This document shows, piece after piece, positions 1 through 46,745 of a stretch of DNA of 46,745 bases. How positions within the stretch are numbered: the first letter of the stretch is position 1; every line of letters begins with the position of its first letter. The notes beneath the pieces are model-generated. The model had not been told where the DNA came from and ran no database searches. It was given only the letters and a program-made list of their open reading frames with translations. The position numbers and the translations under genes were made by a program. This DNA comes from a virus: positions 1-46,745 of the IMG/VR virus record IMGVR_UViG_3300009481_000001; one strand, 5' to 3'.

Positions 1-81
1 GCCTGAGCCTGAGCCTGAGCCGAGGCCGAGGCCTGAGCCGTTGCCTGAGCCGGAGCCTGAGCCTGAGCCGTCGCCGATCAA
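1..81 (-). CDS. (Gly-X)n dipeptide-repeat ORF, N-terminal 27 codons (partial at window edge)
   Basis: TTG at 81..79 overlaps the TGA (80..78) of the upstream gene as TTGA. The reverse strand reads [27 protein letters not shown] with Gly at every second codon. It continues in frame into 46745..46545 if the window ends are joined. Confidence 0.45.
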   Translation of the reverse strand, partial: MIGDGSGSGSGSGNGSGLGLGSGSGSG

Positions 82-359
82 CGGAACGTATCCAGCGCGG
101 AAGGCCCGACCGGGAACACACGACGCACTCCGATCAGGGTGGACTCGCCACGGACCGGATCGGTGATGGACGGGGACGCCGGATCCAGCCCATGGATCGC
201 CAAGTCGGCCGCCGACCCGTCCCCGACTCGACCCTTGACGTAGTAGCGCCGGAGGTGGCGCGCACCCCGCAGCACCGCCACACCATTCGGCGCGTCGAGG
301 CTTACAAGGTTCCCGCTGTAGACGCCAGAGTCTCCGGCGATGATCACGTAGCTGTCCAT
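78..359 (-). CDS. small phage protein of unknown function (93 aa)
   Basis: ORF track. ATG at 359 is preceded by GGAGAG 6 nt upstream. The pattern LRGARHLRRYY...AADLAIHGL recalls a widespread small phage protein family (from memory only). Confidence 0.7.
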   Translation of the reverse strand: MDSYVIIAGDSGVYSGNLVSLDAPNGVAVLRGARHLRRYYVKGRVGDGSAADLAIHGLDPASPSITDPVRGESTLIGVRRVFPVGPSALDTFR

Positions 360-385
360 TACTATCTCTCCGTTGTTGTTAGGTT

Positions 386-877
386 CTAGCCGAAACTCGG
401 CCTACGAATGGTGAGCACGTCGCTCCAACTACGCTTCACGAGCGAGACGGCGTTGCTTTGGTTCCCAGCGAGTACGGTGAACTCACCATCCCCGTCCTCG
501 TTGATGAACCCGACGTGCCCCGGTCCAACGTGCAGTCGAATATCTCCTGCGCGACCAAAGACAACGATGTCTCCTGGTCGAGCGTCCGTGAGACTGACTT
601 CGTCACCGTAGCTGGACCACGACTTAGCCATCGCCGAGCCCGTGAATTCCATTCCAGCCGCCCTCAGGCAGTAGTTCACGAAGGAGGAGCACCACGGGGT
701 CTCGTCGTCGGTCGCCTTGAGGCTCGTTGACTGATGGAACATCACGATGTCCGGATGATCCTCGTCGCCGGGGATCTCCTTCAGTCCGATGTACGACCGA
801 GCGATGATTAGCCACTCGGGGGCGGTCTCCGTAGCGGAGACGATCCGTAGCGGACCGCTACAGTGCGGGCACTTCAC
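386..877 (-). CDS. peptidoglycan hydrolase, NlpC/P60-CHAP-like (TIGR02594-type); endolysin candidate
   Basis: The PWCSSFVNYCL cysteine motif and downstream GHVGF histidine are typical of this hydrolase class. GTG at 877 overlaps the stop of 874..1128 as GTGA. The ORF-track start at 1006 would overlap the upstream gene by about 130 nt. Confidence 0.7.
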   Translation of the reverse strand: MKCPHCSGPLRIVSATETAPEWLIIARSYIGLKEIPGDEDHPDIVMFHQSTSLKATDDETPWCSSFVNYCLRAAGMEFTGSAMAKSWSSYGDEVSLTDARPGDIVVFGRAGDIRLHVGPGHVGFINEDGDGEFTVLAGNQSNAVSLVKRSWSDVLTIRRPSFG

Positions 878-1128
878 TTCTTGATGACCGGGGGCGCGGG
901 GGTGGGCTCGTACTCCTTGAGTCGCTCCTCCAGCAGCTTGACGATCGCCTTCTGGAACGCAGCGGAGGACTGGCCTCGGCGGGTGATGTGGTTCTTGTTG
1001 AACCACTGGCCGAGCGCCTGCTCGATGCTGTAGTTCTCCACGACCGAGGTGATGTGGATATCTAACGCGTGACGATCGCAGAATGCTTCGGCCAGGGACG
1101 GGTATAGTTCCTTCTTAATCATGGTCAT
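874..1128 (-). CDS. hypothetical protein (84 aa)
   Basis: ORF track. ATG overlaps the upstream stop as ATGA (1125..1128). Confidence 0.65.
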   Translation of the reverse strand: MTMIKKELYPSLAEAFCDRHALDIHITSVVENYSIEQALGQWFNKNHITRRGQSSAAFQKAIVKLLEERLKEYEPTPAPPVIKK

Positions 1129-1403
1129 GCTACTTCACTTCTTTCCTTGAGTTGCTCTGCGACAGACATTCCGTTGCAGACGCAGATAGAATGATCTCCG
1201 GCCACGATCTGTACGCAGTCATCCGTGATCTTCTCAGCCACGGAAGGGTTTAGTCGGCTGTTGAACTTGACATATCCTGAGTTTGTCTTCAGGATCGTCT
1301 GAAGCGTACGGTGTCCCTGCCTCGTTCGGACCCATTGGGTGAACACCCCGCACACTTCGGTGGGCTTCTTCGTAAGCCACACGTGGATCTTATAGTGGTT
1401 CAT
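1125..1403 (-). CDS. hypothetical protein (92 aa)
   Basis: ORF track. ATGA overlap with the upstream gene at 1400..1403. Confidence 0.65.
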   Translation of the reverse strand: MNHYKIHVWLTKKPTEVCGVFTQWVRTRQGHRTLQTILKTNSGYVKFNSRLNPSVAEKITDDCVQIVAGDHSICVCNGMSVAEQLKERSEVA

Positions 1404-1654
1404 TTCGGCAATCCCATCGACTCCATGACCCCAGCAGGGGATCGTCTATATAGTTCTTCGCGTACGTGCTGCTTCCTGACCTCAGCCATCGTGTGCGCTA
1501 GAGAGTCGAGACGATAGGCTAGTACATGGTCGTTTGCAACCTTCGCTACACTTCTCGCCTCTCTGATCCAGTTGATGCCATGAATGATCCTCTCTTCCAC
1601 CTGCGTTATTGGTCGAGGTCTGGAGTCTTTATTTGGAGGCAGGACGTCAGCCAC
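1400..1654 (-). CDS. hypothetical protein (84 aa)
   Basis: ORF track. GTG start overlaps the upstream stop by 8 nt (GTGGCTGA). Confidence 0.6.
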   Translation of the reverse strand: MADVLPPNKDSRPRPITQVEERIIHGINWIREARSVAKVANDHVLAYRLDSLAHTMAEVRKQHVREELYRRSPAGVMESMGLPK

Positions 1655-1967
1655 GGATCCTCCACGGACCGTGGGGCCATAGGGCTCTAAATCCTATGTA
1701 GTCTCCATTATGACGCATCGCGAAGTGCTGATTACTACCTTGAACCTGTCCAATGTACGTCCACACTTCATTGCTCTCGAACATGTCAGTCTGAGCACCC
1801 TGCTCAAGCGTCAGCGTTACGGGTGTTCCTGGGCGGGGCACGTTGATCGGATACTCGCCGGACATAGCGCAGGCGGGTTTATCTGCACCCCACCCGTGAC
1901 GGTACATGCGACCGTCTCCGTAGGTCATGAAGACCCTTCGGCAGATGTGGCATGCTCCTAGTTTCAT
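1647..1967 (-). CDS. hypothetical Cys/His-containing protein (106 aa)
   Basis: Internal ATG at 1967 (MKLGACHICRR...) overlaps the stop of the small upstream ORF as ATGA. The longer ORF-track start at 2045 would overlap that ORF. Confidence 0.6.
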   Translation of the reverse strand: MKLGACHICRRVFMTYGDGRMYRHGWGADKPACAMSGEYPINVPRPGTPVTLTLEQGAQTDMFESNEVWTYIGQVQGSNQHFAMRHNGDYIGFRALWPHGPWRIRG

Positions 1968-2056
1968 CGGCCTGTCACTCCGAAAGCGCAGACGATTAGA
2001 ATGTACGCCCCGAACATCAGGACGACGAACAGTCGATGTCTCCACTTGTCGCTCAT
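1964..2056 (-). CDS. small single-pass membrane peptide (30 aa)
   Basis: Not in the ORF track because it is under 60 aa. Translation is MSDKWRHRLFVVLMFGAYILIVCAFGVTGR. The ATG lies 1 nt after the upstream TAA, and the stop overlaps the downstream ATG (ATGA). Confidence 0.45.
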   Translation of the reverse strand: MSDKWRHRLFVVLMFGAYILIVCAFGVTGR

Positions 2057-2057
2057 A

Positions 2058-2303
2058 TTAGAACAGGTGACGAGGGTTTAGCTTGAAACTGTTCACCACG
2101 TTGTTCGTCGCTCGACGAAGGTTAATGGCTTCATAGATATGGTTGCGAGGTACTCGCTCCTTGACTGGCGTGCCGTCGTCGAGCTTGGTATTCTTGATCA
2201 CCTCCGCCTTCTGATACTTCTTCTTCATCAAGATGTGAACCACATCACAAAGTTCGTCTCCGCTGCCAAGGTGATTGTTGTCGATCTTTACGTAGTACTT
2301 CAT
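2058..2303 (-). CDS. hypothetical protein (81 aa)
   Basis: ORF track. The ATG sits in a duplicated copy of the SNF2 stop/start junction (ATGA). Confidence 0.65.
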   Translation of the reverse strand: MKYYVKIDNNHLGSGDELCDVVHILMKKKYQKAEVIKNTKLDDGTPVKERVPRNHIYEAINLRRATNNVVNSFKLNPRHLF

Positions 2304-2378
2304 GCGCTCTTCATCCTTAGGTAAGCAAGCATAAGATCGAACATCTTACCCTTGCTTCGGGTTGGCTGGTCTTCGGTC

Positions 2379-2756
2379 TCACGGTCGCTGCTTTGCGAGC
2401 CACTCGTCGGCCCGATCCCCTGCGCCCGGAGCGTTCAGCTTCATGTCGAGTACGATCTTATAGGCGTCCATAATGTTCGAGTCAAGGTAGATCAGCATGC
2501 GAATAAGTCGAGAGATTGCGACCCTGGGCACCGTGCAGTGCTTATCGATCACATTGCCGATCAGTACCGGAGGCCGAGCCAGGAGGTCCGCAAGCCATCG
2601 ATGGCACGCTTCATCGTATGCACGCTCCAAACGAAGCTCGGTCGCGCTACCTCTCATGAAGGAGTTACTGCGTCCCATCTGAGGAGGAGGGAAGAACACA
2701 GAGGACTCGCTCAGCCAGTCTTGTAGGTCTTGAATGTCTCGCTGTAGCTGCTTCAT
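2379..2756 (-). CDS. hypothetical protein (125 aa), flanked by a duplicated gene junction
   Basis: ORF track. The ATG overlaps the SNF2 stop as ATGA. The gene is bracketed by roughly 54-bp direct repeats. Confidence 0.65.
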   Translation of the reverse strand: MKQLQRDIQDLQDWLSESSVFFPPPQMGRSNSFMRGSATELRLERAYDEACHRWLADLLARPPVLIGNVIDKHCTVPRVAISRLIRMLIYLDSNIMDAYKIVLDMKLNAPGAGDRADEWLAKQRP

Positions 2757-5224
2757 GCGCTCTTCATCCTTAGGTAGGCTACCATGAGGTCGAACATCTT
2801 GCCCCCGGCACGCGTCGGCGAGTCGTTGGTCTCAATGCGCTCGGCTACGGCAGTGATGAACTTCTCCCACTCAGGTCGCTTCTCGGTAGCTTGCTCAGCC
2901 ACGCGTCGGATGGTCGATGCGATGGCTCGGTCGTCATCAGACAGCTTGTTGTAGAAGGGAGTGCCGGGCTCGTAGATGGACACGATCTTACGGTAAGCGT
3001 TCATCGTACTGCCTGCCGACCTGATCATGTCGAGGCGGGCGAGCCACGGGTTATCTCCGCGCAACCACCTATCGAGCATGTTTATACTCAGCGGCCCGTC
3101 GTATCCGGTCACCTTGCGCGCCTCAAGCTCCAGCGTATCCACGTCGTAGGTCGTGGCGGCAGCTACCTCCAGTGCGCTCTTGCTCATTTCCTCAAAGAAG
3201 GAGTAGTAGCCCTTGCGGCCAGCGTCCTGCATAATCGTCTTCTTTAGGTCGCCACGTCCACGAAGGGTGGGGTAGATATGTTCAGTCTCCAGACTCCCCG
3301 AGATCATGAGGTGGTAGATCAGTGAGCACGTCCCGCCTGACACTGGCCTCATGCGCGCCTGATCGTAGTTGTCAGAGTTGAACCCCATGTTCCAGAAGAT
3401 GGCTCCGTCAGCAGAGGAGAGCGTCAGCCCGTGACCGATGCTGGAGTGCTTACCCACGAAGAAGGTCCGCTTGCCATCCTGGAACTCCGTTACGTGGTCG
3501 GCGAAGATGTCATCCACCGTACCGTACGAGTGCCCCGCCGTGCGCTCACGCTTCGCCTTCAGGAGCCCCCCCCACGACACTCCGAGTTCATCAAGGGTGT
3601 CAGCTACTATAGCCTCGCCTTCGTTGAACTCGCAGAAGATGATCATCTGCTGGCCGGGGTGCGTATCGATGAAGTCCTTGAGCCAGTCAACCTTCGGGTT
3701 CCCTGGCAGGCGCGCACGCCCGAAGACCCCTGGCCCGGTCTCAAACGAGAAGAACCCTGAGCAGATCTCTCGGAGACGAAGGAGTTGCACGAGTACGTTC
3801 GCTGCCTCGTTTTCTAGCTCCATCCCGTCCGCGGTCTCCAGCACAGCCATGTATGCGTTCAGCATGTGCTTGTATACCTCGGCCTGAACCGGGTCCGCCT
3901 TCAGTCGGACGTTCATGGTGTACGTGTCGCGCCCGGTGAACTGTTCAGCCTCGCCTCTCGTGCATCGGAGCATGTAGTACCCGCTTAGGTCGTGAAAGAG
4001 CGCTTTCCTGTGACGCATGAAGCCGACGTTCCCTCGCCCGTCGTCCGTGAAGAAGGACGCAGCAAACGCATCGATGTTATCACCGAGGATACCTGGGTCG
4101 ATGCAGAATGCCTGCGGCCAGATGTCCTGATGGAGTCGGCTCACGGGTGCGCCTGACAGTTCGTACAGGTACTCGACTTCAAGACTGATACCCATGTTCC
4201 CGAGCGTCCGCTTCGCCTTCGGGTTCTTCAGCTTGACCGTCTCGTCCATGATTACCATGATACGCTTCGGGTCGTAGAGTTGACGCATCACGCGCCAGTT
4301 GATCGCTGCTGACTCGAAGGAGGAGAGGTAGTGGGTCCAGTCGTAATTGATTGCTTCGAGCCGAGTGGCCTCCGAGTTCATGATGATCGATCGGTTGCCG
4401 GGCGTGTACCTGTCGTTCTCGTCACGCCATGCCGTGTTCAGCAGGCGTACCGGGGCGATGATAAACACCGCGTCGATCTCTCCCTGGTCCCTAAGCTCCT
4501 GCTCTAGTGCCTTAAGCATTGGGGTCTTACCGGTCCGCTGCTCGTATGCGAAGAGGACGCGCTTGACTGCGACTCCGAGTTCGACCCCGGCCCGCTGCTG
4601 GTAGTAGAACGCACGATCCTTACATGTGTGTGCATCGACCCAGGTCCCTGCGGTACGCTTCATGGTCACACCCCACGGTGTCGGGATCTCTTCCTTGCCA
4701 CCGCCGATCTTGATCTTCTCAGCACGTTCGAACTGAGCCTGTCGGAAGTCAAGCTCAGCCATCCGGTACTGCAAGGAGGTGGCGAGCCGAACACCGGCCG
4801 CTCCGGACATGTGCTTCTTTGCGATACCGTGCTCAAGGAGCTTGTCAATGTTATAGTGGTTCGCCGGGAACCGTACGTGGTTCCTGTCCGCAGTCACGTA
4901 GGCGCAGACGAACCCCGTACTCTCGGGCCTGAGCAGGAAGCCGCTCGCCGCAGTCCACATGCGGGGGGCTGTGATCATGTTCAGGTGATCTATGGTGAAG
5001 TCGGACTTGCCGTAGTCGAAGCTCTCTACATCGGAAACGGCGGTTTGGTAGACGATCTTGCGCTCGGCTGCGCCTACTAGAGGGACACGGACACGATCGA
5101 AGCACCGCTTGCAGATCAGGATGACTTCATCGACCTTGTTGGTGACGGAGGCGACCGTATACCCGCACTTGCCGCAGGTATAGTCTCGCGCATCGTGCAT
5201 GTTATTGTAGCGTTCCTCAGGCAC
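2753..5224 (-). CDS. SNF2-family helicase with N-terminal zinc ribbon
   Basis: CGKCG...CKRC ribbon at the N-terminus. DETVKLKN (DExH-like box II), IIFCEF, and GHGLTLSSADGAIFWNMGFNSDNYDQARMR (motifs V/VI) are typical of SNF2 ATPases. Confidence 0.8.
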   Translation of the reverse strand: MPEERYNNMHDARDYTCGKCGYTVASVTNKVDEVILICKRCFDRVRVPLVGAAERKIVYQTAVSDVESFDYGKSDFTIDHLNMITAPRMWTAASGFLLRPESTGFVCAYVTADRNHVRFPANHYNIDKLLEHGIAKKHMSGAAGVRLATSLQYRMAELDFRQAQFERAEKIKIGGGKEEIPTPWGVTMKRTAGTWVDAHTCKDRAFYYQQRAGVELGVAVKRVLFAYEQRTGKTPMLKALEQELRDQGEIDAVFIIAPVRLLNTAWRDENDRYTPGNRSIIMNSEATRLEAINYDWTHYLSSFESAAINWRVMRQLYDPKRIMVIMDETVKLKNPKAKRTLGNMGISLEVEYLYELSGAPVSRLHQDIWPQAFCIDPGILGDNIDAFAASFFTDDGRGNVGFMRHRKALFHDLSGYYMLRCTRGEAEQFTGRDTYTMNVRLKADPVQAEVYKHMLNAYMAVLETADGMELENEAANVLVQLLRLREICSGFFSFETGPGVFGRARLPGNPKVDWLKDFIDTHPGQQMIIFCEFNEGEAIVADTLDELGVSWGGLLKAKRERTAGHSYGTVDDIFADHVTEFQDGKRTFFVGKHSSIGHGLTLSSADGAIFWNMGFNSDNYDQARMRPVSGGTCSLIYHLMISGSLETEHIYPTLRGRGDLKKTIMQDAGRKGYYSFFEEMSKSALEVAAATTYDVDTLELEARKVTGYDGPLSINMLDRWLRGDNPWLARLDMIRSAGSTMNAYRKIVSIYEPGTPFYNKLSDDDRAIASTIRRVAEQATEKRPEWEKFITAVAERIETNDSPTRAGGKMFDLMVAYLRMKSA

Positions 5225-5690
5225 GATTCGACCACCTCGCCATCGCGTTCGAGAGAAGCTCCTCGGCCGTATCGGGGTCGAGTCCTGCCAGGAGTGCGTT
5301 CAGTGCCTTGACGGGATCGTTCCCGTACCGGACCATCATGCGCTGGCTACCAGCTTCAGACACGAGACGCTTGCGCTCACGCTGCACCACGGGCGCTCGC
5401 AGTTCTTCGATCGCTTCGATGCGCGAGAGGACCCCGTCTCTCTGCTCACGGAGCGCGCGGAGCGCAACGCTGGTCTCGCGGAGGCAGTCCTCGTCAGGCA
5501 TGCTTTCGAAGTACGCGGGGGGTTGGTCCCTACGCTTCGCTCGAAGTTCGATCTGTCCACCCTGCGACGGCACGACCGAAAGGCGGGAAGCACACTTGCA
5601 CTCCATCGCGAGTCGCACTGCGTTGTAAGTTGTCAGTTCGACCAACTTGCGCCCGCAAGAGTCGCACTCAAGTTCGTGTTTGGGTCTCAT
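5217..5690 (-). CDS. hypothetical zinc-ribbon protein (157 aa)
   Basis: ORF track. CDSCG...CKC pattern. AGGAG-like SD (caggagacaa) precedes the ATG. Confidence 0.65.
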   Translation of the reverse strand: MRPKHELECDSCGRKLVELTTYNAVRLAMECKCASRLSVVPSQGGQIELRAKRRDQPPAYFESMPDEDCLRETSVALRALREQRDGVLSRIEAIEELRAPVVQRERKRLVSEAGSQRMMVRYGNDPVKALNALLAGLDPDTAEELLSNAMARWSNRA

Positions 5691-5733
5691 TTGTCTCCTG
5701 AACAGTCATGGCGGAGAAGCCGTTAGTTTTGTT

Positions 5734-5779
5734 GCGCTCAATGGAGGGCACGGCTGCTGTCATGCGCTCCATTGAGCGC
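5734..5779. promoter_or_regulatory. 13-bp perfect inverted repeat (GCGCTCAATGGAG / CTCCATTGAGCGC) with a 20-nt spacer
   Basis: Read directly from the sequence. It lies in the intergenic gap between 5823..6485 and 5217..5690. No U-tract follows on either strand. Confidence 0.6.
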
Positions 5780-5822
5780 CCGGTCACGAGAGGAAGGGCC
5801 GGACCGGACGCTCAACCACCCT

Positions 5823-6485
5823 CTACTCGGCCGGGGGAGCCGGGGGGGCGGGGGGCTCCGTGTTCGCCTTCGCCAGCGCCTCGGCGCGCTGCGCTCGGGT
5901 CTGCTCGACGGCTGCGGTCAGGTCCTTGCTCTCCTGCTCGGGGAGCGCTCGGGCCTTCTTGATCGAGTCCAGCGCCGCGGTCACGGAGGCGGTGAGCGCC
6001 TTCTCGTCGGCAGCCTCGGCGATGTTCTTGATCTTGTTCTGGATGGCGCCCGTGGTCTTCGCCGTCTCGTCGATCAGGACGAGCCGAACCTTGTGGACGC
6101 GCCCATCTTCGTCCCGGCGCTCGAAGGTGCCGGTCACGCTGGACTTCTCCAGGCGTCCGACGAGCGCTCCGAACACGCGCTCGCTCAGCGCGGTCGCGTC
6201 CGCCTTCTCGTCGCTGGAGTCCTCCGGGAACCCGTCCACGCCGCAGTGGATCGCGATGCTGTCGAGGACATCCACGTCCATGAACAGCAGGTCCCAGAAG
6301 CTCGGGCCCCGGGATCCGGTCCGCTTCGGCTTTACGACCGTGCTGACGAGCGCGACGGACGCCGGGCTCGCGGCGAGGTGGGAGGTGATCTCGGAACCCA
6401 TGTTGGCGAACATGTCCGCGACGAACGCGGCACGATCTTCGGGGGAGAGACCCTTGAGGAACTCATTGGTGTCGATTTCGCTCAT
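5823..6485 (-). CDS. hypothetical protein (220 aa), high-GC island
   Basis: ORF track. SD AGGAG lies upstream. Strong G/C third-position bias produces shadow ORFs in other frames. Confidence 0.65.
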   Translation of the reverse strand: MSEIDTNEFLKGLSPEDRAAFVADMFANMGSEITSHLAASPASVALVSTVVKPKRTGSRGPSFWDLLFMDVDVLDSIAIHCGVDGFPEDSSDEKADATALSERVFGALVGRLEKSSVTGTFERRDEDGRVHKVRLVLIDETAKTTGAIQNKIKNIAEAADEKALTASVTAALDSIKKARALPEQESKDLTAAVEQTRAQRAEALAKANTEPPAPPAPPAE

Positions 6486-6553
6486 GATTGCTGCTCACTC
6501 CTGCGGGTTGGTCAATCCGGGATGGCTGGCCTTCATCCCCGCGCTGTCCTAAG

Positions 6554-6582
6554 AGTATGCGGACGGGATGCCCGCATGTCAA
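6554..6582 (-). promoter_or_regulatory. sigma70-like promoter TTGACA-N17-CATACT
   Basis: The -35 is at 6582..6577 and the -10 at 6559..6554 on the reverse strand. It sits directly after the stop of the upstream ORF and about 70 nt before the ATG at 6485. Confidence 0.5.
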
Positions 6583-6595
6583 CAGGTATTTCTAA

Positions 6596-6916
6596 TTAAA
6601 TTTTCCATTCAGCCTGCACTGTCCATGCGTCAAGCATGCCCGCTCCAGCCCGTAGGACGCCCGGAGAGGCATCCCAGCGAGCCACGGTACCTAGGCTGCA
6701 CGCGCGCGCACGCGAGGCCCAGGGGCCCAGGGGGCGCGAGAGGCCCAGGGGGTACGGGAAGCGGTGCCCGCCCCGGCGGAGCGTGGTACCCACGCGGTCC
6801 GTGGTCCACGCCTGCCTTATGAACGCATCAAACCAGGGATGATCCAGGGTTAGAATCACGGGTTCGATGCAGGTCGCGTTGTACCATTCTGTGAACGCGG
6901 GCCGGTTGATGTACAT
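6596..6916 (-). CDS. hypothetical protein (106 aa)
   Basis: Shortened from the ORF-track 7042 start to avoid overlap with 6991..7338. The C-terminal half is low-complexity R/G/P/A and no clear SD is present. Confidence 0.35.
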   Translation of the reverse strand: MYINRPAFTEWYNATCIEPVILTLDHPWFDAFIRQAWTTDRVGTTLRRGGHRFPYPLGLSRPLGPWASRARACSLGTVARWDASPGVLRAGAGMLDAWTVQAEWKI

Positions 6917-6990
6917 ACGTATAGACTCTAGATCATTAGATTCGAGAAGGGGTATACGGTTGTGTACCGCGTTCAGGCAGGAGAGGTGGA

Positions 6991-7338
6991 TCAGTACTCC
7001 AGTCCATGCACTTGAGCGAACATCCGAAGGTGGAAGTCCCACGCCTCCGGGTCCTTGTTATCGTGGATCGATTGCAGTTCAGATAGGAAAGAGATTGCTT
7101 CCCCTTCGTAGGGAAGACCTATGGCCTTGGCGATGTAAACCTCCTCCGGACCGTAGCCCTCCATGGAGGGCCTGTAGTCTTTGTCAGAGATACAGAACCC
7201 GAGCGCGCACCTAAGGCCGTTATCGCCACGGTATGCACAGCTTGATTCACCTTCCTGTGTACTCATAGAGCGCATGCCTTGTTTGAGCATGCCGTCTCGT
7301 GCGATGGTGAACACTTCTTGTTTTGTTCTCTTTATCAT
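6991..7338 (-). CDS. hypothetical protein (115 aa), first gene of the leftward arm
   Basis: ORF track. The translation looks like a plausible globular protein. Confidence 0.65.
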   Translation of the reverse strand: MIKRTKQEVFTIARDGMLKQGMRSMSTQEGESSCAYRGDNGLRCALGFCISDKDYRPSMEGYGPEEVYIAKAIGLPYEGEAISFLSELQSIHDNKDPEAWDFHLRMFAQVHGLEY

Positions 7339-7391
7339 AGCGGTCTGTACCCGTAGGTTAGAGGTGGGAAAGTATTATAAATACGCAGAGA

Positions 7392-7419
7392 GGTTGCCCG
7401 GTGTTTTCCCGGGCCAACC
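7392..7419 (-). terminator. GC-rich hairpin (GGTTGCCCGG / CCGGGCCAACC), possible terminator ahead of the 7338 operon
   Basis: Stem of about 10 bp with one bulge and a T-rich loop. On the reverse strand it is followed by tctctgcgtattt and then a TATAAT hexamer (7379..7374). Confidence 0.35.
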
Positions 7420-7492
7420 TCCTGCAATCCAAGGGGTTAACCGAATCCTTCGTTCCACGACATAGTGCTCCTTTGCGGGTTTTGAACCTAGT

Positions 7493-8117
7493 CCCTCCGT
7501 GATTGCTTGAAACTCAGTGTGACAGAATGTCACCGGGCTTGCAACCGGGCCGGAGTAGCTTCGGAAACGGTAATCATGGAAGGGGCCGATATCACTACGG
7601 AAACGGGTGTTTGGCATGGAGGGACATGGAGGGGATCCCTTCCATCCTCCATGATTGCATGAAAGTATGGAGGGGGCCTAAACGCTAGACGTCTCTGGGG
7701 CCCCTTCCATGGGACGAAAACGGGGGAGGGGATGAATAATCTTAATCATTCTAGTAGCTTAGCTACTAACTACTACCGTATATGTTGAAAAAACACCCCT
7801 TGCTATCTGAAGTGTTGCAGGAGTGCGGAGATTCCATCTTTGCAGATTTTTTCACGCAATCGTGGAGGGAGTTAAAACGCGCAATCATGGAGGGGACGTT
7901 CAGAATTCAATAAGTAGCCTTTGTGTCTCTATTGAACCATGAACACTACTTCCATCATTGCCCAAACCCTCTAGAAGCCTGAAATCATTGGGTTTTCCGC
8001 GATTGCAGGGGACTTGCCGGGCCTAAAAGGCCAACGATATCAAGGGTTTAGCGATTTCAAGCAATCGTGGAAGGGCTGGGTGGGTATTTATTTACCTCAA
8101 GTCCAGCCCTTCCACGC
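7493..8117. repeat. iteron-like array, consensus GCAATC(A/G)TGGA(G/A)GGG, at least 6 full and at least 6 partial copies in both orientations
   Basis: Full copies are at 7493-7506(-), 7570-7585(+), 7645-7658(-), 7856-7870(+), 7881-7896(+) and 8061-8075(+). Partial copies are at 7614-7624, 7625-7635, 7665-7676, 7701-7713(-), 7949-7961(-), 7997-8006(-) and 8107-8117(-). Confidence 0.8.
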
Positions 8118-8121
8118 TCAC

Positions 8122-8586
8122 TCAGCGCGCAATAACGGTATGCAGGTCCGAAGAATCGAAGTAGTGCTCCGACTCGTCGATCTTGACGCACTGTCCGACG
8201 GTCACCGCTTCATCCTTCTTGACACGGGCCGGACGGGGTCCGATGAAGTCACGAGCGTACGGCGTCTTGACACGCCGATCGCGTCGGTACTGCTGAAGCT
8301 CACCGTGAGCAGGGCTCGGGGCCTGCCAGGACAGCAGACGCGAGCGCAGCGGCTTGATACCGGCACGTCGCACCTTCGTACGGCTAGGCTTTCGGTGGGC
8401 TACACCCTTGCACATGCGGAACAGCCGCTCAGCGCGCATGAACGATCGATCGAGGTCCGAGATCAGAGCCACGGGCGCCGACGTGTCATATCGGGCCGCA
8501 TCACGCTCGTTCTCGATGCAGACGTTCAGGCTCACCTTGCGGGCGCGGCGACGCTTATTGCGCCGTTTCTTCGATTGACGGCTCAT
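8122..8586 (-). CDS. highly basic hypothetical protein (154 aa), possible nucleic-acid binder
   Basis: ORF track. SD AAGGGAG lies 7 nt upstream of the ATG. The N-terminus reads SRQSKKRRNKRRRARK. The gene abuts the iteron array. Confidence 0.55.
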   Translation of the reverse strand: MSRQSKKRRNKRRRARKVSLNVCIENERDAARYDTSAPVALISDLDRSFMRAERLFRMCKGVAHRKPSRTKVRRAGIKPLRSRLLSWQAPSPAHGELQQYRRDRRVKTPYARDFIGPRPARVKKDEAVTVGQCVKIDESEHYFDSSDLHTVIAR

Positions 8587-8614
8587 GATGTCGCTCCCTT
8601 GTGGTTATGCAAGT

Positions 8615-8639
8615 CCTCTAGAATCTGAATGATGGGCCC
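8615..8639. repeat. 25-bp inverted-repeat arm (CCTCTAGAATCTGAATGATGGGCCC)
   Basis: 24 of 25 positions match the reverse complement of 8918..8942. A degenerate third copy lies at 7967..7992. Confidence 0.8.
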
Positions 8640-8645
8640 GATGGG

Positions 8646-8828
8646 TCACTGGTCGAGTAGGACGATCGCGCGCTCGTAGCGCAGCGCCATGGGAAGGAAA
8701 CCGATGTTTCCGCCGGGAGAGGTCTGAGCGAGACTGCGGTACAGCTTCGCAAGCTTTCGGTACTTGCGCCGACGCTCCGCCTTTTCGCGGCGCATCAACG
8801 CGAGGTCTGCCCCGCTCACAGCAGCCAT
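8646..8828 (-). CDS. hypothetical protein (60 aa)
   Basis: ORF track. The ATG overlaps the end of the small upstream ORF. Confidence 0.45.
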   Translation of the reverse strand: MAAVSGADLALMRREKAERRRKYRKLAKLYRSLAQTSPGGNIGFLPMALRYERAIVLLDQ

Positions 8829-8899
8829 CCGAAGAGCGCAATTGCGCTCATGGCGGCGGAGATCGCGAGGTAATCGTGGGCACTGAAGATCTGGTACAT
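8816..8899 (-). CDS. small hydrophobic peptide (27 aa)
   Basis: Not in the ORF track. Translation is MYQIFSAHDYLAISAAMSAIALFGWLL. The stop overlaps the start of 8646..8828. Confidence 0.3.
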   Translation of the reverse strand: MYQIFSAHDYLAISAAMSAIALFGWLL

Positions 8900-8917
8900 A
8901 GTTGCTCCGTTTCTACC

Positions 8918-8942
8918 GGGCCCATCATTCAGACTCTAGAGG
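8918..8942. repeat. 25-bp inverted-repeat arm (GGGCCCATCATTCAGACTCTAGAGG)
   Basis: Partner of 8615..8639. Together the arms bracket a 278-bp segment carrying the two small ORFs. Confidence 0.8.
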
Positions 8943-9500
8943 GGATCAAGACATCAATGATACGATCGACACTACTGACTGTCGATTCCTCTGGGCGATT
9001 CCATGTACCGGTTTACAGTACTCGCAGCTTTGTAGCGTTATTGCGTCGGAGCGCTCCGTTACGTCTTACGTTATTGCCTCGATAGAAGATCACAAGAGGC
9101 CGCGTCTGCATTTGGTAGGATGAATCAATAATTCAAAAGGCCGAGCCAGTGGTCGAACCCATGGATCCTTGCGCCGATCGCATCATTGATGCCTTGATCG
9201 TTTCTTTATTGGCCTTAATCTCGTTACCCCGCATGGAGCGGTCCTCTGAAGAGGAGGGATCCGGGCACTAGTTGTCAATGAACCAGGCGGATTAGGCACC
9301 TTGCGGCGCTACCGCTCCCAGGATTCTCGCCCTGGGAAGCTTCCTTGCGTCAGCGCAGCTAGGTATTGCCAGTGTCGTGCCACCTGGTAAACATAACGAA
9401 CGTTATCTTTTAAGTGCTTGATATTATTGAGGAATTTAATTTAACGGGACATATGTACAGTGAACGTACGTGCCCGATTTTCAGCAAAAATACGTGAAGT

Positions 9501-9707
9501 GCGACATGTATGTCGTGGTTGAGAGCGCAGAGAATCGTGAACCCAATGAAATCAAGGACTTACACAGCGACATTTATGTCGTGGTCGATCGGGCAAGTGC
9601 CTGCACGGGACCTTGCGTGCCCGATTGTACGTAAGTAGCTGTAATCATTAAGGATTCACCGCACTACTGTACATATGTACAGTAGAACCGCGACATAAAT
9701 GTCGCGG
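9501..9707. repeat. three palindromes CGACAT-NN-ATGTCG, each followed by (C/T)GGT(C/T)GA
   Basis: Located at 9502-9515, 9568-9581 and 9688-9707. The third has 9-bp arms (CCGCGACAT aa ATGTCGCGG). Confidence 0.75.
9665..9684. promoter_or_regulatory. perfect 16-bp palindrome CTGTACATATGTACAG inside a 20-mer resembling a proteobacterial LexA (SOS) box
   Basis: TACTGTACATATGTACAGTA matches the textbook TACTG(TA)5CAGTA consensus at 18 of 20 positions and keeps CTGT-N8-ACAG. Confidence 0.35.
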
Positions 9708-9750
9708 TCGAGTCAAGGCACTACCCTACGCACAAGGGGGTCAAAAGCCA

Positions 9751-9878
9751 TTAGGAAGCCGCTGAGGGGCCTTAGAATCGAGAATCCGCAGGATGCCCCC
9801 AGATCGATTTAAAAACATTCTGAGCTATAGGGGTATGTCCAAAAATCGAGAAATGCCTTAGGAAGCCGCTGAGGGGCC
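9751..9878 (+). repeat. 21-bp perfect direct repeat TTAGGAAGCCGCTGAGGGGCC (9751-9771 and 9858-9878)
   Basis: Read directly. Each copy is accompanied by an AATCGAGAA(A)T element. Confidence 0.8.
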
Positions 9879-10036
9879 CAGATCGGCGCTGTAAACATAT
9901 GTTCAGTGGTGAACAAAAATGCACGGGAACCACGTTGCCCGACGCGCTGGCATATACACACGAGTGTGTAACGCGAACGTACTCGCATAAAGGTAGATAC
10001 GCGCGCGAGGGCAGCGAGTGTATAGGTATGCACCGA

Positions 10037-10157
10037 TACATACGAACACACACCAATACACCCGGACCACATGAATGTGTGTTGGTATGTATTGGTATGT
10101 GTTAGTACATACGAGTGTGTAATGTGCTATGTGTGTATTGGTGTGTGTTCGTATGTA
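10037..10157. repeat. 25-bp perfect inverted repeat in CA/TG-rich DNA (10037-10061 and 10133-10157), 71-bp spacer
   Basis: TACATACGAACACACACCAATACAC and its exact reverse complement. Confidence 0.8.
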
Positions 10158-10190
10158 CGATTATGCATTGGTATATTCAAATACACATAG

Positions 10191-10220
10191 CACACACGAA
10201 TACACACGAATACACACGAA
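10191..10220 (+). repeat. tandem decamer (T/C)ACACACGAA x3
   Basis: Read directly. It is embedded in about 280 bp of alternating CA/TG-rich sequence upstream of the terminase genes. Confidence 0.8.
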
Positions 10221-10374
10221 TACGCTCGACGACCGGGCGCCACGTGTTAAATTCAATACTATCTAGACCCAACACATTTTTTCCAAAAATTCAGCCAAAA
10301 TTATATATTACATATTTGGCGGAAAATCATACCATGTCTGGATTCCACAGTAACAACGGGCACTTACAAGCCAC

Positions 10375-10403
10375 TTGACAAGCCCCTCGCGCATGTCTAC
10401 CCT
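10375..10403 (+). promoter_or_regulatory. sigma70-like promoter TTGACA-N17-TACCCT, predicted to give a leaderless small-terminase mRNA
   Basis: The -10 ends at 10403 and the ATG is at 10410, only 6 nt later and without an SD. An AT-rich tract at 10240-10330 lies upstream. Confidence 0.6.
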
Positions 10404-10409
10404 TTCCGT

Positions 10410-10721
10410 ATGGCCGACGAATCAAACCTCCTTGCGTTCCCGCCACGAGCGGACAGTAACCTACCGGCGAAGGCAGACGAGCGCATAAACATGCTCAGCA
10501 GTATCGGCGTCACTCATGAGAGCCTGCTTGCGAATCTGGCAGATATAGCACAGACCGGAACGAAAAGAGTGATCACTAAGGACGCTCAAGGCAGTGTGGT
10601 CAAGGAGGTTATCTCAGAGGACCCAGGCGTTCGCCTAGCTGCTACTGCTAAGCTTCTTGAAATCTTCGAACCCAAGCCGAAGCGCAGCAAGAGGGGATAC
10701 ATCGAGGAGACTGAGTGGTAA
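10410..10721 (+). CDS. putative small terminase subunit (103 aa)
   Basis: Small gene immediately upstream of, and overlapping, the large terminase (GTGGTAA). The call rests on position only. Confidence 0.45.
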   Translation: MADESNLLAFPPRADSNLPAKADERINMLSSIGVTHESLLANLADIAQTGTKRVITKDAQGSVVKEVISEDPGVRLAATAKLLEIFEPKPKRSKRGYIEETEW

Positions 10722-12949
10722 GCTGGTCGCTAGAAGACCTCTCTAAAGCAGTCATAAAGCGTTCATCTACGGACACTAGTGCTGTTGAGAGGGAGGAGAT
10801 CGACGGTCGTATTCGTACGGGTATGGACCTGCTGCGGTCGTTACTTCCAGCTAACCACTGGTACGTACAGCTTGCATACCGTGTAGTACGTGGAGGAATG
10901 CTCTCGGACGTCATCCTTCAGGCGTACGCGAAAGAGAATCCAGACGCGCTCCTACCGTCCGCGGATGTGATTGCAGCGTCGAAGAACGATGTAGCCATAG
11001 CGGATGATATCATCAAAGAGGATGGGTCGCAACTGACCACAAGACAGGGCACACGCGAGGAAGCGCGCAAGATGGCCCTGTTTGAGCCAATTAAGTGGTT
11101 CAAGACATTCTCAGTTGTAAACTCTGAGGAGACTTACACCGACGACAGAGGGTTAGTCAAGAAACGCATCAAGCCGTTTGACTTGACCAACAACGACCCT
11201 CGCTCAAGGTACCAGCTTAAGTGTTACGGCCCCTTTCTAGAGAGGTGGGCCAACGACGATCCACACGTACCGAAGACTAAGATTTACGTACGTAAGGGTC
11301 GTATTGTAAAGAAGACATACCTCAAGACCAACAAGCACTACATTGCTCGCATGAAGCCGCGCAAGGTTGGCAGCACCACGTTCGGTAAGAAGTTCAGTGT
11401 ACTGTGTGGTGCGAATATCGACAACTGGTCTACGCTGCTACACTTCCCAGGCAAGGAGGACGCGAAGGCGCACCTAAGGGATATCGCAGAAGACCTCAGG
11501 CATCTGCACGAGAACTGGCCGCATATCTACCCGCCACTCGTTCAGGAGAACTACACTGAAGGTAGATTGGTTCTGGCAAATGGGTCGAAGTGGGAGATCA
11601 GATACTCGGATGCGGTCGGTGTCATCAAGGTCGGTCACACTGGCTTCAATCTCGTAATTTTAAGTGAGGCTGGCAAGTATGAGCGGAAGGCTGGAGCACA
11701 GGCGTGGGACGACATCAACCAGGCGATCCTCCCCGCTGTATATCCATCGACGCGGAACGTAATCCTCTGGGAAGGAACGAACGACGCTCAGGCTGCTGAG
11801 ATCAACAGGATCGCCCTTCTCGACTACGTAGATTTCCAGTTCTTTGGGGCCTCGGAGCTACATTCAAACGTAGGACGTGCAATCAGTCCTGACGAGCAGG
11901 AGTCAACACCTGCCGGTCGATACGCAGATTTCGAGATCGACGACTCCGGCGAGCCGAAGTCCATACCAGAGCGAGACTATATAGCTAAGCTGAAGCTCAC
12001 TCCTGAGCAGTGCGGGTTCAGAAGGCGGAAGATCGACGAGTTGGGCGAGTTGATGCTCGTTCATATGGAGTATCCCTACACGTACGCAGAGTCTCTAGGG
12101 CTCGTAAGTGGCGGGTTCTTCATGCGAGTACAGCCTTCACGTACACCGGATAACATTGGTGAGCTTAGGTGGGCTGAGGTCACAGCAGTAGAGCCAACGG
12201 TTTGGACGCCAGTGGAGTTCGTGCCAACCCTTCGTGGAGAGTGGCACATGTGGGACCTCCCAACGCTCCCTGAAGGGGAGGACCCATACTATGCTGTAGC
12301 GTCTGACTTTGCTGACGGTCTGCCGGATTCGGACTATGCACCGATCGGGGTTGCCAGAGTCAACGATGGACGCCTATGTGCATGCAGGCGGTCTCGACTG
12401 GACCCAACGTCGTCAGCGGACGAGCTTGCTAAGGCTGTATCATATTTCGGCGTAAGCAGAACGTACGTCATCGGCGAGTTGAACAACCCAGGCAAACTGG
12501 CTGTAAACCGATGGGAGACTTACGGTCACGGGCTTAACTATACGCAGTACCGCAAGCCACGCGGATACACTGAAGAACTTGAAATGATCTGGTTCCTTAC
12601 ATCTCCGAAGAGTAGGGACCCGATCCTGATCGCACTCAGGAAGGCTTATCACCTCGACCAGCTACTCATTCCAGACGAGAGATTCGAGTGGGACGCAGAG
12701 GGCTTTGTAAAGAGCAAGACTGGTAAGTACGAAGCTCAAGCAGTCAAGTCCCCACGTACCGGGGAGCGGTACATGGACGACTACATAATGATGGCTGCCA
12801 TGCTCTGGGAACTCATTCAGTGGATGCGTGAGCGGGGGATGGGTCGAGAGATTCAGGCAGACAAGGAAAGCGTCATGCCTAGCACACTGCTAGGTACGCT
12901 ATCTCCAAACATACAGAAGATCATTAGAAAATCATCGGAGCGAAGATGA
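10715..12949 (+). CDS. terL: terminase large subunit
   Basis: 744 aa, directly upstream of the portal gene. Walker-A-like KPRKVGSTT, Walker-B-like FNLVILSEAG, and a C-terminal acidic nuclease-like segment (YAVASDFADG). Confidence 0.75.
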   Translation: MVSWSLEDLSKAVIKRSSTDTSAVEREEIDGRIRTGMDLLRSLLPANHWYVQLAYRVVRGGMLSDVILQAYAKENPDALLPSADVIAASKNDVAIADDIIKEDGSQLTTRQGTREEARKMALFEPIKWFKTFSVVNSEETYTDDRGLVKKRIKPFDLTNNDPRSRYQLKCYGPFLERWANDDPHVPKTKIYVRKGRIVKKTYLKTNKHYIARMKPRKVGSTTFGKKFSVLCGANIDNWSTLLHFPGKEDAKAHLRDIAEDLRHLHENWPHIYPPLVQENYTEGRLVLANGSKWEIRYSDAVGVIKVGHTGFNLVILSEAGKYERKAGAQAWDDINQAILPAVYPSTRNVILWEGTNDAQAAEINRIALLDYVDFQFFGASELHSNVGRAISPDEQESTPAGRYADFEIDDSGEPKSIPERDYIAKLKLTPEQCGFRRRKIDELGELMLVHMEYPYTYAESLGLVSGGFFMRVQPSRTPDNIGELRWAEVTAVEPTVWTPVEFVPTLRGEWHMWDLPTLPEGEDPYYAVASDFADGLPDSDYAPIGVARVNDGRLCACRRSRLDPTSSADELAKAVSYFGVSRTYVIGELNNPGKLAVNRWETYGHGLNYTQYRKPRGYTEELEMIWFLTSPKSRDPILIALRKAYHLDQLLIPDERFEWDAEGFVKSKTGKYEAQAVKSPRTGERYMDDYIMMAAMLWELIQWMRERGMGREIQADKESVMPSTLLGTLSPNIQKIIRKSSERR

Positions 12950-14859
12950 CGACGAACCCAAAGGGCCACAAGATGAACTTCCAGACCGCAGGTGGTAGTG
13001 ATACTCCGTGGTTCGACATCATCAAGGCCGACCACAAGATCCTCGCTGAGACGGCGTACAAGTACATCGATCAGGACGAGAAGCTACTGAACCGACAGGA
13101 GTCGTTCGCGGAGGATGACCCGAATAGGAACATCGCTCCGTACGCCCGTAGGATCGACCGCTTTGTGAGCGAGATTACGTGGCTCGGAGTTCAGCCGTGG
13201 CTTGACATCGAGCACGGCGACAAGTCCGGTGAGGATAACTCGCTGGCGCTCGAAGCGTTCCAAGAGCAACTCGGGTCTCGAATGGGGGCGAACGACCTGA
13301 TCGCGAAGGCGCACAGGAAATGCGTGTACTCTCCGGTCTCGTGGCTCAAGACCGCCATGCCGTTCAGCGTCTCGTGGCACCGAGGGTATCGAGACATCGC
13401 ATCGGTCGCTGTCGACCCGTCGAGAGACGCTCTCGATGATGGCGCCAACCAGCCTGAGTTCGAGGAGGTTCCTGAAGAGGACATTCCTGCGTTCAACGTG
13501 GAGGAGTTGGCACAGATCACTCCAGACGTGGCCGCGAAGGCGAAGATCAACGACATGCCGACGCTCGCGACCATGTCTACGCCACGCGCAGAGGTGGTCG
13601 ACCCTCGACATGTCGTCACTGATCCCCTGATTGGAGGGATCGACGAGGCGTACTACATCGCCCACCTGATCCTTCGCACCCCTCAGCAGGCTGCTATGGA
13701 CTTCGGTGGTCAGCCATCAGACTACCCAGACCGCCAGATCATCAAGAAGGTCACGGACGAAATCTCCATCGCCGGCGTGAAGACCCATAGCTTCCGCCCG
13801 ATGACGAACCAGGAACTCTGCGTCTTCGCCGAGGTCTACATCCGACAGGACCCGAAGAACCCTGAGATCGAGAACATGTGGGGACTCATGGACTTCTCGA
13901 CCGGACGCTGGATCAAGGAGCCGATCCAGATGGACACCCCTCTCCGTTGGACCATGATCCGCGCAGACCAGACGCATCCTCGCGTGTGGGAAGGCCCCTC
14001 ATACATCAGCATGGCGCGCGATGACATCGAGGATCTGGCATGGGTTCGTAAGCAGGTTCGTGAGCACGTTCGGTGGTCCGCGCAGGACGCAGCGTGGATC
14101 CCGAAGCAGGTCAAGATCCCCGCTGAGGTACTCGCTGAGATCGACGAAGGTCGGTTCACTCGACGGTACGTACAGTACGAAGGTCCGCGGTTCGACTTCG
14201 CTAAGTCTCATACTCGACCCATCCCTCCTGCATTGATCCAGATGGAGGAGTTGGCGAACTCTTCGTTCGCCCGGAACACAGGCGCAACGGGTACCGCTCA
14301 GGGACACGGCTCCTCAAACAAGGTGGCGACCGCGTTCAACCAGGAGCAGGCATTCATGGACAAGCGAGCCGCTGCCATGATGGTCAAGCTCTACAACGCG
14401 TACATTCAGGTGATGCTGATCGCTACGTGGCTGGTTCTGAACTACGGCGCATCGAAGTTCGTTGTACGCAAAAACGGTGTTCGATTCACTCTGGATCGAG
14501 ACATGGTCCGCGGCATTGCGGACTACTCGATCAAGGCAGTGAACCGCTCTGCTCAGGATCCGCTCTCTGCTAGACTGATGATGGTCCAGCAGTTGAAGGA
14601 ACTGTTCTCGAACCCGACACTACTTCAGCACTTCAACGCATCGGAGGTCGCTAAGCTTATCGCCGGTCTGAATGGCTGGCCGAGCAGCGTGCTCATGACG
14701 GCATCGCCCGAGGCACCCCCCACCCATCCCTCGCCTGGGACGGAAAACCCAGGAGAATCAGGCACTTCGGCGAGAATCGGGGATGGGGTTGACAGCCCTG
14801 GATCCGGAGCGCAGAATAGTGAAGAAGCAGCCGCGGGTGCGGCGCAGCGAGGAACGTAG
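12946..14859 (+). CDS. portal protein
   Basis: 637 aa, ATGA-coupled to terL. Size and position are typical of a portal, and the C-terminal tail is low-complexity and acidic. Confidence 0.7.
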   Translation: MTTNPKGHKMNFQTAGGSDTPWFDIIKADHKILAETAYKYIDQDEKLLNRQESFAEDDPNRNIAPYARRIDRFVSEITWLGVQPWLDIEHGDKSGEDNSLALEAFQEQLGSRMGANDLIAKAHRKCVYSPVSWLKTAMPFSVSWHRGYRDIASVAVDPSRDALDDGANQPEFEEVPEEDIPAFNVEELAQITPDVAAKAKINDMPTLATMSTPRAEVVDPRHVVTDPLIGGIDEAYYIAHLILRTPQQAAMDFGGQPSDYPDRQIIKKVTDEISIAGVKTHSFRPMTNQELCVFAEVYIRQDPKNPEIENMWGLMDFSTGRWIKEPIQMDTPLRWTMIRADQTHPRVWEGPSYISMARDDIEDLAWVRKQVREHVRWSAQDAAWIPKQVKIPAEVLAEIDEGRFTRRYVQYEGPRFDFAKSHTRPIPPALIQMEELANSSFARNTGATGTAQGHGSSNKVATAFNQEQAFMDKRAAAMMVKLYNAYIQVMLIATWLVLNYGASKFVVRKNGVRFTLDRDMVRGIADYSIKAVNRSAQDPLSARLMMVQQLKELFSNPTLLQHFNASEVAKLIAGLNGWPSSVLMTASPEAPPTHPSPGTENPGESGTSARIGDGVDSPGSGAQNSEEAAAGAAQRGT

Positions 14860-14861
14860 GA

Positions 14862-15380
14862 TTGCCCTTCCGATACGAGTATGAATGTGCAGACGGTCAC
14901 GTTACGGAGCTTATCCGTCGCGTGGCCGACCGCCGTCTACCCGTGTATTGTCTTCACGAAGGATGCGAAGGCAAGCCAGCTAAGATGATCATTAGCAAGC
15001 CCGCGAGGCCCGATCGTCAGTACGAAGATGGTCTGAAGATTGCTCCGTGGACCCTCCCGCCCGAGAGGAATGAAGACGGCAGCGTCAAGCTGGACCGCAA
15101 CGGGCAAGTAGTCATGCAGCAGGTAGAGGTACACTCCCGCAGGGAGTTCCTCAACGTTCTGAAGAAGAACGGCCTTACTGAGCTAGAGACAACCGGTGAC
15201 CACCTCGTTCAAGGGGGTACGTTCAAGCGCGATCAGGCAGAGAAGAAGCGGAAGAAGCTTGATAAAGAAGCTTACGACATGGCGAAGGAGTATGCCGAAC
15301 TTCGGCAGAGCCCTGACCGCGTGAAGAAGATTCTTGATAAGAACAAGAAGAAGTCCGCCAAACTCGAAAAGATCGCGTAG
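14862..15380 (+). CDS. FmdB-like zinc-ribbon protein with lysine-rich tail (172 aa)
   Basis: A TTG start gives MPFRYEYEC..., matching the canonical MPxYEYxC N-terminus of FmdB-family ribbons. The second knuckle is CLHEGCEG. Confidence 0.55.
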   Translation: MPFRYEYECADGHVTELIRRVADRRLPVYCLHEGCEGKPAKMIISKPARPDRQYEDGLKIAPWTLPPERNEDGSVKLDRNGQVVMQQVEVHSRREFLNVLKKNGLTELETTGDHLVQGGTFKRDQAEKKRKKLDKEAYDMAKEYAELRQSPDRVKKILDKNKKKSAKLEKIA

Positions 15381-15389
15381 GAGTTCAAT

Positions 15390-15920
15390 ATGGCGCTTTG
15401 GGATCCAGAATCGTGGGACGGCAAGGAAGAGACTCTTCCGGACTCCGTTCGTGACTACTTCAAGAATAAGGACGTGCCGGCAGAAATGACCGGCGAGGAG
15501 AAGGAAGCAGCGCAAGAGGCGGCCTTCGAAAAGTTCCTTTCAAAGAAGAGTGTCGCCTCGCATCTGGATAGCGTGAGGTCGCGCGTCCCGGCAGATAAGT
15601 TCGAAGCAGCTTCCGCTAAGTTCCGAAACGCTGTCGAAAAGGGCGGTGTTTCGATCGAGGATGCATCCAAGCTCTACTTCCCTGTCGGGGAATCCCAGAC
15701 TCATGAACTCGGCGGCAAGCCGAAAGTCAAAGATCCCGCATCCCTCCAACAGACTCCAGGGGCAGGACCTCCGCCCGCAGAAGGAGACTGGAGCGAGGAG
15801 AAGGTTATGGAGCAAAGAAAGGCGCTCCGCAAGATGACCTTCTCTCAGGCGCTCAAGTGGAGGAGCGACCCAAAGAACGCAGCATACCTCAAGGAAGAGT
15901 TGAAGCTCGCCGCGAGGTAA
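15390..15920 (+). CDS. scaffolding-like protein (176 aa)
   Basis: Charged, helix-prone protein between portal and capsid genes. AGGAG SD upstream. Confidence 0.45.
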   Translation: MALWDPESWDGKEETLPDSVRDYFKNKDVPAEMTGEEKEAAQEAAFEKFLSKKSVASHLDSVRSRVPADKFEAASAKFRNAVEKGGVSIEDASKLYFPVGESQTHELGGKPKVKDPASLQQTPGAGPPPAEGDWSEEKVMEQRKALRKMTFSQALKWRSDPKNAAYLKEELKLAAR

Positions 15921-15931
15921 AAGGACAGTAG

Positions 15932-17041
15932 ATGCCGACTTTCTTCTCAGGCGACCCGCGCGCCGACGAAGCCCTCCTCGCGACCATGATCTCGCGTATG
16001 GGCTCGTTCATCGACCTCGTTTCCGGGGCAAACGTCACGAACGGATGGTTCAAGCGTAACAACGCGATCCAGCCCGTCCCTGGCGGTCACACCATCAGCC
16101 AGCCCCTCTTCGTTCAGGAGAGCGGCGACATCACGTGGTTCACGGATCTCGATCCGGTGAACCGCAGCTTCACCCCCGGTGACACGGCGGCGGAGTACAC
16201 GTGGAAGTGGGGCGCGATCCCCATGACCCTGGAGTGGACGAAGAAGTGGACGAACTCCGGCTCGGACCGCATCATGTCCATCGAGGAGCGACGATTCCGC
16301 CAGATGATGATCACCCTACGCAACCGTCTGGCGCACTACACGCTGAACGGCACGGGTGGCAAGGAGCCTCTCGGCCTCCTGCTGGCGATCGAAGACGCGG
16401 CCCCGGCCGCTCAGACCCAGACCGTCGGTCGTATCGCGAAGGCGTCGAAGGCGTACTGGCGGAACCAGAGCCGTCAGGCGACCGCCGGACAGGCGTTCGG
16501 TGATGTCCTCGGCGGGAACCTGGTCCGCGGGATCTTCCTGATCCTCCAACTGATCACCGACTGCAAGCAGGGTCGGCTCTTCCCCAACGGTTTCCTCGTG
16601 AACACGAGCATCCACCTGAACGTGCTCCGCGCGATGATGGCGATGTTCGCATTCCGAGCCGCTGGCGGTGCCGACCAGAGCGTCAACGCTGGCGCTCCCC
16701 ATCAGGTTCAGCTTCTCGGTGTCCCGATCATCGAAGAGTCGGACCTTCCGGCTGAGTGTGGCCTGTGCCTGACCTCGGTCGCGCAGTCCTCGCTCTACGC
16801 GAACCTCGCTGGCGACGGTACGGAGGATCCCGATCTCTCCGTCTCGGCGGCAGACCTTCAGGGCGTGTACCTCGGTCACCACCCAGAGGTGGACGTCGTC
16901 ATCGACGGTCCCAAGCGGTACTCCGAGACCCAGTTCGCCGACGTCACCCACGCCCTCGTCTCCCAGGTCAACATGTACACGAACAACTCGGCTCTCGGCC
17001 GACTCGGCGCCACCGGTGGTGGTTCCGTGGACACCTACTAG
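15932..17041 (+). CDS. major capsid protein (HK97-like)
   Basis: 369 aa at the canonical position. The GTGGKEPLGLLLAIE segment resembles the conserved G-x-EP-x-G-L/I-L loop of HK97-fold capsids. Confidence 0.7.
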   Translation: MPTFFSGDPRADEALLATMISRMGSFIDLVSGANVTNGWFKRNNAIQPVPGGHTISQPLFVQESGDITWFTDLDPVNRSFTPGDTAAEYTWKWGAIPMTLEWTKKWTNSGSDRIMSIEERRFRQMMITLRNRLAHYTLNGTGGKEPLGLLLAIEDAAPAAQTQTVGRIAKASKAYWRNQSRQATAGQAFGDVLGGNLVRGIFLILQLITDCKQGRLFPNGFLVNTSIHLNVLRAMMAMFAFRAAGGADQSVNAGAPHQVQLLGVPIIEESDLPAECGLCLTSVAQSSLYANLAGDGTEDPDLSVSAADLQGVYLGHHPEVDVVIDGPKRYSETQFADVTHALVSQVNMYTNNSALGRLGATGGGSVDTY

Positions 17042-17050
17042 GAGACGGCT

Positions 17051-17743
17051 GTGCAGCACGTTCGCAAGTTCTTCAAGCCCCTCTACCCGAACATCCCGTA
17101 CCGGCTTCACCCGCTCGATATCTCGACGCAGGCGGAGCGGGTCACGAACAACAAGGTCCCGCAGGTCGACCTCGGAGCGGATCGCTACGAGGTTCCTGGC
17201 ACCTACCGCTGGGTCCTCTACGACGATCCGGACAACGACATCCGTCAGGAGCTTCTTCTGAAGCTGGTGGCGCACAACGGTGGCGCGTGGACGACCATCG
17301 ACGCGGCCGCCCGCGGAACGCAGTCCGGTAAGACCGAAGGTCGGTTCGTCGTGTCCGACGGTACCATGTCGGTCGCTGCGACCATCGCCCCGCTCGTCAA
17401 GGGCGGCCTCTTCGCCGACTACTTCGTCGAAGCGGACGCGCTCCCGAACCGGATCGCCCCGACGCCGGTCAAGGCTCAGTCGCTCGCTAACGGCGACTGG
17501 TACTGGGTCATCGTGGAGGGACCTTACGAGTACTACGGCGCCGCCGCCTGCGCCGCTGGTCGACCGCTCGGACTCGGTGCTGTCGCCCAGGAGGGTCAGC
17601 TCGAGGACCACTCGGCAGTCGTCGGACTCGGGACCGACGAGGCGGTCGGGTACTGCACTCTCGACCCTGGTGGCGCAGACGCCTTCGGTCGGTGCAACCT
17701 GACGCTCGGACGGAACGGGTTCGTCGACACGGCCCAGTTCTAG
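17051..17743 (+). CDS. head-associated protein (possible decoration protein, 230 aa)
   Basis: GTG start with AGGAG SD. It immediately follows the capsid gene and shares its high-GC composition. Confidence 0.4.
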   Translation: MQHVRKFFKPLYPNIPYRLHPLDISTQAERVTNNKVPQVDLGADRYEVPGTYRWVLYDDPDNDIRQELLLKLVAHNGGAWTTIDAAARGTQSGKTEGRFVVSDGTMSVAATIAPLVKGGLFADYFVEADALPNRIAPTPVKAQSLANGDWYWVIVEGPYEYYGAAACAAGRPLGLGAVAQEGQLEDHSAVVGLGTDEAVGYCTLDPGGADAFGRCNLTLGRNGFVDTAQF

Positions 17744-17752
17744 GGCTACTAG

Positions 17753-17796
17753 GACGACAGCAGCAGCTCGGGCAGGGTCGCTGCTGTCGTCTGCCC
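17753..17796 (+). terminator. 12-bp perfect-stem hairpin (GACGACAGCAGC / GCTGCTGTCGTC) after the head genes
   Basis: Intergenic, with no U-tract. It lies exactly at the switch from high-GC to lower-GC codon usage. Confidence 0.4.
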
Positions 17797-17804
17797 TGGA
17801 GGGC

Positions 17805-18971
17805 ATGATGCGGGTCCTCGATGTAGTAAATTTCCTGAAGGGCAATGGAGTAGCTCCAGGCTACGCTAGCGACCTGACGGTACTCAATTCCGTATACACG
17901 CGCATCATGGCCCTGGTATGGGACCAGTTGCGCGGAAGTTTCTTTTTTCAAGTTGAAGCAGCAGTAACTCCAACAGAGACGTACACTGGCGTAGCCGGTG
18001 CTACAATCATTACTGCGTCCGGAGCGTTCTCAGAAAACGCTGATGTGTACCTAGGACGAGAGTTCCTCAACGACGACGGACCGATCAAGGTCGTCGGCGT
18101 AGATACTACTCTCAACGTACTACACCTGAACCAGCCTCTCCAGACCGCTATAGCAGCCGGTACTGCGGTCGAGTTCTTCAGGCGGACATACGTACCTACC
18201 AACGACCAGGGCCTTCGACTCGGCAAGGTTCGTTCCGACCCAACATACGCTCGGCCAGGAAGACTGGCACTCAGGACTCCAGTACGAATGCCGCCAATCG
18301 CAGGATCGCTTCACGGGAGCGCGTCACTGCTAGGAACTAGCCTCTTCACATACATGCCATGTGAGCACGTCAGGCCACCACTACTCGCCCCTGTCGTGAC
18401 ACAGAATCCCGCTGGAGGTTCATCAGTAGACCAGGGCAATTACCGCGCGTACATGGTAAACAAGATCGGCCCGTTCTACTCCCCGCTCAGCCCAGCAAGC
18501 AACACACTGAACTTCGCGGGCGCTGTTCCCGGTACACAGCAGGGGGTAATTACGACGCAGAACCTAGGTTTCGAAGAGAAGGTCTTCCTGGTCGAGGGAC
18601 CACTACAGGATGTAGACGGTATCGACGGCAAGCAGTCACGAACAGGGCTCAGAGTAGTATCTGAGACCAGCGCACTCGTAGCTAACTTTGAGTTCGACGA
18701 AGCATGGATCATGCGACTTCCGATCTTCTCGCCTACGAACGGGTCGCTAAGTATCTCTTACGGTGGGCAGCCAGACGAGCGACGGAACGTTAGTGTGACT
18801 GGCTACCCGCACTTCCAGAAGATTCACTCCTACTACGACCATTTGGTGCTCGACGAGCGATTCTTGATCGCGTGGCGAGAGTACACGAAGAACATGGAGA
18901 CTGGCGACGGTAAGCACTTCATGGCCGCACGTGCGGCAATCATGGCAATCTCAGGTGGGTCGATTCTGTAG
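17805..18971 (+). CDS. virion structural protein (adaptor or tail, 388 aa)
   Basis: ORF track. GGAGGG SD upstream. Position downstream of the head module. Confidence 0.5.
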   Translation: MMRVLDVVNFLKGNGVAPGYASDLTVLNSVYTRIMALVWDQLRGSFFFQVEAAVTPTETYTGVAGATIITASGAFSENADVYLGREFLNDDGPIKVVGVDTTLNVLHLNQPLQTAIAAGTAVEFFRRTYVPTNDQGLRLGKVRSDPTYARPGRLALRTPVRMPPIAGSLHGSASLLGTSLFTYMPCEHVRPPLLAPVVTQNPAGGSSVDQGNYRAYMVNKIGPFYSPLSPASNTLNFAGAVPGTQQGVITTQNLGFEEKVFLVEGPLQDVDGIDGKQSRTGLRVVSETSALVANFEFDEAWIMRLPIFSPTNGSLSISYGGQPDERRNVSVTGYPHFQKIHSYYDHLVLDERFLIAWREYTKNMETGDGKHFMAARAAIMAISGGSIL

Positions 18972-20944
18972 TGGCAAGCCGATCGCACAGGATGACCATC
19001 CTGAACCCCGTCAGGGGTGAAGATGATCGTAGATTCCCTAACACTGGCTATCTAGGCCCGAACACAATTAACGTGTACCCAGACCATCGTGGATGGCTTC
19101 GAGGGTATAGAGGGAATCAGGCACTACTTAGCCCGGAGCCAGCAGCGTGGGCTGGTAAGAACATCGTAGAAGCGCAGGTCTTTGTTAATCGCTTAGGCGT
19201 GAAGCGACGCGTGTTCATAACTGACGATTGGGGCGCATGGAGCCTGGATGACCAGGTACCAAACCTTCTCTTCCAGTTCACCGACAAGGTTCGGATGGTC
19301 CAGTTTCAGGACCTAGTTATTTTCCTGTCTAAGACACAGGCCCCCCGTAAGTGGGATGGCATTGAAGCCGTTACATACCTAGGCGTACGCGAGATCCCAC
19401 AAGCGCCTACGGTCCGCGTTGCGGGCGTGGCCCATAACCAGTGGGCTAAGTATTTCCGTAAATACATAAGTTGGGGAATCAATAACGAGAGCGAACCGAT
19501 GGCTAACGCGTACGTACCATCGTGCGCTACACAGGACCGAAACCCTATTGAAGATGACCAGCTTCAGAGGATGTACGATTGGGCGATCTCGTTCTACAAC
19601 ACGAGGGGCCAGATTGGACGACGAAGCAAGGCGACCACATTCGTAGTCGCCGCTGCTGGGGACATACTTCTAGATAGATCACAGTGGACACCTGCGTGGG
19701 ACAGGAATAATTACAACTTCCTGTACCCGATCGTAGAGTGGGCAACTGACTTCGAGCAGGAAGACATAGCCGGAGTGATCGTCTGGCGAACAATCAACCA
19801 ATTCGTTGCAGAGGAAGCTGGCCTACTTCAACTCGCGTACGCGTTCCCGTTGCCTCTTACTCGTGTGACTGACCGTAAAGCAGACGGCGCGCTGACCGTG
19901 GCGTACGACGAGGGCTCTGGATACCCTGGACCACAGGGCTTGATCGCTACCACGTTCAGAGATAACGTGCTGATTGCAGGCGACCCGGAGAACCCTCGCA
20001 TCGTCAGGTGGTGTACCGGAGGGTTCCCAGAGGACTGGCCGATCCTGAACGCTTATCAGGCACAGGACGAGATCACTGCACTTGTGTCGCTCAGCAAGAG
20101 TGTTGTCGTAGTCACTCGGTCTTCCATAGAGACGATCGCACTGAACGATGCTGGCATATTCGTAAGGGCAAGGGTGGAGGCGACAAAGGGTTCGATCTAC
20201 GGCGAGACCCTGATCCAATACAAGGACAACGTGGTCGGGATCTGGAATTCTGGCTTCGGAGTGTTTGACGGTTTCACCTTTAAGCAAATGAACAACACAA
20301 CAGGGCATCTGATCGACGAGATCGAGCCCGATAGCGGGGCCTTCTCTTGGGTCCACGACTCGATGTTGTTCATCAGGACGCAGACTCGTGGGCGCGGTCC
20401 GCAGATTCTAGTGTACCACTTCGCCTTCAATGCATGGTTCAGACTAGACGGAGACAACGTATTCTGCGCATGGATCGAGGACGACGACGTGTTCGTCGGC
20501 GCGGCGGATACGCTCAGAGCATTTAATAAGTCTGCAACTGGTTCCGGGGTCATCGAGTTCCGACTAGGCGGCTTTGAGGAGGGTGGTCGGGATCTCTCGT
20601 GGATGAGCAAGGAGATCCTCCGCCTCTTCTTCTACTTCGGGTCGACAGGAAACTGGAACTACACCGTAAACATGCATGGTGACGAGCGGTATTCCAGGGA
20701 CCCGTTCTTCTCAGGCAAGATCCTCGCCGCTGATAAGGATGACACGTTCTGGGATGACGCTCGAGCACTCTGGGACAGCGTGTTTGCTCGATGGGACGCA
20801 CCGTCATTCAAGTGGCGCTCACTTGAGGTAGGGTACGGTGGGGCGAACTTTGAGTCCGCCTCGATCTCTATCACGTGGACCGGAGACATCAGCCTAGGTG
20901 GCCTTGCGATGGAGTATCGCAAGCAAGAACTGAGCGGTCGCTAA
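18971..20944 (+). CDS. virion structural protein (tail or nozzle-like, 657 aa)
   Basis: ORF track. GTG start overlaps the upstream TAG (TAGTG). Beta-rich sequence. Confidence 0.5.
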   Translation: MASRSHRMTILNPVRGEDDRRFPNTGYLGPNTINVYPDHRGWLRGYRGNQALLSPEPAAWAGKNIVEAQVFVNRLGVKRRVFITDDWGAWSLDDQVPNLLFQFTDKVRMVQFQDLVIFLSKTQAPRKWDGIEAVTYLGVREIPQAPTVRVAGVAHNQWAKYFRKYISWGINNESEPMANAYVPSCATQDRNPIEDDQLQRMYDWAISFYNTRGQIGRRSKATTFVVAAAGDILLDRSQWTPAWDRNNYNFLYPIVEWATDFEQEDIAGVIVWRTINQFVAEEAGLLQLAYAFPLPLTRVTDRKADGALTVAYDEGSGYPGPQGLIATTFRDNVLIAGDPENPRIVRWCTGGFPEDWPILNAYQAQDEITALVSLSKSVVVVTRSSIETIALNDAGIFVRARVEATKGSIYGETLIQYKDNVVGIWNSGFGVFDGFTFKQMNNTTGHLIDEIEPDSGAFSWVHDSMLFIRTQTRGRGPQILVYHFAFNAWFRLDGDNVFCAWIEDDDVFVGAADTLRAFNKSATGSGVIEFRLGGFEEGGRDLSWMSKEILRLFFYFGSTGNWNYTVNMHGDERYSRDPFFSGKILAADKDDTFWDDARALWDSVFARWDAPSFKWRSLEVGYGGANFESASISITWTGDISLGGLAMEYRKQELSGR

Positions 20945-21546
20945 TGTTCCCGATCTACGACAGGACTCAACCAGCAGGAGTTCCGAACTGGGCGTGGTTC
21001 TTTGGTGCGCTTAGGCGACTCGCAAGAGGCTTGAACAGGGTTGGACCCGACAATATCAAAGCTGGTACTGTTACAAGACAAATGCTCGAGCCTGGGTTCT
21101 GGGTTCGCGCTGAAGGGGTCCGCGTAACCCCAGATCCAACATCACTTTTCGACACGTGGAATCTACACAAGAATGAGTACGGTGGTGAAGAGGGTATTGG
21201 GGAAATCGTAACTGTTTCCGTTCGTAAGAATAGAGTTACGCTAAACTCTTCTGCGACCGGATCATTTGCTGTTGCTTACTCAATTAGAGTCCCAGAGTTA
21301 GGCGTTGGTATCAGCGGGAACGTAAGTCAACGAAGGGGCGTGTACTCCACTCTACATATTGACGGCAGGAGAATCGACGAGGCGACAGACTACGACAACA
21401 AGAGGAGTGAACTTAACGGCGACAGGCTCAATGGGTTTGCGTTTGTTAACTTGATCGAAGGTACGCATCAGGTAGAAGTCATGCTTCACACAGCATTCCT
21501 TACCAGGGTTCTTCGTATAGAGATTTCCTTCGGGGAGATCCACTGA
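20944..21546 (+). CDS. tail-fibre-associated protein (200 aa)
   Basis: ATG at 20944 overlaps the upstream TAA (TAATG). The ORF-track start at 20875 would overlap by 70 nt. Confidence 0.45.
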   Translation: MFPIYDRTQPAGVPNWAWFFGALRRLARGLNRVGPDNIKAGTVTRQMLEPGFWVRAEGVRVTPDPTSLFDTWNLHKNEYGGEEGIGEIVTVSVRKNRVTLNSSATGSFAVAYSIRVPELGVGISGNVSQRRGVYSTLHIDGRRIDEATDYDNKRSELNGDRLNGFAFVNLIEGTHQVEVMLHTAFLTRVLRIEISFGEIH

Positions 21547-22133
21547 TGTCGTTCAGGCTGTCAGATTTCTGGCGATGGGTTCAGTCTGACTCTACTGTGT
21601 ACAACGCTCTAGTTGCAGCTATCGCAGCGTGGCGACCAGAAGAAGTTGATCATCACTCCCTACTTGAGAGGCACTTCGAAAAGCCTCCGAGCTTCCTACT
21701 CACTGACTTCAATAACGACCCTCTTGCTATACTGACCACGATGCCTACGTGTACTGTAGCGTTCACACCGAGCGGGACTAAGGGTCCAGTTGCTTTCTGT
21801 GTAGGATTTTTTTGGCCACACTACCCTGTCCCGAACATGAGCGCCGTCCCTGGGGACTGGGAAATGCTTATCACTACAGGAGACGGAGCAGCTTACGACC
21901 GCACTTACGAAGGTGATAAGTATCCACAGCCTATCTTTGGTTGGACGACTCCGGCATTTGATCCGTGGGGTGGCGGGAGTGGTCAACCGATCATGCGAAC
22001 TGGCGGCGGCAAGCTCATGATGACTACCAGTGTGATCGATACGTGGAATCTAGCGCATGACGAGATCGCGTTCTTCACACCATTGATGAAGGGTACTGCT
22101 CTAATGCTCGTTCTCGCGGAGGATAACGGTTAA
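21546..22133 (+). CDS. virion structural protein (195 aa)
   Basis: ORF track. TGATG coupling to the upstream gene. Confidence 0.5.
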   Translation: MSFRLSDFWRWVQSDSTVYNALVAAIAAWRPEEVDHHSLLERHFEKPPSFLLTDFNNDPLAILTTMPTCTVAFTPSGTKGPVAFCVGFFWPHYPVPNMSAVPGDWEMLITTGDGAAYDRTYEGDKYPQPIFGWTTPAFDPWGGGSGQPIMRTGGGKLMMTTSVIDTWNLAHDEIAFFTPLMKGTALMLVLAEDNG

Positions 22134-23383
22134 TGCCTATCGTGCAGACGCCAGTGACGACCGCGACAGCAATGTCTCGCTCTGCTATCGAGGCGAACCT
22201 TTCCGCTATCGAGAACTACTTACGCGGAAACGTAGACGCTGCTGATCTGTCTGCACTGATCGGAGCATCTGGCAGAGTCAACGAGCAGAACATGATCGTG
22301 TACGCACCTAAGGCGTATGAAATCGGTCCGTCTAAGGAATGGTCTGTCCACTCCGGTAGACTGAACCACAGGCTCGACCTAGATGACGAGGGTCTGGTAG
22401 ACTTCCAGTACTACGGCTCCCCGTTTTTCAATGGAGAGCGAGTCACAGTAGGCGGCGTTGGAGCTAGCAACATTGTAGACCCATGCGGCACGAACAACGT
22501 AGGCCGGTGGCAAGATAAGTACGTATTCGAAAGACTGGGTAACGTACCTGAGTCTGTTGGGCACATTCAAGACCTTAAGAGAATGGTCTACTCGTGGAAT
22601 AACTGGCGATGGAATTTCCCGGCCCCAGCATTTCCGACCCCTGCTGGTATTCACGCATACCTTAACCTCTTCTACCAGAGGTTCCCTGACGACGAGTACT
22701 GGGACTCGTGGAAGACAGTCCCGAACGCGTCAACTAAGATTTACGTCCCTGGCCCATGCATGCTGTTCGTACAGGGGTGGGCACGTGGGACATGGAACGG
22801 AGTCGGTCATCTAAACGGTCCCATTGACAAGAACTGGGATCTTAAGATCGGACCAGGTGTTCCCGGCGGCACAGAGGCTAAGTTTGATCCACCGGTCCTT
22901 TTCCGCCTTTTCGTAGATCAGGCGCACAAGAAGAACGATCGTCCCTTCAACTGGTTCTCAAACGGGAATGAGTACAAGGCGAACTGGGCTCCCATCCAGA
23001 CCGCACAAGAGGTCGGACTAGGTACTCGCAGTGGAGTATTCGGACCTGTTGGGCACGAAGTTCAGTGCTCCACGTGGCCCAGGAATACGGTCAGGATCGC
23101 TAGCGAAATATTCATCCCGGCAGCCGGGTACTACACACTCTCCCTACGGTTCAACTCATTGTACTTTGCCGGCTGGGCAGAGTACCAGTCTCCAGGCGTT
23201 TACCACTGGAAGAAAGAGTGCGCTCCCAGCGAAGCCAGTACGACCGGGTCTGGACCAAATGGACCTACATGGGGGCTACCACTAGTCTCTCGCTGGGAGG
23301 CTTCTGGTATTCAAGCCATAGCACAACTCGGAAGGACCGCGCAGTCCCGAGACGCGTCCGATTCACAGTTCGTCACACCATGA
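22133..23383 (+). CDS. tail fibre or receptor-binding-like protein (416 aa)
   Basis: The N-terminus (SAIEANLSAIENYLRGNVDAADLS) resembles the conserved N-terminal motif of podovirus-type fibre and tropism proteins. The remainder is W/G/N-rich and beta-type. Confidence 0.45.
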   Translation: MPIVQTPVTTATAMSRSAIEANLSAIENYLRGNVDAADLSALIGASGRVNEQNMIVYAPKAYEIGPSKEWSVHSGRLNHRLDLDDEGLVDFQYYGSPFFNGERVTVGGVGASNIVDPCGTNNVGRWQDKYVFERLGNVPESVGHIQDLKRMVYSWNNWRWNFPAPAFPTPAGIHAYLNLFYQRFPDDEYWDSWKTVPNASTKIYVPGPCMLFVQGWARGTWNGVGHLNGPIDKNWDLKIGPGVPGGTEAKFDPPVLFRLFVDQAHKKNDRPFNWFSNGNEYKANWAPIQTAQEVGLGTRSGVFGPVGHEVQCSTWPRNTVRIASEIFIPAAGYYTLSLRFNSLYFAGWAEYQSPGVYHWKKECAPSEASTTGSGPNGPTWGLPLVSRWEASGIQAIAQLGRTAQSRDASDSQFVTP

Positions 23384-23622
23384 CCGACCTCAACCTCTCT
23401 CCAGACTTCATGATGGTGTCGACTCCACTGGAGCATCGCATCGATGAAGATGGGGTCTTGACTGCAAAACTGACCCCTAAGGAAATCAAGGAAGGGGCAG
23501 ACGCGAGAGGCGAAGAGGTAAAAGACGCGTCATCTAAGGCACTTAGCGAGGGGCTTGACAGCTATGAGTCCGGTGTTTACCATGGGTTTGACGACAAGCG
23601 TTACTTGAGCGCTCTGGAGTAG
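23380..23622 (+). CDS. hypothetical protein (80 aa)
   Basis: ATG at 23380 overlaps the upstream stop (ATGA). The ORF-track start at 23218 lies inside the previous gene. Confidence 0.55.
   Translation: MTDLNLSPDFMMVSTPLEHRIDEDGVLTAKLTPKEIKEGADARGEEVKDASSKALSEGLDSYESGVYHGFDDKRYLSALE
23555..23583 (+). promoter_or_regulatory. sigma70-like promoter TTGACA-N17-TACCAT inside the 3-prime end of 23380..23622
   Basis: Exact -35 hexamer, 17-nt spacer and TACNNT -10. It lies 44 nt upstream of the ATG at 23627, which has a GGAG SD. Confidence 0.45.
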
Positions 23623-23626
23623 TTCG

Positions 23627-24508
23627 ATGGCAGATGGAATCACGGGCGGAAGTGGGAACCCTAGCGGATTTCTCGCGTCTGAGCGTTTCGACTTCGACGC
23701 TTACTACGAAGAGAACCCAGCAGCATTGGATCAGGACCTTCAGAAGACGAAGGACGAGATCAAGACCCAGGTCATGTTTGACAACATGGGCCAGGGATCT
23801 GGTCAGTTCGGTGGGCTCGCGTTCGGGATCGTTGGGATCGCGGTTGGTGCAATCTACGGACTCGTAGACGGTATCGCGTTCGATGCAGCCATCGATGCGT
23901 CTATCGAGGAAGCGAAGGAGCGACGAGAGAACATCGAGCGCGACATCGAAGAGGTCATGAACTTCCGAGCCGACATCGAAAACAAGATGGCTCAGTACAC
24001 GACACCGATGGAGCAGGCTCTACGCGAGAGGGCTAAGGCACATGGTCTCGGCCTCCGAGCGCAGGGCATTAGTGGTCCTCAGTTGATCGCAGCACAACTT
24101 ACTGCTGAGCGCCAATACCGAGAGACTGTCGGACCGAACATAACTCGTGCGATCGGTGAAGCGTCTACCGCTGCGCGCGCAGATGCGATGGCAAGGCTCC
24201 AGGCGGTCGAGTCGAAGTACGGCATCATCCTGAACCAGCAGCGTGCCGAACTCTTGCAGTCACAGCAGGTTGCACAACTGAAGGCTGGTCAGCAGAGCAG
24301 TATCCAGGGTGGAATCGGTGCTATAGCAGGAGCGTTCGGTACGCTTATCGACGAGGCGATCGACCAGAACCAGAGCCAGGGGCCGACCGAGACCGGCCAG
24401 GGGTCGACCGAGACCGGGCAGGACCAGCCGCCTCCCGCTGAGGAAGATCCGTTCGAGATGCCTGACCAGGCAACCGGCGGACCATCCGGGATGGAGAACA
24501 TCGCGTAA
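23627..24508 (+). CDS. putative internal virion protein with one transmembrane-like segment (293 aa)
   Basis: Hydrophobic segment GGLAFGIVGIAVGAIYGLVDGIAF, then Q/A-rich coiled-coil-like sequence and an acidic Pro-rich tail. Confidence 0.4.
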   Translation: MADGITGGSGNPSGFLASERFDFDAYYEENPAALDQDLQKTKDEIKTQVMFDNMGQGSGQFGGLAFGIVGIAVGAIYGLVDGIAFDAAIDASIEEAKERRENIERDIEEVMNFRADIENKMAQYTTPMEQALRERAKAHGLGLRAQGISGPQLIAAQLTAERQYRETVGPNITRAIGEASTAARADAMARLQAVESKYGIILNQQRAELLQSQQVAQLKAGQQSSIQGGIGAIAGAFGTLIDEAIDQNQSQGPTETGQGSTETGQDQPPPAEEDPFEMPDQATGGPSGMENIA

Positions 24509-26286
24509 TGGCTAACGATACGACACTAGACATTCGCTCACTCGGCCAGTCTGCCGGGTTCGCCCAGGGCTTCGAGAAGCAGGGCATGAGCATGCAGCAG
24601 ACGATGGAGTTGCGCCGCAAGCAACGCATCGAACGCATGATGCATATTCAGAAGCTCTCTCTAGGCGTGGAGCAACTTGCTCAGCAAGAGAGAGAGTCCC
24701 GCCGTAAGGCTCGGTTGACTCTTACTCAGTTGAACATGCTGGAGCATCAGAATATTCGTGGTCATGAGCAGCGCCAGAGACTACAGCAATTGAAGATGGA
24801 GCACGAGGTCGATCTTCAAGACCGAGCTGAAGCCGCCCAACTGAAGATAGAGGGAGAGCGACAGCAGCACGATCGCGACATGGCCGACATCGAAATGACG
24901 TTCCGCTCTGGTGAGAGCGAGAAGGATCGTCAGCTACAGCGCGAAGAGGGCTCTGCTGACCGCGCGAACCGATATGCCATCGCGAAGCTCCGCACGGCAC
25001 CCGCAATGCTTCGAGCGAAGTCAGACATTCGCAAAGAACAGATGGCTGAGAACGAGGAGATCATAAACTCTCTTCGACTCTGGGCTCGCCAGAACGTCTT
25101 CGACGACGGCAAAGGGAACTTCAATAGAAACGCACTGACGGAGATATTCGATCAGGACGACTCCATTCTGCATCCAGATGAAATAACAAATCTTTGGAGA
25201 AAAGAGTGGCTGGAGACCATCAAGGATCTTCCGCAGTTCCGAAACTCTGACGTGAACATCGGAGAGCTTATCGGGGACAAATCGTTTTCGATGTACCTAA
25301 AGAGTGTAGTAACTGGCCGAAAAGATCAGGAAGAAGCATTTCGCCGGTCTCTTGAGATCAAGCGCGAGGAGCAGAATAAAACGAGGTGGGATAATTCCGC
25401 ATCGAGGCTGCACATCAACATCGTTGACGGTCAGTCTATTACAGGGGTTCAGTACAACGGCAAGGACGACAGGATCACGTTCGCTGGAGACGAGGCAAAA
25501 GTGGCGCGCATGGAAGCGTTCGCAAAGGAGATTTCAGCAGGCGGGAACGGTCCAATCGAGAGGGATGCTAAGTTCCAGAACTTGATGATGGACCTACAGG
25601 TTCCTCAGACCATGTGGGGGCAGGCTGCTGAGGAGCTAGACCTCTACTTCTTCAAGAACGAAGGAGCTTACTCTCGTTTCAGTCAGTCCGATCCTGATGT
25701 ATTCTTCTCTGCGTCGCAACGCCTGAAGGGTTCACTGGGTCAGGAATCAGGACGCGTTGAGGATCCGTTCGACCAGGAGGTTACATCAGAGAACAGGAAC
25801 GTAGCCTCCCTCGCGACCTCCTACGGCAGACTGTCCGACATGCACAATCGGTACACGTCCGCACGTGCAAGTGCGGACCCGTCCGGCAGCGCGCTCATGA
25901 ACGTGCTCGCTGAGATTCGCGAACAGATCGTTAAGAACGAAAACGACGAGAGCATGAGCGATGCTGTTAAGGCATCGTGGAAAAAGATGGAGAAGGACGC
26001 GAACTCGGACCTAGTCAACGCGCTTTCTAAGCCTCCACCCGCACCGGAGGAGCCTAGGGAGCGAGAGCGCAAGGAAATAAAGAGCACACACGTAGCTATC
26101 CGTGGCGCCGGTATCGCTGACGCAGACTATCCGATCAGTCAAATCAGGAGAATGGCTGATGGTTGGGTCGATGACGCTGATCGAGCATCTGAACTAGGTA
26201 ACTTGATTAATGCGCTTGAAGCGGCTGAGGTCGATACCGACATCATCGACAGGGCAAAGCGCAAGAAGGCTGCGCTCCGTGGCTGA
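24508..26286 (+). CDS. putative internal virion or ejection protein, coiled-coil rich (592 aa)
   Basis: TAATG coupling. Long Q/R/E-rich heptad-like N-terminal region. Confidence 0.4.
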   Translation: MANDTTLDIRSLGQSAGFAQGFEKQGMSMQQTMELRRKQRIERMMHIQKLSLGVEQLAQQERESRRKARLTLTQLNMLEHQNIRGHEQRQRLQQLKMEHEVDLQDRAEAAQLKIEGERQQHDRDMADIEMTFRSGESEKDRQLQREEGSADRANRYAIAKLRTAPAMLRAKSDIRKEQMAENEEIINSLRLWARQNVFDDGKGNFNRNALTEIFDQDDSILHPDEITNLWRKEWLETIKDLPQFRNSDVNIGELIGDKSFSMYLKSVVTGRKDQEEAFRRSLEIKREEQNKTRWDNSASRLHINIVDGQSITGVQYNGKDDRITFAGDEAKVARMEAFAKEISAGGNGPIERDAKFQNLMMDLQVPQTMWGQAAEELDLYFFKNEGAYSRFSQSDPDVFFSASQRLKGSLGQESGRVEDPFDQEVTSENRNVASLATSYGRLSDMHNRYTSARASADPSGSALMNVLAEIREQIVKNENDESMSDAVKASWKKMEKDANSDLVNALSKPPPAPEEPRERERKEIKSTHVAIRGAGIADADYPISQIRRMADGWVDDADRASELGNLINALEAAEVDTDIIDRAKRKKAALRG

Positions 26287-29200
26287 CGAGTTCGAAAAGT
26301 CATTCGCTGAGGCGATTGCTGAAGGGTCTGCGTTCACTGAGAACGACAGTACTTCTGTAGCGTCTGCGCCTCCGTATGCATACGCGTCCACTATTGGTCG
26401 TTTCGGCGGGTCCGGCGCGAGAAGATACGATGACGCTGCGCTGTCGAAGGAAGTGCGCGCTGCGAAGAACGCACAGAGGATGGGCTACATCAACCAGTCC
26501 GAGTTCGACTGGCTGATCTCTGTCACTGACGACAAGGAGAAGCGATCAACCGTAGAGAAGATCCTAGGGTACGCACAGAACACCGGGGGTGTATTAGGTA
26601 GGCTTGACGACATCTTCGGCATTCTCGAAACGGTATCAGGATACAGACTGTTCGTGTCTGCCTCGATGGCGGTGACCGAGGGCCTGAAGGAAAAAGGCGG
26701 GTGGGGGCTTGCATTCTCAACGAAGGAGTTCAAGCGTGCCTGGACTGGCGAGGGTGTAGAGGGTGGTCGGACTTCGTATCGCGACGTTCTGATGAAGGGC
26801 GGGTCGAACGTTGATGGCGTAGGCGGGTTCGCGAAGTCAGTGGTATTCGACATCGCGCTGGACCCTGCGACATACCTAACTCTTGGAGCATCCGCTGGGA
26901 CCAAAGTTGTACTGAACCAGACCACTAAGGCTTCACGGAGGACTGCGGCTGGAAAGCTCGGACGTACTGCGACTGAGATCCTCAAGGAGTCGACCGGCTC
27001 TAAGGCCCTACCTTCGAGCCTGACACTAAGCGAGTGGGGACATCAGGTCTATCAGGTCGCATCGAAGGAGCTTGTAGAAGCACAACCGGAGCACCTTCGT
27101 AAGATCATCAAGCATCTAGATGACGGATCAGAGGAGTTCGCTCAAGGCGGACTCAAGACACTGTCGCCTTCGGATCTTAGCAGGGCAGCGTCCAACCCTG
27201 CTTTCCGTACAGCAGTGACAGAGTACGCGGTAAGGAACTACGATCGCCTAGCGATGCGCCTAAGCTCATGGAACGACATTGGTAACGACCTAGCTGGCAA
27301 GGCAGTTGACGGCACCTCACGGTCGATGATTAGACGTGGCCCTGGAGCTATGTTCTGGGAGTGGAGCGGCAAGGCAATCGGGGGCCTACTGAATCCGATC
27401 GGCAAGGCGCGTGACGCAGGAGCGCAGGCTGCATTGATAGCCGGTGGCGCCCGCACAATGTTCGGAGAGACCGCACAGCTAGGCACGAGAGAGCTAGGTC
27501 TACGCGGACTGAGCCGCGCTACCGTAGCAGGACAGGTCGCAGGTGGTCTTGCGCTCGGTGATGCAGGGCTTGTAAGCGCCTCCCTTGCTGGAGCTCTGCT
27601 GGCAGAGGTTCCGGCTCTTGCCAAGAAGACCGCGAGCAAGGCTCTGCCGACTTCAGCAGTTCGTCACATCGAGAAGGCGTTCTCCTCTGGTGTAGAGCGT
27701 ATGCCAGTTGAAGACGCTGAGATTTTCCAGAAGATCAAGAGCGGAATGGATGTCGCAGTCGAGGGCAAGCGACAGGAACTTGTGGAGTTCTTCTCGTCGC
27801 CGGTGGTCCACTGGAAGGATACATCTAGAGCACTGTCTAGGAGCGACCGTCAGACGATCGCCCGTCACATGGACAATCCGGACCTCAAGCTGATCGAAGA
27901 TGGCTCACCGCTCTATGAGCCGATGAAGTGGATCCAGAATCAGTTCAAGCACATCGGAGAGCAGGAGAGAGAGGCAGGTCTTCTCGGAGCAAGCTGGGAA
28001 CACTACGTCACCCACTTCTACGGCTCGCGTCAAGCTGGAGCCGTAACTAAGTTCTTCAAGAACTCGAACCGTACGAAGAGACTGGTCGCTGAACTAAGTA
28101 AAGAGTCCGTCTCCAACACTAATTCCTTCTCGTTGCATCGCGTGATCGCAACCTTCGACGACGCTGAACGACTCGGCATGGAGCTTGATACTGATATCGG
28201 CTCAATCCTAGGTCGACGATGGTCTGCATCCATGCGCATGCAAGCGAGCATGCAGGCTAAGCAGGCGATGATTAATCGTCACGGCATCAGCGCGCTCGGA
28301 GAGGGTTTCAAGAACGCACACGGCGCGCTAAGTCAGATCGGCGGCAAGCTAGGAACACTCACCAGGAACTTCGTAGACCTTGGTCCTCCGCACCCTGCAT
28401 CCCATGAGGAGATTGCACGGCTAGCGGACATGGTGACTGACGCTCGTGTGGTCCCTGGCGTTGACTGGTTCGCTACCACCGGAGACCTTGAGAAAGCTAT
28501 TCGCGCAGAAAAGGTACGCAAGGCAACCACAGGACTCAAGGGTAAGGCTAGGAAGGCAGCCGCCCGAAAGGCTAATGATGCGATAGTCGATAGGTATGTC
28601 GTGCTAAAGTACGCCAGGAATAAGAACCTGAAGGCTCTGGATAAGGTTTCTAAGTCTGCGTTCGGCAAGCCCATTCGAAAGCTTAGCTCAGGGGAGTTGG
28701 CCGCGCTCCGCGATTACTTGAACCTCACCGTACTGAAGAACGAAGGAGCGGTGGCTAGCTTCGTCAAGGTCGGTGAAATGAGTAACCGACATCGCATGGC
28801 TCTGGTTCAGATTGGTCAGCCAGTTAGGGCAGGCAAGAAGGCAGGCGAGAAGGTCACTACTACTGGAGATATTCCGCGTGGCATCCGAGGAGCATCTGTC
28901 GCGCATAGGCTCGGACGAGAAGCCCCTGAGGTCTCAGACGCTGAGCTTGCAAGGATGGGCAAGAAGCTCGCTCAGTCTCGCGGACAGGTAGACGAGATCG
29001 CTGAGGAGTTTGGTGGGGTCCAGGGTGGTATCGATCGCAAGTATCGAGCTATAGCCCGCGAGGAGCTCGCTAGTCGACCCACTCAAGAGGCTAAGCTTCT
29101 TAGAAATGTGGTGGAAGAGGGTCTACAGAGATCGAAGAAGAGTTCCCTATCGGCCGCTGCTGCTGCTAAGGCGAGCGCGAAGTCGCTCAGGGGCAACGTG

Positions 29201-31543
29201 CCCAAGGAACTCCGACGCAAGGTCGCCGCTGCTGCCTCTATCGAGGAGCGTCTCTTTGGAGCTAAGAAGGCTCTAGGTGACCGGCGCGCTGCCGTTAATC
29301 TAGCTCAGAAGCCGAAGCTAGAGATCGTCAAGCGGGTCGAGTCTCAACTTGAGTCAGCCATCCTCAGGCGAGACCTAGCAGTGGAGCGTCAGGTTTCCAG
29401 GGGCCTCGAAGGCGAGGCGCTTAAGACCTCTCGTGAGAGCATTCGCTCGCTCAGCGCAACTGTAGCCGAGAAGACTAAGGACCTCAAGGCTGCTAAGATC
29501 GACATGCGTAAGGCTGCGATGAAGCCGCGAGGAGAGTTGACTAAGCTTGAGAAGGCGGTCGAGAGGCTGACCAAGGAGCAGGCGGACCTTGCGGACGCAC
29601 TAAAGGATAATAAGACTGACATCGTCAACTGGATCCGAGCTAGAGACCTGACCGCTACTGCCGCACAGCACAGGCTGGCAGCGGAAAGGCTAACGAACGT
29701 AATCAAGGCTGAGCAGAAGATTGGGGCCCGCGGCGATCAGGTCCTCGACGGCAAGTACTACGTTCCAGAGGTATGGCTTGACGCTATCGATGAAGCATTC
29801 GGTCATACGTGGAATCCGTCGAACATTATCGACAGGTGGCTGAGCGGATACCAGCGGTTCCAACTGCTTTGGAAGATTCCGCTCACGCTGCCATTCGCTG
29901 AGCATCATGGCCGAAACGCTATCACTAACGCATTTCTAGTATCAGGCCACCTAGGCGGAAGAATGCTGAACCCTTCGAACTGGGTCGACGCAGCCTCCGT
30001 AGTGGCTATGGGTATACACCGAGGGGCCACTGGCAAGAGTCAGGTTGCTCGCGCCGGAGCTAGAAGGAATAAGATTAAAGGGCTTGCTGAGCCTGATCTA
30101 CGTGGCCTATGGGGAGACCATAAGGTCAAGACCGCAACAGGAGTCACCTATACTTCTCGTGAAATCTTCAAGCAGGCCACTATCCGATCGATCACCCACG
30201 GGTTCGTTGCATCTGAGGTGGATGGTGTTGCTGGACTGTTCGGCGACCTCATGCACGGTAGGCTTCAGCCGAACCTAGGCTCGCTCGCAGAAGCAGCTAA
30301 GGTTCTCAAGAAGAAGACGGGCATCGCAGACTTTCCTAAGACCGTGAAGGAAGAGGGCCTAGTCGGAGGGTCAGCGATAACCGCTGGTAAGGTCACAGGC
30401 GCCACCCTAGACGCCATGCGTGGGGCAATGTTCAACTCAGCGAGGTGGGTGAGCCGCAAGTCTGAGCATGCTGTAGATGTTCCGTTCCGGTTGGCGCTGT
30501 TCACTGATGCCGTTAAGCGTGGCAAGACCTTCGATGAAGCCGCTGAGGAAGTTCGACGTCATCTTAATGACTGGTCGCGACTCTCTACCTTCGAGAAGAA
30601 GTACGCGCGAACACTCATTCCGTTCTACTCGTGGATTCAGTTCTCGATGGAAAGGTTCTTCAAAGACCTTACAACTAACCCGTCGTCTATTCAGAACCCA
30701 CTCAGGATGGTGCGCGCCGCGCAGGAGTCCATGGGTGCGACTCCTCCAGACGCTCAGTATCAGTCAGACTGGATGGCTGAGCGTATTGGTATCTGGAGCG
30801 AGCAGGGGGAGGGGCTGTATAAGCGTTACCTCTTGAACGGACTGAATGCTGACGAGGCGCTGCGGCAGGTGAGCGCGCTTACTGAGTTCGCTAACGCTGC
30901 TGCACATAGGATCTCTAGACTGTCATCTAAGACCGAGGGGCTCGCGTGGAGTGTATTCGCCCCAGACGCAAATCCAGCAAACGACCTTCGGTTCCTAGCA
31001 CAGATGGACTTCATGACCACTTCGCTGGTCGAAGGGATCAGGGGTAGGGACTTCTTCTCTGGGGCGCCGACCGGTACTCAGGAGTCCGTACTTCAGGATG
31101 CTGGCTACAGTAGGTATGAGTCTGCTAGGGCTCTCGTGCATCCAGCGGTTCGGGAGTCAAAGGGTGCGACCTTCCTTCGTGGGATCTTGATGGTTCAGGA
31201 GACCGCCGATGGGGACCCTAAGAAGGCGCGGGCGAACGCAACAGTACGCTGGCTGCTCGGTAAGTCGCCCGCGTCTCGCTTCGTGTCTACCTACGAGCGA
31301 CATAATAAGAACATCATACAGTCGTTCGAGACTGGAGAGCAGGGCAGGGTTGCTCACGAGGTCGCACTAGAAGCTCTAGGGACTAGGGCGTACGCATACG
31401 ATCCACAGAGGAATAAGGTTTACTACCGCAGGGACCTTATTCAGACCGCTCAGAATCTCTTGCTTCAGAGCGGTTACTACCAGAAACACGGGATCGTGTA
31501 TAAGCCTCGGACTTTGAAGGACGTTCGACAAGAAGGCGAATGA
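26279..31543 (+). CDS. giant virion protein (1754 aa; internal core, ejection or tape-measure-like)
   Basis: GTG at 26279 overlaps the upstream stop (GTGGCTGA). It is the largest gene and the last in the structural arm. I recognised no catalytic motif. Confidence 0.45.
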   Translation: MADEFEKSFAEAIAEGSAFTENDSTSVASAPPYAYASTIGRFGGSGARRYDDAALSKEVRAAKNAQRMGYINQSEFDWLISVTDDKEKRSTVEKILGYAQNTGGVLGRLDDIFGILETVSGYRLFVSASMAVTEGLKEKGGWGLAFSTKEFKRAWTGEGVEGGRTSYRDVLMKGGSNVDGVGGFAKSVVFDIALDPATYLTLGASAGTKVVLNQTTKASRRTAAGKLGRTATEILKESTGSKALPSSLTLSEWGHQVYQVASKELVEAQPEHLRKIIKHLDDGSEEFAQGGLKTLSPSDLSRAASNPAFRTAVTEYAVRNYDRLAMRLSSWNDIGNDLAGKAVDGTSRSMIRRGPGAMFWEWSGKAIGGLLNPIGKARDAGAQAALIAGGARTMFGETAQLGTRELGLRGLSRATVAGQVAGGLALGDAGLVSASLAGALLAEVPALAKKTASKALPTSAVRHIEKAFSSGVERMPVEDAEIFQKIKSGMDVAVEGKRQELVEFFSSPVVHWKDTSRALSRSDRQTIARHMDNPDLKLIEDGSPLYEPMKWIQNQFKHIGEQEREAGLLGASWEHYVTHFYGSRQAGAVTKFFKNSNRTKRLVAELSKESVSNTNSFSLHRVIATFDDAERLGMELDTDIGSILGRRWSASMRMQASMQAKQAMINRHGISALGEGFKNAHGALSQIGGKLGTLTRNFVDLGPPHPASHEEIARLADMVTDARVVPGVDWFATTGDLEKAIRAEKVRKATTGLKGKARKAAARKANDAIVDRYVVLKYARNKNLKALDKVSKSAFGKPIRKLSSGELAALRDYLNLTVLKNEGAVASFVKVGEMSNRHRMALVQIGQPVRAGKKAGEKVTTTGDIPRGIRGASVAHRLGREAPEVSDAELARMGKKLAQSRGQVDEIAEEFGGVQGGIDRKYRAIAREELASRPTQEAKLLRNVVEEGLQRSKKSSLSAAAAAKASAKSLRGNVPKELRRKVAAAASIEERLFGAKKALGDRRAAVNLAQKPKLEIVKRVESQLESAILRRDLAVERQVSRGLEGEALKTSRESIRSLSATVAEKTKDLKAAKIDMRKAAMKPRGELTKLEKAVERLTKEQADLADALKDNKTDIVNWIRARDLTATAAQHRLAAERLTNVIKAEQKIGARGDQVLDGKYYVPEVWLDAIDEAFGHTWNPSNIIDRWLSGYQRFQLLWKIPLTLPFAEHHGRNAITNAFLVSGHLGGRMLNPSNWVDAASVVAMGIHRGATGKSQVARAGARRNKIKGLAEPDLRGLWGDHKVKTATGVTYTSREIFKQATIRSITHGFVASEVDGVAGLFGDLMHGRLQPNLGSLAEAAKVLKKKTGIADFPKTVKEEGLVGGSAITAGKVTGATLDAMRGAMFNSARWVSRKSEHAVDVPFRLALFTDAVKRGKTFDEAAEEVRRHLNDWSRLSTFEKKYARTLIPFYSWIQFSMERFFKDLTTNPSSIQNPLRMVRAAQESMGATPPDAQYQSDWMAERIGIWSEQGEGLYKRYLLNGLNADEALRQVSALTEFANAAAHRISRLSSKTEGLAWSVFAPDANPANDLRFLAQMDFMTTSLVEGIRGRDFFSGAPTGTQESVLQDAGYSRYESARALVHPAVRESKGATFLRGILMVQETADGDPKKARANATVRWLLGKSPASRFVSTYERHNKNIIQSFETGEQGRVAHEVALEALGTRAYAYDPQRNKVYYRRDLIQTAQNLLLQSGYYQKHGIVYKPRTLKDVRQEGE

Positions 31544-31709
31544 AGTCCGCCTCAGGAACGTGAGCGTCCATCACTCGACCTGAGCCTAGGTGAACACGAG
31601 TCACGTCATCCTGAATTGATTCGAACCATTCGATCTTCATCTTGATCAGACAACATTCCTTTCCGCATGGGAATCGAGTGAATCTGATAATGTCGTATCT
31701 GTTCATCAC
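31437..31709 (-). CDS. hypothetical protein (90 aa), last gene of the leftward arm
   Basis: GTG/ATG start overlaps the upstream stop (GTGA). The 3-prime 107 nt overlap the 3-prime end of 26279..31543 on the opposite strand. Confidence 0.5.
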   Translation of the reverse strand: MMNRYDIIRFTRFPCGKECCLIKMKIEWFESIQDDVTRVHLGSGRVMDAHVPEADFIRLLVERPSKSEAYTRSRVSGSNRSEARDSERSE

Positions 31710-32119
31710 ATTCTCCTTAGGTGCCAGATCGCGATAGCATCACGGCCTACAAGGTACTCTTGCCACGGAAGAACGACCCCAACCGGATCTGCTACGATCC
31801 CCTCGTCCGACAGGACCGCGACATGCCTGAAGTCTGGACGGTTTCCACGGGACCCGTTGTATACGTGGATGATCCCGGGTTGGCAGAGGATCCTTTGGTG
31901 GAACCTGTATCGCCTAGTCTGCGCGATGCCGTACCTGTTGAGCACGTTTCGACGTTCGTACGGTCCAGTAGGGCCAGCGCCGATGGTTTCGATTATCTCT
32001 TCCAGAGATTCTCCGGTGATCATAGACACGCAGCATTGACCGCAGATAGGATCCTCGCCTTGCGTGATCAACTCAAATGGTCGTCCGAGTACTTGCATGA
32101 TTGCTCCACTGGTATGCAA
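31706..32119 (-). CDS. peptidase C39-like (papain-fold) domain protein (137 aa)
   Basis: CGQCCVSMITGESLEEI (catalytic Cys context) and RHVAVLSDEGIVADP (His...DP) match the C39-like pattern Q/CG-x-A/C-x-L-x-M ... H-x-V-V-L ... I-x-DP. Confidence 0.55.
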   Translation of the reverse strand: MHTSGAIMQVLGRPFELITQGEDPICGQCCVSMITGESLEEIIETIGAGPTGPYERRNVLNRYGIAQTRRYRFHQRILCQPGIIHVYNGSRGNRPDFRHVAVLSDEGIVADPVGVVLPWQEYLVGRDAIAIWHLRRM

Positions 32120-32537
32120 AGTTGATCTGGCCGTGCAACCCTGCTAGCTCTACTGTAGCGTCTCCGGCATCCGTCCGCAATGCCCAATTCAGAATCGGTT
32201 CGGAAACGGCCCACTGCGCCATGGTAGGTAGGGTTATATCTACCTCTGTGGGCTGCCCACCCCACCCCTTGTGATGGATCCGGACCCCGGGTAGCGACTC
32301 TTTCCATAGGCGATTAACGGTCGGCGCGAGCCGCATTAGGAAGTCGGGATGATTAGGGTCTCTTATGACCACAATCATAGCATGACGCTGAGTCTTGCCG
32401 TACCTCTCGAACTCAATCGGAGAGTACTTATACTTCCACCATGGGTAAAGGCTCTCCATGATGTACGATACTAGGTCTGGAAGTAGCATGTCACCGATGT
32501 CGGTCGATGGCATCGCACCTGGGATATAGGCTATCAA
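32073..32537 (-). CDS. hypothetical protein (154 aa)
   Basis: ORF track. TTG start overlaps the upstream stop as TTGA. An alternative ATG lies at 32513. Confidence 0.55.
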   Translation of the reverse strand: MIAYIPGAMPSTDIGDMLLPDLVSYIMESLYPWWKYKYSPIEFERYGKTQRHAMIVVIRDPNHPDFLMRLAPTVNRLWKESLPGVRIHHKGWGGQPTEVDITLPTMAQWAVSEPILNWALRTDAGDATVELAGLHGQINFAYQWSNHASTRTTI

Positions 32538-33286
32538 TCGAACGCCGCAGCTAGGGCTTCTTCTTCGGTCAACTCTACACGAGGCGCAGGCTCCGGCAAG
32601 TTGATATCGATCGGCTTAGCCTCTGCACGAGGATCAGAAAATGACATACCAGCCTTCTCGGTTAACCCGCGCTCGATGTCGGTCACTTCGTAATGCTTGT
32701 TATCGATCTCATTTAGGTTCTCTTCGCTCAGGTGCCCGCCGACACTTCCACGAATCTGGGTCCACCTCTCGGTGGAAATCTTCTTAAAGAGCTTGACCCT
32801 GATCTCCTCGGGGATCTTGCGGCTACCTAGGATAAGGGTCTCTGCGGTCGCGTACTGGAGCTTGCCACCTTTTTTTCTTCCCTTCACGAACCACCCGGTT
32901 AGTTCGTAGTAAGCGAACTGTTCAGGGGTGATTCCGGGCCATGGGGCCGACGGGCTAGAAGGGGGCTGGCTTGCCTCCTTAGGCGTCTCAGGCCTCAGGG
33001 GCGCCTTGCTTTGCCTGTCCCCTGTCGCTGCCTGAGGGGCTGTCTCCGGGGCTGCTAGGGCCCGATCCGGGGGGATTGTGACGTCATCCTCCCCAGGGGG
33101 GAGGAGATCGGCCCGGACTATGCCATCGGTGGTCGGAACCCACGAGTCATGCTCTAGATATAGACCCTGCAACACGTACTCAACGATCTCAGCCTCGTCG
33201 AATGTCTTTACTACCGCGCCGACAACCCGACTACCGTTGATAGTAAGCTCTACGAACGTTCCGTCGAATCGGTGGATCTTAATCAT
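32534..33286 (-). CDS. hypothetical two-domain protein with Pro-rich linker (250 aa)
   Basis: ORF track. Confidence 0.6.
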   Translation of the reverse strand: MIKIHRFDGTFVELTINGSRVVGAVVKTFDEAEIVEYVLQGLYLEHDSWVPTTDGIVRADLLPPGEDDVTIPPDRALAAPETAPQAATGDRQSKAPLRPETPKEASQPPSSPSAPWPGITPEQFAYYELTGWFVKGRKKGGKLQYATAETLILGSRKIPEEIRVKLFKKISTERWTQIRGSVGGHLSEENLNEIDNKHYEVTDIERGLTEKAGMSFSDPRAEAKPIDINLPEPAPRVELTEEEALAAAFD

Positions 33287-33722
33287 CAGTCTTCCCTATG
33301 ACCAGTGGTACCCCGGTCGTGATTGCTGTAGTTAGAACCCAGTCATCGCCAGAGACAAGGTCACCATCAGAGTCCCGAACAGCTAGTGCTATAGTTCCGT
33401 ATCTATTCTCGAAAATGAAAGCGTCGTCTTGCTCGGTTACAGGCTCCCACCTATCCACCGCTGTCAGGATGGTTGCCTTAAATGCGTCATCTTTTAGCTT
33501 TCCGACAGATTCTATGTATGTATAAGCAATATGAGTAGCTACGCTGAAGTTGGATGGCGTTGGACCCAATCGAATCCACCCACGCTTGTAGTCGAACCCG
33601 TCCGTAAACACACCGATTTCATATGAGTTGTACTTATATCCCAGATAAAACCCTCCATGCCTCGGCTCATGCGTAGGCAGATGGTCTACAGCGGGAAGCT
33701 CCGTCCCGCACAAACGGACCAT
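33279..33722 (-). CDS. hypothetical protein (147 aa)
   Basis: ORF track. Confidence 0.6.
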   Translation of the reverse strand: MVRLCGTELPAVDHLPTHEPRHGGFYLGYKYNSYEIGVFTDGFDYKRGWIRLGPTPSNFSVATHIAYTYIESVGKLKDDAFKATILTAVDRWEPVTEQDDAFIFENRYGTIALAVRDSDGDLVSGDDWVLTTAITTGVPLVIGKTDD

Positions 33723-33736
33723 AGTCCGCCATAGGA

Positions 33737-34126
33737 TTATTCGGAGCGGTAGAATCTCAAGTCCTCCAGCCTGAACTCGATCCAGTTCGCTCGCCTACGA
33801 TCGCCAGTATGTCCCATGTCTTCGACGTTGACCCAATACCAGATCCCCTTACTGAGAATAACACCACCAGCAGCAGCACCCGCAGCATGTAGTTGCCGGA
33901 GTCGTTTGATCTGGATCAGGCTGAACCAGTTTGGGTCCAACTTGACTTCGATCCCGTAAAGAATCCCATCCACCACGCCCATTAGATCGGGCAGACCGAC
34001 CACCCCATACTCGGAGCCAACGTTCTTCCACCAGTACGACCCAGGGTACGTCCTCTGTAGGTCGTGCCTCAGAAGTTTAGTGTGTACTGACTCGCCCTGC
34101 TTCCTGGCAGGCCTGTTGAACTTCAT
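33737..34126 (-). CDS. VRR-NUC / PD-(D/E)XK nuclease (129 aa)
   Basis: GLPDLMGVVDGILYGIEVKLDPNWFSLIQ fits the PD...(D/E)xK...Q core of VRR-NUC nucleases. ATGA coupling to the upstream gene. Confidence 0.65.
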   Translation of the reverse strand: MKFNRPARKQGESVHTKLLRHDLQRTYPGSYWWKNVGSEYGVVGLPDLMGVVDGILYGIEVKLDPNWFSLIQIKRLRQLHAAGAAAGGVILSKGIWYWVNVEDMGHTGDRRRANWIEFRLEDLRFYRSE

Positions 34127-34620
34127 GAAACTTTCCGCCGTCTGTCTATGTCAGCCTGAAGCTCAGCGATGCACATCTGCATCTGCATAACGAGCGGCCC
34201 CGGAGCATTCTGCACGAACTGAGCATGGACGTCTTCACGGAAGAGGGCGGTGAATGCCTTGCGCCCTGAGCGCGGGTCCATGGCCTTCGGGTTGAGGCAG
34301 TGCGCCGCGATCATGATCCACCATACAGCACTCTTCATGTTATCGGAGTCGAGACCGATGGGAGTAGTACGAAGGATCTCTCGGTCGTTGCGCGAGAGGT
34401 ACATCATCGCGGTCCCGATCGAATGAAACGCTAGCCCGATCGGACCGAGCTTGCTAGCCATCATGTTGATGATCTCAGTCCCATCCGAGAGGATGTACCG
34501 AGGGTTTGGCTTCGTGTATCCGAACTTGCTTTCATTCTTCATCGTCACTCCATGCCATGTATAGGCCATCGCCATGGTCCTTAGACCGGTGCCTACCGAT
34601 ATGCCAGCGGAATCTATCAC
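34123..34620 (-). CDS. hypothetical protein (165 aa)
   Basis: ORF track. GTG start. The 12-bp palindrome GTGCAATTGCAC (34653-34664) lies just upstream. Confidence 0.55.
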   Translation of the reverse strand: MIDSAGISVGTGLRTMAMAYTWHGVTMKNESKFGYTKPNPRYILSDGTEIINMMASKLGPIGLAFHSIGTAMMYLSRNDREILRTTPIGLDSDNMKSAVWWIMIAAHCLNPKAMDPRSGRKAFTALFREDVHAQFVQNAPGPLVMQMQMCIAELQADIDRRRKVS

Positions 34621-34673
34621 ACCAGAACATTCCTAGGTCCCGATGATACAAGGTGCAATTGCACTTCAGGAAA

Positions 34674-34865
34674 TCAAACACTAGTAGCTCCATCAATTGC
34701 GTGCTCGAACAGTTTCTTTACATTACACAGCCAGTCCTTTTCAATACGTACCATGTAGTCGATTTCGACCTTACAGTCTACGTTATCTATAGAGAACTCA
34801 ACAACTAAGACGAATTGCCCCGATGGAACATACGCGGTATGCGTATCTATTCCATAGGAAAGCAA
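34674..34865 (-). CDS. hypothetical protein (63 aa)
   Basis: ORF track. TTG start with AAGGGA close upstream. Confidence 0.4.
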   Translation of the reverse strand: MLSYGIDTHTAYVPSGQFVLVVEFSIDNVDCKVEIDYMVRIEKDWLCNVKKLFEHAIDGATSV

Positions 34866-34888
34866 GATCCCTTAGACGATGTCATCCA

Positions 34889-36142
34889 TCATGAGAACAG
34901 GCCCTTCTGCTTCGGGGTAACAAGCGGGAAGTTCGAGATCACTGACTCCTGTCGTGCTCCCCGAGACTCAGCGTGGCCGAGCGTGTAGTCCACGTCTACG
35001 TAATTGACTTGGAAGTCTCCCTTTGCAGGCCCGAACCATTTCATGTACTTATCGCCAGCCTTATTGCTGTTGGTCATGAGGACCTTGTTGCCAGCCTCGT
35101 TGATCTTGACCATGGCCTCAGCGAGTTCCATGTGCCACTCGTCTGGGAACTTCAGGGCGTAGCCTTCTGTTTCTAGGTATGGAGGATCAAGGTAGGTGAA
35201 CACATCACCAGCGGCCACACGCTTGAGCGAGTATCGGGTGATGATGTCTCGGAAGTCGGCGCACTCGATCCAGACCCCTCGAAGCCTACGTGCTGCCCGC
35301 TTGAAGGTCTCAGGGCTCGCCTTGCCCGGGGAGGAGTGAGCGGACCCGGCGTATGGCTTCCAGACCAACCCATTGTAGCTATTCAAGGAGAGGTAGCCGA
35401 ACATGACGGCCCACTCAAACTCGTTGCGGTGAGCATACTCCCTCTGGAACCACCGCTGATAAATACGCGAGGATGGCAGTGCGTTGATTGCGTCAGCAAG
35501 CTCGTTAGGCCACTGTGAGCACACGCGCCAGAAGTTGATCAGCGCCTCGTACTTGTCGTTTACGACCTCGACCTTAGAGGGCTTCTTACCGAATAGAGGC
35601 TTCATCGATCCGCCGAACACTTCGACGTAGGTGTGGTGCTCAGGAAACCGAGCAAGGAGCCACTCAAGCATCTTCGACTTGCCACCCATCCAGCGGATCG
35701 GGGAAGCGCACGGAGGCTCGGGATCTTTTTCCTGAGGAAGAACCTCCCACCCGAGACCCGCCAGTGTCCAGTGCGGAAGGTCTGAGATACCATCTGGAAT
35801 AACGATCCCCCACTTCGACTCCCCGATCGTGACATCGACCGAGAAGGACTCAGCGGGTGTACCGCGTGGCGCGATGATGGCAGTCGGATCCGTGGGTCGA
35901 AACCCAGGCTCACGACGGTCCTTCATGCTGTCGATCTTCTCGTCAAGATCAGGCATTTTCGACTTGACGGTCCGCGAGCTATAAAGACGAGGACTGCCAG
36001 CACGGCACGAGAGCTTGTGTGGTACGAGACCATCGATACTGGTCTGTAGCAGGAAGGACGGGACCCCCATAGCAGAGGAGATCGCTTCCGCGGAGTACTC
36101 GTTACCGTCGGAAACGTATGCTACGATTTCAGCTTCAAGCAT
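34889..36142 (-). CDS. DNA N6-adenine methyltransferase (Dam/D12 class) with an N-terminal extension of about 140 aa
   Basis: IRWMGGKSKML, VEVFGGSMKPLF (AdoMet motif) and YLDPPYLETEGY (DPPY motif). The N-terminal 55 aa look winged-helix-like. Confidence 0.8.
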   Translation of the reverse strand: MLEAEIVAYVSDGNEYSAEAISSAMGVPSFLLQTSIDGLVPHKLSCRAGSPRLYSSRTVKSKMPDLDEKIDSMKDRREPGFRPTDPTAIIAPRGTPAESFSVDVTIGESKWGIVIPDGISDLPHWTLAGLGWEVLPQEKDPEPPCASPIRWMGGKSKMLEWLLARFPEHHTYVEVFGGSMKPLFGKKPSKVEVVNDKYEALINFWRVCSQWPNELADAINALPSSRIYQRWFQREYAHRNEFEWAVMFGYLSLNSYNGLVWKPYAGSAHSSPGKASPETFKRAARRLRGVWIECADFRDIITRYSLKRVAAGDVFTYLDPPYLETEGYALKFPDEWHMELAEAMVKINEAGNKVLMTNSNKAGDKYMKWFGPAKGDFQVNYVDVDYTLGHAESRGARQESVISNFPLVTPKQKGLFS

Positions 36143-36362
36143 TTAATAGATCCATATGGTTCATCAACGACTCGACCATTACTGCCTTACGGAAAAGAAT
36201 ATAGTCAAGAAAGACCGATTGACCTAGGATCCTGAGCCTGGGAGGGTGACATCGAATATGACATCCTTGCTGTGGTATAAGCTCAGACCTCATGTATCCA
36301 ATGTTCTTAGCAGCCGTATAGCTGTTGAACTTCTTAGACCCGTCTCGGAGCATGCACTTCAT
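36135..36362 (-). CDS. hypothetical protein (75 aa)
   Basis: ATG at 36362 (MKCMLRDG...) overlaps the stop of a small upstream ORF (ATGA). The ORF-track GTG at 36386 is the alternative start. Confidence 0.5.
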   Translation of the reverse strand: MKCMLRDGSKKFNSYTAAKNIGYMRSELIPQQGCHIRCHPPRLRILGQSVFLDYILFRKAVMVESLMNHMDLLNA

Positions 36363-36478
36363 TGTATAGGATCTCCGTCGTACCACTGAAAGCCCTTACT
36401 CGCAAATATGTTTTCAACACCTGCATACCTAGCGGGAAGAAATACTGGCGTTTTCACTTTAGAACTTCTCCACCACAT
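36359..36478 (-). CDS. small ORF (39 aa)
   Basis: Not in the ORF track. Translation is MWWRSSKVKTPVFLPARYAGVENIFASKGFQWYDGDPIQ. The stop overlaps the downstream ATG (ATGA). Confidence 0.3.
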   Translation of the reverse strand: MWWRSSKVKTPVFLPARYAGVENIFASKGFQWYDGDPIQ

Positions 36479-36534
36479 TGGCTTATATGGTACTTTGCCA
36501 CTTTCGGCATTGATCCATAATGATTCTTTGAAAT

Positions 36535-36753
36535 TCATCGAATCCAGATCCGCATGTTCGGGTGGCAGTCAACCTGAAGCGGGCCTTCTGGAGTTTCCTT
36601 CATGCACACGACATGAGGTCGCTCCAGGCACATTCTAAGCTCGGAATCACGCTTGCTATCGATTTGGTTGTGGTTACTGATCGAAAAGACCATCCACAGG
36701 ATAGCGATCAGCGTAATCAGGATCATCCAGTCGGTCTTAGTCATCGTCGCCAC
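36535..36753 (-). CDS. small membrane protein (72 aa)
   Basis: ORF track. N-terminal transmembrane segment WMILITLIAILWMVFSI. Confidence 0.55.
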   Translation of the reverse strand: MATMTKTDWMILITLIAILWMVFSISNHNQIDSKRDSELRMCLERPHVVCMKETPEGPLQVDCHPNMRIWIR

Positions 36754-36929
36754 ACTCCATCCTTCGATCCTGGTCCATACGCAACGCGCCTGCCGTCGAT
36801 CGCTGCTATATAAGCAATATTATTACACTTGATTACACCTAGCAAACTATTCTTATGCGCCGCCCTAAGGGTATGTCGGCTGGTGCATATGTAGCACTTT
36901 ATTCTACTACCATCCCTGAGAACCCTCAT
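36741..36929 (-). CDS. hypothetical protein (62 aa)
   Basis: ORF track. ATG overlaps the primase-helicase stop (ATGA). Confidence 0.45.
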   Translation of the reverse strand: MRVLRDGSRIKCYICTSRHTLRAAHKNSLLGVIKCNNIAYIAAIDGRRVAYGPGSKDGVWRR

Positions 36930-39900
36930 GCCGCCTCCTCAGGTTGGTACGTAGCTTCAAGCCATCGTCGAAATTGGTCAGTCTTGATAAAAGATCCTCG
37001 CCGCTCGATAAGGCAATCAGAGTACAGCGTAAGTGTCGCCATCACCTCCTCAAACGAAGGCTTATTCTGCACGTCCTTCGTTACCTGCCATGCGGTAAGC
37101 AGATCGTTGCGACGGACTGAGCCGCGGTTAATGAGGATACGAGCGAAGGCTGGGCCGCCGAGCGCATGAAGCGCAATCTTGACATCGTCACTCTTAATGT
37201 TCCCGTGTCCGATCGCGCTGGCTATCTTCCACTCTGGAGTAGAGTACAGGTCCTTGATGTAGTTTTCAGCCACCTTTACGTGGTCCATGGTCACGAGAAC
37301 CTTATCATCCTTGCGAGAGAAGCTCAATGCAGCAAACGCTGATGCAAACCTTCCTACCTTCCACCGAGCCTCAGTAGGCTCTAGGGTTGGTAGATTCTTA
37401 AACATCTTAGCGAGTCTTTGACCAGCGTCTGCGGCTGCCTGTGAAACCTCAATGCTCAGATCAGGCTTCTGTGTCCATGCCCAACGAATGTGCTCCTGAG
37501 CGATCTCCTGTGTGTAAGTGATCGGCTCAGGAGTATGGTCGAAGTTGGGTGACTCAAGCTTATATACACCGATCACGGACTCGAAGCGAGCAAGGTCCGC
37601 AGGCTTCTTGATAAGCTCCCGGATGGCGTACAGGAGCGAGTCATACTGCGATAGTCGTCTACTCCCCTTCGGGTTGGTCGCCATGATCATCCGGAGTGCG
37701 GCAGAAGTTCGCCTAGTGCCGCCAGCGATCGATCGCTGCGCTACGCCAGAGGAGCGGATACCTGTGAGCTTACCGAAGATCCCCGTCTCGATCAGTTCAT
37801 CAATCTCGTCAAGGAACGCGAGCCCGCCATTCTGCATAGGCAGTGATCCCCACGCGAAGACCTTACCCGCTGAGCCATAGTCACTCTTACCTCCGACCAG
37901 TCCAACATACGACGCTCCCTCAGCATCGATCATTGAGCCTGCGCCGAAGTGCTTGATCATCAGACTAGCAGCAGTGGTCTTGCCCTGACGTGAATCTCCC
38001 ACAACTAGAAGCTCGGGTGAAATCTTTTGATTGTCTCCCCCGAACATCTTGAATCTGATTGGCATAAAGAACAGGAGCAGGTACGCGAGCAGCATTGTCC
38101 GCTGGTCGTAGATCCTAGTGACGCCAAACTCCATATCTCTAAGGATACCTGAGACTGCTGCCTCTGTCCCGTTTTCACTATTCTTTTCGAGAAAGGAAAT
38201 TGTGGAGGCCGACATGGTAGCTGAGTGGATTGATCGCTTAGCTGGTCTGATACGTGTAGCGATCATGGTAGCTTGCGAATTCATCGGGTCCGCACAAATC
38301 TTACCGCTTACCGTAACAGCTTCATTGTCTCTAGGGATGTCGTCTCCCAGGTAATGAACCGGGAAGATGAAGTGTCGTGAATCAGACCAGTCGATACCCT
38401 TTGCCTCGCTATCCGGGGCCAGCAGTACAGGCATAACACGAGACCGCGTGTACTCAAACTCAGGGTGCGGGCAGCGTGGAGGGATACCCAACAGGTCGTC
38501 TCTCAGGCGCTTCTCCTGCCTGGACGGCGCGTTTCCTGAAAGTGTGATGATCTCATGTGGCGGCACCTTTACCGCTCGCTCGAATCCAAAGCTAGGAAGC
38601 TGGCACTTAGAGCAGTTTGGGATCTTGTTATCTACCCCAAAGTCACACTTAACTGTACACCCACTAATGACAAACTTTGCACTACTGGTCCCGCCCGCTA
38701 CTACAGCATGCATCTGAACTGGTCGTTCGGCAAGCTCTACATCATGCACTTGACTGAATGAAATATTGGTAATCTCCTGGTCGCCAGGGGAGGTGACATG
38801 TCCGTCACGCGGCAGTGACCACCAGTCAGAGAAGTCGAAGTTACGACTCCTGTAGTAGTCATTTACGTCCCCGAACGGAAGTCGTACGATTCGCACTTCC
38901 CCTGCGACTCCGTACAGTGCGTCTGCAAGCTTTACGGCTCCCTTTCGACCGGCTTGGTCCGCATCCAGCGCGATGTCCACGCTGAGACCTTTGAACTTGC
39001 TGAGCCACCCACGCACGAATGATGATTCGCCACCAGTAAATGTAACAGCGGAGATACCGTTGGAGTTGAGTAGAATCGCTTTCAGTTCCCCGCCAGTTAT
39101 GCAGATCCATGGGTTAGGCGCTCCAACATCTTCAATTGCCGTTACTGCGAAATTCTCGACCGACTGGCTTGGGTATAGATTGTTCTTATTGTGCTTCGAT
39201 ATGCCAGTGACCTTGGACCCGCGCTTTCCTACCTTGCGGCAGGTACCAACGTCCCATACCTCAGTGCGGCCGAATCCACCGACCTTGAATACGCTACCAG
39301 CTTCGTTCCTCCACGCACAGTTTGCGCGCATTATATCGTGCTTACGTACGTTAACGACTCGACCCGCCACTGAGACGGGAATCATCAGACGTTGCTCCTG
39401 GCTGCTCCATCCGAGCTTGAATGTGCGGACTGCTTCAAGCGTAACTCCGTAGTGCTCACGAAGCTTTGTAAGTACAGAAGAGTTACCCTCTAGTCGTGAC
39501 TGCCAGTATGGAATTCGATCTAGGTACTTCTGAGGAATCTGCTCGTACCGAGACTCAATGCGCTCCTCTGCCCGCTTCTTTCTATCAGACTTTTCATTGC
39601 GAAATACTGGAGGAGGTAGGTGGAAAGATCCGCCGAGCCACTCTGCGATTTGCCGTAACGCTTCTCGGAAATCTACGGAGCGTAAGTGCTGCCATGCTCC
39701 GATAAGGTCCGCAGTCTGACCACATCCCTTGCATTCGTACCCGCCGTGCTTCGCACCGATACAGAGGCTTGCGTGTTCGTCATCGTGGTGCCAGCATCGG
39801 TAAAGCCAGGTATCAGAGACGCGCTTACCCTCCTGTCCAGATAGTTCATCGTAGAATACATTAACGCCACGGTCCAGAACGCGCGCCTTGATATCCTTCG

Positions 39901-39994
39901 CGTCAAGCCGTGGAGCTTGCGGTCTGGTAGGCGCAGCGAGTGAAGCCGCCGTTGTAGTCTTCCCGAGAAGACGTTGGACAAAATCCAAATCCAC
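36926..39994 (-). CDS. DnaG-type primase (CHC2 zinc finger plus TOPRIM) fused to an MCM-like AAA+ helicase
   Basis: Zinc finger: CWHHDDEHASLCI...YECKGCGQTADLIGAW. TOPRIM: ITGGELKAILL ... DIALDADQAGRKGA. Walker A: LLVVGDSRQGKTT. Walker B: GGLAFLDEIDEL. The segments GVAQRSIAGGTRRTSAALRMIMATNP and ADLARFESVIGV parallel the MCM AMEQQTISIAKAG...AAANP and LLSRFDL blocks. Confidence 0.75.
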   Translation of the reverse strand: MDLDFVQRLLGKTTTAASLAAPTRPQAPRLDAKDIKARVLDRGVNVFYDELSGQEGKRVSDTWLYRCWHHDDEHASLCIGAKHGGYECKGCGQTADLIGAWQHLRSVDFREALRQIAEWLGGSFHLPPPVFRNEKSDRKKRAEERIESRYEQIPQKYLDRIPYWQSRLEGNSSVLTKLREHYGVTLEAVRTFKLGWSSQEQRLMIPVSVAGRVVNVRKHDIMRANCAWRNEAGSVFKVGGFGRTEVWDVGTCRKVGKRGSKVTGISKHNKNNLYPSQSVENFAVTAIEDVGAPNPWICITGGELKAILLNSNGISAVTFTGGESSFVRGWLSKFKGLSVDIALDADQAGRKGAVKLADALYGVAGEVRIVRLPFGDVNDYYRSRNFDFSDWWSLPRDGHVTSPGDQEITNISFSQVHDVELAERPVQMHAVVAGGTSSAKFVISGCTVKCDFGVDNKIPNCSKCQLPSFGFERAVKVPPHEIITLSGNAPSRQEKRLRDDLLGIPPRCPHPEFEYTRSRVMPVLLAPDSEAKGIDWSDSRHFIFPVHYLGDDIPRDNEAVTVSGKICADPMNSQATMIATRIRPAKRSIHSATMSASTISFLEKNSENGTEAAVSGILRDMEFGVTRIYDQRTMLLAYLLLFFMPIRFKMFGGDNQKISPELLVVGDSRQGKTTAASLMIKHFGAGSMIDAEGASYVGLVGGKSDYGSAGKVFAWGSLPMQNGGLAFLDEIDELIETGIFGKLTGIRSSGVAQRSIAGGTRRTSAALRMIMATNPKGSRRLSQYDSLLYAIRELIKKPADLARFESVIGVYKLESPNFDHTPEPITYTQEIAQEHIRWAWTQKPDLSIEVSQAAADAGQRLAKMFKNLPTLEPTEARWKVGRFASAFAALSFSRKDDKVLVTMDHVKVAENYIKDLYSTPEWKIASAIGHGNIKSDDVKIALHALGGPAFARILINRGSVRRNDLLTAWQVTKDVQNKPSFEEVMATLTLYSDCLIERRGSFIKTDQFRRWLEATYQPEEAA

Positions 39995-40332
39995 TAGTCA
40001 GTGAACTCCACGTCGGACATGCCTTCGTACACGGGGATCTTGTGAAACATAGCGTAGTCGATCTCGTTACGCATGCCATTACTGATACGACCCGGAAGGA
40101 AGCGAAGCTCGTCACACTTAAGGAGCAACTTCTGATCGATCTGGATCCCAATACGCCGTTCATCAGGGTCGCCCTCGTCCAACCAGCCACGAAGGACGCA
40201 GTAGAACGGGAAGTCTACCGTGTAGCAGTCGAACCAATCGCGGACAGTTTCCGAGAACTTGAGCGCCTCGACGCAGTTTGCTTCCGGGTTACCCGAGATC
40301 GGAGCGGCGATGTACACGCGCTTTTTCTTCAT
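39994..40332 (-). CDS. nucleoside 2-deoxyribosyltransferase-like (DUF4406-type) protein (112 aa)
   Basis: VYIAAPISGNPE ... SNGMRNEIDYAMFHKIPVY fits the Rossmann-like pattern of this family (from memory). Confidence 0.5.
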   Translation of the reverse strand: MKKKRVYIAAPISGNPEANCVEALKFSETVRDWFDCYTVDFPFYCVLRGWLDEGDPDERRIGIQIDQKLLLKCDELRFLPGRISNGMRNEIDYAMFHKIPVYEGMSDVEFTD

Positions 40333-40592
40333 AGCGTGTAACCTCTCTTTCGATCTTCATCGTTATCAGGTTCGAAGAAGAACGTGTTGTAGTTGTCGTT
40401 TATGATATATTTGCCCGCCCAGGCGTCCTTCCACGACATCCACTCTCCAGTCTTTTCGATGAACCACTCGTAACGAGACGGATAGTCTGTATCCATCCAG
40501 CCATCGGTGTATATAATGACCTCGGAAACCGAGGATGTGTTGAACGTACTAGACTCGCATTCCTCACCTGTATTAATATGTCTACATTTCAT
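40329..40592 (-). CDS. hypothetical protein (87 aa)
   Basis: ATG at 40592 is preceded by a strong AGGAGG SD 4 nt upstream. The ORF-track TTG at 40628 has no SD. Confidence 0.6.
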   Translation of the reverse strand: MKCRHINTGEECESSTFNTSSVSEVIIYTDGWMDTDYPSRYEWFIEKTGEWMSWKDAWAGKYIINDNYNTFFFEPDNDEDRKRGYTL

Positions 40593-40766
40593 GATACCTC
40601 CTGGGCCTTGCACCCATTCGTAGGTCAATTTGGTTTATGTATCCTGGGGTCACCCATACCCCGCTCACTAGTCAGCAGACTTTTACTACCACCTCGCATT
40701 GGCTTATTCTGTCCCTGTTACTACTCGTTCCTTCGCCGAGCGATCATGTATTCATCCAGCATGTAT

Positions 40767-41714
40767 TCATACATGACGAATCACACCTTCCGCCTCGTGC
40801 CCCGCTTCTCCCAGGACCTTGATGGAGTCGTGGTCGCGGAGGTTCTTCGCCTCGGTCAGCAGCCACGCCTGCTCCTGGGCGGCGATGGGGGCCACCTTGA
40901 ACTGGAAGATGCCGACGTTGTTGCCGCCCTTGTTCGCGGTCGTCCACGAAATGTGCCAGAGGCACGCCTCGATCGGCCAGTTCCCGCTCGGGTGAATCTT
41001 CTTGATATCAGCGAGAGCCTTCTCCCACTCGGGGAACGACGACGTGGTCAGCCTAAGGATGACGGGACCCGGGTGGGTGTAGCCGTTCGCATCAGCGGGC
41101 TTGCCGTACCACGTGGTACCGACCGGAAGCTCGTACGTCTCGTACCACCACCGGTGGTCGACCGGGTCCTTGTCGGAGATCACGACGTACTCGCCGTTAT
41201 CGTTGGCGACCTTTGCCACGCCAGCGCAGGAGATTGCGATGCTGATGGTCTGGTTGCACGCCTTACCAGCGCGCGGCTGCCCGTCCTGGCCGATGGCGGT
41301 CCCCCACTGGAACTTCGAGCACTTCGCGCACTTGCGCGTCTGAACCCCGTTTCCATCCTTGATATCGCCGATCCCGATCACGCCGTCGTTCGACTTACAC
41401 GAAGGCTTGTCAGCCTGAGCGTTCTCGAACCACGCGTTCGGCATGGCGACGTTGACGACCGTGGCGATGATGGACCCGTTGGACGGGAGGCGGGCGATGA
41501 CGTCCTTCTTGCGCTTGACCTTGACGTCGCCGTCACGCGTCGCGCTGAGGATGATCATGGGGAACTGAGACCCCGTGGACAGTTCGGCAGCGGCCGGAAG
41601 CTGGAACATGTCCGCGAACTGGGACAGGAAGTCGGGCATCGCCGGAAGGTCGGTTCGACCGGTCGCTACCGGAAGGTTGTCGTTGGCGCCTGGAGGAGGG
41701 GGGAGGTCGGGCAT
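40767..41714 (-). CDS. hypothetical Cys-containing protein (315 aa), possible ssDNA-binding or annealing partner of the adjacent exonuclease
   Basis: ORF track. High-GC island. Abuts the exonuclease gene at 41714. The function is inferred from context only. Confidence 0.3.
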   Translation of the reverse strand: MPDLPPPPGANDNLPVATGRTDLPAMPDFLSQFADMFQLPAAAELSTGSQFPMIILSATRDGDVKVKRKKDVIARLPSNGSIIATVVNVAMPNAWFENAQADKPSCKSNDGVIGIGDIKDGNGVQTRKCAKCSKFQWGTAIGQDGQPRAGKACNQTISIAISCAGVAKVANDNGEYVVISDKDPVDHRWWYETYELPVGTTWYGKPADANGYTHPGPVILRLTTSSFPEWEKALADIKKIHPSGNWPIEACLWHISWTTANKGGNNVGIFQFKVAPIAAQEQAWLLTEAKNLRDHDSIKVLGEAGHEAEGVIRHV

Positions 41715-42679
41715 TACATGTATTCCTTTACGAAGTCCGGTATCTCCATGACCGGCTCTGGGGTTGAGTCAGTAGGCCAGCAGGAAGTCCTGAACCTACA
41801 GGTGTCACAATTGTTCTTACCTTGCCCTTCGTAACGCTTTACGGACGGGTAAGGTCCACTACGCGCGTTGTCGTACCACGCAGCAAGGCGGTCGGCGTTA
41901 CGAATGAGGTGGTTATGAAACGGTGTCGTGAACAGGATCTCGCCACGAAAGTCGCCCTTCGCGTTCTTGATCGATCCGTCCTTGTGGTACGAGTTCCTAC
42001 TAAAAGGAAAAAGGTGACCATACTGGATCTGCCCATACCACTCGGGCTTGATCTCAACGTACTTACCTGCGTATCGTTCACGCAGTATGCTCGTCAGCGT
42101 GTGGCGCTCGCGGTTGGGTACGTCTAGGAACCCGTAGCACCCTTGGTCTAGAATGGCTCCGTACCACCCGCACTGGTTCTCTTCGTGCATATCTGGCACG
42201 ACGGACTGAGCGGATACTGATTTACCGAACAGGCCGAAGGCCTTACCGTCTAGGATGCCGAGCTTGCCGTCGAGCATCGCTAGGAAATCCATTCGACCGC
42301 CACGCTCAACGTCGTGCGTCGATCGAATCTCTACTTCGGATGCTACGATCGTAATGCCGGTGGTAGGGAACCACGTACGGAAGTGGAATAGGACCGTTCC
42401 AATGCGGTCCACGAGGATGCCAGCATCCTTCGCGCTGAGCCAGACCTTACCAGTCCTTCGCTGCTCCTCTGTTACGGCGGCTGCTAGAGCATCTTTAGCG
42501 ATCGAGTCTTCGTCGCGAGAGTCACCCTTGAATTGTGACTCCATCGCGAGCGCGATTGCTACTCCACCGACCGTGTAGATGTTTCCGTCCGAAGGCTCGC
42601 TCACATTGCGTCGAGCGTACTCCGGGCAGCCCATGTAAGCAATGATCTCGCTTAGGCGAATCGGCGGTTGTTCGTTCAT
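41714..42679 (-). CDS. Cas4/RecB-like PD-(D/E)XK exonuclease with Fe-S cysteine cluster
   Basis: N-terminal Cys (YMGCPEY), the core RMDFL...LGILDGK, and a C-terminal C-x2-C-x5-C (CDTCRFRTSC). Confidence 0.7.
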   Translation of the reverse strand: MNEQPPIRLSEIIAYMGCPEYARRNVSEPSDGNIYTVGGVAIALAMESQFKGDSRDEDSIAKDALAAAVTEEQRRTGKVWLSAKDAGILVDRIGTVLFHFRTWFPTTGITIVASEVEIRSTHDVERGGRMDFLAMLDGKLGILDGKAFGLFGKSVSAQSVVPDMHEENQCGWYGAILDQGCYGFLDVPNRERHTLTSILRERYAGKYVEIKPEWYGQIQYGHLFPFSRNSYHKDGSIKNAKGDFRGEILFTTPFHNHLIRNADRLAAWYDNARSGPYPSVKRYEGQGKNNCDTCRFRTSCWPTDSTPEPVMEIPDFVKEYM

Positions 42680-42731
42680 GCTGCTCTCGCGCCGCCTCCC
42701 TGGTCATGAGGTCGCGTTAGGTGGTAAGAGG

Positions 42732-42760
42732 AGTGTAAACCCCCGTCATCCCCCTGTCAA
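42732..42760 (-). promoter_or_regulatory. sigma70-like promoter TTGACA-N17-TACACT
   Basis: The -35 is at 42760..42755 and the -10 at 42737..42732 on the reverse strand, in the gap between 42782..43204 and the exonuclease gene. Confidence 0.6.
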
Positions 42761-42781
42761 CCCTTTTCTAAGTGGTTGATA

Positions 42782-43204
42782 TCACTCAGGTTTTCCGCCT
42801 CGCCTCAGGCTCTCTACCTCCCGCCGGAGGCTATCGACCATACCCTCAAGCTCTGCTACCCTCCGTGATAGGGACCTTTCGGACTCCCTGGTGCTCTTAA
42901 GGTCCTTCATTAGTTGTGCGTTCCGAGCCTCGGCATTGTCTACTAGTTCCGAGAAGATATCAGAGACCTTTTCCGCAACACCGAGGGCGGCAGTGGACCG
43001 CTTAGCGTCGGCGGCGGCATGCTTAAGGTCTGCTTCAGCCTCTTCGCTCGGGGATGGGATTAGGCGAGCGAGTAGCGCAGGACCGATCTTCTGACCTCCT
43101 AGTACTGTAGCCACGCCCGTAAGTAGGGCGATAGCTAGGTCTAGAATCTCGTTGCCAGTCGTCGGCATCCGCTCGTCTTCTACTCTTATCGCTAGTGCGG
43201 GCAC
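42782..43204 (-). CDS. membrane-anchored coiled-coil protein (140 aa)
   Basis: GTG start with GGGGAG SD. Transmembrane-like ILDLAIALLTGVATVLGG, followed by heptad-like sequence. Confidence 0.55.
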   Translation of the reverse strand: MPALAIRVEDERMPTTGNEILDLAIALLTGVATVLGGQKIGPALLARLIPSPSEEAEADLKHAAADAKRSTAALGVAEKVSDIFSELVDNAEARNAQLMKDLKSTRESERSLSRRVAELEGMVDSLRREVESLRRGGKPE

Positions 43205-43232
43205 GATCTCCCCGTGTCCCCCACCCGGTTAG

Positions 43233-43841
43233 TTAGCTCGCCAGTACGACTGCGTCAAGCGTAGCCGCTTCGTATACGTATGCAGACCACCACCCCACGA
43301 TACCCGCGCTCGCGCCACCTGCGATGACCGAGATCGAGTACCACGAACCGTTATCAAACTTTGCAGACAGAGAGTTACCACCATCAGCAGCGACACGAGT
43401 GTCCCAGTACTTCGGAGTGCCGCCGTTCCGAACATCGAGTGCAGTCCAGAACGTAGTTGCCGCGGCGAGCGGGTCTGGACTGATGCCGACCTCGACAGTA
43501 CACGCGGCTGCCGGGTTGGTCGTCACGTTGATCGTGTTGTAGTCCATCCACAGGTTCTTGCCTGTGAGGTTCCTTACGTTGTACATGCCGCCGGGCGTAA
43601 CGTCAGACGCGACGAGCGCTCCACCGATCATCCACCCCTGTAGAGGGGACGTATACTCAGCAGTCACAGACCTCGGGACCATGTCAAGCTGATGCTTGCC
43701 GCCTACGGTCTTAACTACGATACGGGAGCCCTCCGCAGCAGAGGAGTGGAGAGCTTGATCGCCGATAGACCTGGACTCCTGCATCCCGGTCTCGGAGTCG
43801 AGCCACCAGTAGGGTCCGAGCTTGGTGTCTTTACTTGCCAT
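43233..43841 (-). CDS. hypothetical beta-rich protein (202 aa)
   Basis: ORF track. 11-nt overlap with the upstream gene. Confidence 0.6.
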   Translation of the reverse strand: MASKDTKLGPYWWLDSETGMQESRSIGDQALHSSAAEGSRIVVKTVGGKHQLDMVPRSVTAEYTSPLQGWMIGGALVASDVTPGGMYNVRNLTGKNLWMDYNTINVTTNPAAACTVEVGISPDPLAAATTFWTALDVRNGGTPKYWDTRVAADGGNSLSAKFDNGSWYSISVIAGGASAGIVGWWSAYVYEAATLDAVVLAS

Positions 43842-44175
43842 TTCGAGCCTTCTCCGCGTAGGCTACGCACTCCTTCGCGTACTTGACCCACTTGCGGTCC
43901 ACGAGGACCCACTTCGACTCGGACGCTCGGATGCGCCAGACGACAGCATCGACCACGACCGCGATCACGATGTCGCTGATCTCCTCAGCGATAGGGGGAA
44001 GCTCGAAAATATTGTCGATGATACCACGGAGCGTCACGCGGAACGTGGCATTCGACATGCTCGGATGCTCGAGCGCGAGCTTGTGCCCTTCACGAAGGGC
44101 GATATCCCAGGTGGAGCGGAACTTCTTCGCGCGGACTCGGCTCTTAGTGCGGACTCTGGAACCACGACGGGTCAT
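43831..44175 (-). CDS. hypothetical protein with basic N-terminus (114 aa)
   Basis: ORF track. ATGA coupling. Confidence 0.6.
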   Translation of the reverse strand: MTRRGSRVRTKSRVRAKKFRSTWDIALREGHKLALEHPSMSNATFRVTLRGIIDNIFELPPIAEEISDIVIAVVVDAVVWRIRASESKWVLVDRKWVKYAKECVAYAEKARNGK

Positions 44176-44984
44176 TGCGGTACGCCCTTCCAGGCTTGTA
44201 GGCTCTTGAAGATGTGAACGAACTCAACATCACCCTGACACTCAGAGAACATTGATACATGAAGGGTTGAGTAATCGATCTTGTGGACCGTAGACCCAGG
44301 CGAGCGGGTCTGTAGCGTGCCATAGTCCTTCGTTGTGTCGAACTGTGTAGCCTTCGTACCGACCGCGAGTAGTTCGTTCGACGTTTCGTATCCGAACCGA
44401 GCACCCTCTAGTCCGATGACGATCTGAAGCAACCGAACGCCAGCCTGGATCACATCGGACCCGGTCTGTACATTGGCTAGCACGCGACCGAATCGGACCT
44501 TCTCGTTCGGTCCGATGTAGATTGCTCTAGTACAGAAGCCGTTACCTGAGTCGTCACCTACGTACAGGCCCCAGGCTTCATAGTTCGTAGCAGGGATCGC
44601 TCCGTCAGCAGCTACGGTGAACGCTAGCAGATCGTCCGCAGTCGGGGCACGACCTAGAAGGTCGGCGACGTACACCTTTGTCTCGACCGCGTCCGCGCTC
44701 CCGAAGAACTTGAGGCTGCCCGTTGTACTGGTCTGTGCGATACCCTTCGATCCGTCAGGGCCATGCAGACTGTTGAGCCCGTCTTGAATGACATGGTCGA
44801 TCTCACCACCGACGGAGCCAGAGTCAGCAGTGACAGCGTACGGGTCGCCAAGCTCGGTCCAGGCCGCTGGTCCCAGGCCATCGTACGCGAACGTACATAT
44901 GTCTTCCCACTGTGCAGCCTTCGATGCTGCGGCAGTAGGTTCGAAAGTGTCGTGACTTCCGTCCGTGTTCCAGCTAGTCGGCAT
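44172..44984 (-). CDS. hypothetical beta-rich protein (270 aa)
   Basis: ATG at 44984 overlaps the upstream stop by 11 nt. The ORF-track start at 45053 would overlap by 80 nt. Confidence 0.55.
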   Translation of the reverse strand: MPTSWNTDGSHDTFEPTAAASKAAQWEDICTFAYDGLGPAAWTELGDPYAVTADSGSVGGEIDHVIQDGLNSLHGPDGSKGIAQTSTTGSLKFFGSADAVETKVYVADLLGRAPTADDLLAFTVAADGAIPATNYEAWGLYVGDDSGNGFCTRAIYIGPNEKVRFGRVLANVQTGSDVIQAGVRLLQIVIGLEGARFGYETSNELLAVGTKATQFDTTKDYGTLQTRSPGSTVHKIDYSTLHVSMFSECQGDVEFVHIFKSLQAWKGVPQ

Positions 44985-45351
44985 CGATAAACAACTTCGC
45001 CGAGCCTGCGACTGCGGCGTCGCCAGTTCGCATGAAGAAGTAGATGCTTTCACCCTCCTTGACGGTCATCGGAATGGGGGTGCCGATCACGTTGCGCTCT
45101 GGAGCTGGGTCGGCAGCGGCGGCGAGAGCCGCCACTCGGTCGACCTCAGAGGCAGCACGGATAGCGTCAGTGAACGCGGCTGGAGCGATTCCTGAAGCGG
45201 CTACATGAACGCTGACGTCCACGGCTGCAACGTTGTTCAGGTGAACAAGCTGTCGCTTCAGGTTGTAGGGGCCGGGCTGCTCTACGTGCTCATGGAGGAA
45301 CGGAGTCGTCGTCCTGTAGTCGCCGGAGGGGATATCGATGTCGATCCGCAT
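44974..45351 (-). CDS. hypothetical protein (125 aa), first gene of a promoter-defined operon
   Basis: ORF track. GGAG SD 7 nt upstream of the ATG. Confidence 0.6.
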   Translation of the reverse strand: MRIDIDIPSGDYRTTTPFLHEHVEQPGPYNLKRQLVHLNNVAAVDVSVHVAASGIAPAAFTDAIRAASEVDRVAALAAAADPAPERNVIGTPIPMTVKEGESIYFFMRTGDAAVAGSAKLFIDAD

Positions 45352-45374
45352 CTACGCGCTCCAGTGGGGTGTTC

Positions 45375-45408
45375 GGGTCCGCCGCTGCGAGCAACCAGCG
45401 GCGGCGGA
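45375..45408 (-). promoter_or_regulatory. 13-bp perfect GC-rich hairpin (GGGTCCGCCGCTG / CAGCGGCGGACCC, 8-nt loop) in the predicted 5-prime UTR
   Basis: Read directly. It lies between the 45491 promoter and the ATG at 45351, with no U-tract. Confidence 0.6.
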
Positions 45409-45462
45409 CCCTGCACCCGATCACCGACCAGAGTGACCCGGGGCTCGCGCCCCACGTACCCC

Positions 45463-45491
45463 AGGGTAAACCCCTCGCGCGCGCGTGTCAA
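45463..45491 (-). promoter_or_regulatory. sigma70-like promoter TTGACA-N17-TACCCT
   Basis: The -35 is at 45491..45486 and the -10 at 45468..45463 on the reverse strand. It uses the same hexamers as the terS promoter and starts 23 nt after the stop of 45514..45789. Confidence 0.6.
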
Positions 45492-45513
45492 GCCCCTTCG
45501 TAAGCTAGCGTAA

Positions 45514-45789
45514 TCACTCGGCTTTCTGGCATTCCTTGTACCAGAGGAAGCGGGAGCCGCATTCTGCGACCAGAAGATGACTCTTTGTTTTGAGAGTCCA
45601 GGCTTCATGTTCGCCGCAAGGGCACTGAGCCATACCCCATCCCGTGACAGCTTCGATGTGACCACCGAGGTCTCTTGGCAGTCTGATTACGTCTGGAGCG
45701 GAATAGTCCATGGCGATCGCCATCCCCTCCACGTCTTTAGACGGGGCAACAGGGTCGCCTGCTTTCTTGATGAAGTATTCTATGGTCAT
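45514..45789 (-). CDS. hypothetical protein (91 aa)
   Basis: ATG at 45789 overlaps the upstream stop (ATGA). The ORF-track GTG at 45795 is the alternative start. Confidence 0.55.
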   Translation of the reverse strand: MTIEYFIKKAGDPVAPSKDVEGMAIAMDYSAPDVIRLPRDLGGHIEAVTGWGMAQCPCGEHEAWTLKTKSHLLVAECGSRFLWYKECQKAE

Positions 45790-46199
45790 CCACACTCTCC
45801 TGACCAGTAGCAGTCACAACACGTGATACACGTACCATTCCGTTGCGTGTTCCACGAGAAGCAGTTGGCACACTGCTCACCTGATGCGAGCGTCCCGAGC
45901 GAGATAACTGGCGCTGGTCGCTCCACGACCTTGCGTGTGTGCTTATTCTCCTGCTGTACCGAGACCACTGGCCGACCGTTGCAGAAGAAGGCTACCTCGA
46001 CCGTAGGGGTGAGCGCGTCACACTTCGTACATGCTCGTGTTCGGAACACATACGAAGCGTTCGGCATTTCACCGGCTACGATCTTGGCGAGCCTCGACGA
46101 CACGTCAGCATCGTGATCCCTTGTCTCCTTTACGTAGTGCAGGTGACCATCGCACTCGGGAATGGAGCAGGGAATGAAGGTCCTAGCCGACACAGTCAA
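45786..46199 (-). CDS. Cys-rich zinc-ribbon protein (137 aa)
   Basis: CSIPECDG...CTKCD and C-terminal CANC...CITCCDC. The TTG start overlaps the stop of the Gly-X ORF as TTGA. GTG at 46193 is an alternative start. Confidence 0.6.
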   Translation of the reverse strand: MTVSARTFIPCSIPECDGHLHYVKETRDHDADVSSRLAKIVAGEMPNASYVFRTRACTKCDALTPTVEVAFFCNGRPVVSVQQENKHTRKVVERPAPVISLGTLASGEQCANCFSWNTQRNGTCITCCDCYWSGECG

Positions 46200-46414
46200 A
46201 ATCCGTAGCCGGAGCCGTCGCCTGAGCCGTCGCCCGAGCCGTCGCCGAAGCCGAGGCCTGAGCCGTCGCCTGAGCCGGAGCCGTCGCCTGAGCCGAAGCC
46301 GAGGCCTGAGCCGTTGCCGGAGCCGGAGCCTGAGCCTGAGCCTGAGCCTGAGCCGAGGCCGTCGCCGGAGCCGAAGCCGGAGCCTGAGCCGTCGCCGGAG
46401 CCGTCGCCGATCAA
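46196..46414 (-). CDS. (Gly-X)n dipeptide-repeat protein (72 aa)
   Basis: ORF track. After MI, Gly occupies every second position for 70 residues, with X = S, D, N, L, F or Y. TTGA overlaps occur at both ends. Confidence 0.5.
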
Positions 46415-46437
46415 CGGAACGTATCCAGCGCGGAAGG
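46398..46437. repeat. 40-nt perfect direct repeat of 65..104
   Basis: Read directly. It covers the stop of the 93-aa gene or its remnant and the TTG start of the Gly-X ORF. Confidence 0.9.
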
Positions 46438-46548
46438 CAGGTTCCCGATGATCACGTAGCTGTCCATTACTATCTCTCCGTTGTTGTTAGGTTCTAGCCG
46501 AAACTCGGGAATGGAGCAGGGAATGAAGGTCCTAGCCGACACAGTCAA
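46411..46548 (-). CDS. chimeric 45-codon ORF (possibly a pseudogene or coupling leader)
   Basis: It joins the first 15 codons of the 137-aa gene ([15 protein letters not shown]), a translated copy of the 5-prime UTR of 78..359, and an internally deleted 18-codon remnant [18 protein letters not shown]. It remains in frame from TTG 46548 to TGA 46411. Confidence 0.35.
46446..46508. repeat. 63-nt perfect direct repeat of 338..400
   Basis: Read directly. It covers the first 7 codons and the 5-prime UTR of the 93-aa gene. Confidence 0.9.
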
Positions 46549-46550
46549 AA
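46503..46550. repeat. 48-nt perfect direct repeat of 46154..46201
   Basis: Read directly. It covers the start of the 137-aa gene and overlaps the 63-nt repeat by ACTCGG. Confidence 0.9.
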
Positions 46551-46745
46551 GCCGGAGCCTGAGCCGAAGCCGGAGCCTGAGCCTGAGCCGAAGCCGAGGC
46601 CTGAGCCGTTGCCGGAGCCGGAGCCTGAGCCTGAGCCGAGGCCGAGGCCGTCGCCGAAGCCGAAGCCGGAGCCGAAGCCGTCGCCGTAGCCGTTGCCTGA
46701 GCCTGAGCCGTTGCCGAAGCCGTCGCCTGAGCCTGAGCCTGAGCC
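46545..46745 (-). CDS. (Gly-X)n dipeptide-repeat ORF, C-terminal 66 codons (partial at window edge)
   Basis: The reverse strand reads [66 protein letters not shown]-stop. The stop overlaps TTG 46548 as TTGA. Confidence 0.45.

Follow-up and report, generated by a model that had tools for sequence, protein, structure and literature searches.

A conserved array of 21-bp repeats around an AT-rich center in an uncultured marine phage: a possible replication origin or early control region

The array lies in non-coding DNA of the leftward early operon

The window analyzed here is the whole of IMG/VR record IMGVR_UViG_3300009481_000001, a stretch of 46,745 nt from an uncultured marine phage of ~46.7 kb. 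The genome looks complete and is probably circular. GCCTGA hexamer repeats are alike at both ends of the window, and twin contigs of 46,865 and 46,857 bp exist. Two independent contigs of the same phage are 100% identical to the window in unchanged orientation, which gives no support to a DNA inversion at the array. Genes run leftward from ~8.9 kb to position 1 and from 46.7 to 31.7 kb, and rightward from 10.4 to 31.5 kb. The recognizable products are a CHAP lysin, an SNF2 helicase, a D12-class adenine methyltransferase, the major head protein and a 1022-residue primase–helicase (36926–39994) with a DnaG zinc ribbon, a Toprim domain and an SF3/MCM-like P-loop. A 744-residue protein encoded at 10715–12949 is likely to be the large terminase (TerL), judging from its position, size and Walker-A-like motif; it has no match among 50,697 phage records. 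None of the ORFs scanned contains an integrase, ParA/ParB or repressor domain, and scans of 185,579 reference genomes with p154 and TerL found no prophage copy. No relative of this phage lineage has been cultured, and most of its proteins could not be assigned to a family; the array is among the few features here that allow a function to be inferred.

The segment of interest, 7339–8121, consists of ~780 bases of non-coding DNA without credible ORFs. It is flanked by two genes on the − strand, p115 (6991–7338) and p154 (8122–8586), the latter encoding a basic protein of 154 aa with an arginine-rich N-terminal helix. The array belongs to the leftward early operon, where it comes immediately after the p154 gene. 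A conserved 8-codon micro-ORF precedes p115, and p60 is bracketed by 26-nt inverted repeats at 8615 and 8917. A BLASTN search of positions 7000–9200 against phages and plasmids gave no match, an exact 15-mer scan of IMG/VR returned single chance matches only and the GC skew has no sharp switch at the array.

A 21-bp motif is concentrated at one locus

The original prediction described iteron-like repeats of 14–16 nt in both orientations, including a back-to-back pair and an inverted pair. The repeats and both of these arrangements (7615–7634 and 7625–7658) are present as described, and their number is far above chance. With up to two mismatches, GCAATCRYGGARGG has 13 matches in the window compared with 2.3 expected, a count reached in 0 of 100 shuffles. 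Eight of the 13 lie within 7493–8074, or 1.2% of the window, and the five outside the array all carry two mismatches and look like chance occurrences. The comparison with shuffled sequence, which had been named as a possible refutation, gives a similar result for ATSRTGGARGG with up to one mismatch: 17 matches are found where 5.4 are expected (again 0 of 100 shuffles), nine of them in 7493–8118.

The proposed motif length requires revision. A weight matrix gives a unit of ~21 nt, TTTCA[ACT]GCAATC[AG][TC]GGA[GA]GG, that extends 6 nt farther in the 5′ direction; its short form is TTTCAnGCAATCRYGGARGG, and the sequence of the 21-bp site is TTTCACGCAATCGTGGAGGGA. The matrix was trained on the six best copies, whose high scores (19–29 bits) thus follow by construction. 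Three weaker full-length copies (7655+, 7944− and 7989−) score 9–16 bits, and the best match elsewhere in the window scores 15.7 bits. About 15 copies can be counted in both orientations: six strong, three intermediate and at least five that retain only the core. The full-length copies are confined to 7489–8078, with orientations that read, from left to right, −,+,−,+ before an AT-rich center and +,+,−,−,+ after it. Core-only copies follow the pattern [CT][AG]TGGA[AG]GG and are found at 7615+, 7625+, 7638−, 7703− and 8108−.

The 8-nt core AAT[CG][AG]TGG has 14 matches in the window, nine of which fall in 7572–8922 and include 8628+, 8872+ and 8922−. Its predicted recurrence in the inverted repeats at 8615 and 8917 is literally correct, but the likeness is limited to these 8 nt and scores <8 bits with the full matrix. 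Some of the elements first counted as partial copies are better described as complementary arms of hairpins, the clearest case being 8066–8079/8103–8116 directly after the p154 stop codon. Comparison by eye with sigma-54 sites, MotA boxes and DnaA boxes showed that none of these fits the motif. A CRISPR array or a miniature transposable element is opposed by the irregular spacing, the use of both orientations and the presence of no second copy of the region in the window, as well as by the BLASTN result for phages and plasmids and a position kept by synteny in relatives.

The motif is retained in five lineages

The window was compared with four related lineages: L002/L043 (IMG/VR and JGI), with a TerL of 63% identity; L040 (ENA), with 59% identity in TerL and 66% (67% in local alignment) in p154; L048/L049 (TARA), with a split TerL; and L052/L053 (ENA and Logan), whose p154 homologue is P0013. 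Relative to the window, identities for the set are 59–64% in TerL where known and ~35–66% in p154. Each of the five lineages has 3–9 copies of GCAAWS-NN-GGRR-type motifs in both orientations, with the form GCAAWCRYGTTTAA in L048, and in the relatives these copies follow the p154 homologue directly, in non-coding DNA. For four of the five, all copies in the available sequence fall within the matching non-coding stretch; for L040, six of the 13 copies do, in a stretch that makes up 4% of the locus.

BLASTN comparison of the window with L002 reveals a stretch without similarity between flanking genes that are 65–73% identical. Because the spacer DNA can no longer be aligned while the motif persists, the motif is under selection and the spacers are not. 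In L040, at least five copies are at positions matching those in the window; a global alignment of the two sequences, which drifts, gives an identity inside the copies that is not clearly higher than outside (63% versus 59%). The order of several elements is also the same in four to five lineages: a copy with the variant GGAAAAC, a GGCCTAAAAGGCC-GATAYC block, a last copy on the + strand and a hairpin after the p154 gene.

Details of the motif are partly common to the copies within each genome, as expected for the sites of one factor. At the central dinucleotide L002 has AG, L040 has GC and the window mostly has AT or GT; in L048 the 3′ half of the motif is TGTTTAA. The two strands are used about equally by the copies in every lineage, and a 16-nt element between copies is inverted in L040; recognition of double-stranded DNA therefore fits these data better than recognition of RNA. 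Also in favor of double-stranded DNA, the details of the motif are common to every copy within a genome and do not vary from pair to pair. The more distant p154 homologues of L054 and L055 are followed by coding DNA, with no array motif in the short sequence available. Contig ends were considered as physical genome ends and rejected, since the start of L044 merely overlaps contig L055 from the same sample.

Organization of the array

The leftmost copy, full copy 1 (7489–7512, − strand; 28.9 bits), reads TTTCAAGCAATCACGGAGGGACTA on its strand and forms a 27-nt, 81% inverted repeat with the copy at 8055–8081. Full copy 2 (7564–7587, + strand; GAAACGGTAATCATGGAAGGGGCC, 19.5 bits) has a 3′ part that is 100% complementary to 7699–7711, and both copies have counterparts at matching positions in L040. 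Three core-only copies occupy 7615–7646, with CATGGAGGG at 7615(+) and 7625(+) and CCTTCCAT at 7638(−). Within this segment ATGGAGGGGATCCCTTCCAT is a near-palindrome, and the corresponding region of L002 consists of GGAGGGGATTCCCCTCC and then a full copy on the − strand. Full copy 3 (7641–7664, − strand; 27.1 bits) is part of an inverted repeat and overlaps an intermediate copy on the other strand (7655–7678, +; 15.0 bits).

The 16-nt element mentioned above, AAACGCTAGACGTCTC (7680–7695), is conserved without being a copy of the repeat; L002 has the identical sequence, and L040 has the element inverted. Its palindromic core, AGACGTCT, occurs only there in the window. A core-only copy (7699–7711, − strand; GGCCCCTTCCATG) is the last before the AT-rich center (7732–7791), which contains TACTACTAC-type sequence that L002 and L040 have as well.

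On the other side of the center are two full copies in direct tandem (7850–7873 and 7875–7898, + strand; 29.4 and 24.0 bits) at a distance of 25 nt; in a similar tandem pair of L048 the distance is 24 nt. An intermediate copy (7944–7967, − strand; GTTTGGGCAATGATGGAAGTAGTG, 15.9 bits), again with a counterpart at the matching position in L040, is followed by the variant copy (7989–8012, − strand; GCAATCGCGGAAAAC, 9.2 bits), in which GGAAAAC replaces GGARGGG, a variant that L002, L040 and L052 carry at the corresponding place. Next comes a block at 8020–8053, GGCCTAAAAGGCC-AACGATATCAAGGGTTTAGCG, that is conserved in L002, L040, L048 and L052; within it are a small hairpin or palindrome, an A-tract and, at 8038–8050, an exact match to the IHF consensus. 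Full copy 6 (8055–8078, + strand; 29.3 bits) has counterparts at matching positions in L002, L040 and L052, and its GGAAGGG doubles as an arm of the hairpin that follows the p154 stop codon. Inside the p115 gene, a palindromic pair of motif cores (7157–7170, CCCTCCATGGAGGG) may be an outlying part of the array.

The array contains an unstable center and an IHF consensus

The 60-nt duplex at 7732–7791 is the second least stable in the 46.7-kb window, with a value of −68.2 kcal/mol compared with a mean of −88.6 (SD 5.2), or 3.9 SD below the mean. We consider it a candidate DNA unwinding site. Each relative also has one AT peak (68–78%) within its own array. Two other very AT-rich, repeat-laden segments are located nearby, at 9384–9443 and at 10255–10314, the second adjoining arrays of ACACACGAAT with a 10-bp period.

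Four exact matches to the IHF consensus WATCAANNNNTTR, where 0.53 would be expected, are found at 8038, 9411, 9550 and 42769. Those at 9411 and 9550 are in the neighboring divergent control region, and the relatives match the consensus only in part at the block corresponding to 8038–8050. No DnaA box is present.

Candidate binding proteins

Two proteins had been proposed to bind the repeats, the basic protein p154 and the primase–helicase, and both are plausible without going beyond that. The p154 family has nine representatives among 1.84 billion proteins. All members share an arginine-rich N-terminal SKxxRRxKRR and, toward the C-terminus, RRDRRxxTPYARDFxGP, VTxGEC and EHYFD. Searches of Pfam, PHROGs, NCBIfam and the PDB gave no match for p154 and placed it in no known initiator family. 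AlphaFold2 models made with 5 and 10 sequences have pLDDT values of 54–56, too poor for a fold search, with some confidence only for the basic N-terminal helix and one short helix, and the protein is predicted to be mostly disordered apart from the former. The adjacency of p154 and the array in five lineages makes the protein a candidate binder or regulatory partner; the predicted disorder and the array-free L054 and L055 sequences weigh on the other side. The idea that the GGARGGG half-site is tied to the arginine-rich N-terminus was rejected: the L048 half-site is TGTTTAA, yet the p154 homologue of L048 keeps this N-terminus, which is seen once the correct start codon is used.

The primase–helicase gene is 29 kb from the array in the window, or ~14 kb if the contig is circular. 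The last 243 residues of the protein match no known DNA-binding domain or winged helix in Pfam or the PDB.

Hairpins and transcription signals

A perfect 14-bp hairpin on the − strand, with arms at 8066–8079 and 8103–8116, is located directly 3′ of the p154 stop codon. Its position is kept in all five lineages with differing sequences, and the stems of L002 and L040 each have a single imperfect position, G–U on the mRNA strand and A–C on the other. The most fitting interpretation is therefore a hairpin in the p154 mRNA, either a terminator or a 3′-end protector, that reuses the GGAAGGG half of the adjoining copy. A second GC-rich hairpin (7392–7419) is located upstream of p115. Both strands of the region fold much better than shuffled sequence (z = −10.8 for the mRNA strand and −7.8 for the other), but these scores do not discriminate between RNA and DNA elements because any set of inverted DNA sites folds well on both strands. 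Rfam and tRNA scans identified no known RNA.

A sigma-70 scan of 7339–8121 found no promoter-like site, although the host may use another type of promoter, and no −35/−10 candidates conserved across the relatives were found. The promoter and terminator scan of the array returned one weak terminator-like site only. The sole boxB-like hairpin, GGCC-TAAAA-GGCC (8020–8032), has its A-rich loop on the non-mRNA strand.

Comparison with known systems

Iteron origins such as oriλ, pSC101, R6K and P1 oriR combine 17–22-bp repeats with an IHF site and a neighboring AT-rich region for unwinding, and in oriλ transcription runs into the origin. The array resembles them in its repeated site, AT-rich region and incoming transcription, and may do so in its IHF consensus, which the relatives match only in part. 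By its sequence, the 21-nt motif corresponds to several copies of one site in the 17–22-bp range, and 7732–7791 could serve as the adjacent unwinding element. Classical iterons are tandem direct repeats spaced by ~22 bp that adjoin or lie inside the initiator gene, and DnaA boxes are common. In contrast, the copies in the array are of mixed orientation and are spaced irregularly, from 25 to 195 nt, rather than as regular, helix-phased direct repeats, and they have no DnaA box and no recognizable initiator gene beside them.

In the satellite phage P4, ori and crr are bound by the alpha primase–helicase through direct and inverted repeats, octamers TGTTCACC in two separate clusters, at sites that can be kilobases apart from one another and from the gene. 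The array shares with P4 the repeated sites in both orientations and a fused primase–helicase, but the sequences are not similar, and no homology between the C-terminal binding domains was detected.

A matching layout is that of SaPI/PICI origins, in which 6–12 iterons, of opposite orientation on each side, surround a central AT-rich region and are served by Rep or Pri-Rep self-loading SF3 helicases (PMC9371898). The array likewise has copies in opposite directions on both sides of its center, six of them strong and about nine weaker, in a phage with a primase fused to an SF3/MCM-like helicase. The SaPI iterons, however, are 5–6 bp in length and immediately 3′ of the rep gene, whose product is an SF3 helicase ending in a winged-helix domain, whereas the motif here is ~21 bp, in an array of 600–800 bp with unique conserved blocks between copies. 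The helicase gene is 14–29 kb away rather than just upstream, and no C-terminal winged helix was detected in its product.

Functional interpretation of the array

Judged from its sequence features, the array most likely binds protein and serves as a replication origin or as a control region, in either case of an ordinary kind. The original reading of the region as origin iterons or a multi-operator regulatory region thus gains support from a conserved array at a single locus, an unstable center and an IHF consensus. Iteron-like arrays around an AT-rich center are a familiar design, and the finding extends known biology without changing any of it. It is nonetheless probable that the array marks either the origin or the main early control point of this phage. 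The 21-bp motif provides a defined probe for catching the binding protein, and its conservation in five lineages makes such an experiment well posed.

We tentatively place the phage replication origin at 7339–8121, an assignment that we favor over its rivals and hold to be quite possible but short of probable. The region would act in cis as double-stranded DNA and serve as the site where a protein–DNA complex assembles. A sequence-specific DNA-binding protein would recognize the asymmetric 21-bp sequence at about nine full-length sites, which together with several half-sites flank the AT-rich center, and an IHF-type host protein would bend the DNA at 8038–8050. The bound complex could then open the center, where the phage primase–helicase would load. 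Early leftward transcription would enter the region past the p154 gene and its hairpin.

Several observations are consistent with an origin. The motif is strongly enriched at one locus only and has been kept in five lineages where the surrounding DNA cannot be aligned; at least five matching positions in L040 and the genome-specific details fit a single factor; and the use of both strands, together with the inverted 16-nt element of L040, points to recognition of double-stranded DNA. Only one other 60-bp stretch in the window is less stable than the center of the array, each relative has its own AT peak and an exact IHF consensus is embedded in a conserved block. The SaPI-like layout and the primase–helicase encoded by the phage are also in line with this assignment, and no integrase, ParA/ParB or repressor domain directs attention to an attP site, a centromere or an immunity region. 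Other features argue against an origin: the lack of a recognizable initiator gene beside the array and the distance of the primase–helicase gene, the irregular spacing and mixed orientation, the lack of a DnaA box and of a sharp switch in GC skew, and the L054 and L055 sequences without an array. The segments at 9384–9443 and 10255–10314 would be equally plausible origins, and promoter regions are likewise AT-rich with factor sites on their flanks.

The main rival, which we consider somewhat unlikely, is a region that controls transcription between the immediate-early genes (p60 and p154) and the early or replication genes that follow. A phage regulator, for which p154 is a candidate, would use the copies as operator- or enhancer-type sites and would either repress or activate a promoter in the AT-rich center or govern read-through of the hairpins at 8066–8116 and 7392–7419. 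The location of the array fits such a role well, inside the leftward operon between a terminator-like hairpin after p154 and a hairpin and micro-ORF before p115, as does the presence of p154 beside it in five lineages. Regulated promoters typically have AT-rich segments and IHF sites, two more IHF-consensus sites are found in the neighboring divergent region and the inverted repeats on either side of p60 also contain the 8-nt core AATSRTGG. A regulated promoter is harder to reconcile with the empty sigma-70 scan, with the reservation already made about the host, and with the lack of conserved −35/−10 candidates. Asymmetric sites of 21 nt in ~15 copies over 600 bp would be unusual for operators, no strong copy occurs at other promoter regions in the genome and p154 has no recognizable DNA-binding fold.

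A more specific arrangement, in which p154 and the array form an undescribed module and p154 reads the 21-bp site or its RNA copy to gate the passage from immediate-early to replication genes, seems to us unlikely. If it were true, p154 would be either a new type of origin-binding initiator or an N-like antiterminator that uses repeated sites.

An element acting at the RNA level is more unlikely still. The region would be transcribed as a structured leader or intercistronic RNA, with stems formed by the GGAGGGG and CCCCTCC halves, and p154 would be an antiterminator like lambda N. The N protein of lambda is a small, basic, early protein with an N-terminal arginine-rich motif, mostly disordered with short linear motifs, and is encoded at the start of an early operon before terminator-like hairpins. 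Much the same can be said of p154, a small, basic protein with conserved short linear motifs in a chain predicted to be mostly disordered; it is arginine-rich at the N-terminus in every family member and is encoded at the start of an early operon ahead of terminator-like hairpins. The strong folding of both strands and the hairpin after p154, with its structure kept in five lineages and G–U pairs on the mRNA strand, would also suit an RNA element. The repeats themselves do not. Inverted DNA sites fold well on both strands in any case, and with the two orientations equally frequent, half of the full copies would be antisense in any transcript. Changes between phages are common to all copies in a genome rather than pair-specific, the 16-nt companion element is inverted in L040 and no Rfam family matches. 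In contrast to lambda nut sites, the array lacks boxA and boxB on the transcribed strand, with the only boxB-like loop on the wrong strand, and p154 has no homology to N.

The lambda cosB site is also an asymmetric-site array with an IHF site, but a packaging site (pac, or cosB-like small-terminase sites with IHF) or the partition centromere of a plasmid-like prophage is the least probable explanation, very improbable in our estimation, even though asymmetric sites at a single locus, an IHF consensus and a distance of ~2.3–2.6 kb from the putative terminase genes (p103/TerL) would suit it: no ParA, ParB or integrase domain and no prophage copy were detected, and rather than standing immediately upstream of a small-terminase gene and beside the cut site, as in cosB, the array is separated from the p103/TerL operon by two opposing genes and 1.5 kb of different repeats. 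For packaging, a better candidate is the region directly upstream of p103 (10020–10314), where the ACACACGAAT arrays and the AT-rich segment are conserved in the relatives.

Conserved layout around p60

The small leftward gene p60 lies inside the first of two neighbouring segments of 200-360 nt, each of which carries near-perfect inverted repeats (17-27 nt) at both ends. In the window these repeats occupy positions 8615-8640/8917-8942 and 8944-8968/9175-9199, and the same layout is kept in two related phage lineages, L002 (7549-7565/7805-7821 and 7827-7853/8073-8099) and L048 (1498-1522/1885-1909 and 1909-1935/2196-2222). That the bracketing is conserved in three lineages despite the repeat sequences themselves being unrelated suggests long-range RNA stems (e.g. 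RNase III sites), DNA looping or invertible segments. No inversion of the bracketed segments was seen, since the window phage reads in the same orientation in two independent contigs.

Within the array of iteron-like motif copies, the conserved element CCTAAACGCTAGACGTCTC (window 7677-7695) is reversed relative to its flanks in another related lineage, L040, where it lies at about 9470-9490 of L040 taken in window orientation. The inverted stretch is short and surrounds the palindrome AGACGTCT.

Repeats and palindromes of the divergent control region

The control region between the p60 side and the rightward gene p103 is rich in repeats. One repeat there, GCGACATnnATGTCG(Y)GGT, has a palindromic core and occurs three times (9501-9529, 9567-9595 and 9690-9718); another, TTAGGAAGCCGCTGAGGGGCC, occurs twice (9744-9771 and 9851-9878). 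A perfect palindrome, CTACTGTACATATGTACAGTAG (CTGT-N8-ACAG), spans 9664-9685, and half-copies lie on either side of it, at 9449-9462 and 9895-9908, the related copies being spaced 222-224 nt apart; similar sequences occur in L048 (2655 and 2730) and in L044, a locus from a more distant relative (169-182). The palindrome is similar to LexA SOS boxes in gamma- and beta-proteobacteria, and may be a host clue or a sign of SOS-linked control.

Outside the array, the IHF consensus WATCAANNNNTTR is matched exactly at 9411-9423 (-), 9550-9562 (+) and 42769-42781 (-). L048 has an identical copy of the 9411 site (TATCAAGCACTTA) in its 2703-2723 block.

Between 10020 and 10230 the window carries ACACACGAAT / TGTGTATTGG arrays in both orientations, repeating every 10 bp. 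Next comes the window's least stable 60-mer (10255-10314), and p103 and the putative terminase lie immediately downstream. L048, L044 and L054, the last another more distant relative, have similar ACACAC arrays. Together, the arrays and the unstable segment constitute a candidate pac/cos site or second origin-like element.

Other features

An 8-codon micro-ORF, MSWNEGFG* (7437-7463, minus strand), preceded by the ribosome-binding sequence AAGGAG, is kept in L040 as MPWNEGFD*. It is followed by a GC-rich hairpin (7392-7419) just upstream of p115, and the two may form a leader-peptide or attenuator arrangement.

GATC occurs 369 times in the window versus 177 expected from base composition, and only once within the 783-nt array (7339-8121); the phage has a gene for a D12-class adenine methyltransferase (34889-36142). 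In the structural region, an ORF of 1777 residues (26210-31543, plus strand) is without a Pfam match. GCCTGA-type hexamer repeats, whose minus strand would encode a glycine-rich, collagen-like protein, form both window ends (1-80 and 46666-46745); the genome is probably circular or circularly permuted, with the contig opened within a repeat.

Follow-up and report, generated by a model that had tools for sequence, protein, structure and literature searches.

The duplicated Gly-X locus

The window (the whole 46,745-nt stretch of viral DNA analysed here) carries two short ORFs on its reverse strand, GX1 and GX2, in which Gly stands at all odd positions from residue 3 to the end and at none of the even ones (42 of 86 residues in GX1, 35 of 72 in GX2; Table 1). 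Such strict periodicity in both ORFs lies far beyond chance. The residue alternating with Gly, X, is only ever S, D, N, L, F or Y (GX1/GX2: S 21/18, D 4/8, N 4/1, Y 1/1, F 7/4, L 5/3), Ile is the first residue after the TTG start in both, and the C-termini read GSGSGF and GSGYGF before the stop. An earlier note on this DNA had pointed out the two paralogous ORFs, their restricted X residues and the shared G-x-G-F-stop ends, all of which we find as described. It had also put GX1 at about 86–93 residues if the ends of the record join; the joined ORF is real, and its length is exactly 86 residues and not 93 because a 21-nt overlap drops out. This follows from an ENA record of the same circle (ERZ27249630 k141_1538930, L001; 46,865 bp), which holds the region in one piece and agrees with the window only after removal of the 21 nt. 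Tandem Repeats Finder reports both ORFs as period-6 arrays (33.5 and 32.7 copies) and finds no comparable array elsewhere in the window. Gly is encoded by GGC at 76 of 77 positions, compared with 33% across the genome, and TCA is over-represented among the Ser codons; codon use so unlike the rest of the genome means that DNA-level repeat dynamics clearly shape the arrays.

Table 1. Features at the Gly-X locus (positions in the window).
Feature	Position	Strand	Remarks
CHAP/NlpC-P60 cell-wall hydrolase	1006..386 (longest ORF); 877..386 (ENA call)	(-)	Pfam CHAP E 9e-10, NLPC_P60 E 3e-5
RBS GGAGAG	371..366	(-)	6 nt before ATG of 93-aa gene; read from sequence
93-aa DUF6948-like small beta-barrel, conserved partner	359..78	(-)	TGA stop overlaps GX1 TTG start (TTGA)
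GX1, 5' part	81..1	(-)	TTG start 81..79; ORF resumes at 46724
GX1, 3' part	46724..46545	(-)	TGA 46547..46545; with 81..1 gives an 86-aa strict (G-X)n protein
21-nt terminal redundancy	46725..46745		identical to 1..21; assembly overlap, removed on joining ends
45-aa chimeric ORF	46548..46411	(-)	start overlaps GX1 stop (TTGA), stop overlaps GX2 start (TTGA)
18-codon mini-ORF, copy 2 of 93-aa gene	46467..46411	(-)	RBS 46479..46474, ATG and TTGA junction to GX2 kept
GX2, strict (G-X)n, 72 aa	46414..46196	(-)	TTG start 46414..46412; TGA stop 46198..46196
137-aa Cys-rich protein, zinc-ribbon-like	46199..45786	(-)	several CxxC pairs; start overlapped by GX2 stop
Duplication unit 1	395..1 + 46724..46504		616 nt
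Duplication unit 2	46503..46155	(-)	349 nt

The ENA gene caller made no call across the 608-nt stretch that holds both GX ORFs, which are links in an unbroken chain of overlapping ORFs: the 93-aa gene, GX1, the 45-aa ORF, GX2, the 137-aa gene and a next gene that begins at an ATGA overlap (91 aa according to the ENA caller; longest ORF 93 aa, 45795..45514). The placement of the ORFs just downstream of the hydrolase gene, as first described, is right as to neighbourhood, but the 93-aa gene stands between the hydrolase and GX1. PHROG matches of the hydrolase are to tail lysozyme/endolysin families. The 137-aa protein has no family match in Pfam, PHROG or PADLOC; its gene has no RBS of its own and is therefore probably dependent on coupling to GX2. 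Scans for promoters and terminators near the window arrays gave nothing above chance. The window holds no tRNA genes, which rules out the idea of a phage-encoded tRNA-Gly.

Comparison of the two copies traces them to a tandem duplication of 616 nt at the microhomology CCGAG, as seen in short-read assemblies (the window and ENA records are probably not independent read sets). The pentamer stands at both junctions, the left one being the last bases of the hydrolase gene (400..396); the duplicated flanks show 100% identity, unlike the arrays, which have diverged. In copy 2, the 93-aa gene carries two in-frame deletions (codons 8–15 and 19–85) that leave 18 codons, and this second partner copy was trimmed in frame to an ORF retaining only the translational-coupling signals. 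The 45-aa ORF is a chimera in which codons 1–15 of the 137-aa gene are followed by the read-through hydrolase tail and RBS and then by the remnant of the 93-aa gene.

The DUF6948-like partner and its linkage to Gly-X ORFs

The 93-aa protein matches Pfam PF22253 (DUF6948) over profile positions 3–83 of 85 with 24.4 bits (E 3.2e-5), below the gathering threshold of 27 bits. Two of its relatives (P0003 and P0008) have precomputed PF22253 matches, and the best BFVD matches of its AlphaFold2 model (pLDDT 92.8; five strands and an inserted helix) are DUF6948 proteins (TM 0.84, rmsd 1.4). Because of the sub-threshold score, the PF22253 relatives and the DUF6948-like fold, we class the gene as a divergent relative of DUF6948 and not as a formal Pfam member. 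Its metagenome homologues share 57–69% identity with it, and an Arg/Trp/Tyr motif is conserved in DUF6948, reading RRxWxW family-wide and RHLRRYY in the subfamily of the window. The top 50 PDB matches of the model (Foldseek) are all LSm/Sm-type chains, among the best of them LSm14, archaeal Sm and spliceosomal Sm chains; the similarity is weak (E 5e-3 to 3e-2 with query TM 0.43–0.55; over the 50 matches E 5e-3 to 9e-2, query TM 0.36–0.55, target TM up to 0.70). The sequence itself has no relative in the PDB, no Pfam LSM or Hfq match and no evident Sm1/Sm2 motifs.

Relatives of the locus were not reached by direct comparison: megablast of window positions 1–3000 against 50,697 GenBank phages gave no match, tblastn of the 93-aa protein against GenBank phages none, and IMG/VR scans with the single 93-aa or 137-aa protein nothing, so that an alignment of homologues was needed for IMG/VR and only the canonical DUF6948 query reached cultured phages. 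A homologue search with the GX1 protein gave three weak matches among the best 8000 candidates, two of them informative (P0028 and P0029). The earlier note had proposed that the neighbourhood of 93-aa gene homologues be searched for (GX)n ORFs; this proved just the check that was informative, and its outcome is strongly positive, a GX ORF following the homologue in nearly every relative. Called G-X ORFs directly follow it in four contigs from other metagenomes (L002, L008, L009, L010), and three further contigs (L006, L007, L011) end exactly at a GX-type start (GTGAACGGC, ATGACCGGC and GTGA). The search with the partner alignment found a GX ORF at 6/6 IMG/VR loci and at the one MAG locus; one contig (L015) has two GX ORFs in tandem and its own GGAGG RBS. 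Eight of the nine GenBank phage lineages retrieved with the canonical DUF6948 query have a GX ORF as well.

The reverse approach started from the arrays. Scanning IMG/VR with the DNA pattern (GGCNNC)x11GGC yielded at least 120 loci, 101 of them with upstream sequence; a DUF6948-like ORF ends within 120 nt upstream on the same strand in 75 of the 101, is fused in one more, lies within a few hundred nt in a further 18 and is lacking in 7. Pfam PF22253 independently matched 68 of 95 neighbouring DUF6948-like ORFs, about a quarter of these neighbours being recognised only by iterated HMM. With the control pattern (GGWNNN)x11GGW, 120 loci that are mostly microsatellites had a DUF6948-like ORF in only 7, and at all seven a Y/D/S/N/F-type array lies directly downstream of it. 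The GX ORF overlaps the end of the partner gene in 93 of 110 cases, 47 of them in the 4-nt NTGA form; the window junctions fit such coupling, with TTGA at GX1 and the same TTGA behind the 18-codon remnant at GX2. The P0028 locus, where a Pfam DUF6948 gene is directly upstream, has a Ser/Phe/Leu array like those of the window.

Depending on the strictness with which adjacency is defined, each partner predicts the other roughly 75–90% of the time, and the GX ORFs are genetically locked to a DUF6948-family gene, at or inside its end or fused to it. The phages that show this linkage range in GC content from 0.30 to 0.74, and their hosts are as varied as Pectobacterium, Vibrio and Chlorobiaceae. 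Cultured carriers are Ralstonia phage NK-7, Iodobacter phage PhiPLPE, the Pectobacterium Koroua group, Pectobacterium phage Ymer, Vibrio phage IKEMa6-1 and Chlorobiaceae phage CV-1-33, in which the GX ORF is annotated as "hypothetical", as "fibroin heavy chain-like" (XCO36015) or not at all (PhiPLPE RefSeq). The pair adjoins capsid, portal, terminase, recombination or replication genes in relatives, and assemblies often break at the arrays. We found no published description of GX proteins, DUF6948 or glycine-rich/Sm-like phage pairs in searches of open-access papers, which agrees with the earlier remark that a phage function for proteins of this kind is not on record. We could not find the family described before; it is defined here and not curated. 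It stayed invisible because low-complexity ORFs are masked by BLAST, skipped by gene callers and liable to break short-read assemblies.

The earlier caution over the coding frame was justified, and linkage together with protein-level conservation now decides for Gly-X: GX1 and GX2 very probably code in this frame and belong to the DUF6948-coupled family. The Pro-X frame on the other strand had been called open and is not, having one TAG in each window array; the opposite-strand Arg/Ser frame is open as stated, and so are the two other sense-strand frames. Stop counts in 13 close arrays leave G-X as the only frame stop-free in all. Openness alone cannot pick the frame, since most frames are stop-free in a sample of 108 arrays (Pro-X is open in 2/108). 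At the protein level, the Gly codon is GGC in GC-rich phages and GGT or GGA in AT-rich ones, and X across the family is Y (35%), D (26%), S (24%) or N (7.5%), together about 94%, under a search pattern that would have allowed 15 different residues. The Ser-rich window arrays are atypical of the family, with Phe and Leu standing in the usual Tyr positions. In the GX family, the (G-X)n stretch comes after a leader that is short and unique, and the median protein is about 90 aa long (50–150 aa for the free-standing proteins); the M-I-G leader of the window proteins resembles VIG/VID in four relatives (L010, L014, L016, L073), and subfamily leader and tail motifs are conserved (LTLDG; [FY]RP[VI]G with a C-terminal TVS..RRR). 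GX is fused in frame to DUF6948 at one locus (L041; E 1e-22), to a globular domain of about 160–190 aa with no Pfam, PHROG, PDB or PADLOC relative at 15 loci, and to other small domains at P0028 and P0029. The arrays of L008 and L009 differ in length by 18 nt, in frame.

Possible functions of the pair

Searches with the GX proteins themselves returned nothing meaningful from Pfam, PHROGs or PADLOC; sub-threshold "TrAA12-like" matches (profile about 380–450) are most likely compositional and due to the Gly-rich tract. PADLOC had no match for the 93-aa protein, GX2, the downstream genes, canonical DUF6948 or the fused C-terminal domain. AlphaFold2, run on the single GX2 sequence, gave a pLDDT of 41, no structure and no strands.

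Overall, we consider a coding GX family that acts with its DUF6948 partner as a disordered polypeptide in a multivalent assembly to be the likely explanation. On the single-sequence prediction, the GX polypeptide would be intrinsically disordered, with a sticker-and-spacer design of aromatic Tyr/Phe stickers on a Gly/Ser/Asp/Asn spacer of net negative charge. Its synthesis would keep pace with that of the DUF6948 protein, which it would serve as a tail in trans, and we lean towards a physical partnership of the two. DUF6948, with its Sm/LSm-like predicted fold and Arg/Trp/Tyr motif, would join GX in a multivalent assembly acting early in infection on RNA or DNA metabolism or on a host factor; that the assembly is specifically multivalent or condensate-type is a tentative suggestion. 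The arrays would evolve by slippage, which would explain their single Gly codon and variable length. Taken further, and with considerable doubt, the pair might be a two-part phage assembly system in which an Sm-like barrel, probably oligomeric, is combined with a G-alternating low-complexity chain in trans or fused. A similarly speculative idea is that, early in infection, the pair drives a multivalent structure of higher order (condensate, gel or fibre) in which RNA, DNA or a host factor is organised or sequestered, and we offer with the same reserve the thought that it is a phage counterpart of the eukaryotic RNA-granule scaffolds built as an LSm domain plus a prion-like tail, with a length tunable by slippage.

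Several explanations compete with this one at the level of what the chain does. A silk- or amyloid-like structural protein, in which beta-strands with an all-Gly face stack into fibrils or sheets and form a scaffold in the cell or virion, is unlikely. The resemblance to silk raised in the earlier note holds for the dipeptide periodicity, exactly 2 over 70–86 residues, and for the automatic name of one GenBank homologue (XCO36015); X is also rich in the Y, S, N and F typical of zippers and LARKS, and the partner could nucleate or cap such an assembly. Against this, about a quarter of X is Asp, with runs such as (GD)12 whose repulsion opposes sheet stacking, Ala (dominant in fibroin crystallites) and a signal peptide are absent, AlphaFold2 predicts no strands, and the genes lie among early or replication-type genes and not in structural modules. 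Rather improbable in our judgement is a nucleic-acid mimic or decoy that occupies the binding surface of the Sm-like partner or of a host defence or nucleic-acid-binding protein, in the way that the acidic C-terminal tail of Hfq occupies its own RNA/DNA-binding surface. Its appeal lies in the net negative charge (pI 4.05), the shares of Asp and Tyr among family X residues, the Sm-like predicted fold of the partner with its conserved basic/aromatic motif, a location typical of early accessory genes and, as pure inference, side chains on the same face that would be about 7 A apart in an extended chain, near phosphate spacing, with which Asp/Tyr arrays could pass for single-stranded nucleic acid. 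However, the window arrays are weakly acidic (4 Asp in GX1, 8 in GX2), Val-, Leu-, Phe- or Cys-rich variants exist (L016, P0028, and L078, a contig without upstream sequence), and neither PADLOC nor known anti-defence families offer a likeness. That the tract is a slippery Gly-rich segment stalling host AAA+ unfoldases and proteases (ClpXP, Lon, FtsH), alone or on a folded domain, seems improbable: glycine-rich stop signals, the Gly-Ala repeat of EBNA1 among them, are analogues, and the GX tracts are virus-encoded, variable in length and repeatedly fused or coupled to folded domains (L041, the 15-locus fusion family, P0028 and P0029), but they have no degron-like termini, and the Y/D/S/N bias and the choice of a DUF6948 partner would go unexplained. 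It is scarcely credible that the ORFs encode a lysis accessory tied to the CHAP hydrolase, or the precursor of a Gly-rich microcin, bacteriocin or RiPP. Small Gly/Ser-rich ORFs do lie near a cell-wall hydrolase gene in the window; yet modification, export and immunity genes are lacking nearby, 119 related loci show no recurrence of such families, the ORFs have neither a double-glycine nor a McbA-type leader, and the proteins are acidic and not cationic. The microcin idea of the earlier note is not supported. Nor is its tie to the hydrolase and lysis, as the pair in relatives keeps the other company described above and is not beside lysis genes; since the neighbours in related loci include no recurrent lysis family, we reject a lysis link.

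Other explanations deny that the Gly-X chain is the product at all. A non-coding hexanucleotide minisatellite or RNA/DNA element, its open frames a by-product of GGCNNC and its translation incidental, would account for the single Gly codon per array, the atypical codon usage, the silence of the ENA gene caller, the four or five open frames out of six and the breaking of assemblies at arrays. What makes it very unlikely is that the frame, the start placement on the partner's stop, the in-frame fusions (to four different globular domains) and the residue pattern are kept while the Gly codon moves from GGC to GGT or GGA over GC 0.30–0.74, which is not the behaviour of a non-coding minisatellite; in addition, X falls to about 94% on four of the 15 allowed residues, and leader and tail peptides are conserved. 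In PhiPLPE and L002, no gene lies between GX and a terminator-like hairpin, so GX is not merely a ribosome relay there. The array RNA folds less stably than shuffled sequences (z +2.8) and has no Rfam match, and on these grounds we reject the idea of a structured RNA. Use of another frame or recoding, whether an antisense Arg/Ser ORF, the Pro-X frame or a -1 frameshift fusing the 93-aa protein to GX, is most improbable. The antisense ORF (46162..46497) is open and has a plausible start (ATG plus GGAG), GX is read in frame -1 with respect to its partner gene, and the L041 fusion shows that a DUF6948-GX protein is viable. Yet Pro-X has stops in nearly all arrays, the antisense ORF opposes the whole operon and has no conserved start or partner in relatives, the inspected junctions share no slippery heptamer, and an ATG, GTG or TTG start is kept at relatives' junctions which, with the RBS of L015, is what independent initiation predicts.

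GX-DUF6948 is one of the tightest two-gene linkages in phage "dark matter" and gives a first functional handle on DUF6948. It also offers a natural, strictly periodic aromatic/acidic Gly polymer for studies of sequence, disorder and assembly in prokaryotes, and cultured, genetically tractable phages have the pair, which makes the question directly testable. Should the condensate or fibre assembly, or the mimic/decoy, prove true, phages would have in this pair a takeover device of a new class; otherwise the arrays are still striking as a coding minisatellite that has undergone concerted evolution while selected at the protein level.

Comparison with known systems

The fibroin heavy chain of Bombyx mori, (GAGAGS)n/GAGAGY, has Gly at every second residue and Ser and Tyr among X, like the phage proteins. 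Fibroin is very large and secreted, whereas the phage proteins are 70–140 aa (72–86 aa in the window), lack Ala and are cytoplasmic with no signal peptide or terminal domains; the two share composition and no homology. The Gly-Ala repeat of Epstein-Barr virus EBNA1 is likewise virus-encoded, Gly-alternating and variable in length, with a monotonous GGN-rich mRNA. That repeat is irregular (Gly, Gly-Gly, Ala), has only Ala besides Gly, and lies inside a large DNA-binding protein where it serves immune evasion. The phage repeat is strictly regular and has a partner gene, unlike its counterpart in a eukaryotic virus. Polyglycine-II/PPII-helix bundles (snow-flea antifreeze protein, phage S16 gp38) have a three-residue GGX/GXX period, unlike the GX period of exactly 2 residues or 6 nt. 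Gly-rich microcins, such as the MccB17 precursor McbA and the class II microcins E492, H47 and M, resemble the GX proteins in being small and rich in Gly and Ser. The GX proteins differ from them in being acidic and phage-encoded, in having a cytoplasmic beta-barrel as conserved partner, and in lacking a leader or cleavage site, a Cys/Ser heterocycle context and linked modification, export or immunity genes.

Further likenesses are found among proteins with nucleic-acid-binding-type folds. FUS-family prion-like/LARKS domains carry [G/S]Y[G/S] repeats of an aromatic sticker and a G/S/N spacer. GX proteins have a similar composition of G, Y/F and S/N/D, with aromatics evenly spread on a flexible spacer and no predicted structure, and are coupled genetically to a domain with an RNA-binding-type predicted fold; they differ in a period of strictly 2, no Gln, high Asp and a free-standing 50–150-aa protein of a prokaryotic virus. 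Sm and LSm proteins have Gly-rich tails, (RG)n in SmD1, SmD3 and SmB and RGG in LSm4 and LSm14/Scd6; Hfq has a GGFGGQ-repeat C-terminus in Acinetobacter and an acidic C-terminal tail in E. coli. The phage X residues are Y/D/S/N (F/L/S in the window phage), acidic and not Arg-rich, and the partner, with a moderate TM of about 0.5, is without evident Sm1/Sm2 motifs or a Pfam LSM match. The tail in the phages is usually a separate, translationally coupled ORF. The shared layout is a predicted small bent beta-barrel plus a repetitive Gly-rich segment that is presumably disordered, and at L041 the two are one polypeptide. Plant glycine-rich proteins with GXGX repeats and glycine-rich RNA-binding proteins also have a (G-X)n or G/Y-rich tail with a nucleic-acid-binding-type fold; the plant glycine-rich RNA-binding proteins are eukaryotic, with Arg/Tyr/Gly-rich basic tails, an RRM and no strict dipeptide register. 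In tobacco GR-RBP1, the Gly-rich tail is described as contributing to RNA chaperoning (PMC4117745).

Duplicated Gly-X genes at the window ends

The two strict (Gly-X)n ORFs that the earlier note had placed on the reverse strand, here GX1 and GX2, were borne out by sequence reading and by ENA contig k141_1538930 (ERZ27249630; 46,865 bp, MEGAHIT) of the same circle, in which the region is contiguous. The first 21 nt of the window (1-21) are an exact direct repeat of the last 21 nt (46725-46745), lie inside GX1, and must be removed once for the window to equal the ENA record. For this reason GX1 has 86 aa, the lower end of the range of 86-93 aa proposed for joined ends, and not 93. Naive joining of the ends introduces 7 spurious codons and a Gly-Gly break into GX1. 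Both records give a circle of 46,724 bp if k141_1538930 carries the usual 141-nt end overlap, which was assumed from its k141 name.

From residue 3 up to the stop, the odd-numbered residues of both proteins are all Gly, the X residues are drawn from S, D, N, L, F and Y, and the pI is 4.05; the C-termini, GSGSGF and GSGYGF, run directly into the stop codon. Tandem Repeats Finder resolved the DNA into period-6 arrays of ~33 copies each and found no second array of comparable kind elsewhere in the window. Of the opposite-strand frames, Arg/Ser is open as the earlier note had it, but Pro-X is not fully so, each array carrying one TAG in it; the TGA frame is closed. Two short, perfect or near-perfect tandem repeats unrelated to the GX arrays were also seen: (ACACACGAAT)x3.2 at 10192-10223, ~190 nt upstream of the rightward ORF starting at 10410, and a 21-nt unit x2.3 at 24375-24422, inside the ORF 23627-24508.

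Coordinates of the Gly-X genes and associated features (window positions unless stated)
Feature	Position	Strand	Remark
CHAP/NlpC-P60 hydrolase gene	1006..386	-	First in reverse-strand order at window end
GGAGAG ribosome-binding site (RBS)	Between hydrolase gene and 93-aa gene	-	Sequence reading
93-aa gene	359..78	-	TGA stop overlaps GX1 start (TTGA)
GX1, 86 aa	81..1 plus 46724..46545	-	TTG start 81..79; crosses window ends at base 1
GX2, 72 aa	46414..46196	-	Sequence reading
Duplication unit 1	395..1 plus 46724..46504	-	Sequence comparison
Duplication unit 2	46503..46155	-	Sequence comparison
18-codon remnant of 93-aa gene (copy 2)	46411-46467	-	Keeps RBS, ATG and TTGA junction to GX2
Iodobacter phage PhiPLPE GX ORF, 78 aa	NC_011142.1 46281..46045 (= L260 1173-1409)		Unannotated in RefSeq genome

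Both copies derive from a segment of 616 nt present in tandem twice. It starts directly behind a CCGAG at the hydrolase gene's 3' end and stops at another CCGAG, which lies in codons 14-15 of the gene for a 137-aa protein that follows GX2. The two units have identical flanks; their arrays differ by substitutions and by indels of 24 and 18 nt. Unit 2 lacks codons 8-15 and 19-85 of the 93-aa gene, both deletions being in frame. As read from the sequence, 4-nt start/stop overlaps link all genes between the 93-aa gene and the gene after the 137-aa ORF, both included, and the chain is unbroken because the copy-2 remnant retains its start signals and junction, which suggests that translational coupling is what copy 2 preserved of the partner gene. 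The 137-aa protein (45786-46199, reverse strand) is Cys-rich and zinc-ribbon-like, with several CxxC pairs; its gene starts on the GX2 stop and lacks an RBS of its own. It is followed by a reverse-strand ORF at 45514-45795, whose longest form has 93 aa and whose called form has 91 aa; neither this product nor the 137-aa protein matched a family in Pfam, PHROGs or PADLOC.

Like duplications recur in unrelated phages, so the one in the window appears to be a habit of the module. The whole unit of partner and GX gene is tandemly duplicated in loci L123 and L052, and the GX ORF alone recurs in 2-4 copies (duplication loci overall: L123, L052, L015, L041, L073, L094 and L149).

Linkage to DUF6948 and the coding frame

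For the partner, the 93-aa protein encoded upstream of GX1, AlphaFold2 run with ten homologues confidently predicts a small beta-barrel (pLDDT 92.8). Among viral models, proteins named "DUF6948 domain-containing" match it best (TM 0.84), and its best PDB matches are all of LSm/Sm type (LSM14, archaeal Sm, spliceosomal Sm), although only moderate (E 5e-3 or worse, TM ~0.5); the PDB holds no sequence relative. A basic/aromatic motif is conserved, ARHLRRYY in the window's subfamily and RR.W.W more broadly. Among 1.84 billion proteins, that small subfamily accounts for 17 clusters at 50% identity.

A search for (GX)n ORFs beside homologues of the 93-aa gene, suggested in the earlier note, was positive. 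Nine homologues (57-69% identity) were traced to contigs: L002, L008, L009 and L010 carry a called Gly-X ORF of 64-106 aa starting on the partner stop (GTGA), with an in-frame 18-nt insertion between L008 and L009; L006, L007 and L011 break off precisely where such a start lies (GTGAACGGC, ATGACCGGC and GTGA); and the GX ORF is absent solely in the L003-L005 lineage. Scans with A1, an alignment of partner homologues, found a GX ORF in 6/6 IMG/VR loci and the one MAG contig; L015 has two in tandem, the first with its own GGAGG RBS. With a canonical DUF6948 query, a GX ORF lay downstream in 8/9 GenBank phage lineages, comprising Ralstonia phage NK-7 (annotated "fibroin heavy chain-like protein"), PhiPLPE, Pectobacterium phage Koroua, Chlorobiaceae phage CV-1-33 (gene25), Vibrio phage IKEMa6-1 and three uncultured records. 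The PhiPLPE ORF begins MSRLVNNKNGDGSGYGDGYG... and is flanked by gp84 (DUF6948) on one side and, on the other, by a GC-rich hairpin with a trailing T-run that resembles a terminator.

The same linkage was recovered from the array. A blind IMG/VR search with the pattern (GGCNNC)x11GGC gave at least 120 loci (L019-L138), and almost every match listed contains a small ORF of this type. To detect neighbours, an HMM was started from A1 and refined iteratively on the array loci. Among the matches listed, a DUF6948-like ORF ends no more than 120 nt upstream in 75 of the 101 loci with upstream sequence; the remainder comprises one fusion, 18 loci with such an ORF nearby and seven with none. Pfam PF22253 was matched independently by 68/95 of these neighbouring ORFs. 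A control pattern, (GGWNNN)x11GGW, yielded in 120 loci mostly true microsatellites, (GA)n, (GR)n and (GV)n, and a DUF6948-like ORF in only seven, exactly those with a G-[Y/D/S/N/F] array directly downstream. These seven encode Gly as GGT or GGA in genomes of GC 0.30-0.52; since such arrays keep both the pattern and the linkage, the amino-acid pattern and not the DNA is what is conserved. A Ser/Phe/Leu-type array resembling the window's (protein P0028) likewise lies behind a Pfam DUF6948 gene.

The earlier note had doubted the coding frame. Open frames alone prove little because GGCNNC repeats seldom generate stops, and the doubt was resolved for Gly-X by comparative evidence instead. X is Y, D, S or N in 94% of cases where the pattern permitted 15 residues. 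Among the matches listed, 93/110 GX ORFs overlap the partner gene end, 47 via NTGA, with start choice being heuristic. Leader and tail peptides are conserved per subfamily (LTLDG; [FY]RP[VI]G with C-terminal TVS..RRR). L041 encodes DUF6948 and GX in a single ORF (Pfam E 1e-22), 15 loci carry an in-frame fusion of leader, GX and a globular domain of ~160-190 aa, and further small N- or C-terminal domains are fused in frame in L030, L033, L076, P0028 and P0029. Linkage, control, X restriction, fusions, conserved termini and overlaps combine to establish, at the level of comparative sequence analysis, that the coding frame is Gly-X and that the genes form a real family; an alternative reading frame or frameshift fusion is disfavoured, as is a non-coding repeat. 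The GX2 mRNA fold is less stable than shuffled sequence (z +2.8), Rfam matched nothing anywhere in the window, and the window contains no tRNA genes.

A DUF6948 gene always directly precedes the fusion to the ~160-190-aa domain (carriers include L049, L056, L067, L070, L075, L080, L084, L023, L263 and L267). The fused domain is without known relatives, bears the motifs IDGV.T, RGN.AKG, FAHGETL, DMPEE.RI and DWHHRLTGSC, and may be a clue to the module's function.

Repeat dynamics and genome context

Gly is GGC in 76/77 codons of the window arrays versus 33% in the genome's long ORFs, and the Ser codon TCA is over-used. Each array keeps to one Gly codon, be it GGC, GGT or GGA, with GGT in 38/38 (L211) and GGA in 12/12 (L165); such arrays were also seen in L022, L025, L183, L199 and others, and all-GGC arrays are present in AT-rich loci (GC 0.36-0.46). 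Such usage could reflect homogenisation by slippage, cassette transfer between phages or demand for one tRNA-Gly. Together with contigs ending at arrays, it fits concerted evolution by slippage on a protein-constrained repeat. Contigs very often end at or inside a GX array (L006, L007, L011, L013, L014, L018 and 19 of L019-L138). Short-read assemblies break at the arrays, so that catalogues probably under-count the family. In L012 (IMG/VR, ~790-850), the GX ORF ends after 17 residues and GC-rich sequence gives way abruptly to AT-rich; this contig probably arose by a chimeric join at the repeat during assembly.

Its major head protein, primase, SNF2 helicase, DNA methyltransferase and CHAP hydrolase mark the window as the genome of a novel phage. 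Most large rightward ORFs at 10715-31543 (forward strand; 744, 637, 388, 657, 416 and 592 aa) had no PHROG match at E <= 1e-5, the major head protein being the sole recognisable product among those scanned; the phage is very distant from characterised phages. No PADLOC model matched the 93-aa protein, GX2, the downstream genes, a canonical DUF6948 protein or the fused domain. Across 119 related loci, the only families recurring near the pair are DUF6948 and the GX-fused domain, followed by SSB-like and cytosine-methylase genes (7 loci each), and in cultured phages the pair adjoins recombination, SSB, regulator, small-terminase or HNH genes. Proximity to the cell-wall hydrolase had invited a tie to lysis, which these neighbours do not uphold: no lysis link was found among them in either set, and a microcin or lysis role is disfavoured.

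Possible role and relation to known systems

The DUF6948 and GX genes are co-located, mostly overlapping and sometimes fused, and GX may act as an in-trans tail of the barrel protein. AlphaFold2 gave GX a pLDDT of 41 and no secondary structure, weak evidence from a single sequence, and the chain may be disordered; a silk- or amyloid-like fibre is considered unlikely. In composition GX would be a net-negative chain in which Gly/Ser/Asn/Asp spacers separate aromatic stickers. Such a chain might also be read as a nucleic-acid mimic or decoy, which seems quite improbable, or as a slippery tract that jams AAA+ proteases, to which we give very little credence. We tentatively favour a multivalent assembly of barrel plus tail, which would act early in infection on nucleic-acid metabolism or a host factor, because of the putative disorder, the in-trans tail, the sticker/spacer grammar and the recurrence of Sm-plus-tail designs.

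In the open-access literature, no paper was found that mentions DUF6948, GX peptide strings or "fibroin heavy chain-like" phage proteins. GX proteins are not described in a survey that covered low-complexity regions of 102 phage proteomes, and which notes that these regions are normally poor in aromatic residues (PMC6821194). Unrecognised homologues sit in public genomes, and the window genes are therefore new members of a family. We rate this family and its pairing with DUF6948, judged by the genes, as matching no described kind of system.

The sticker/spacer grammar that GX appears to use, with its aromatic stickers, is typical of FUS-type low-complexity and LARKS segments. An Sm-like fold with a Gly-rich tail, to which DUF6948 plus GX may be likened, is a recurrent design, found in the RG tails of Sm proteins, in LSm4 and LSm14, and in the GGFGGQ tail of Acinetobacter Hfq.

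Follow-up and report, generated by a model that had tools for sequence, protein, structure and literature searches.

Tandem amplification at very short homologies has been described in phage T4, in which the dmd-tifA amplifications are bounded by microhomologies of 6-10 bp, leave one copy of the microhomology between the repeats and occurred under toxIN selection (Srikant, Guegler & Laub 2022, PMC9391042). The same paper cites Anderson & Roth 1977 for the classic rII duplications of T4. The locus analysed here lies in a window of 46,745 nucleotides, the whole stretch of DNA that was studied, from an uncultivated phage. Like the T4 amplifications, it is arranged head to tail, is flanked by short microhomologies with one copy at the junction and involves small accessory genes. 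Unlike them, it belongs to a natural uncultivated phage and comprises only two copies, one of which has been trimmed in frame, and its repeats have diverged. The tandem duplication at a 6-bp microhomology is very probably real; it is an ordinary, known process and constitutes no new kind of element. We find it fairly probable that it arose recently as a segmental duplication, that its second copy was pruned and that a relay mini-ORF sustains the second glycine-rich ORF (Gly-X B) and the gene of 137 codons behind it.

The second system to which the locus can be compared is the NTGA termination-reinitiation of phages and bacteria. The likeness consists of four consecutive TTGA overlaps, of weak TTG starts that lack a Shine-Dalgarno sequence and of a short upstream ORF that would feed ribosomes to the genes behind it. 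The usual NTGA coupling differs from the present case in that here the relay ORF would be a remnant or chimera made by the duplication, and the coupling itself is read from sequence. The Gly-X ORFs, in turn, are comparable to coding minisatellites and to the collagen-like Gly-X-Y repeats of phage tail fibres, which are likewise Gly-periodic, of low complexity and length-variable substrates of recombination. However, Gly occupies every second residue throughout (X being S, D, Y, N, F, L, T or V), so that the period is 2 residues (6 nt) and not 3, and the arrays form small stand-alone ORFs and not domains of structural proteins; a collagen-like repeat was rejected on the ground of this period. 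A strict Gly-X alternation resembles the GAGAGS/GAGAGY blocks of silk fibroin, but the arrays of this phage contain no Ala.

The genome of the phage is a circular map of 46,724 bp. The ends of the window overlap by 21 nt, bases 46725-46745 being a duplicate of bases 1-21 that is absent from the true circle. Since this overlap is lost in the true join, the long unit of the duplication is 616 nt and Gly-X A has 86 aa; the original prediction of a unit of about 620-640 nt was right as to the existence of the unit and slightly too long as to its size. The features of the locus are collected in Table 1. The set and order of the ORFs (93 aa, Gly-X, chimera, second Gly-X, 137 aa) are as had been described, and all four ORF boundaries in the window are TTGA.

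Table 1. Genes, ORFs, repeats and junction of the duplicated cassette. Positions are those of the window.
Feature	Position	Strand	Remarks
CHAP/NlpC-P60 peptidase gene	386..1006	-	163 aa (386..877) in public assemblies; last four codons (PSFG) and stop within repeat B
93-aa gene, intact, DUF6948-like	78..359	-	
Gly-X ORF A, 5' part	1..81	-	TTG start at 81..79; crosses the circular join, verified by contig L001
Gly-X ORF A, 3' part	46545..46745	-	Stop TGA 46547..46545; whole ORF 86 aa
45-aa chimeric ORF	46411..46548	-	137-aa gene (15 codons), read-through (12 codons), remnant of the 93-aa gene (18 codons)
18-codon remnant of the 93-aa gene	46411..46467	-	Lost 24 and 201 nt, each in frame
Gly-X ORF B, 72 aa	46196..46414	-	TTG start in TTGA overlap; stop in TTGA overlap with the 137-aa gene
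137-aa Cys-rich orphan gene, intact	45786..46199	-	Called as 135 aa from GTG at 46193
Repeat A, 48 nt	46154..46201		Parental ACTCGG site 2 at 46154-46159
Repeat A', 48 nt	46503..46550		Exact copy of 46154-46201; TTGA overlap and first 15 codons of the 137-aa gene
Repeat B, 63 nt	338..400		Exact copy at 46446-46508; CHAP 3' end, Shine-Dalgarno GGAGAG, ATG, codons 1-7 of the 93-aa gene
Repeat B', 63 nt	46446..46508		Second copy of Shine-Dalgarno and ATG
Repeat C, 41 nt (40 as first noted, extendable)	65..105		Exact copy of 46398-46438; last 8 codons of the 93-aa gene, TTGA overlap, first Gly-X ORF codons
Repeat C', 41 nt	46398..46438		
57-nt block in array B	46286..46342		Identical to 46581-46637 in array A; fourth collinear homology block
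Parental ACTCGG microhomology site 1	395..400		3' end of the CHAP gene
Novel duplication junction	46503..46508		Single ACTCGG, common to A' and B' (overlap exactly 6 nt)

The gene upstream of the cassette matches the Pfam family CHAP (E=9e-10) and the PHROG category of tail lysozyme/endolysin. At the other end, the 137-aa protein has no homologue but itself among 5.8 billion proteins, and searches of PHROG, Pfam and by homology with this protein and with Gly-X B returned nothing. The same protein, as called with 135 aa, is present on a JGI contig of 46,857 nt. ORFs on the plus strand (an RS-rich one of 111 aa, others with PE repeats) were dismissed as side effects of the hexamer period; they run against the direction of the operon, and their start context is not conserved. 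A genome terminus or a set of origin iterons was rejected as well, the cut of the window being arbitrary and that of the ENA contig lying 18 kb away.

The three perfect repeats of the original prediction are exact, with lengths of 63, 40 (extending to 41) and 48 nt, and the 40-mer was found twice in the window against 0.00 occurrences expected from 100 shuffles. Repeat B is spaced by 616 nt (repeat search on the continuous ENA contig) and repeat A by 349 nt, and the two units of these lengths carry the blocks A (48 nt), array core (57 nt), C (41 nt) and B (63 nt) in the same order. The copies thus lie head to tail with collinear blocks, and the junction has a single ACTCGG, with one more at each parental site, which is the pattern of a microhomology-mediated tandem duplication. 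Over the 209 nt of flanking and core sequence in the shared blocks there are 0 substitutions. The segment that had been taken for the 5-prime UTR of the 93-aa gene is indeed joined at ACTCGG, but it also takes in the end of the upstream CHAP gene (four codons and the stop), and the 12 read-through codons of the chimeric ORF correspond to this CHAP end and the leader.

The same duplication structure is found in the window and in the MEGAHIT k141 contig of ENA (L001), and the branch points of the Logan k=31 assembly are compatible with it. Contig L001 is unbroken across the join of the window and all of the cassette; once 21 nt are trimmed from the window, the two differ by one distant SNP only, and the cassette is identical in both over its full extent. 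The first 141 nt of this contig are identical to its last 141 nt, therefore the map is circular. The Logan contig SRR5211068_236461 ends 30 nt (k-1) inside repeat B (400..371) and repeat A (46183..46154), and its terminal 30-mers occur twice in the window, its terminal 31-mers once. Such a stop implies that the reads hold a second context for each of the repeats, and the graph branch at the repeat borders together with the bridging k141 contig means that the duplication is not the product of a single assembler. Additionally, with 63 nt for the longest repeat and 6 nt of homology at the junction, the join was not made on a repeat of length k or more; no repeat reaches k=141, so MEGAHIT could only follow its path with k-mers across the junction. 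The circular join, the tandem duplication at the ACTCGG microhomology, the decayed 349-nt copy with its retained signals and the chimeric ORF are therefore supported by the sequence and by three assemblies with different assemblers and k, which probably derive from one read set and so test assemblers, not samples.

One would argue that the locus is an artefact of assembly or library preparation, in which two haplotypes (one with the full 93-aa gene and array A, the other with the deleted gene and array B) or chimeric reads were strung in tandem. Low-complexity arrays do break or mis-join contigs in relatives of this phage, where contig L008 is a chimera and contigs L004, L009, L010, L014 and L019 end in the array, and the read set may be common to all three assemblies. 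However, A' and B' share only 6 nt at their junction, too few for a join by any de Bruijn assembler, so 141-mers across the junction must be in the reads; the Logan break at k-1 requires the second repeat context; MEGAHIT closed the circle without a competing branch; and two haplotypes alone cannot yield a junction from A to B. We thus hold an artefact to be very improbable. As assemblers fail in such arrays of relatives, the exact lengths of the arrays are less certain than the unique junctions.

The Gly-X ORFs A and B are (GGC-NNC)n coding minisatellites with a period of 6 (TRF). GGC encodes 76/77 glycines of the arrays, compared to 33% across 15 long ORFs from the same genome, which shows homogenisation of the arrays at the DNA level. 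A unit-level alignment of array A with array B gave 17 identical units, 17 gaps and 13 substitutions. Such strong divergence next to 209 unchanged nt needs either a very high turnover of the arrays or an exchange with another genome. Phage mosaicism via short homologies is well known, and the second Gly-X unit could have come, by recombination, from a co-infecting relative with another Gly-X allele; that the arrays differ far more than their flanks would fit such an import. Yet the junction fuses the N-terminus of the phage's own 137-aa gene to its own CHAP 3' end, with microhomology at both sites, blocks A, B and C match the resident copies at 100% identity and the 137-aa gene is an orphan present in no other genome. 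We therefore give import of the unit hardly any credence; at most, an import could have swapped the sequence of the array after the duplication. For Gly-X B no structure could be predicted, the AF2 single-sequence model (pLDDT 41) being uninformative. A frameshifting, phase-variable contingency locus was rejected, since slippage of a 6-nt unit alters the length in frame, and a RiPP or microcin B17-like precursor was rejected after a rough check found no modification enzyme genes among the annotated neighbours in the window.

The 93-aa protein matches the Pfam family DUF6948 (PF22253) with 24.4 bits (E=3.2e-5), below the cut-off of 27, and 7/10 members of its subfamily match DUF6948 at E<=0.01. 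Its AF2 model has a pLDDT of 92.8. The top four BFVD matches to the model are DUF6948 proteins (TM 0.69-0.84, E down to 2.8e-6), so the relation to DUF6948 is weak by sequence, below the gathering threshold, and strong by predicted fold (TM 0.84). Against the PDB, the top 50 fold matches are all Sm/LSm proteins with E from 5e-3 to 0.09, yet with a TM of only about 0.5 and on the basis of the predicted fold. The protein is therefore predicted to be a DUF6948-like small beta-barrel with an Sm/LSm-like fold. Its 'ARHLRRY' subfamily is small and distinct, with 17 clusters among 1.84 billion proteins. No fusion of a DUF6948-like protein with a Gly-X tail turned up when a profile was run against 1.84 billion representatives, so this search gives no Rosetta-stone evidence, and the literature on DUF6948 and on Sm-like or glycine-rich phage proteins held nothing relevant.

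About 16 distant loci of environmental phages share the conserved arrangement of a DUF6948-like gene followed by a (Gly-X)n ORF on the same strand, and an NTGA overlap joins the two genes in 13/16 loci with sequence beyond the stop. The stand-alone acidic Gly-X ORFs have 16-136 aa in complete examples and lie in an early or replication-side operon. Some of the environmental metagenomes that bear the cassette come from groundwater. Distant relatives have mostly one Gly ORF, and at least two in tandem are found in 3 of the about 16 loci. Among these, L011 has two coupled ones, and L020 has two full-length Gly ORFs, a coupled 16-aa mini-ORF and further Gly-rich sequence. L020 has one Gly ORF more than its relative L017. 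The claim of an actively recombining cassette has support at the level of the family, with its homogenised hexamers and its Gly ORFs that vary in number and length, whereas at the locus itself no heterogeneity was seen between the ENA contig and the window, the Logan contig stopping at the cassette borders. We consider ongoing recombination at the cassette plausible. A single-copy ancestor was not encountered, as no close DNA or protein relative is present among GenBank phages, IMG/VR and JGI contigs: repeat A has no exact match in IMG/VR or in the metagenome contigs of JGI, neither window end showed DNA similarity to GenBank phages, and IMG/VR holds no close relatives of the 137-aa and 93-aa proteins.

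As originally noted, the decayed 349-nt copy keeps its start, stop, frame and TTGA overlaps despite two in-frame deletions; this can be read from the sequence, in which the short copy retains the Shine-Dalgarno sequence as well. The GGAGAG Shine-Dalgarno is present only before the ATG of the 93-aa gene and its copy. The 30 nt before the starts of Gly-X A, Gly-X B, the chimera and the 137-aa gene (TTG) contain no GGAGG-like motif, and no promoter or terminator was found inside the cassette. The lack of a Shine-Dalgarno sequence at the Gly-X and 137-aa TTG starts suggests that they rely on the upstream terminating ribosome, and from these signals we infer translational coupling across the chain of ORFs, translation of the Gly-X ORFs included. 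If there is such a reliance, selection could be for the downstream 137-aa gene, not for Gly-X B. The starts thus favour the proposal that translation as far as the second Gly-X ORF is under selection, but the retained frame argues for it weakly and the 137-aa gene could be the target of the selection.

Another explanation is that the duplication is real but neutral, young and on its way to loss, that the frame of the remnant and the chimera were kept by chance and that Gly-X B is functionless. The 0 substitutions in 209 nt indeed speak for a recent event. A net in-frame deletion has a chance of 1/3, two separately in-frame deletions have one of 1/9, and the 45-aa chimera would be open by chance with a probability of about 0.2. 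Neither Gly-X ORF is listed in the public gene calls for the ENA contig, the exact sequences of Gly-X B and of the chimera are absent from a collection of 15 billion proteins, and the cassette family is small and has no assigned function. However, chance would have had to direct two deletions almost exactly to the DUF6948 body while sparing the Shine-Dalgarno sequence, ATG, stop and TTGA, at a place where Gly-X B and the 137-aa gene have no Shine-Dalgarno of their own, and multi-copy coupled Gly ORFs arise independently in L011 and L020. Weighing these points, we regard neutrality as unlikely, though a serious possibility. Selection on the 18-codon remnant is plausible, and we propose that the remnant may serve as a ribosome relay mini-ORF.

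The preferred reading, a recent tandem duplication with a pruned second copy, would proceed as follows. Unequal recombination or replication slippage would have brought together two copies of ACTCGG, located in the final codons of the CHAP gene and in codons 14-16 of the 137-aa gene. The segment duplicated in this way would have run from the leader with its Shine-Dalgarno sequence through the 93-aa gene and the coupled (Gly-X)n gene as far as codon 15 of the 137-aa gene, and one ACTCGG would remain at the new junction. The in-frame deletions of 24 and 201 nt would then have shrunk the redundant DUF6948-like copy to a mini-ORF of 18 codons, and the Gly-X arrays would have diverged via gain, loss and shuffling of units while the unique flanks stayed identical; the homology broken up in this way probably stabilises the duplication against collapse. 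Ribosomes would load in both copies at the one good combination of Shine-Dalgarno and ATG and pass by termination-reinitiation over the four TTGA overlaps, from the 93-aa gene to Gly-X A, the chimeric or mini-ORF, Gly-X B and the 137-aa gene. The mini-ORF would thereby maintain translation of Gly-X B and the 137-aa gene, and the outcome would be two different Gly-X proteins in place of one.

A wider conjecture, which we consider rather doubtful, is that the cassette is an undescribed phage accessory module with fast turnover under dosage or diversifying selection and that the window captures its amplification in the act. If so, the length of the array would range over 16-136+ aa and the copy number of the ORF from 1 to 3 or more, and possible roles of the module would be, e.g., those of a decoy, of a counter-defence or of a scaffold that partners the barrel protein. 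The direct repeats of 48, 41 and 63 nt would then allow homologous recombination into three single-copy alleles, namely the 93-aa gene with A, the 93-aa gene with B, or the remnant with B.

The duplication is a clean natural case of a process that is best known from laboratory evolution of T4. The pattern is that microhomology duplicates accessory genes, after which the redundant part is pruned and the expression signals for the remaining genes are kept; the arrangement of the signals also makes a case that a gene remnant may be retained within a series of coupled ORFs by relaying ribosomes. The rare but conserved pair of a DUF6948-like gene and a (Gly-X)n ORF is the more useful by-product of the analysis, the cassette itself being uncharacterised. 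For annotators of environmental phages it matters that gene calls missed the Gly-X ORFs (one contig checked) and that assemblers often break at the arrays. The cassette is therefore relevant to searches for fast-evolving accessory loci of phages.

The right and left ends of this phage genome hold a tandem duplication in which one copy has decayed. The three perfect repeats that the original prediction drew between the two ends (A/A', B/B' and C/C') are present and exact, and each of its ORFs was found on the minus strand. A 40-mer is present twice, against 0.00 chance matches in 100 dinucleotide-preserving shuffles, and an all-against-all k-mer comparison of one window end with the other yielded one more exact block in collinear order, the fourth, which measures 57 nt and lies within both glycine arrays. 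The shorter unit measures 349 nt and the longer one 616 nt (the B-B' spacing, from a repeat search on a continuous ENA contig), so that the predicted duplication stands but its length of about 620-640 nt does not. Similarly, the segment described as the 5-prime UTR of the 93-aa gene is indeed its leader, but it also holds the 3' end of a CHAP peptidase gene. Relative to the full copy, two in-frame deletions, of 24 nt (AGDSGVYS) and of 201 nt (67 codons), have shortened the second copy of the 93-aa gene, and the ORFs of the cassette overlap by TTGA at each boundary. With these small corrections the structural interpretation, namely a tandem duplication with an ACTCGG junction, a decayed copy and a chimeric ORF, is supported.

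Features of the duplicated cassette in minus-strand order, upstream to downstream (window positions)
Feature	Position	Strand	Length	Remarks
CHAP peptidase gene		-		Pfam CHAP match
B	338-400		63 nt	Identical to B'; last four CHAP codons (PSFG*), Shine-Dalgarno GGAGAG, ATG and 7 codons of the 93-aa gene; ACTCGG at outer edge, 395-400
93-aa gene	359..78	-	93 aa	DUF6948-like
C	65-104		40 nt	Identical to C'; extends to 41 nt
Gly-X A	TTG start at 81	-	86 aa once trimmed	Runs out of window
57-nt block in Gly-X A	46581-46637		57 nt	Identical to block in Gly-X B
A'	46503-46550		48 nt	Identical to A
45-aa chimera	46548..46411	-	45 aa	15 codons of the 137-aa gene, 12 read-through codons, 18-codon remnant of the 93-aa gene
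B'	46446-46508		63 nt	Single ACTCGG common to A' and B', 46503-46508
Remnant		-	18 codons	Within the chimera
C'	46398-46437		40 nt	
Gly-X B	46414..46196	-	72 aa	
57-nt block in Gly-X B	46286-46342		57 nt	
A	46154-46201		48 nt	ACTCGG at outer edge, 46154-46159
137-aa ORF	46199..45786	-	137 aa	Cys-rich

At its two ends the window repeats the same 21 nt of the Gly-X A array (1-21 = 46725-46745); a 15-nt overlap is also present because of the 6-nt period. The ENA contig ERZ27249630:k141_1538930 (46,865 nt; MEGAHIT, k=141), retrieved by exact-protein match, spans the end-to-start join and the entire cassette unbroken. It equals the circularised window minus 21 nt at all bases except window 42866, while the untrimmed join mismatches it. 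Its first and last 141 nt are the same sequence, which the window carries without a break at 17874-18014. Since each sequence is continuous across the ends of the other, the two close each other's ends, giving a 46,724-bp map that is circular or else an equivalent form with terminal redundancy or concatemers. Position 42866, far from the locus, is T in the window and A in the ENA contig; a Logan fragment covering it likewise differs from the window. It is the sole difference from the ENA and Logan sequences across the regions compared, and is due to polymorphism or to assemblies that differ in their consensus.

Contigs of a compacted de Bruijn graph end where a k-1-mer has two neighbours. The Logan contig SRR5211068_236461 (45,813 nt, k=31) covers window 371..46183 and ends exactly 30 nt (k-1) inside B (400..371) and A (46183..46154); the window contains its terminal 30-mers twice but its terminal 31-mers once. 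Therefore both repeats have two contexts in the reads, and a single-copy genome would not break at these points. Additionally, the A'/B' junction is formed by 6 shared bases and the repeats do not exceed 63 nt, which is below k=141, so the MEGAHIT path needs junction-spanning k-mers. The three assemblies probably come from one read set, and together they exclude an artefact of the assembler, but not one of the library. We regard the duplication as very probably real. Among related loci carrying a DUF6948-like gene, six contigs (L004, L009, L010, L014, L017, L019) stop at or in the Gly-X array just past this gene, and a further one (L008) matches L009 and L021 exactly over more than 700 nt and then, within the array, switches to AT-rich DNA that is unrelated, which makes it probably a chimeric assembly at a low-complexity repeat. 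This contig is IMG/VR 3300009285_000383; its identity to both is 100% and the switch lies from about 830 onward. Gly-X arrays are systematic assembly break points, and because they defeat assemblers in the relatives, unique junctions are more trustworthy than exact array lengths.

The presence of ACTCGG at both outer edges and once at A'/B' is the signature of a microhomology tandem duplication: the second unit would have arisen when slippage or unequal exchange joined two 6-bp microhomologies. Judged from this anatomy, such an origin is very likely. The same anatomy was shown experimentally for the dmd-tifA amplifications of phage T4, where 6-10-bp microhomologies are involved and one copy remains between the repeats (PMC9391042); events of this class are well known, and the novelty is modest. 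One might argue that the second unit was imported from another phage, as the two glycine arrays differ considerably (17 identical units, 17 gaps and 13 substitutions in a unit-level alignment), while the shared blocks comprise 209 nt without substitution. However, the junction unites the genome's own orphan 137-aa gene with the genome's own CHAP end, and import is unlikely. Both arrays are strictly (Gly-X)n, with X being S, D, N, F, L or Y, and their DNA is (GGC-NNC)n with a TRF period of 6. GGC accounts for 76 of the 77 glycine codons, compared to 33% in 15 long ORFs of the same genome. Array serine codons are almost exclusively TCA or TCC. The GGC excess and the hexamer period indicate homogenisation at the nucleotide level, as is expected of slippage or unequal exchange, and the arrays behave as homogenised hexanucleotide minisatellites. 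This would explain why they diverge strongly outside the 57-nt core while the shared blocks are unchanged, and the difference between them would come from turnover instead of exchange with another genome.

Plus-strand ORFs rich in Arg/Ser (46162-46497) or in Pro-Glu repeats (46314-46451, 46609-46689, 41-166) are by-products of the 6-nt periodicity and not credible genes. Public gene calls on the ENA contig omit both Gly-X ORFs. A single-sequence AF2 model of Gly-X B showed no structure (pLDDT 41). The 137-aa protein has several CxxC-like pairs and ends in CCDCYWSGECG; it matched only itself among 5.8 billion proteins, and neither Pfam nor PHROG gave a match.

Only the ATG of the 93-aa gene and its duplicate in B' are preceded by a Shine-Dalgarno sequence (GGAGAG, 6-7 nt upstream). 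No such site was found at the TTG starts of Gly-X A, the chimera, Gly-X B and the 137-aa gene, and the cassette interior showed no promoter-like or terminator-like site. A termination-reinitiation chain through the TTGA overlaps would be the most economical reading: the remnant, or the chimera holding it, would be the sole ribosome route to Gly-X B, from which ribosomes would pass to the 137-aa gene. We consider it somewhat probable that the remnant works as such a relay. The original prediction took the retained signals as a sign of selection and of ongoing recombination, and both claims are reasonable but unproven. In this reading the remnant would be the only ribosome supply, which supports the idea that the retained signals matter, but frame retention weighs little, as its chance is 1/3 for the net frame and 1/9 for two in-frame deletions, and that of an open, in-phase chimera is about 0.2. 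The beneficiary could be the 137-aa gene instead of Gly-X B, and an adaptive value of the second Gly-X gene seems rather doubtful. Through the deletions, the 616 nt of homology between the copies was cut to blocks of at most 63 nt, so that homologous recombination would remove the duplication less quickly.

The cassette lies within a minus-strand, replication-side gene block of a phage genome that has few database matches, annotated ones including the major head protein, a methyltransferase, a primase-helicase and an SNF2 helicase. The majority of the large structural ORFs remained unmatched in PHROG and no tRNAs were found in the window; the phage is very distant from described phages. In the structural block (10715-31543, plus strand), seven of the eight large ORFs tested, a set including a 1,777-aa ORF, had no PHROG match, the major head protein being the exception. 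The 93-aa protein scores 24.4 bits against Pfam DUF6948, under the threshold of 27, and seven of ten subfamily members match this family. Its AF2 model is a small beta-barrel (pLDDT 92.8) whose best structural matches are DUF6948 proteins of uncultured phages (TM up to 0.84), the PDB matches being weak and restricted to Sm/LSm domains (TM about 0.5, E 5e-3 or worse). A profile search of 1.84 billion representatives delimited the subfamily to 17 clusters at E<=1e-3, in none of which a member is fused to a glycine tail. In one lineage (L005-L007) the DUF6948-like domain is part of a 155-aa protein whose basic C-terminal extension is unrelated, and an HNH endonuclease gene follows in place of the Gly-X ORF.

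In the related loci, drawn from IMG/VR, JGI/ENA metagenomes and one MAG, a Gly-X ORF almost always lies downstream of the DUF6948-like gene on the same strand; complete ones encode 16-136 aa, X including D, S, Y, T and V. Of 16 loci, 13 have the stop of the DUF6948-like gene and the Gly-X start in an NTGA overlap. Such an overlap by itself is likely to arise by chance; more telling is that the NTGA start is in phase with the glycine frame in nearly every locus. GGC also dominates these arrays, unrelated loci included, and the more diverged ones (L011, L016, L017, L020) use all four glycine codons, which argues that glycine is conserved and not the DNA alone. Two tandem coupled Gly ORFs occur in L011 (3344-3950), and L020 (340-1376) has two full-length ones, a 16-aa mini-ORF and further Gly-rich sequence, and has one Gly ORF more than L017 from the same metagenome (82-86% nucleotide identity). 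The tandem Gly-rich ORFs, two in L011 and three or more in L020, are joined by ATGA/GTGA overlaps. We found no literature on the DUF6948-like/Gly-X pair. As tandem coupled Gly ORFs recur in the relatives, gain of Gly ORF copies is a trait of the family, of which the window holds one case whose traces can still be read. What merits follow-up is the DUF6948-like/(Gly-X)n module with its rapid turnover.
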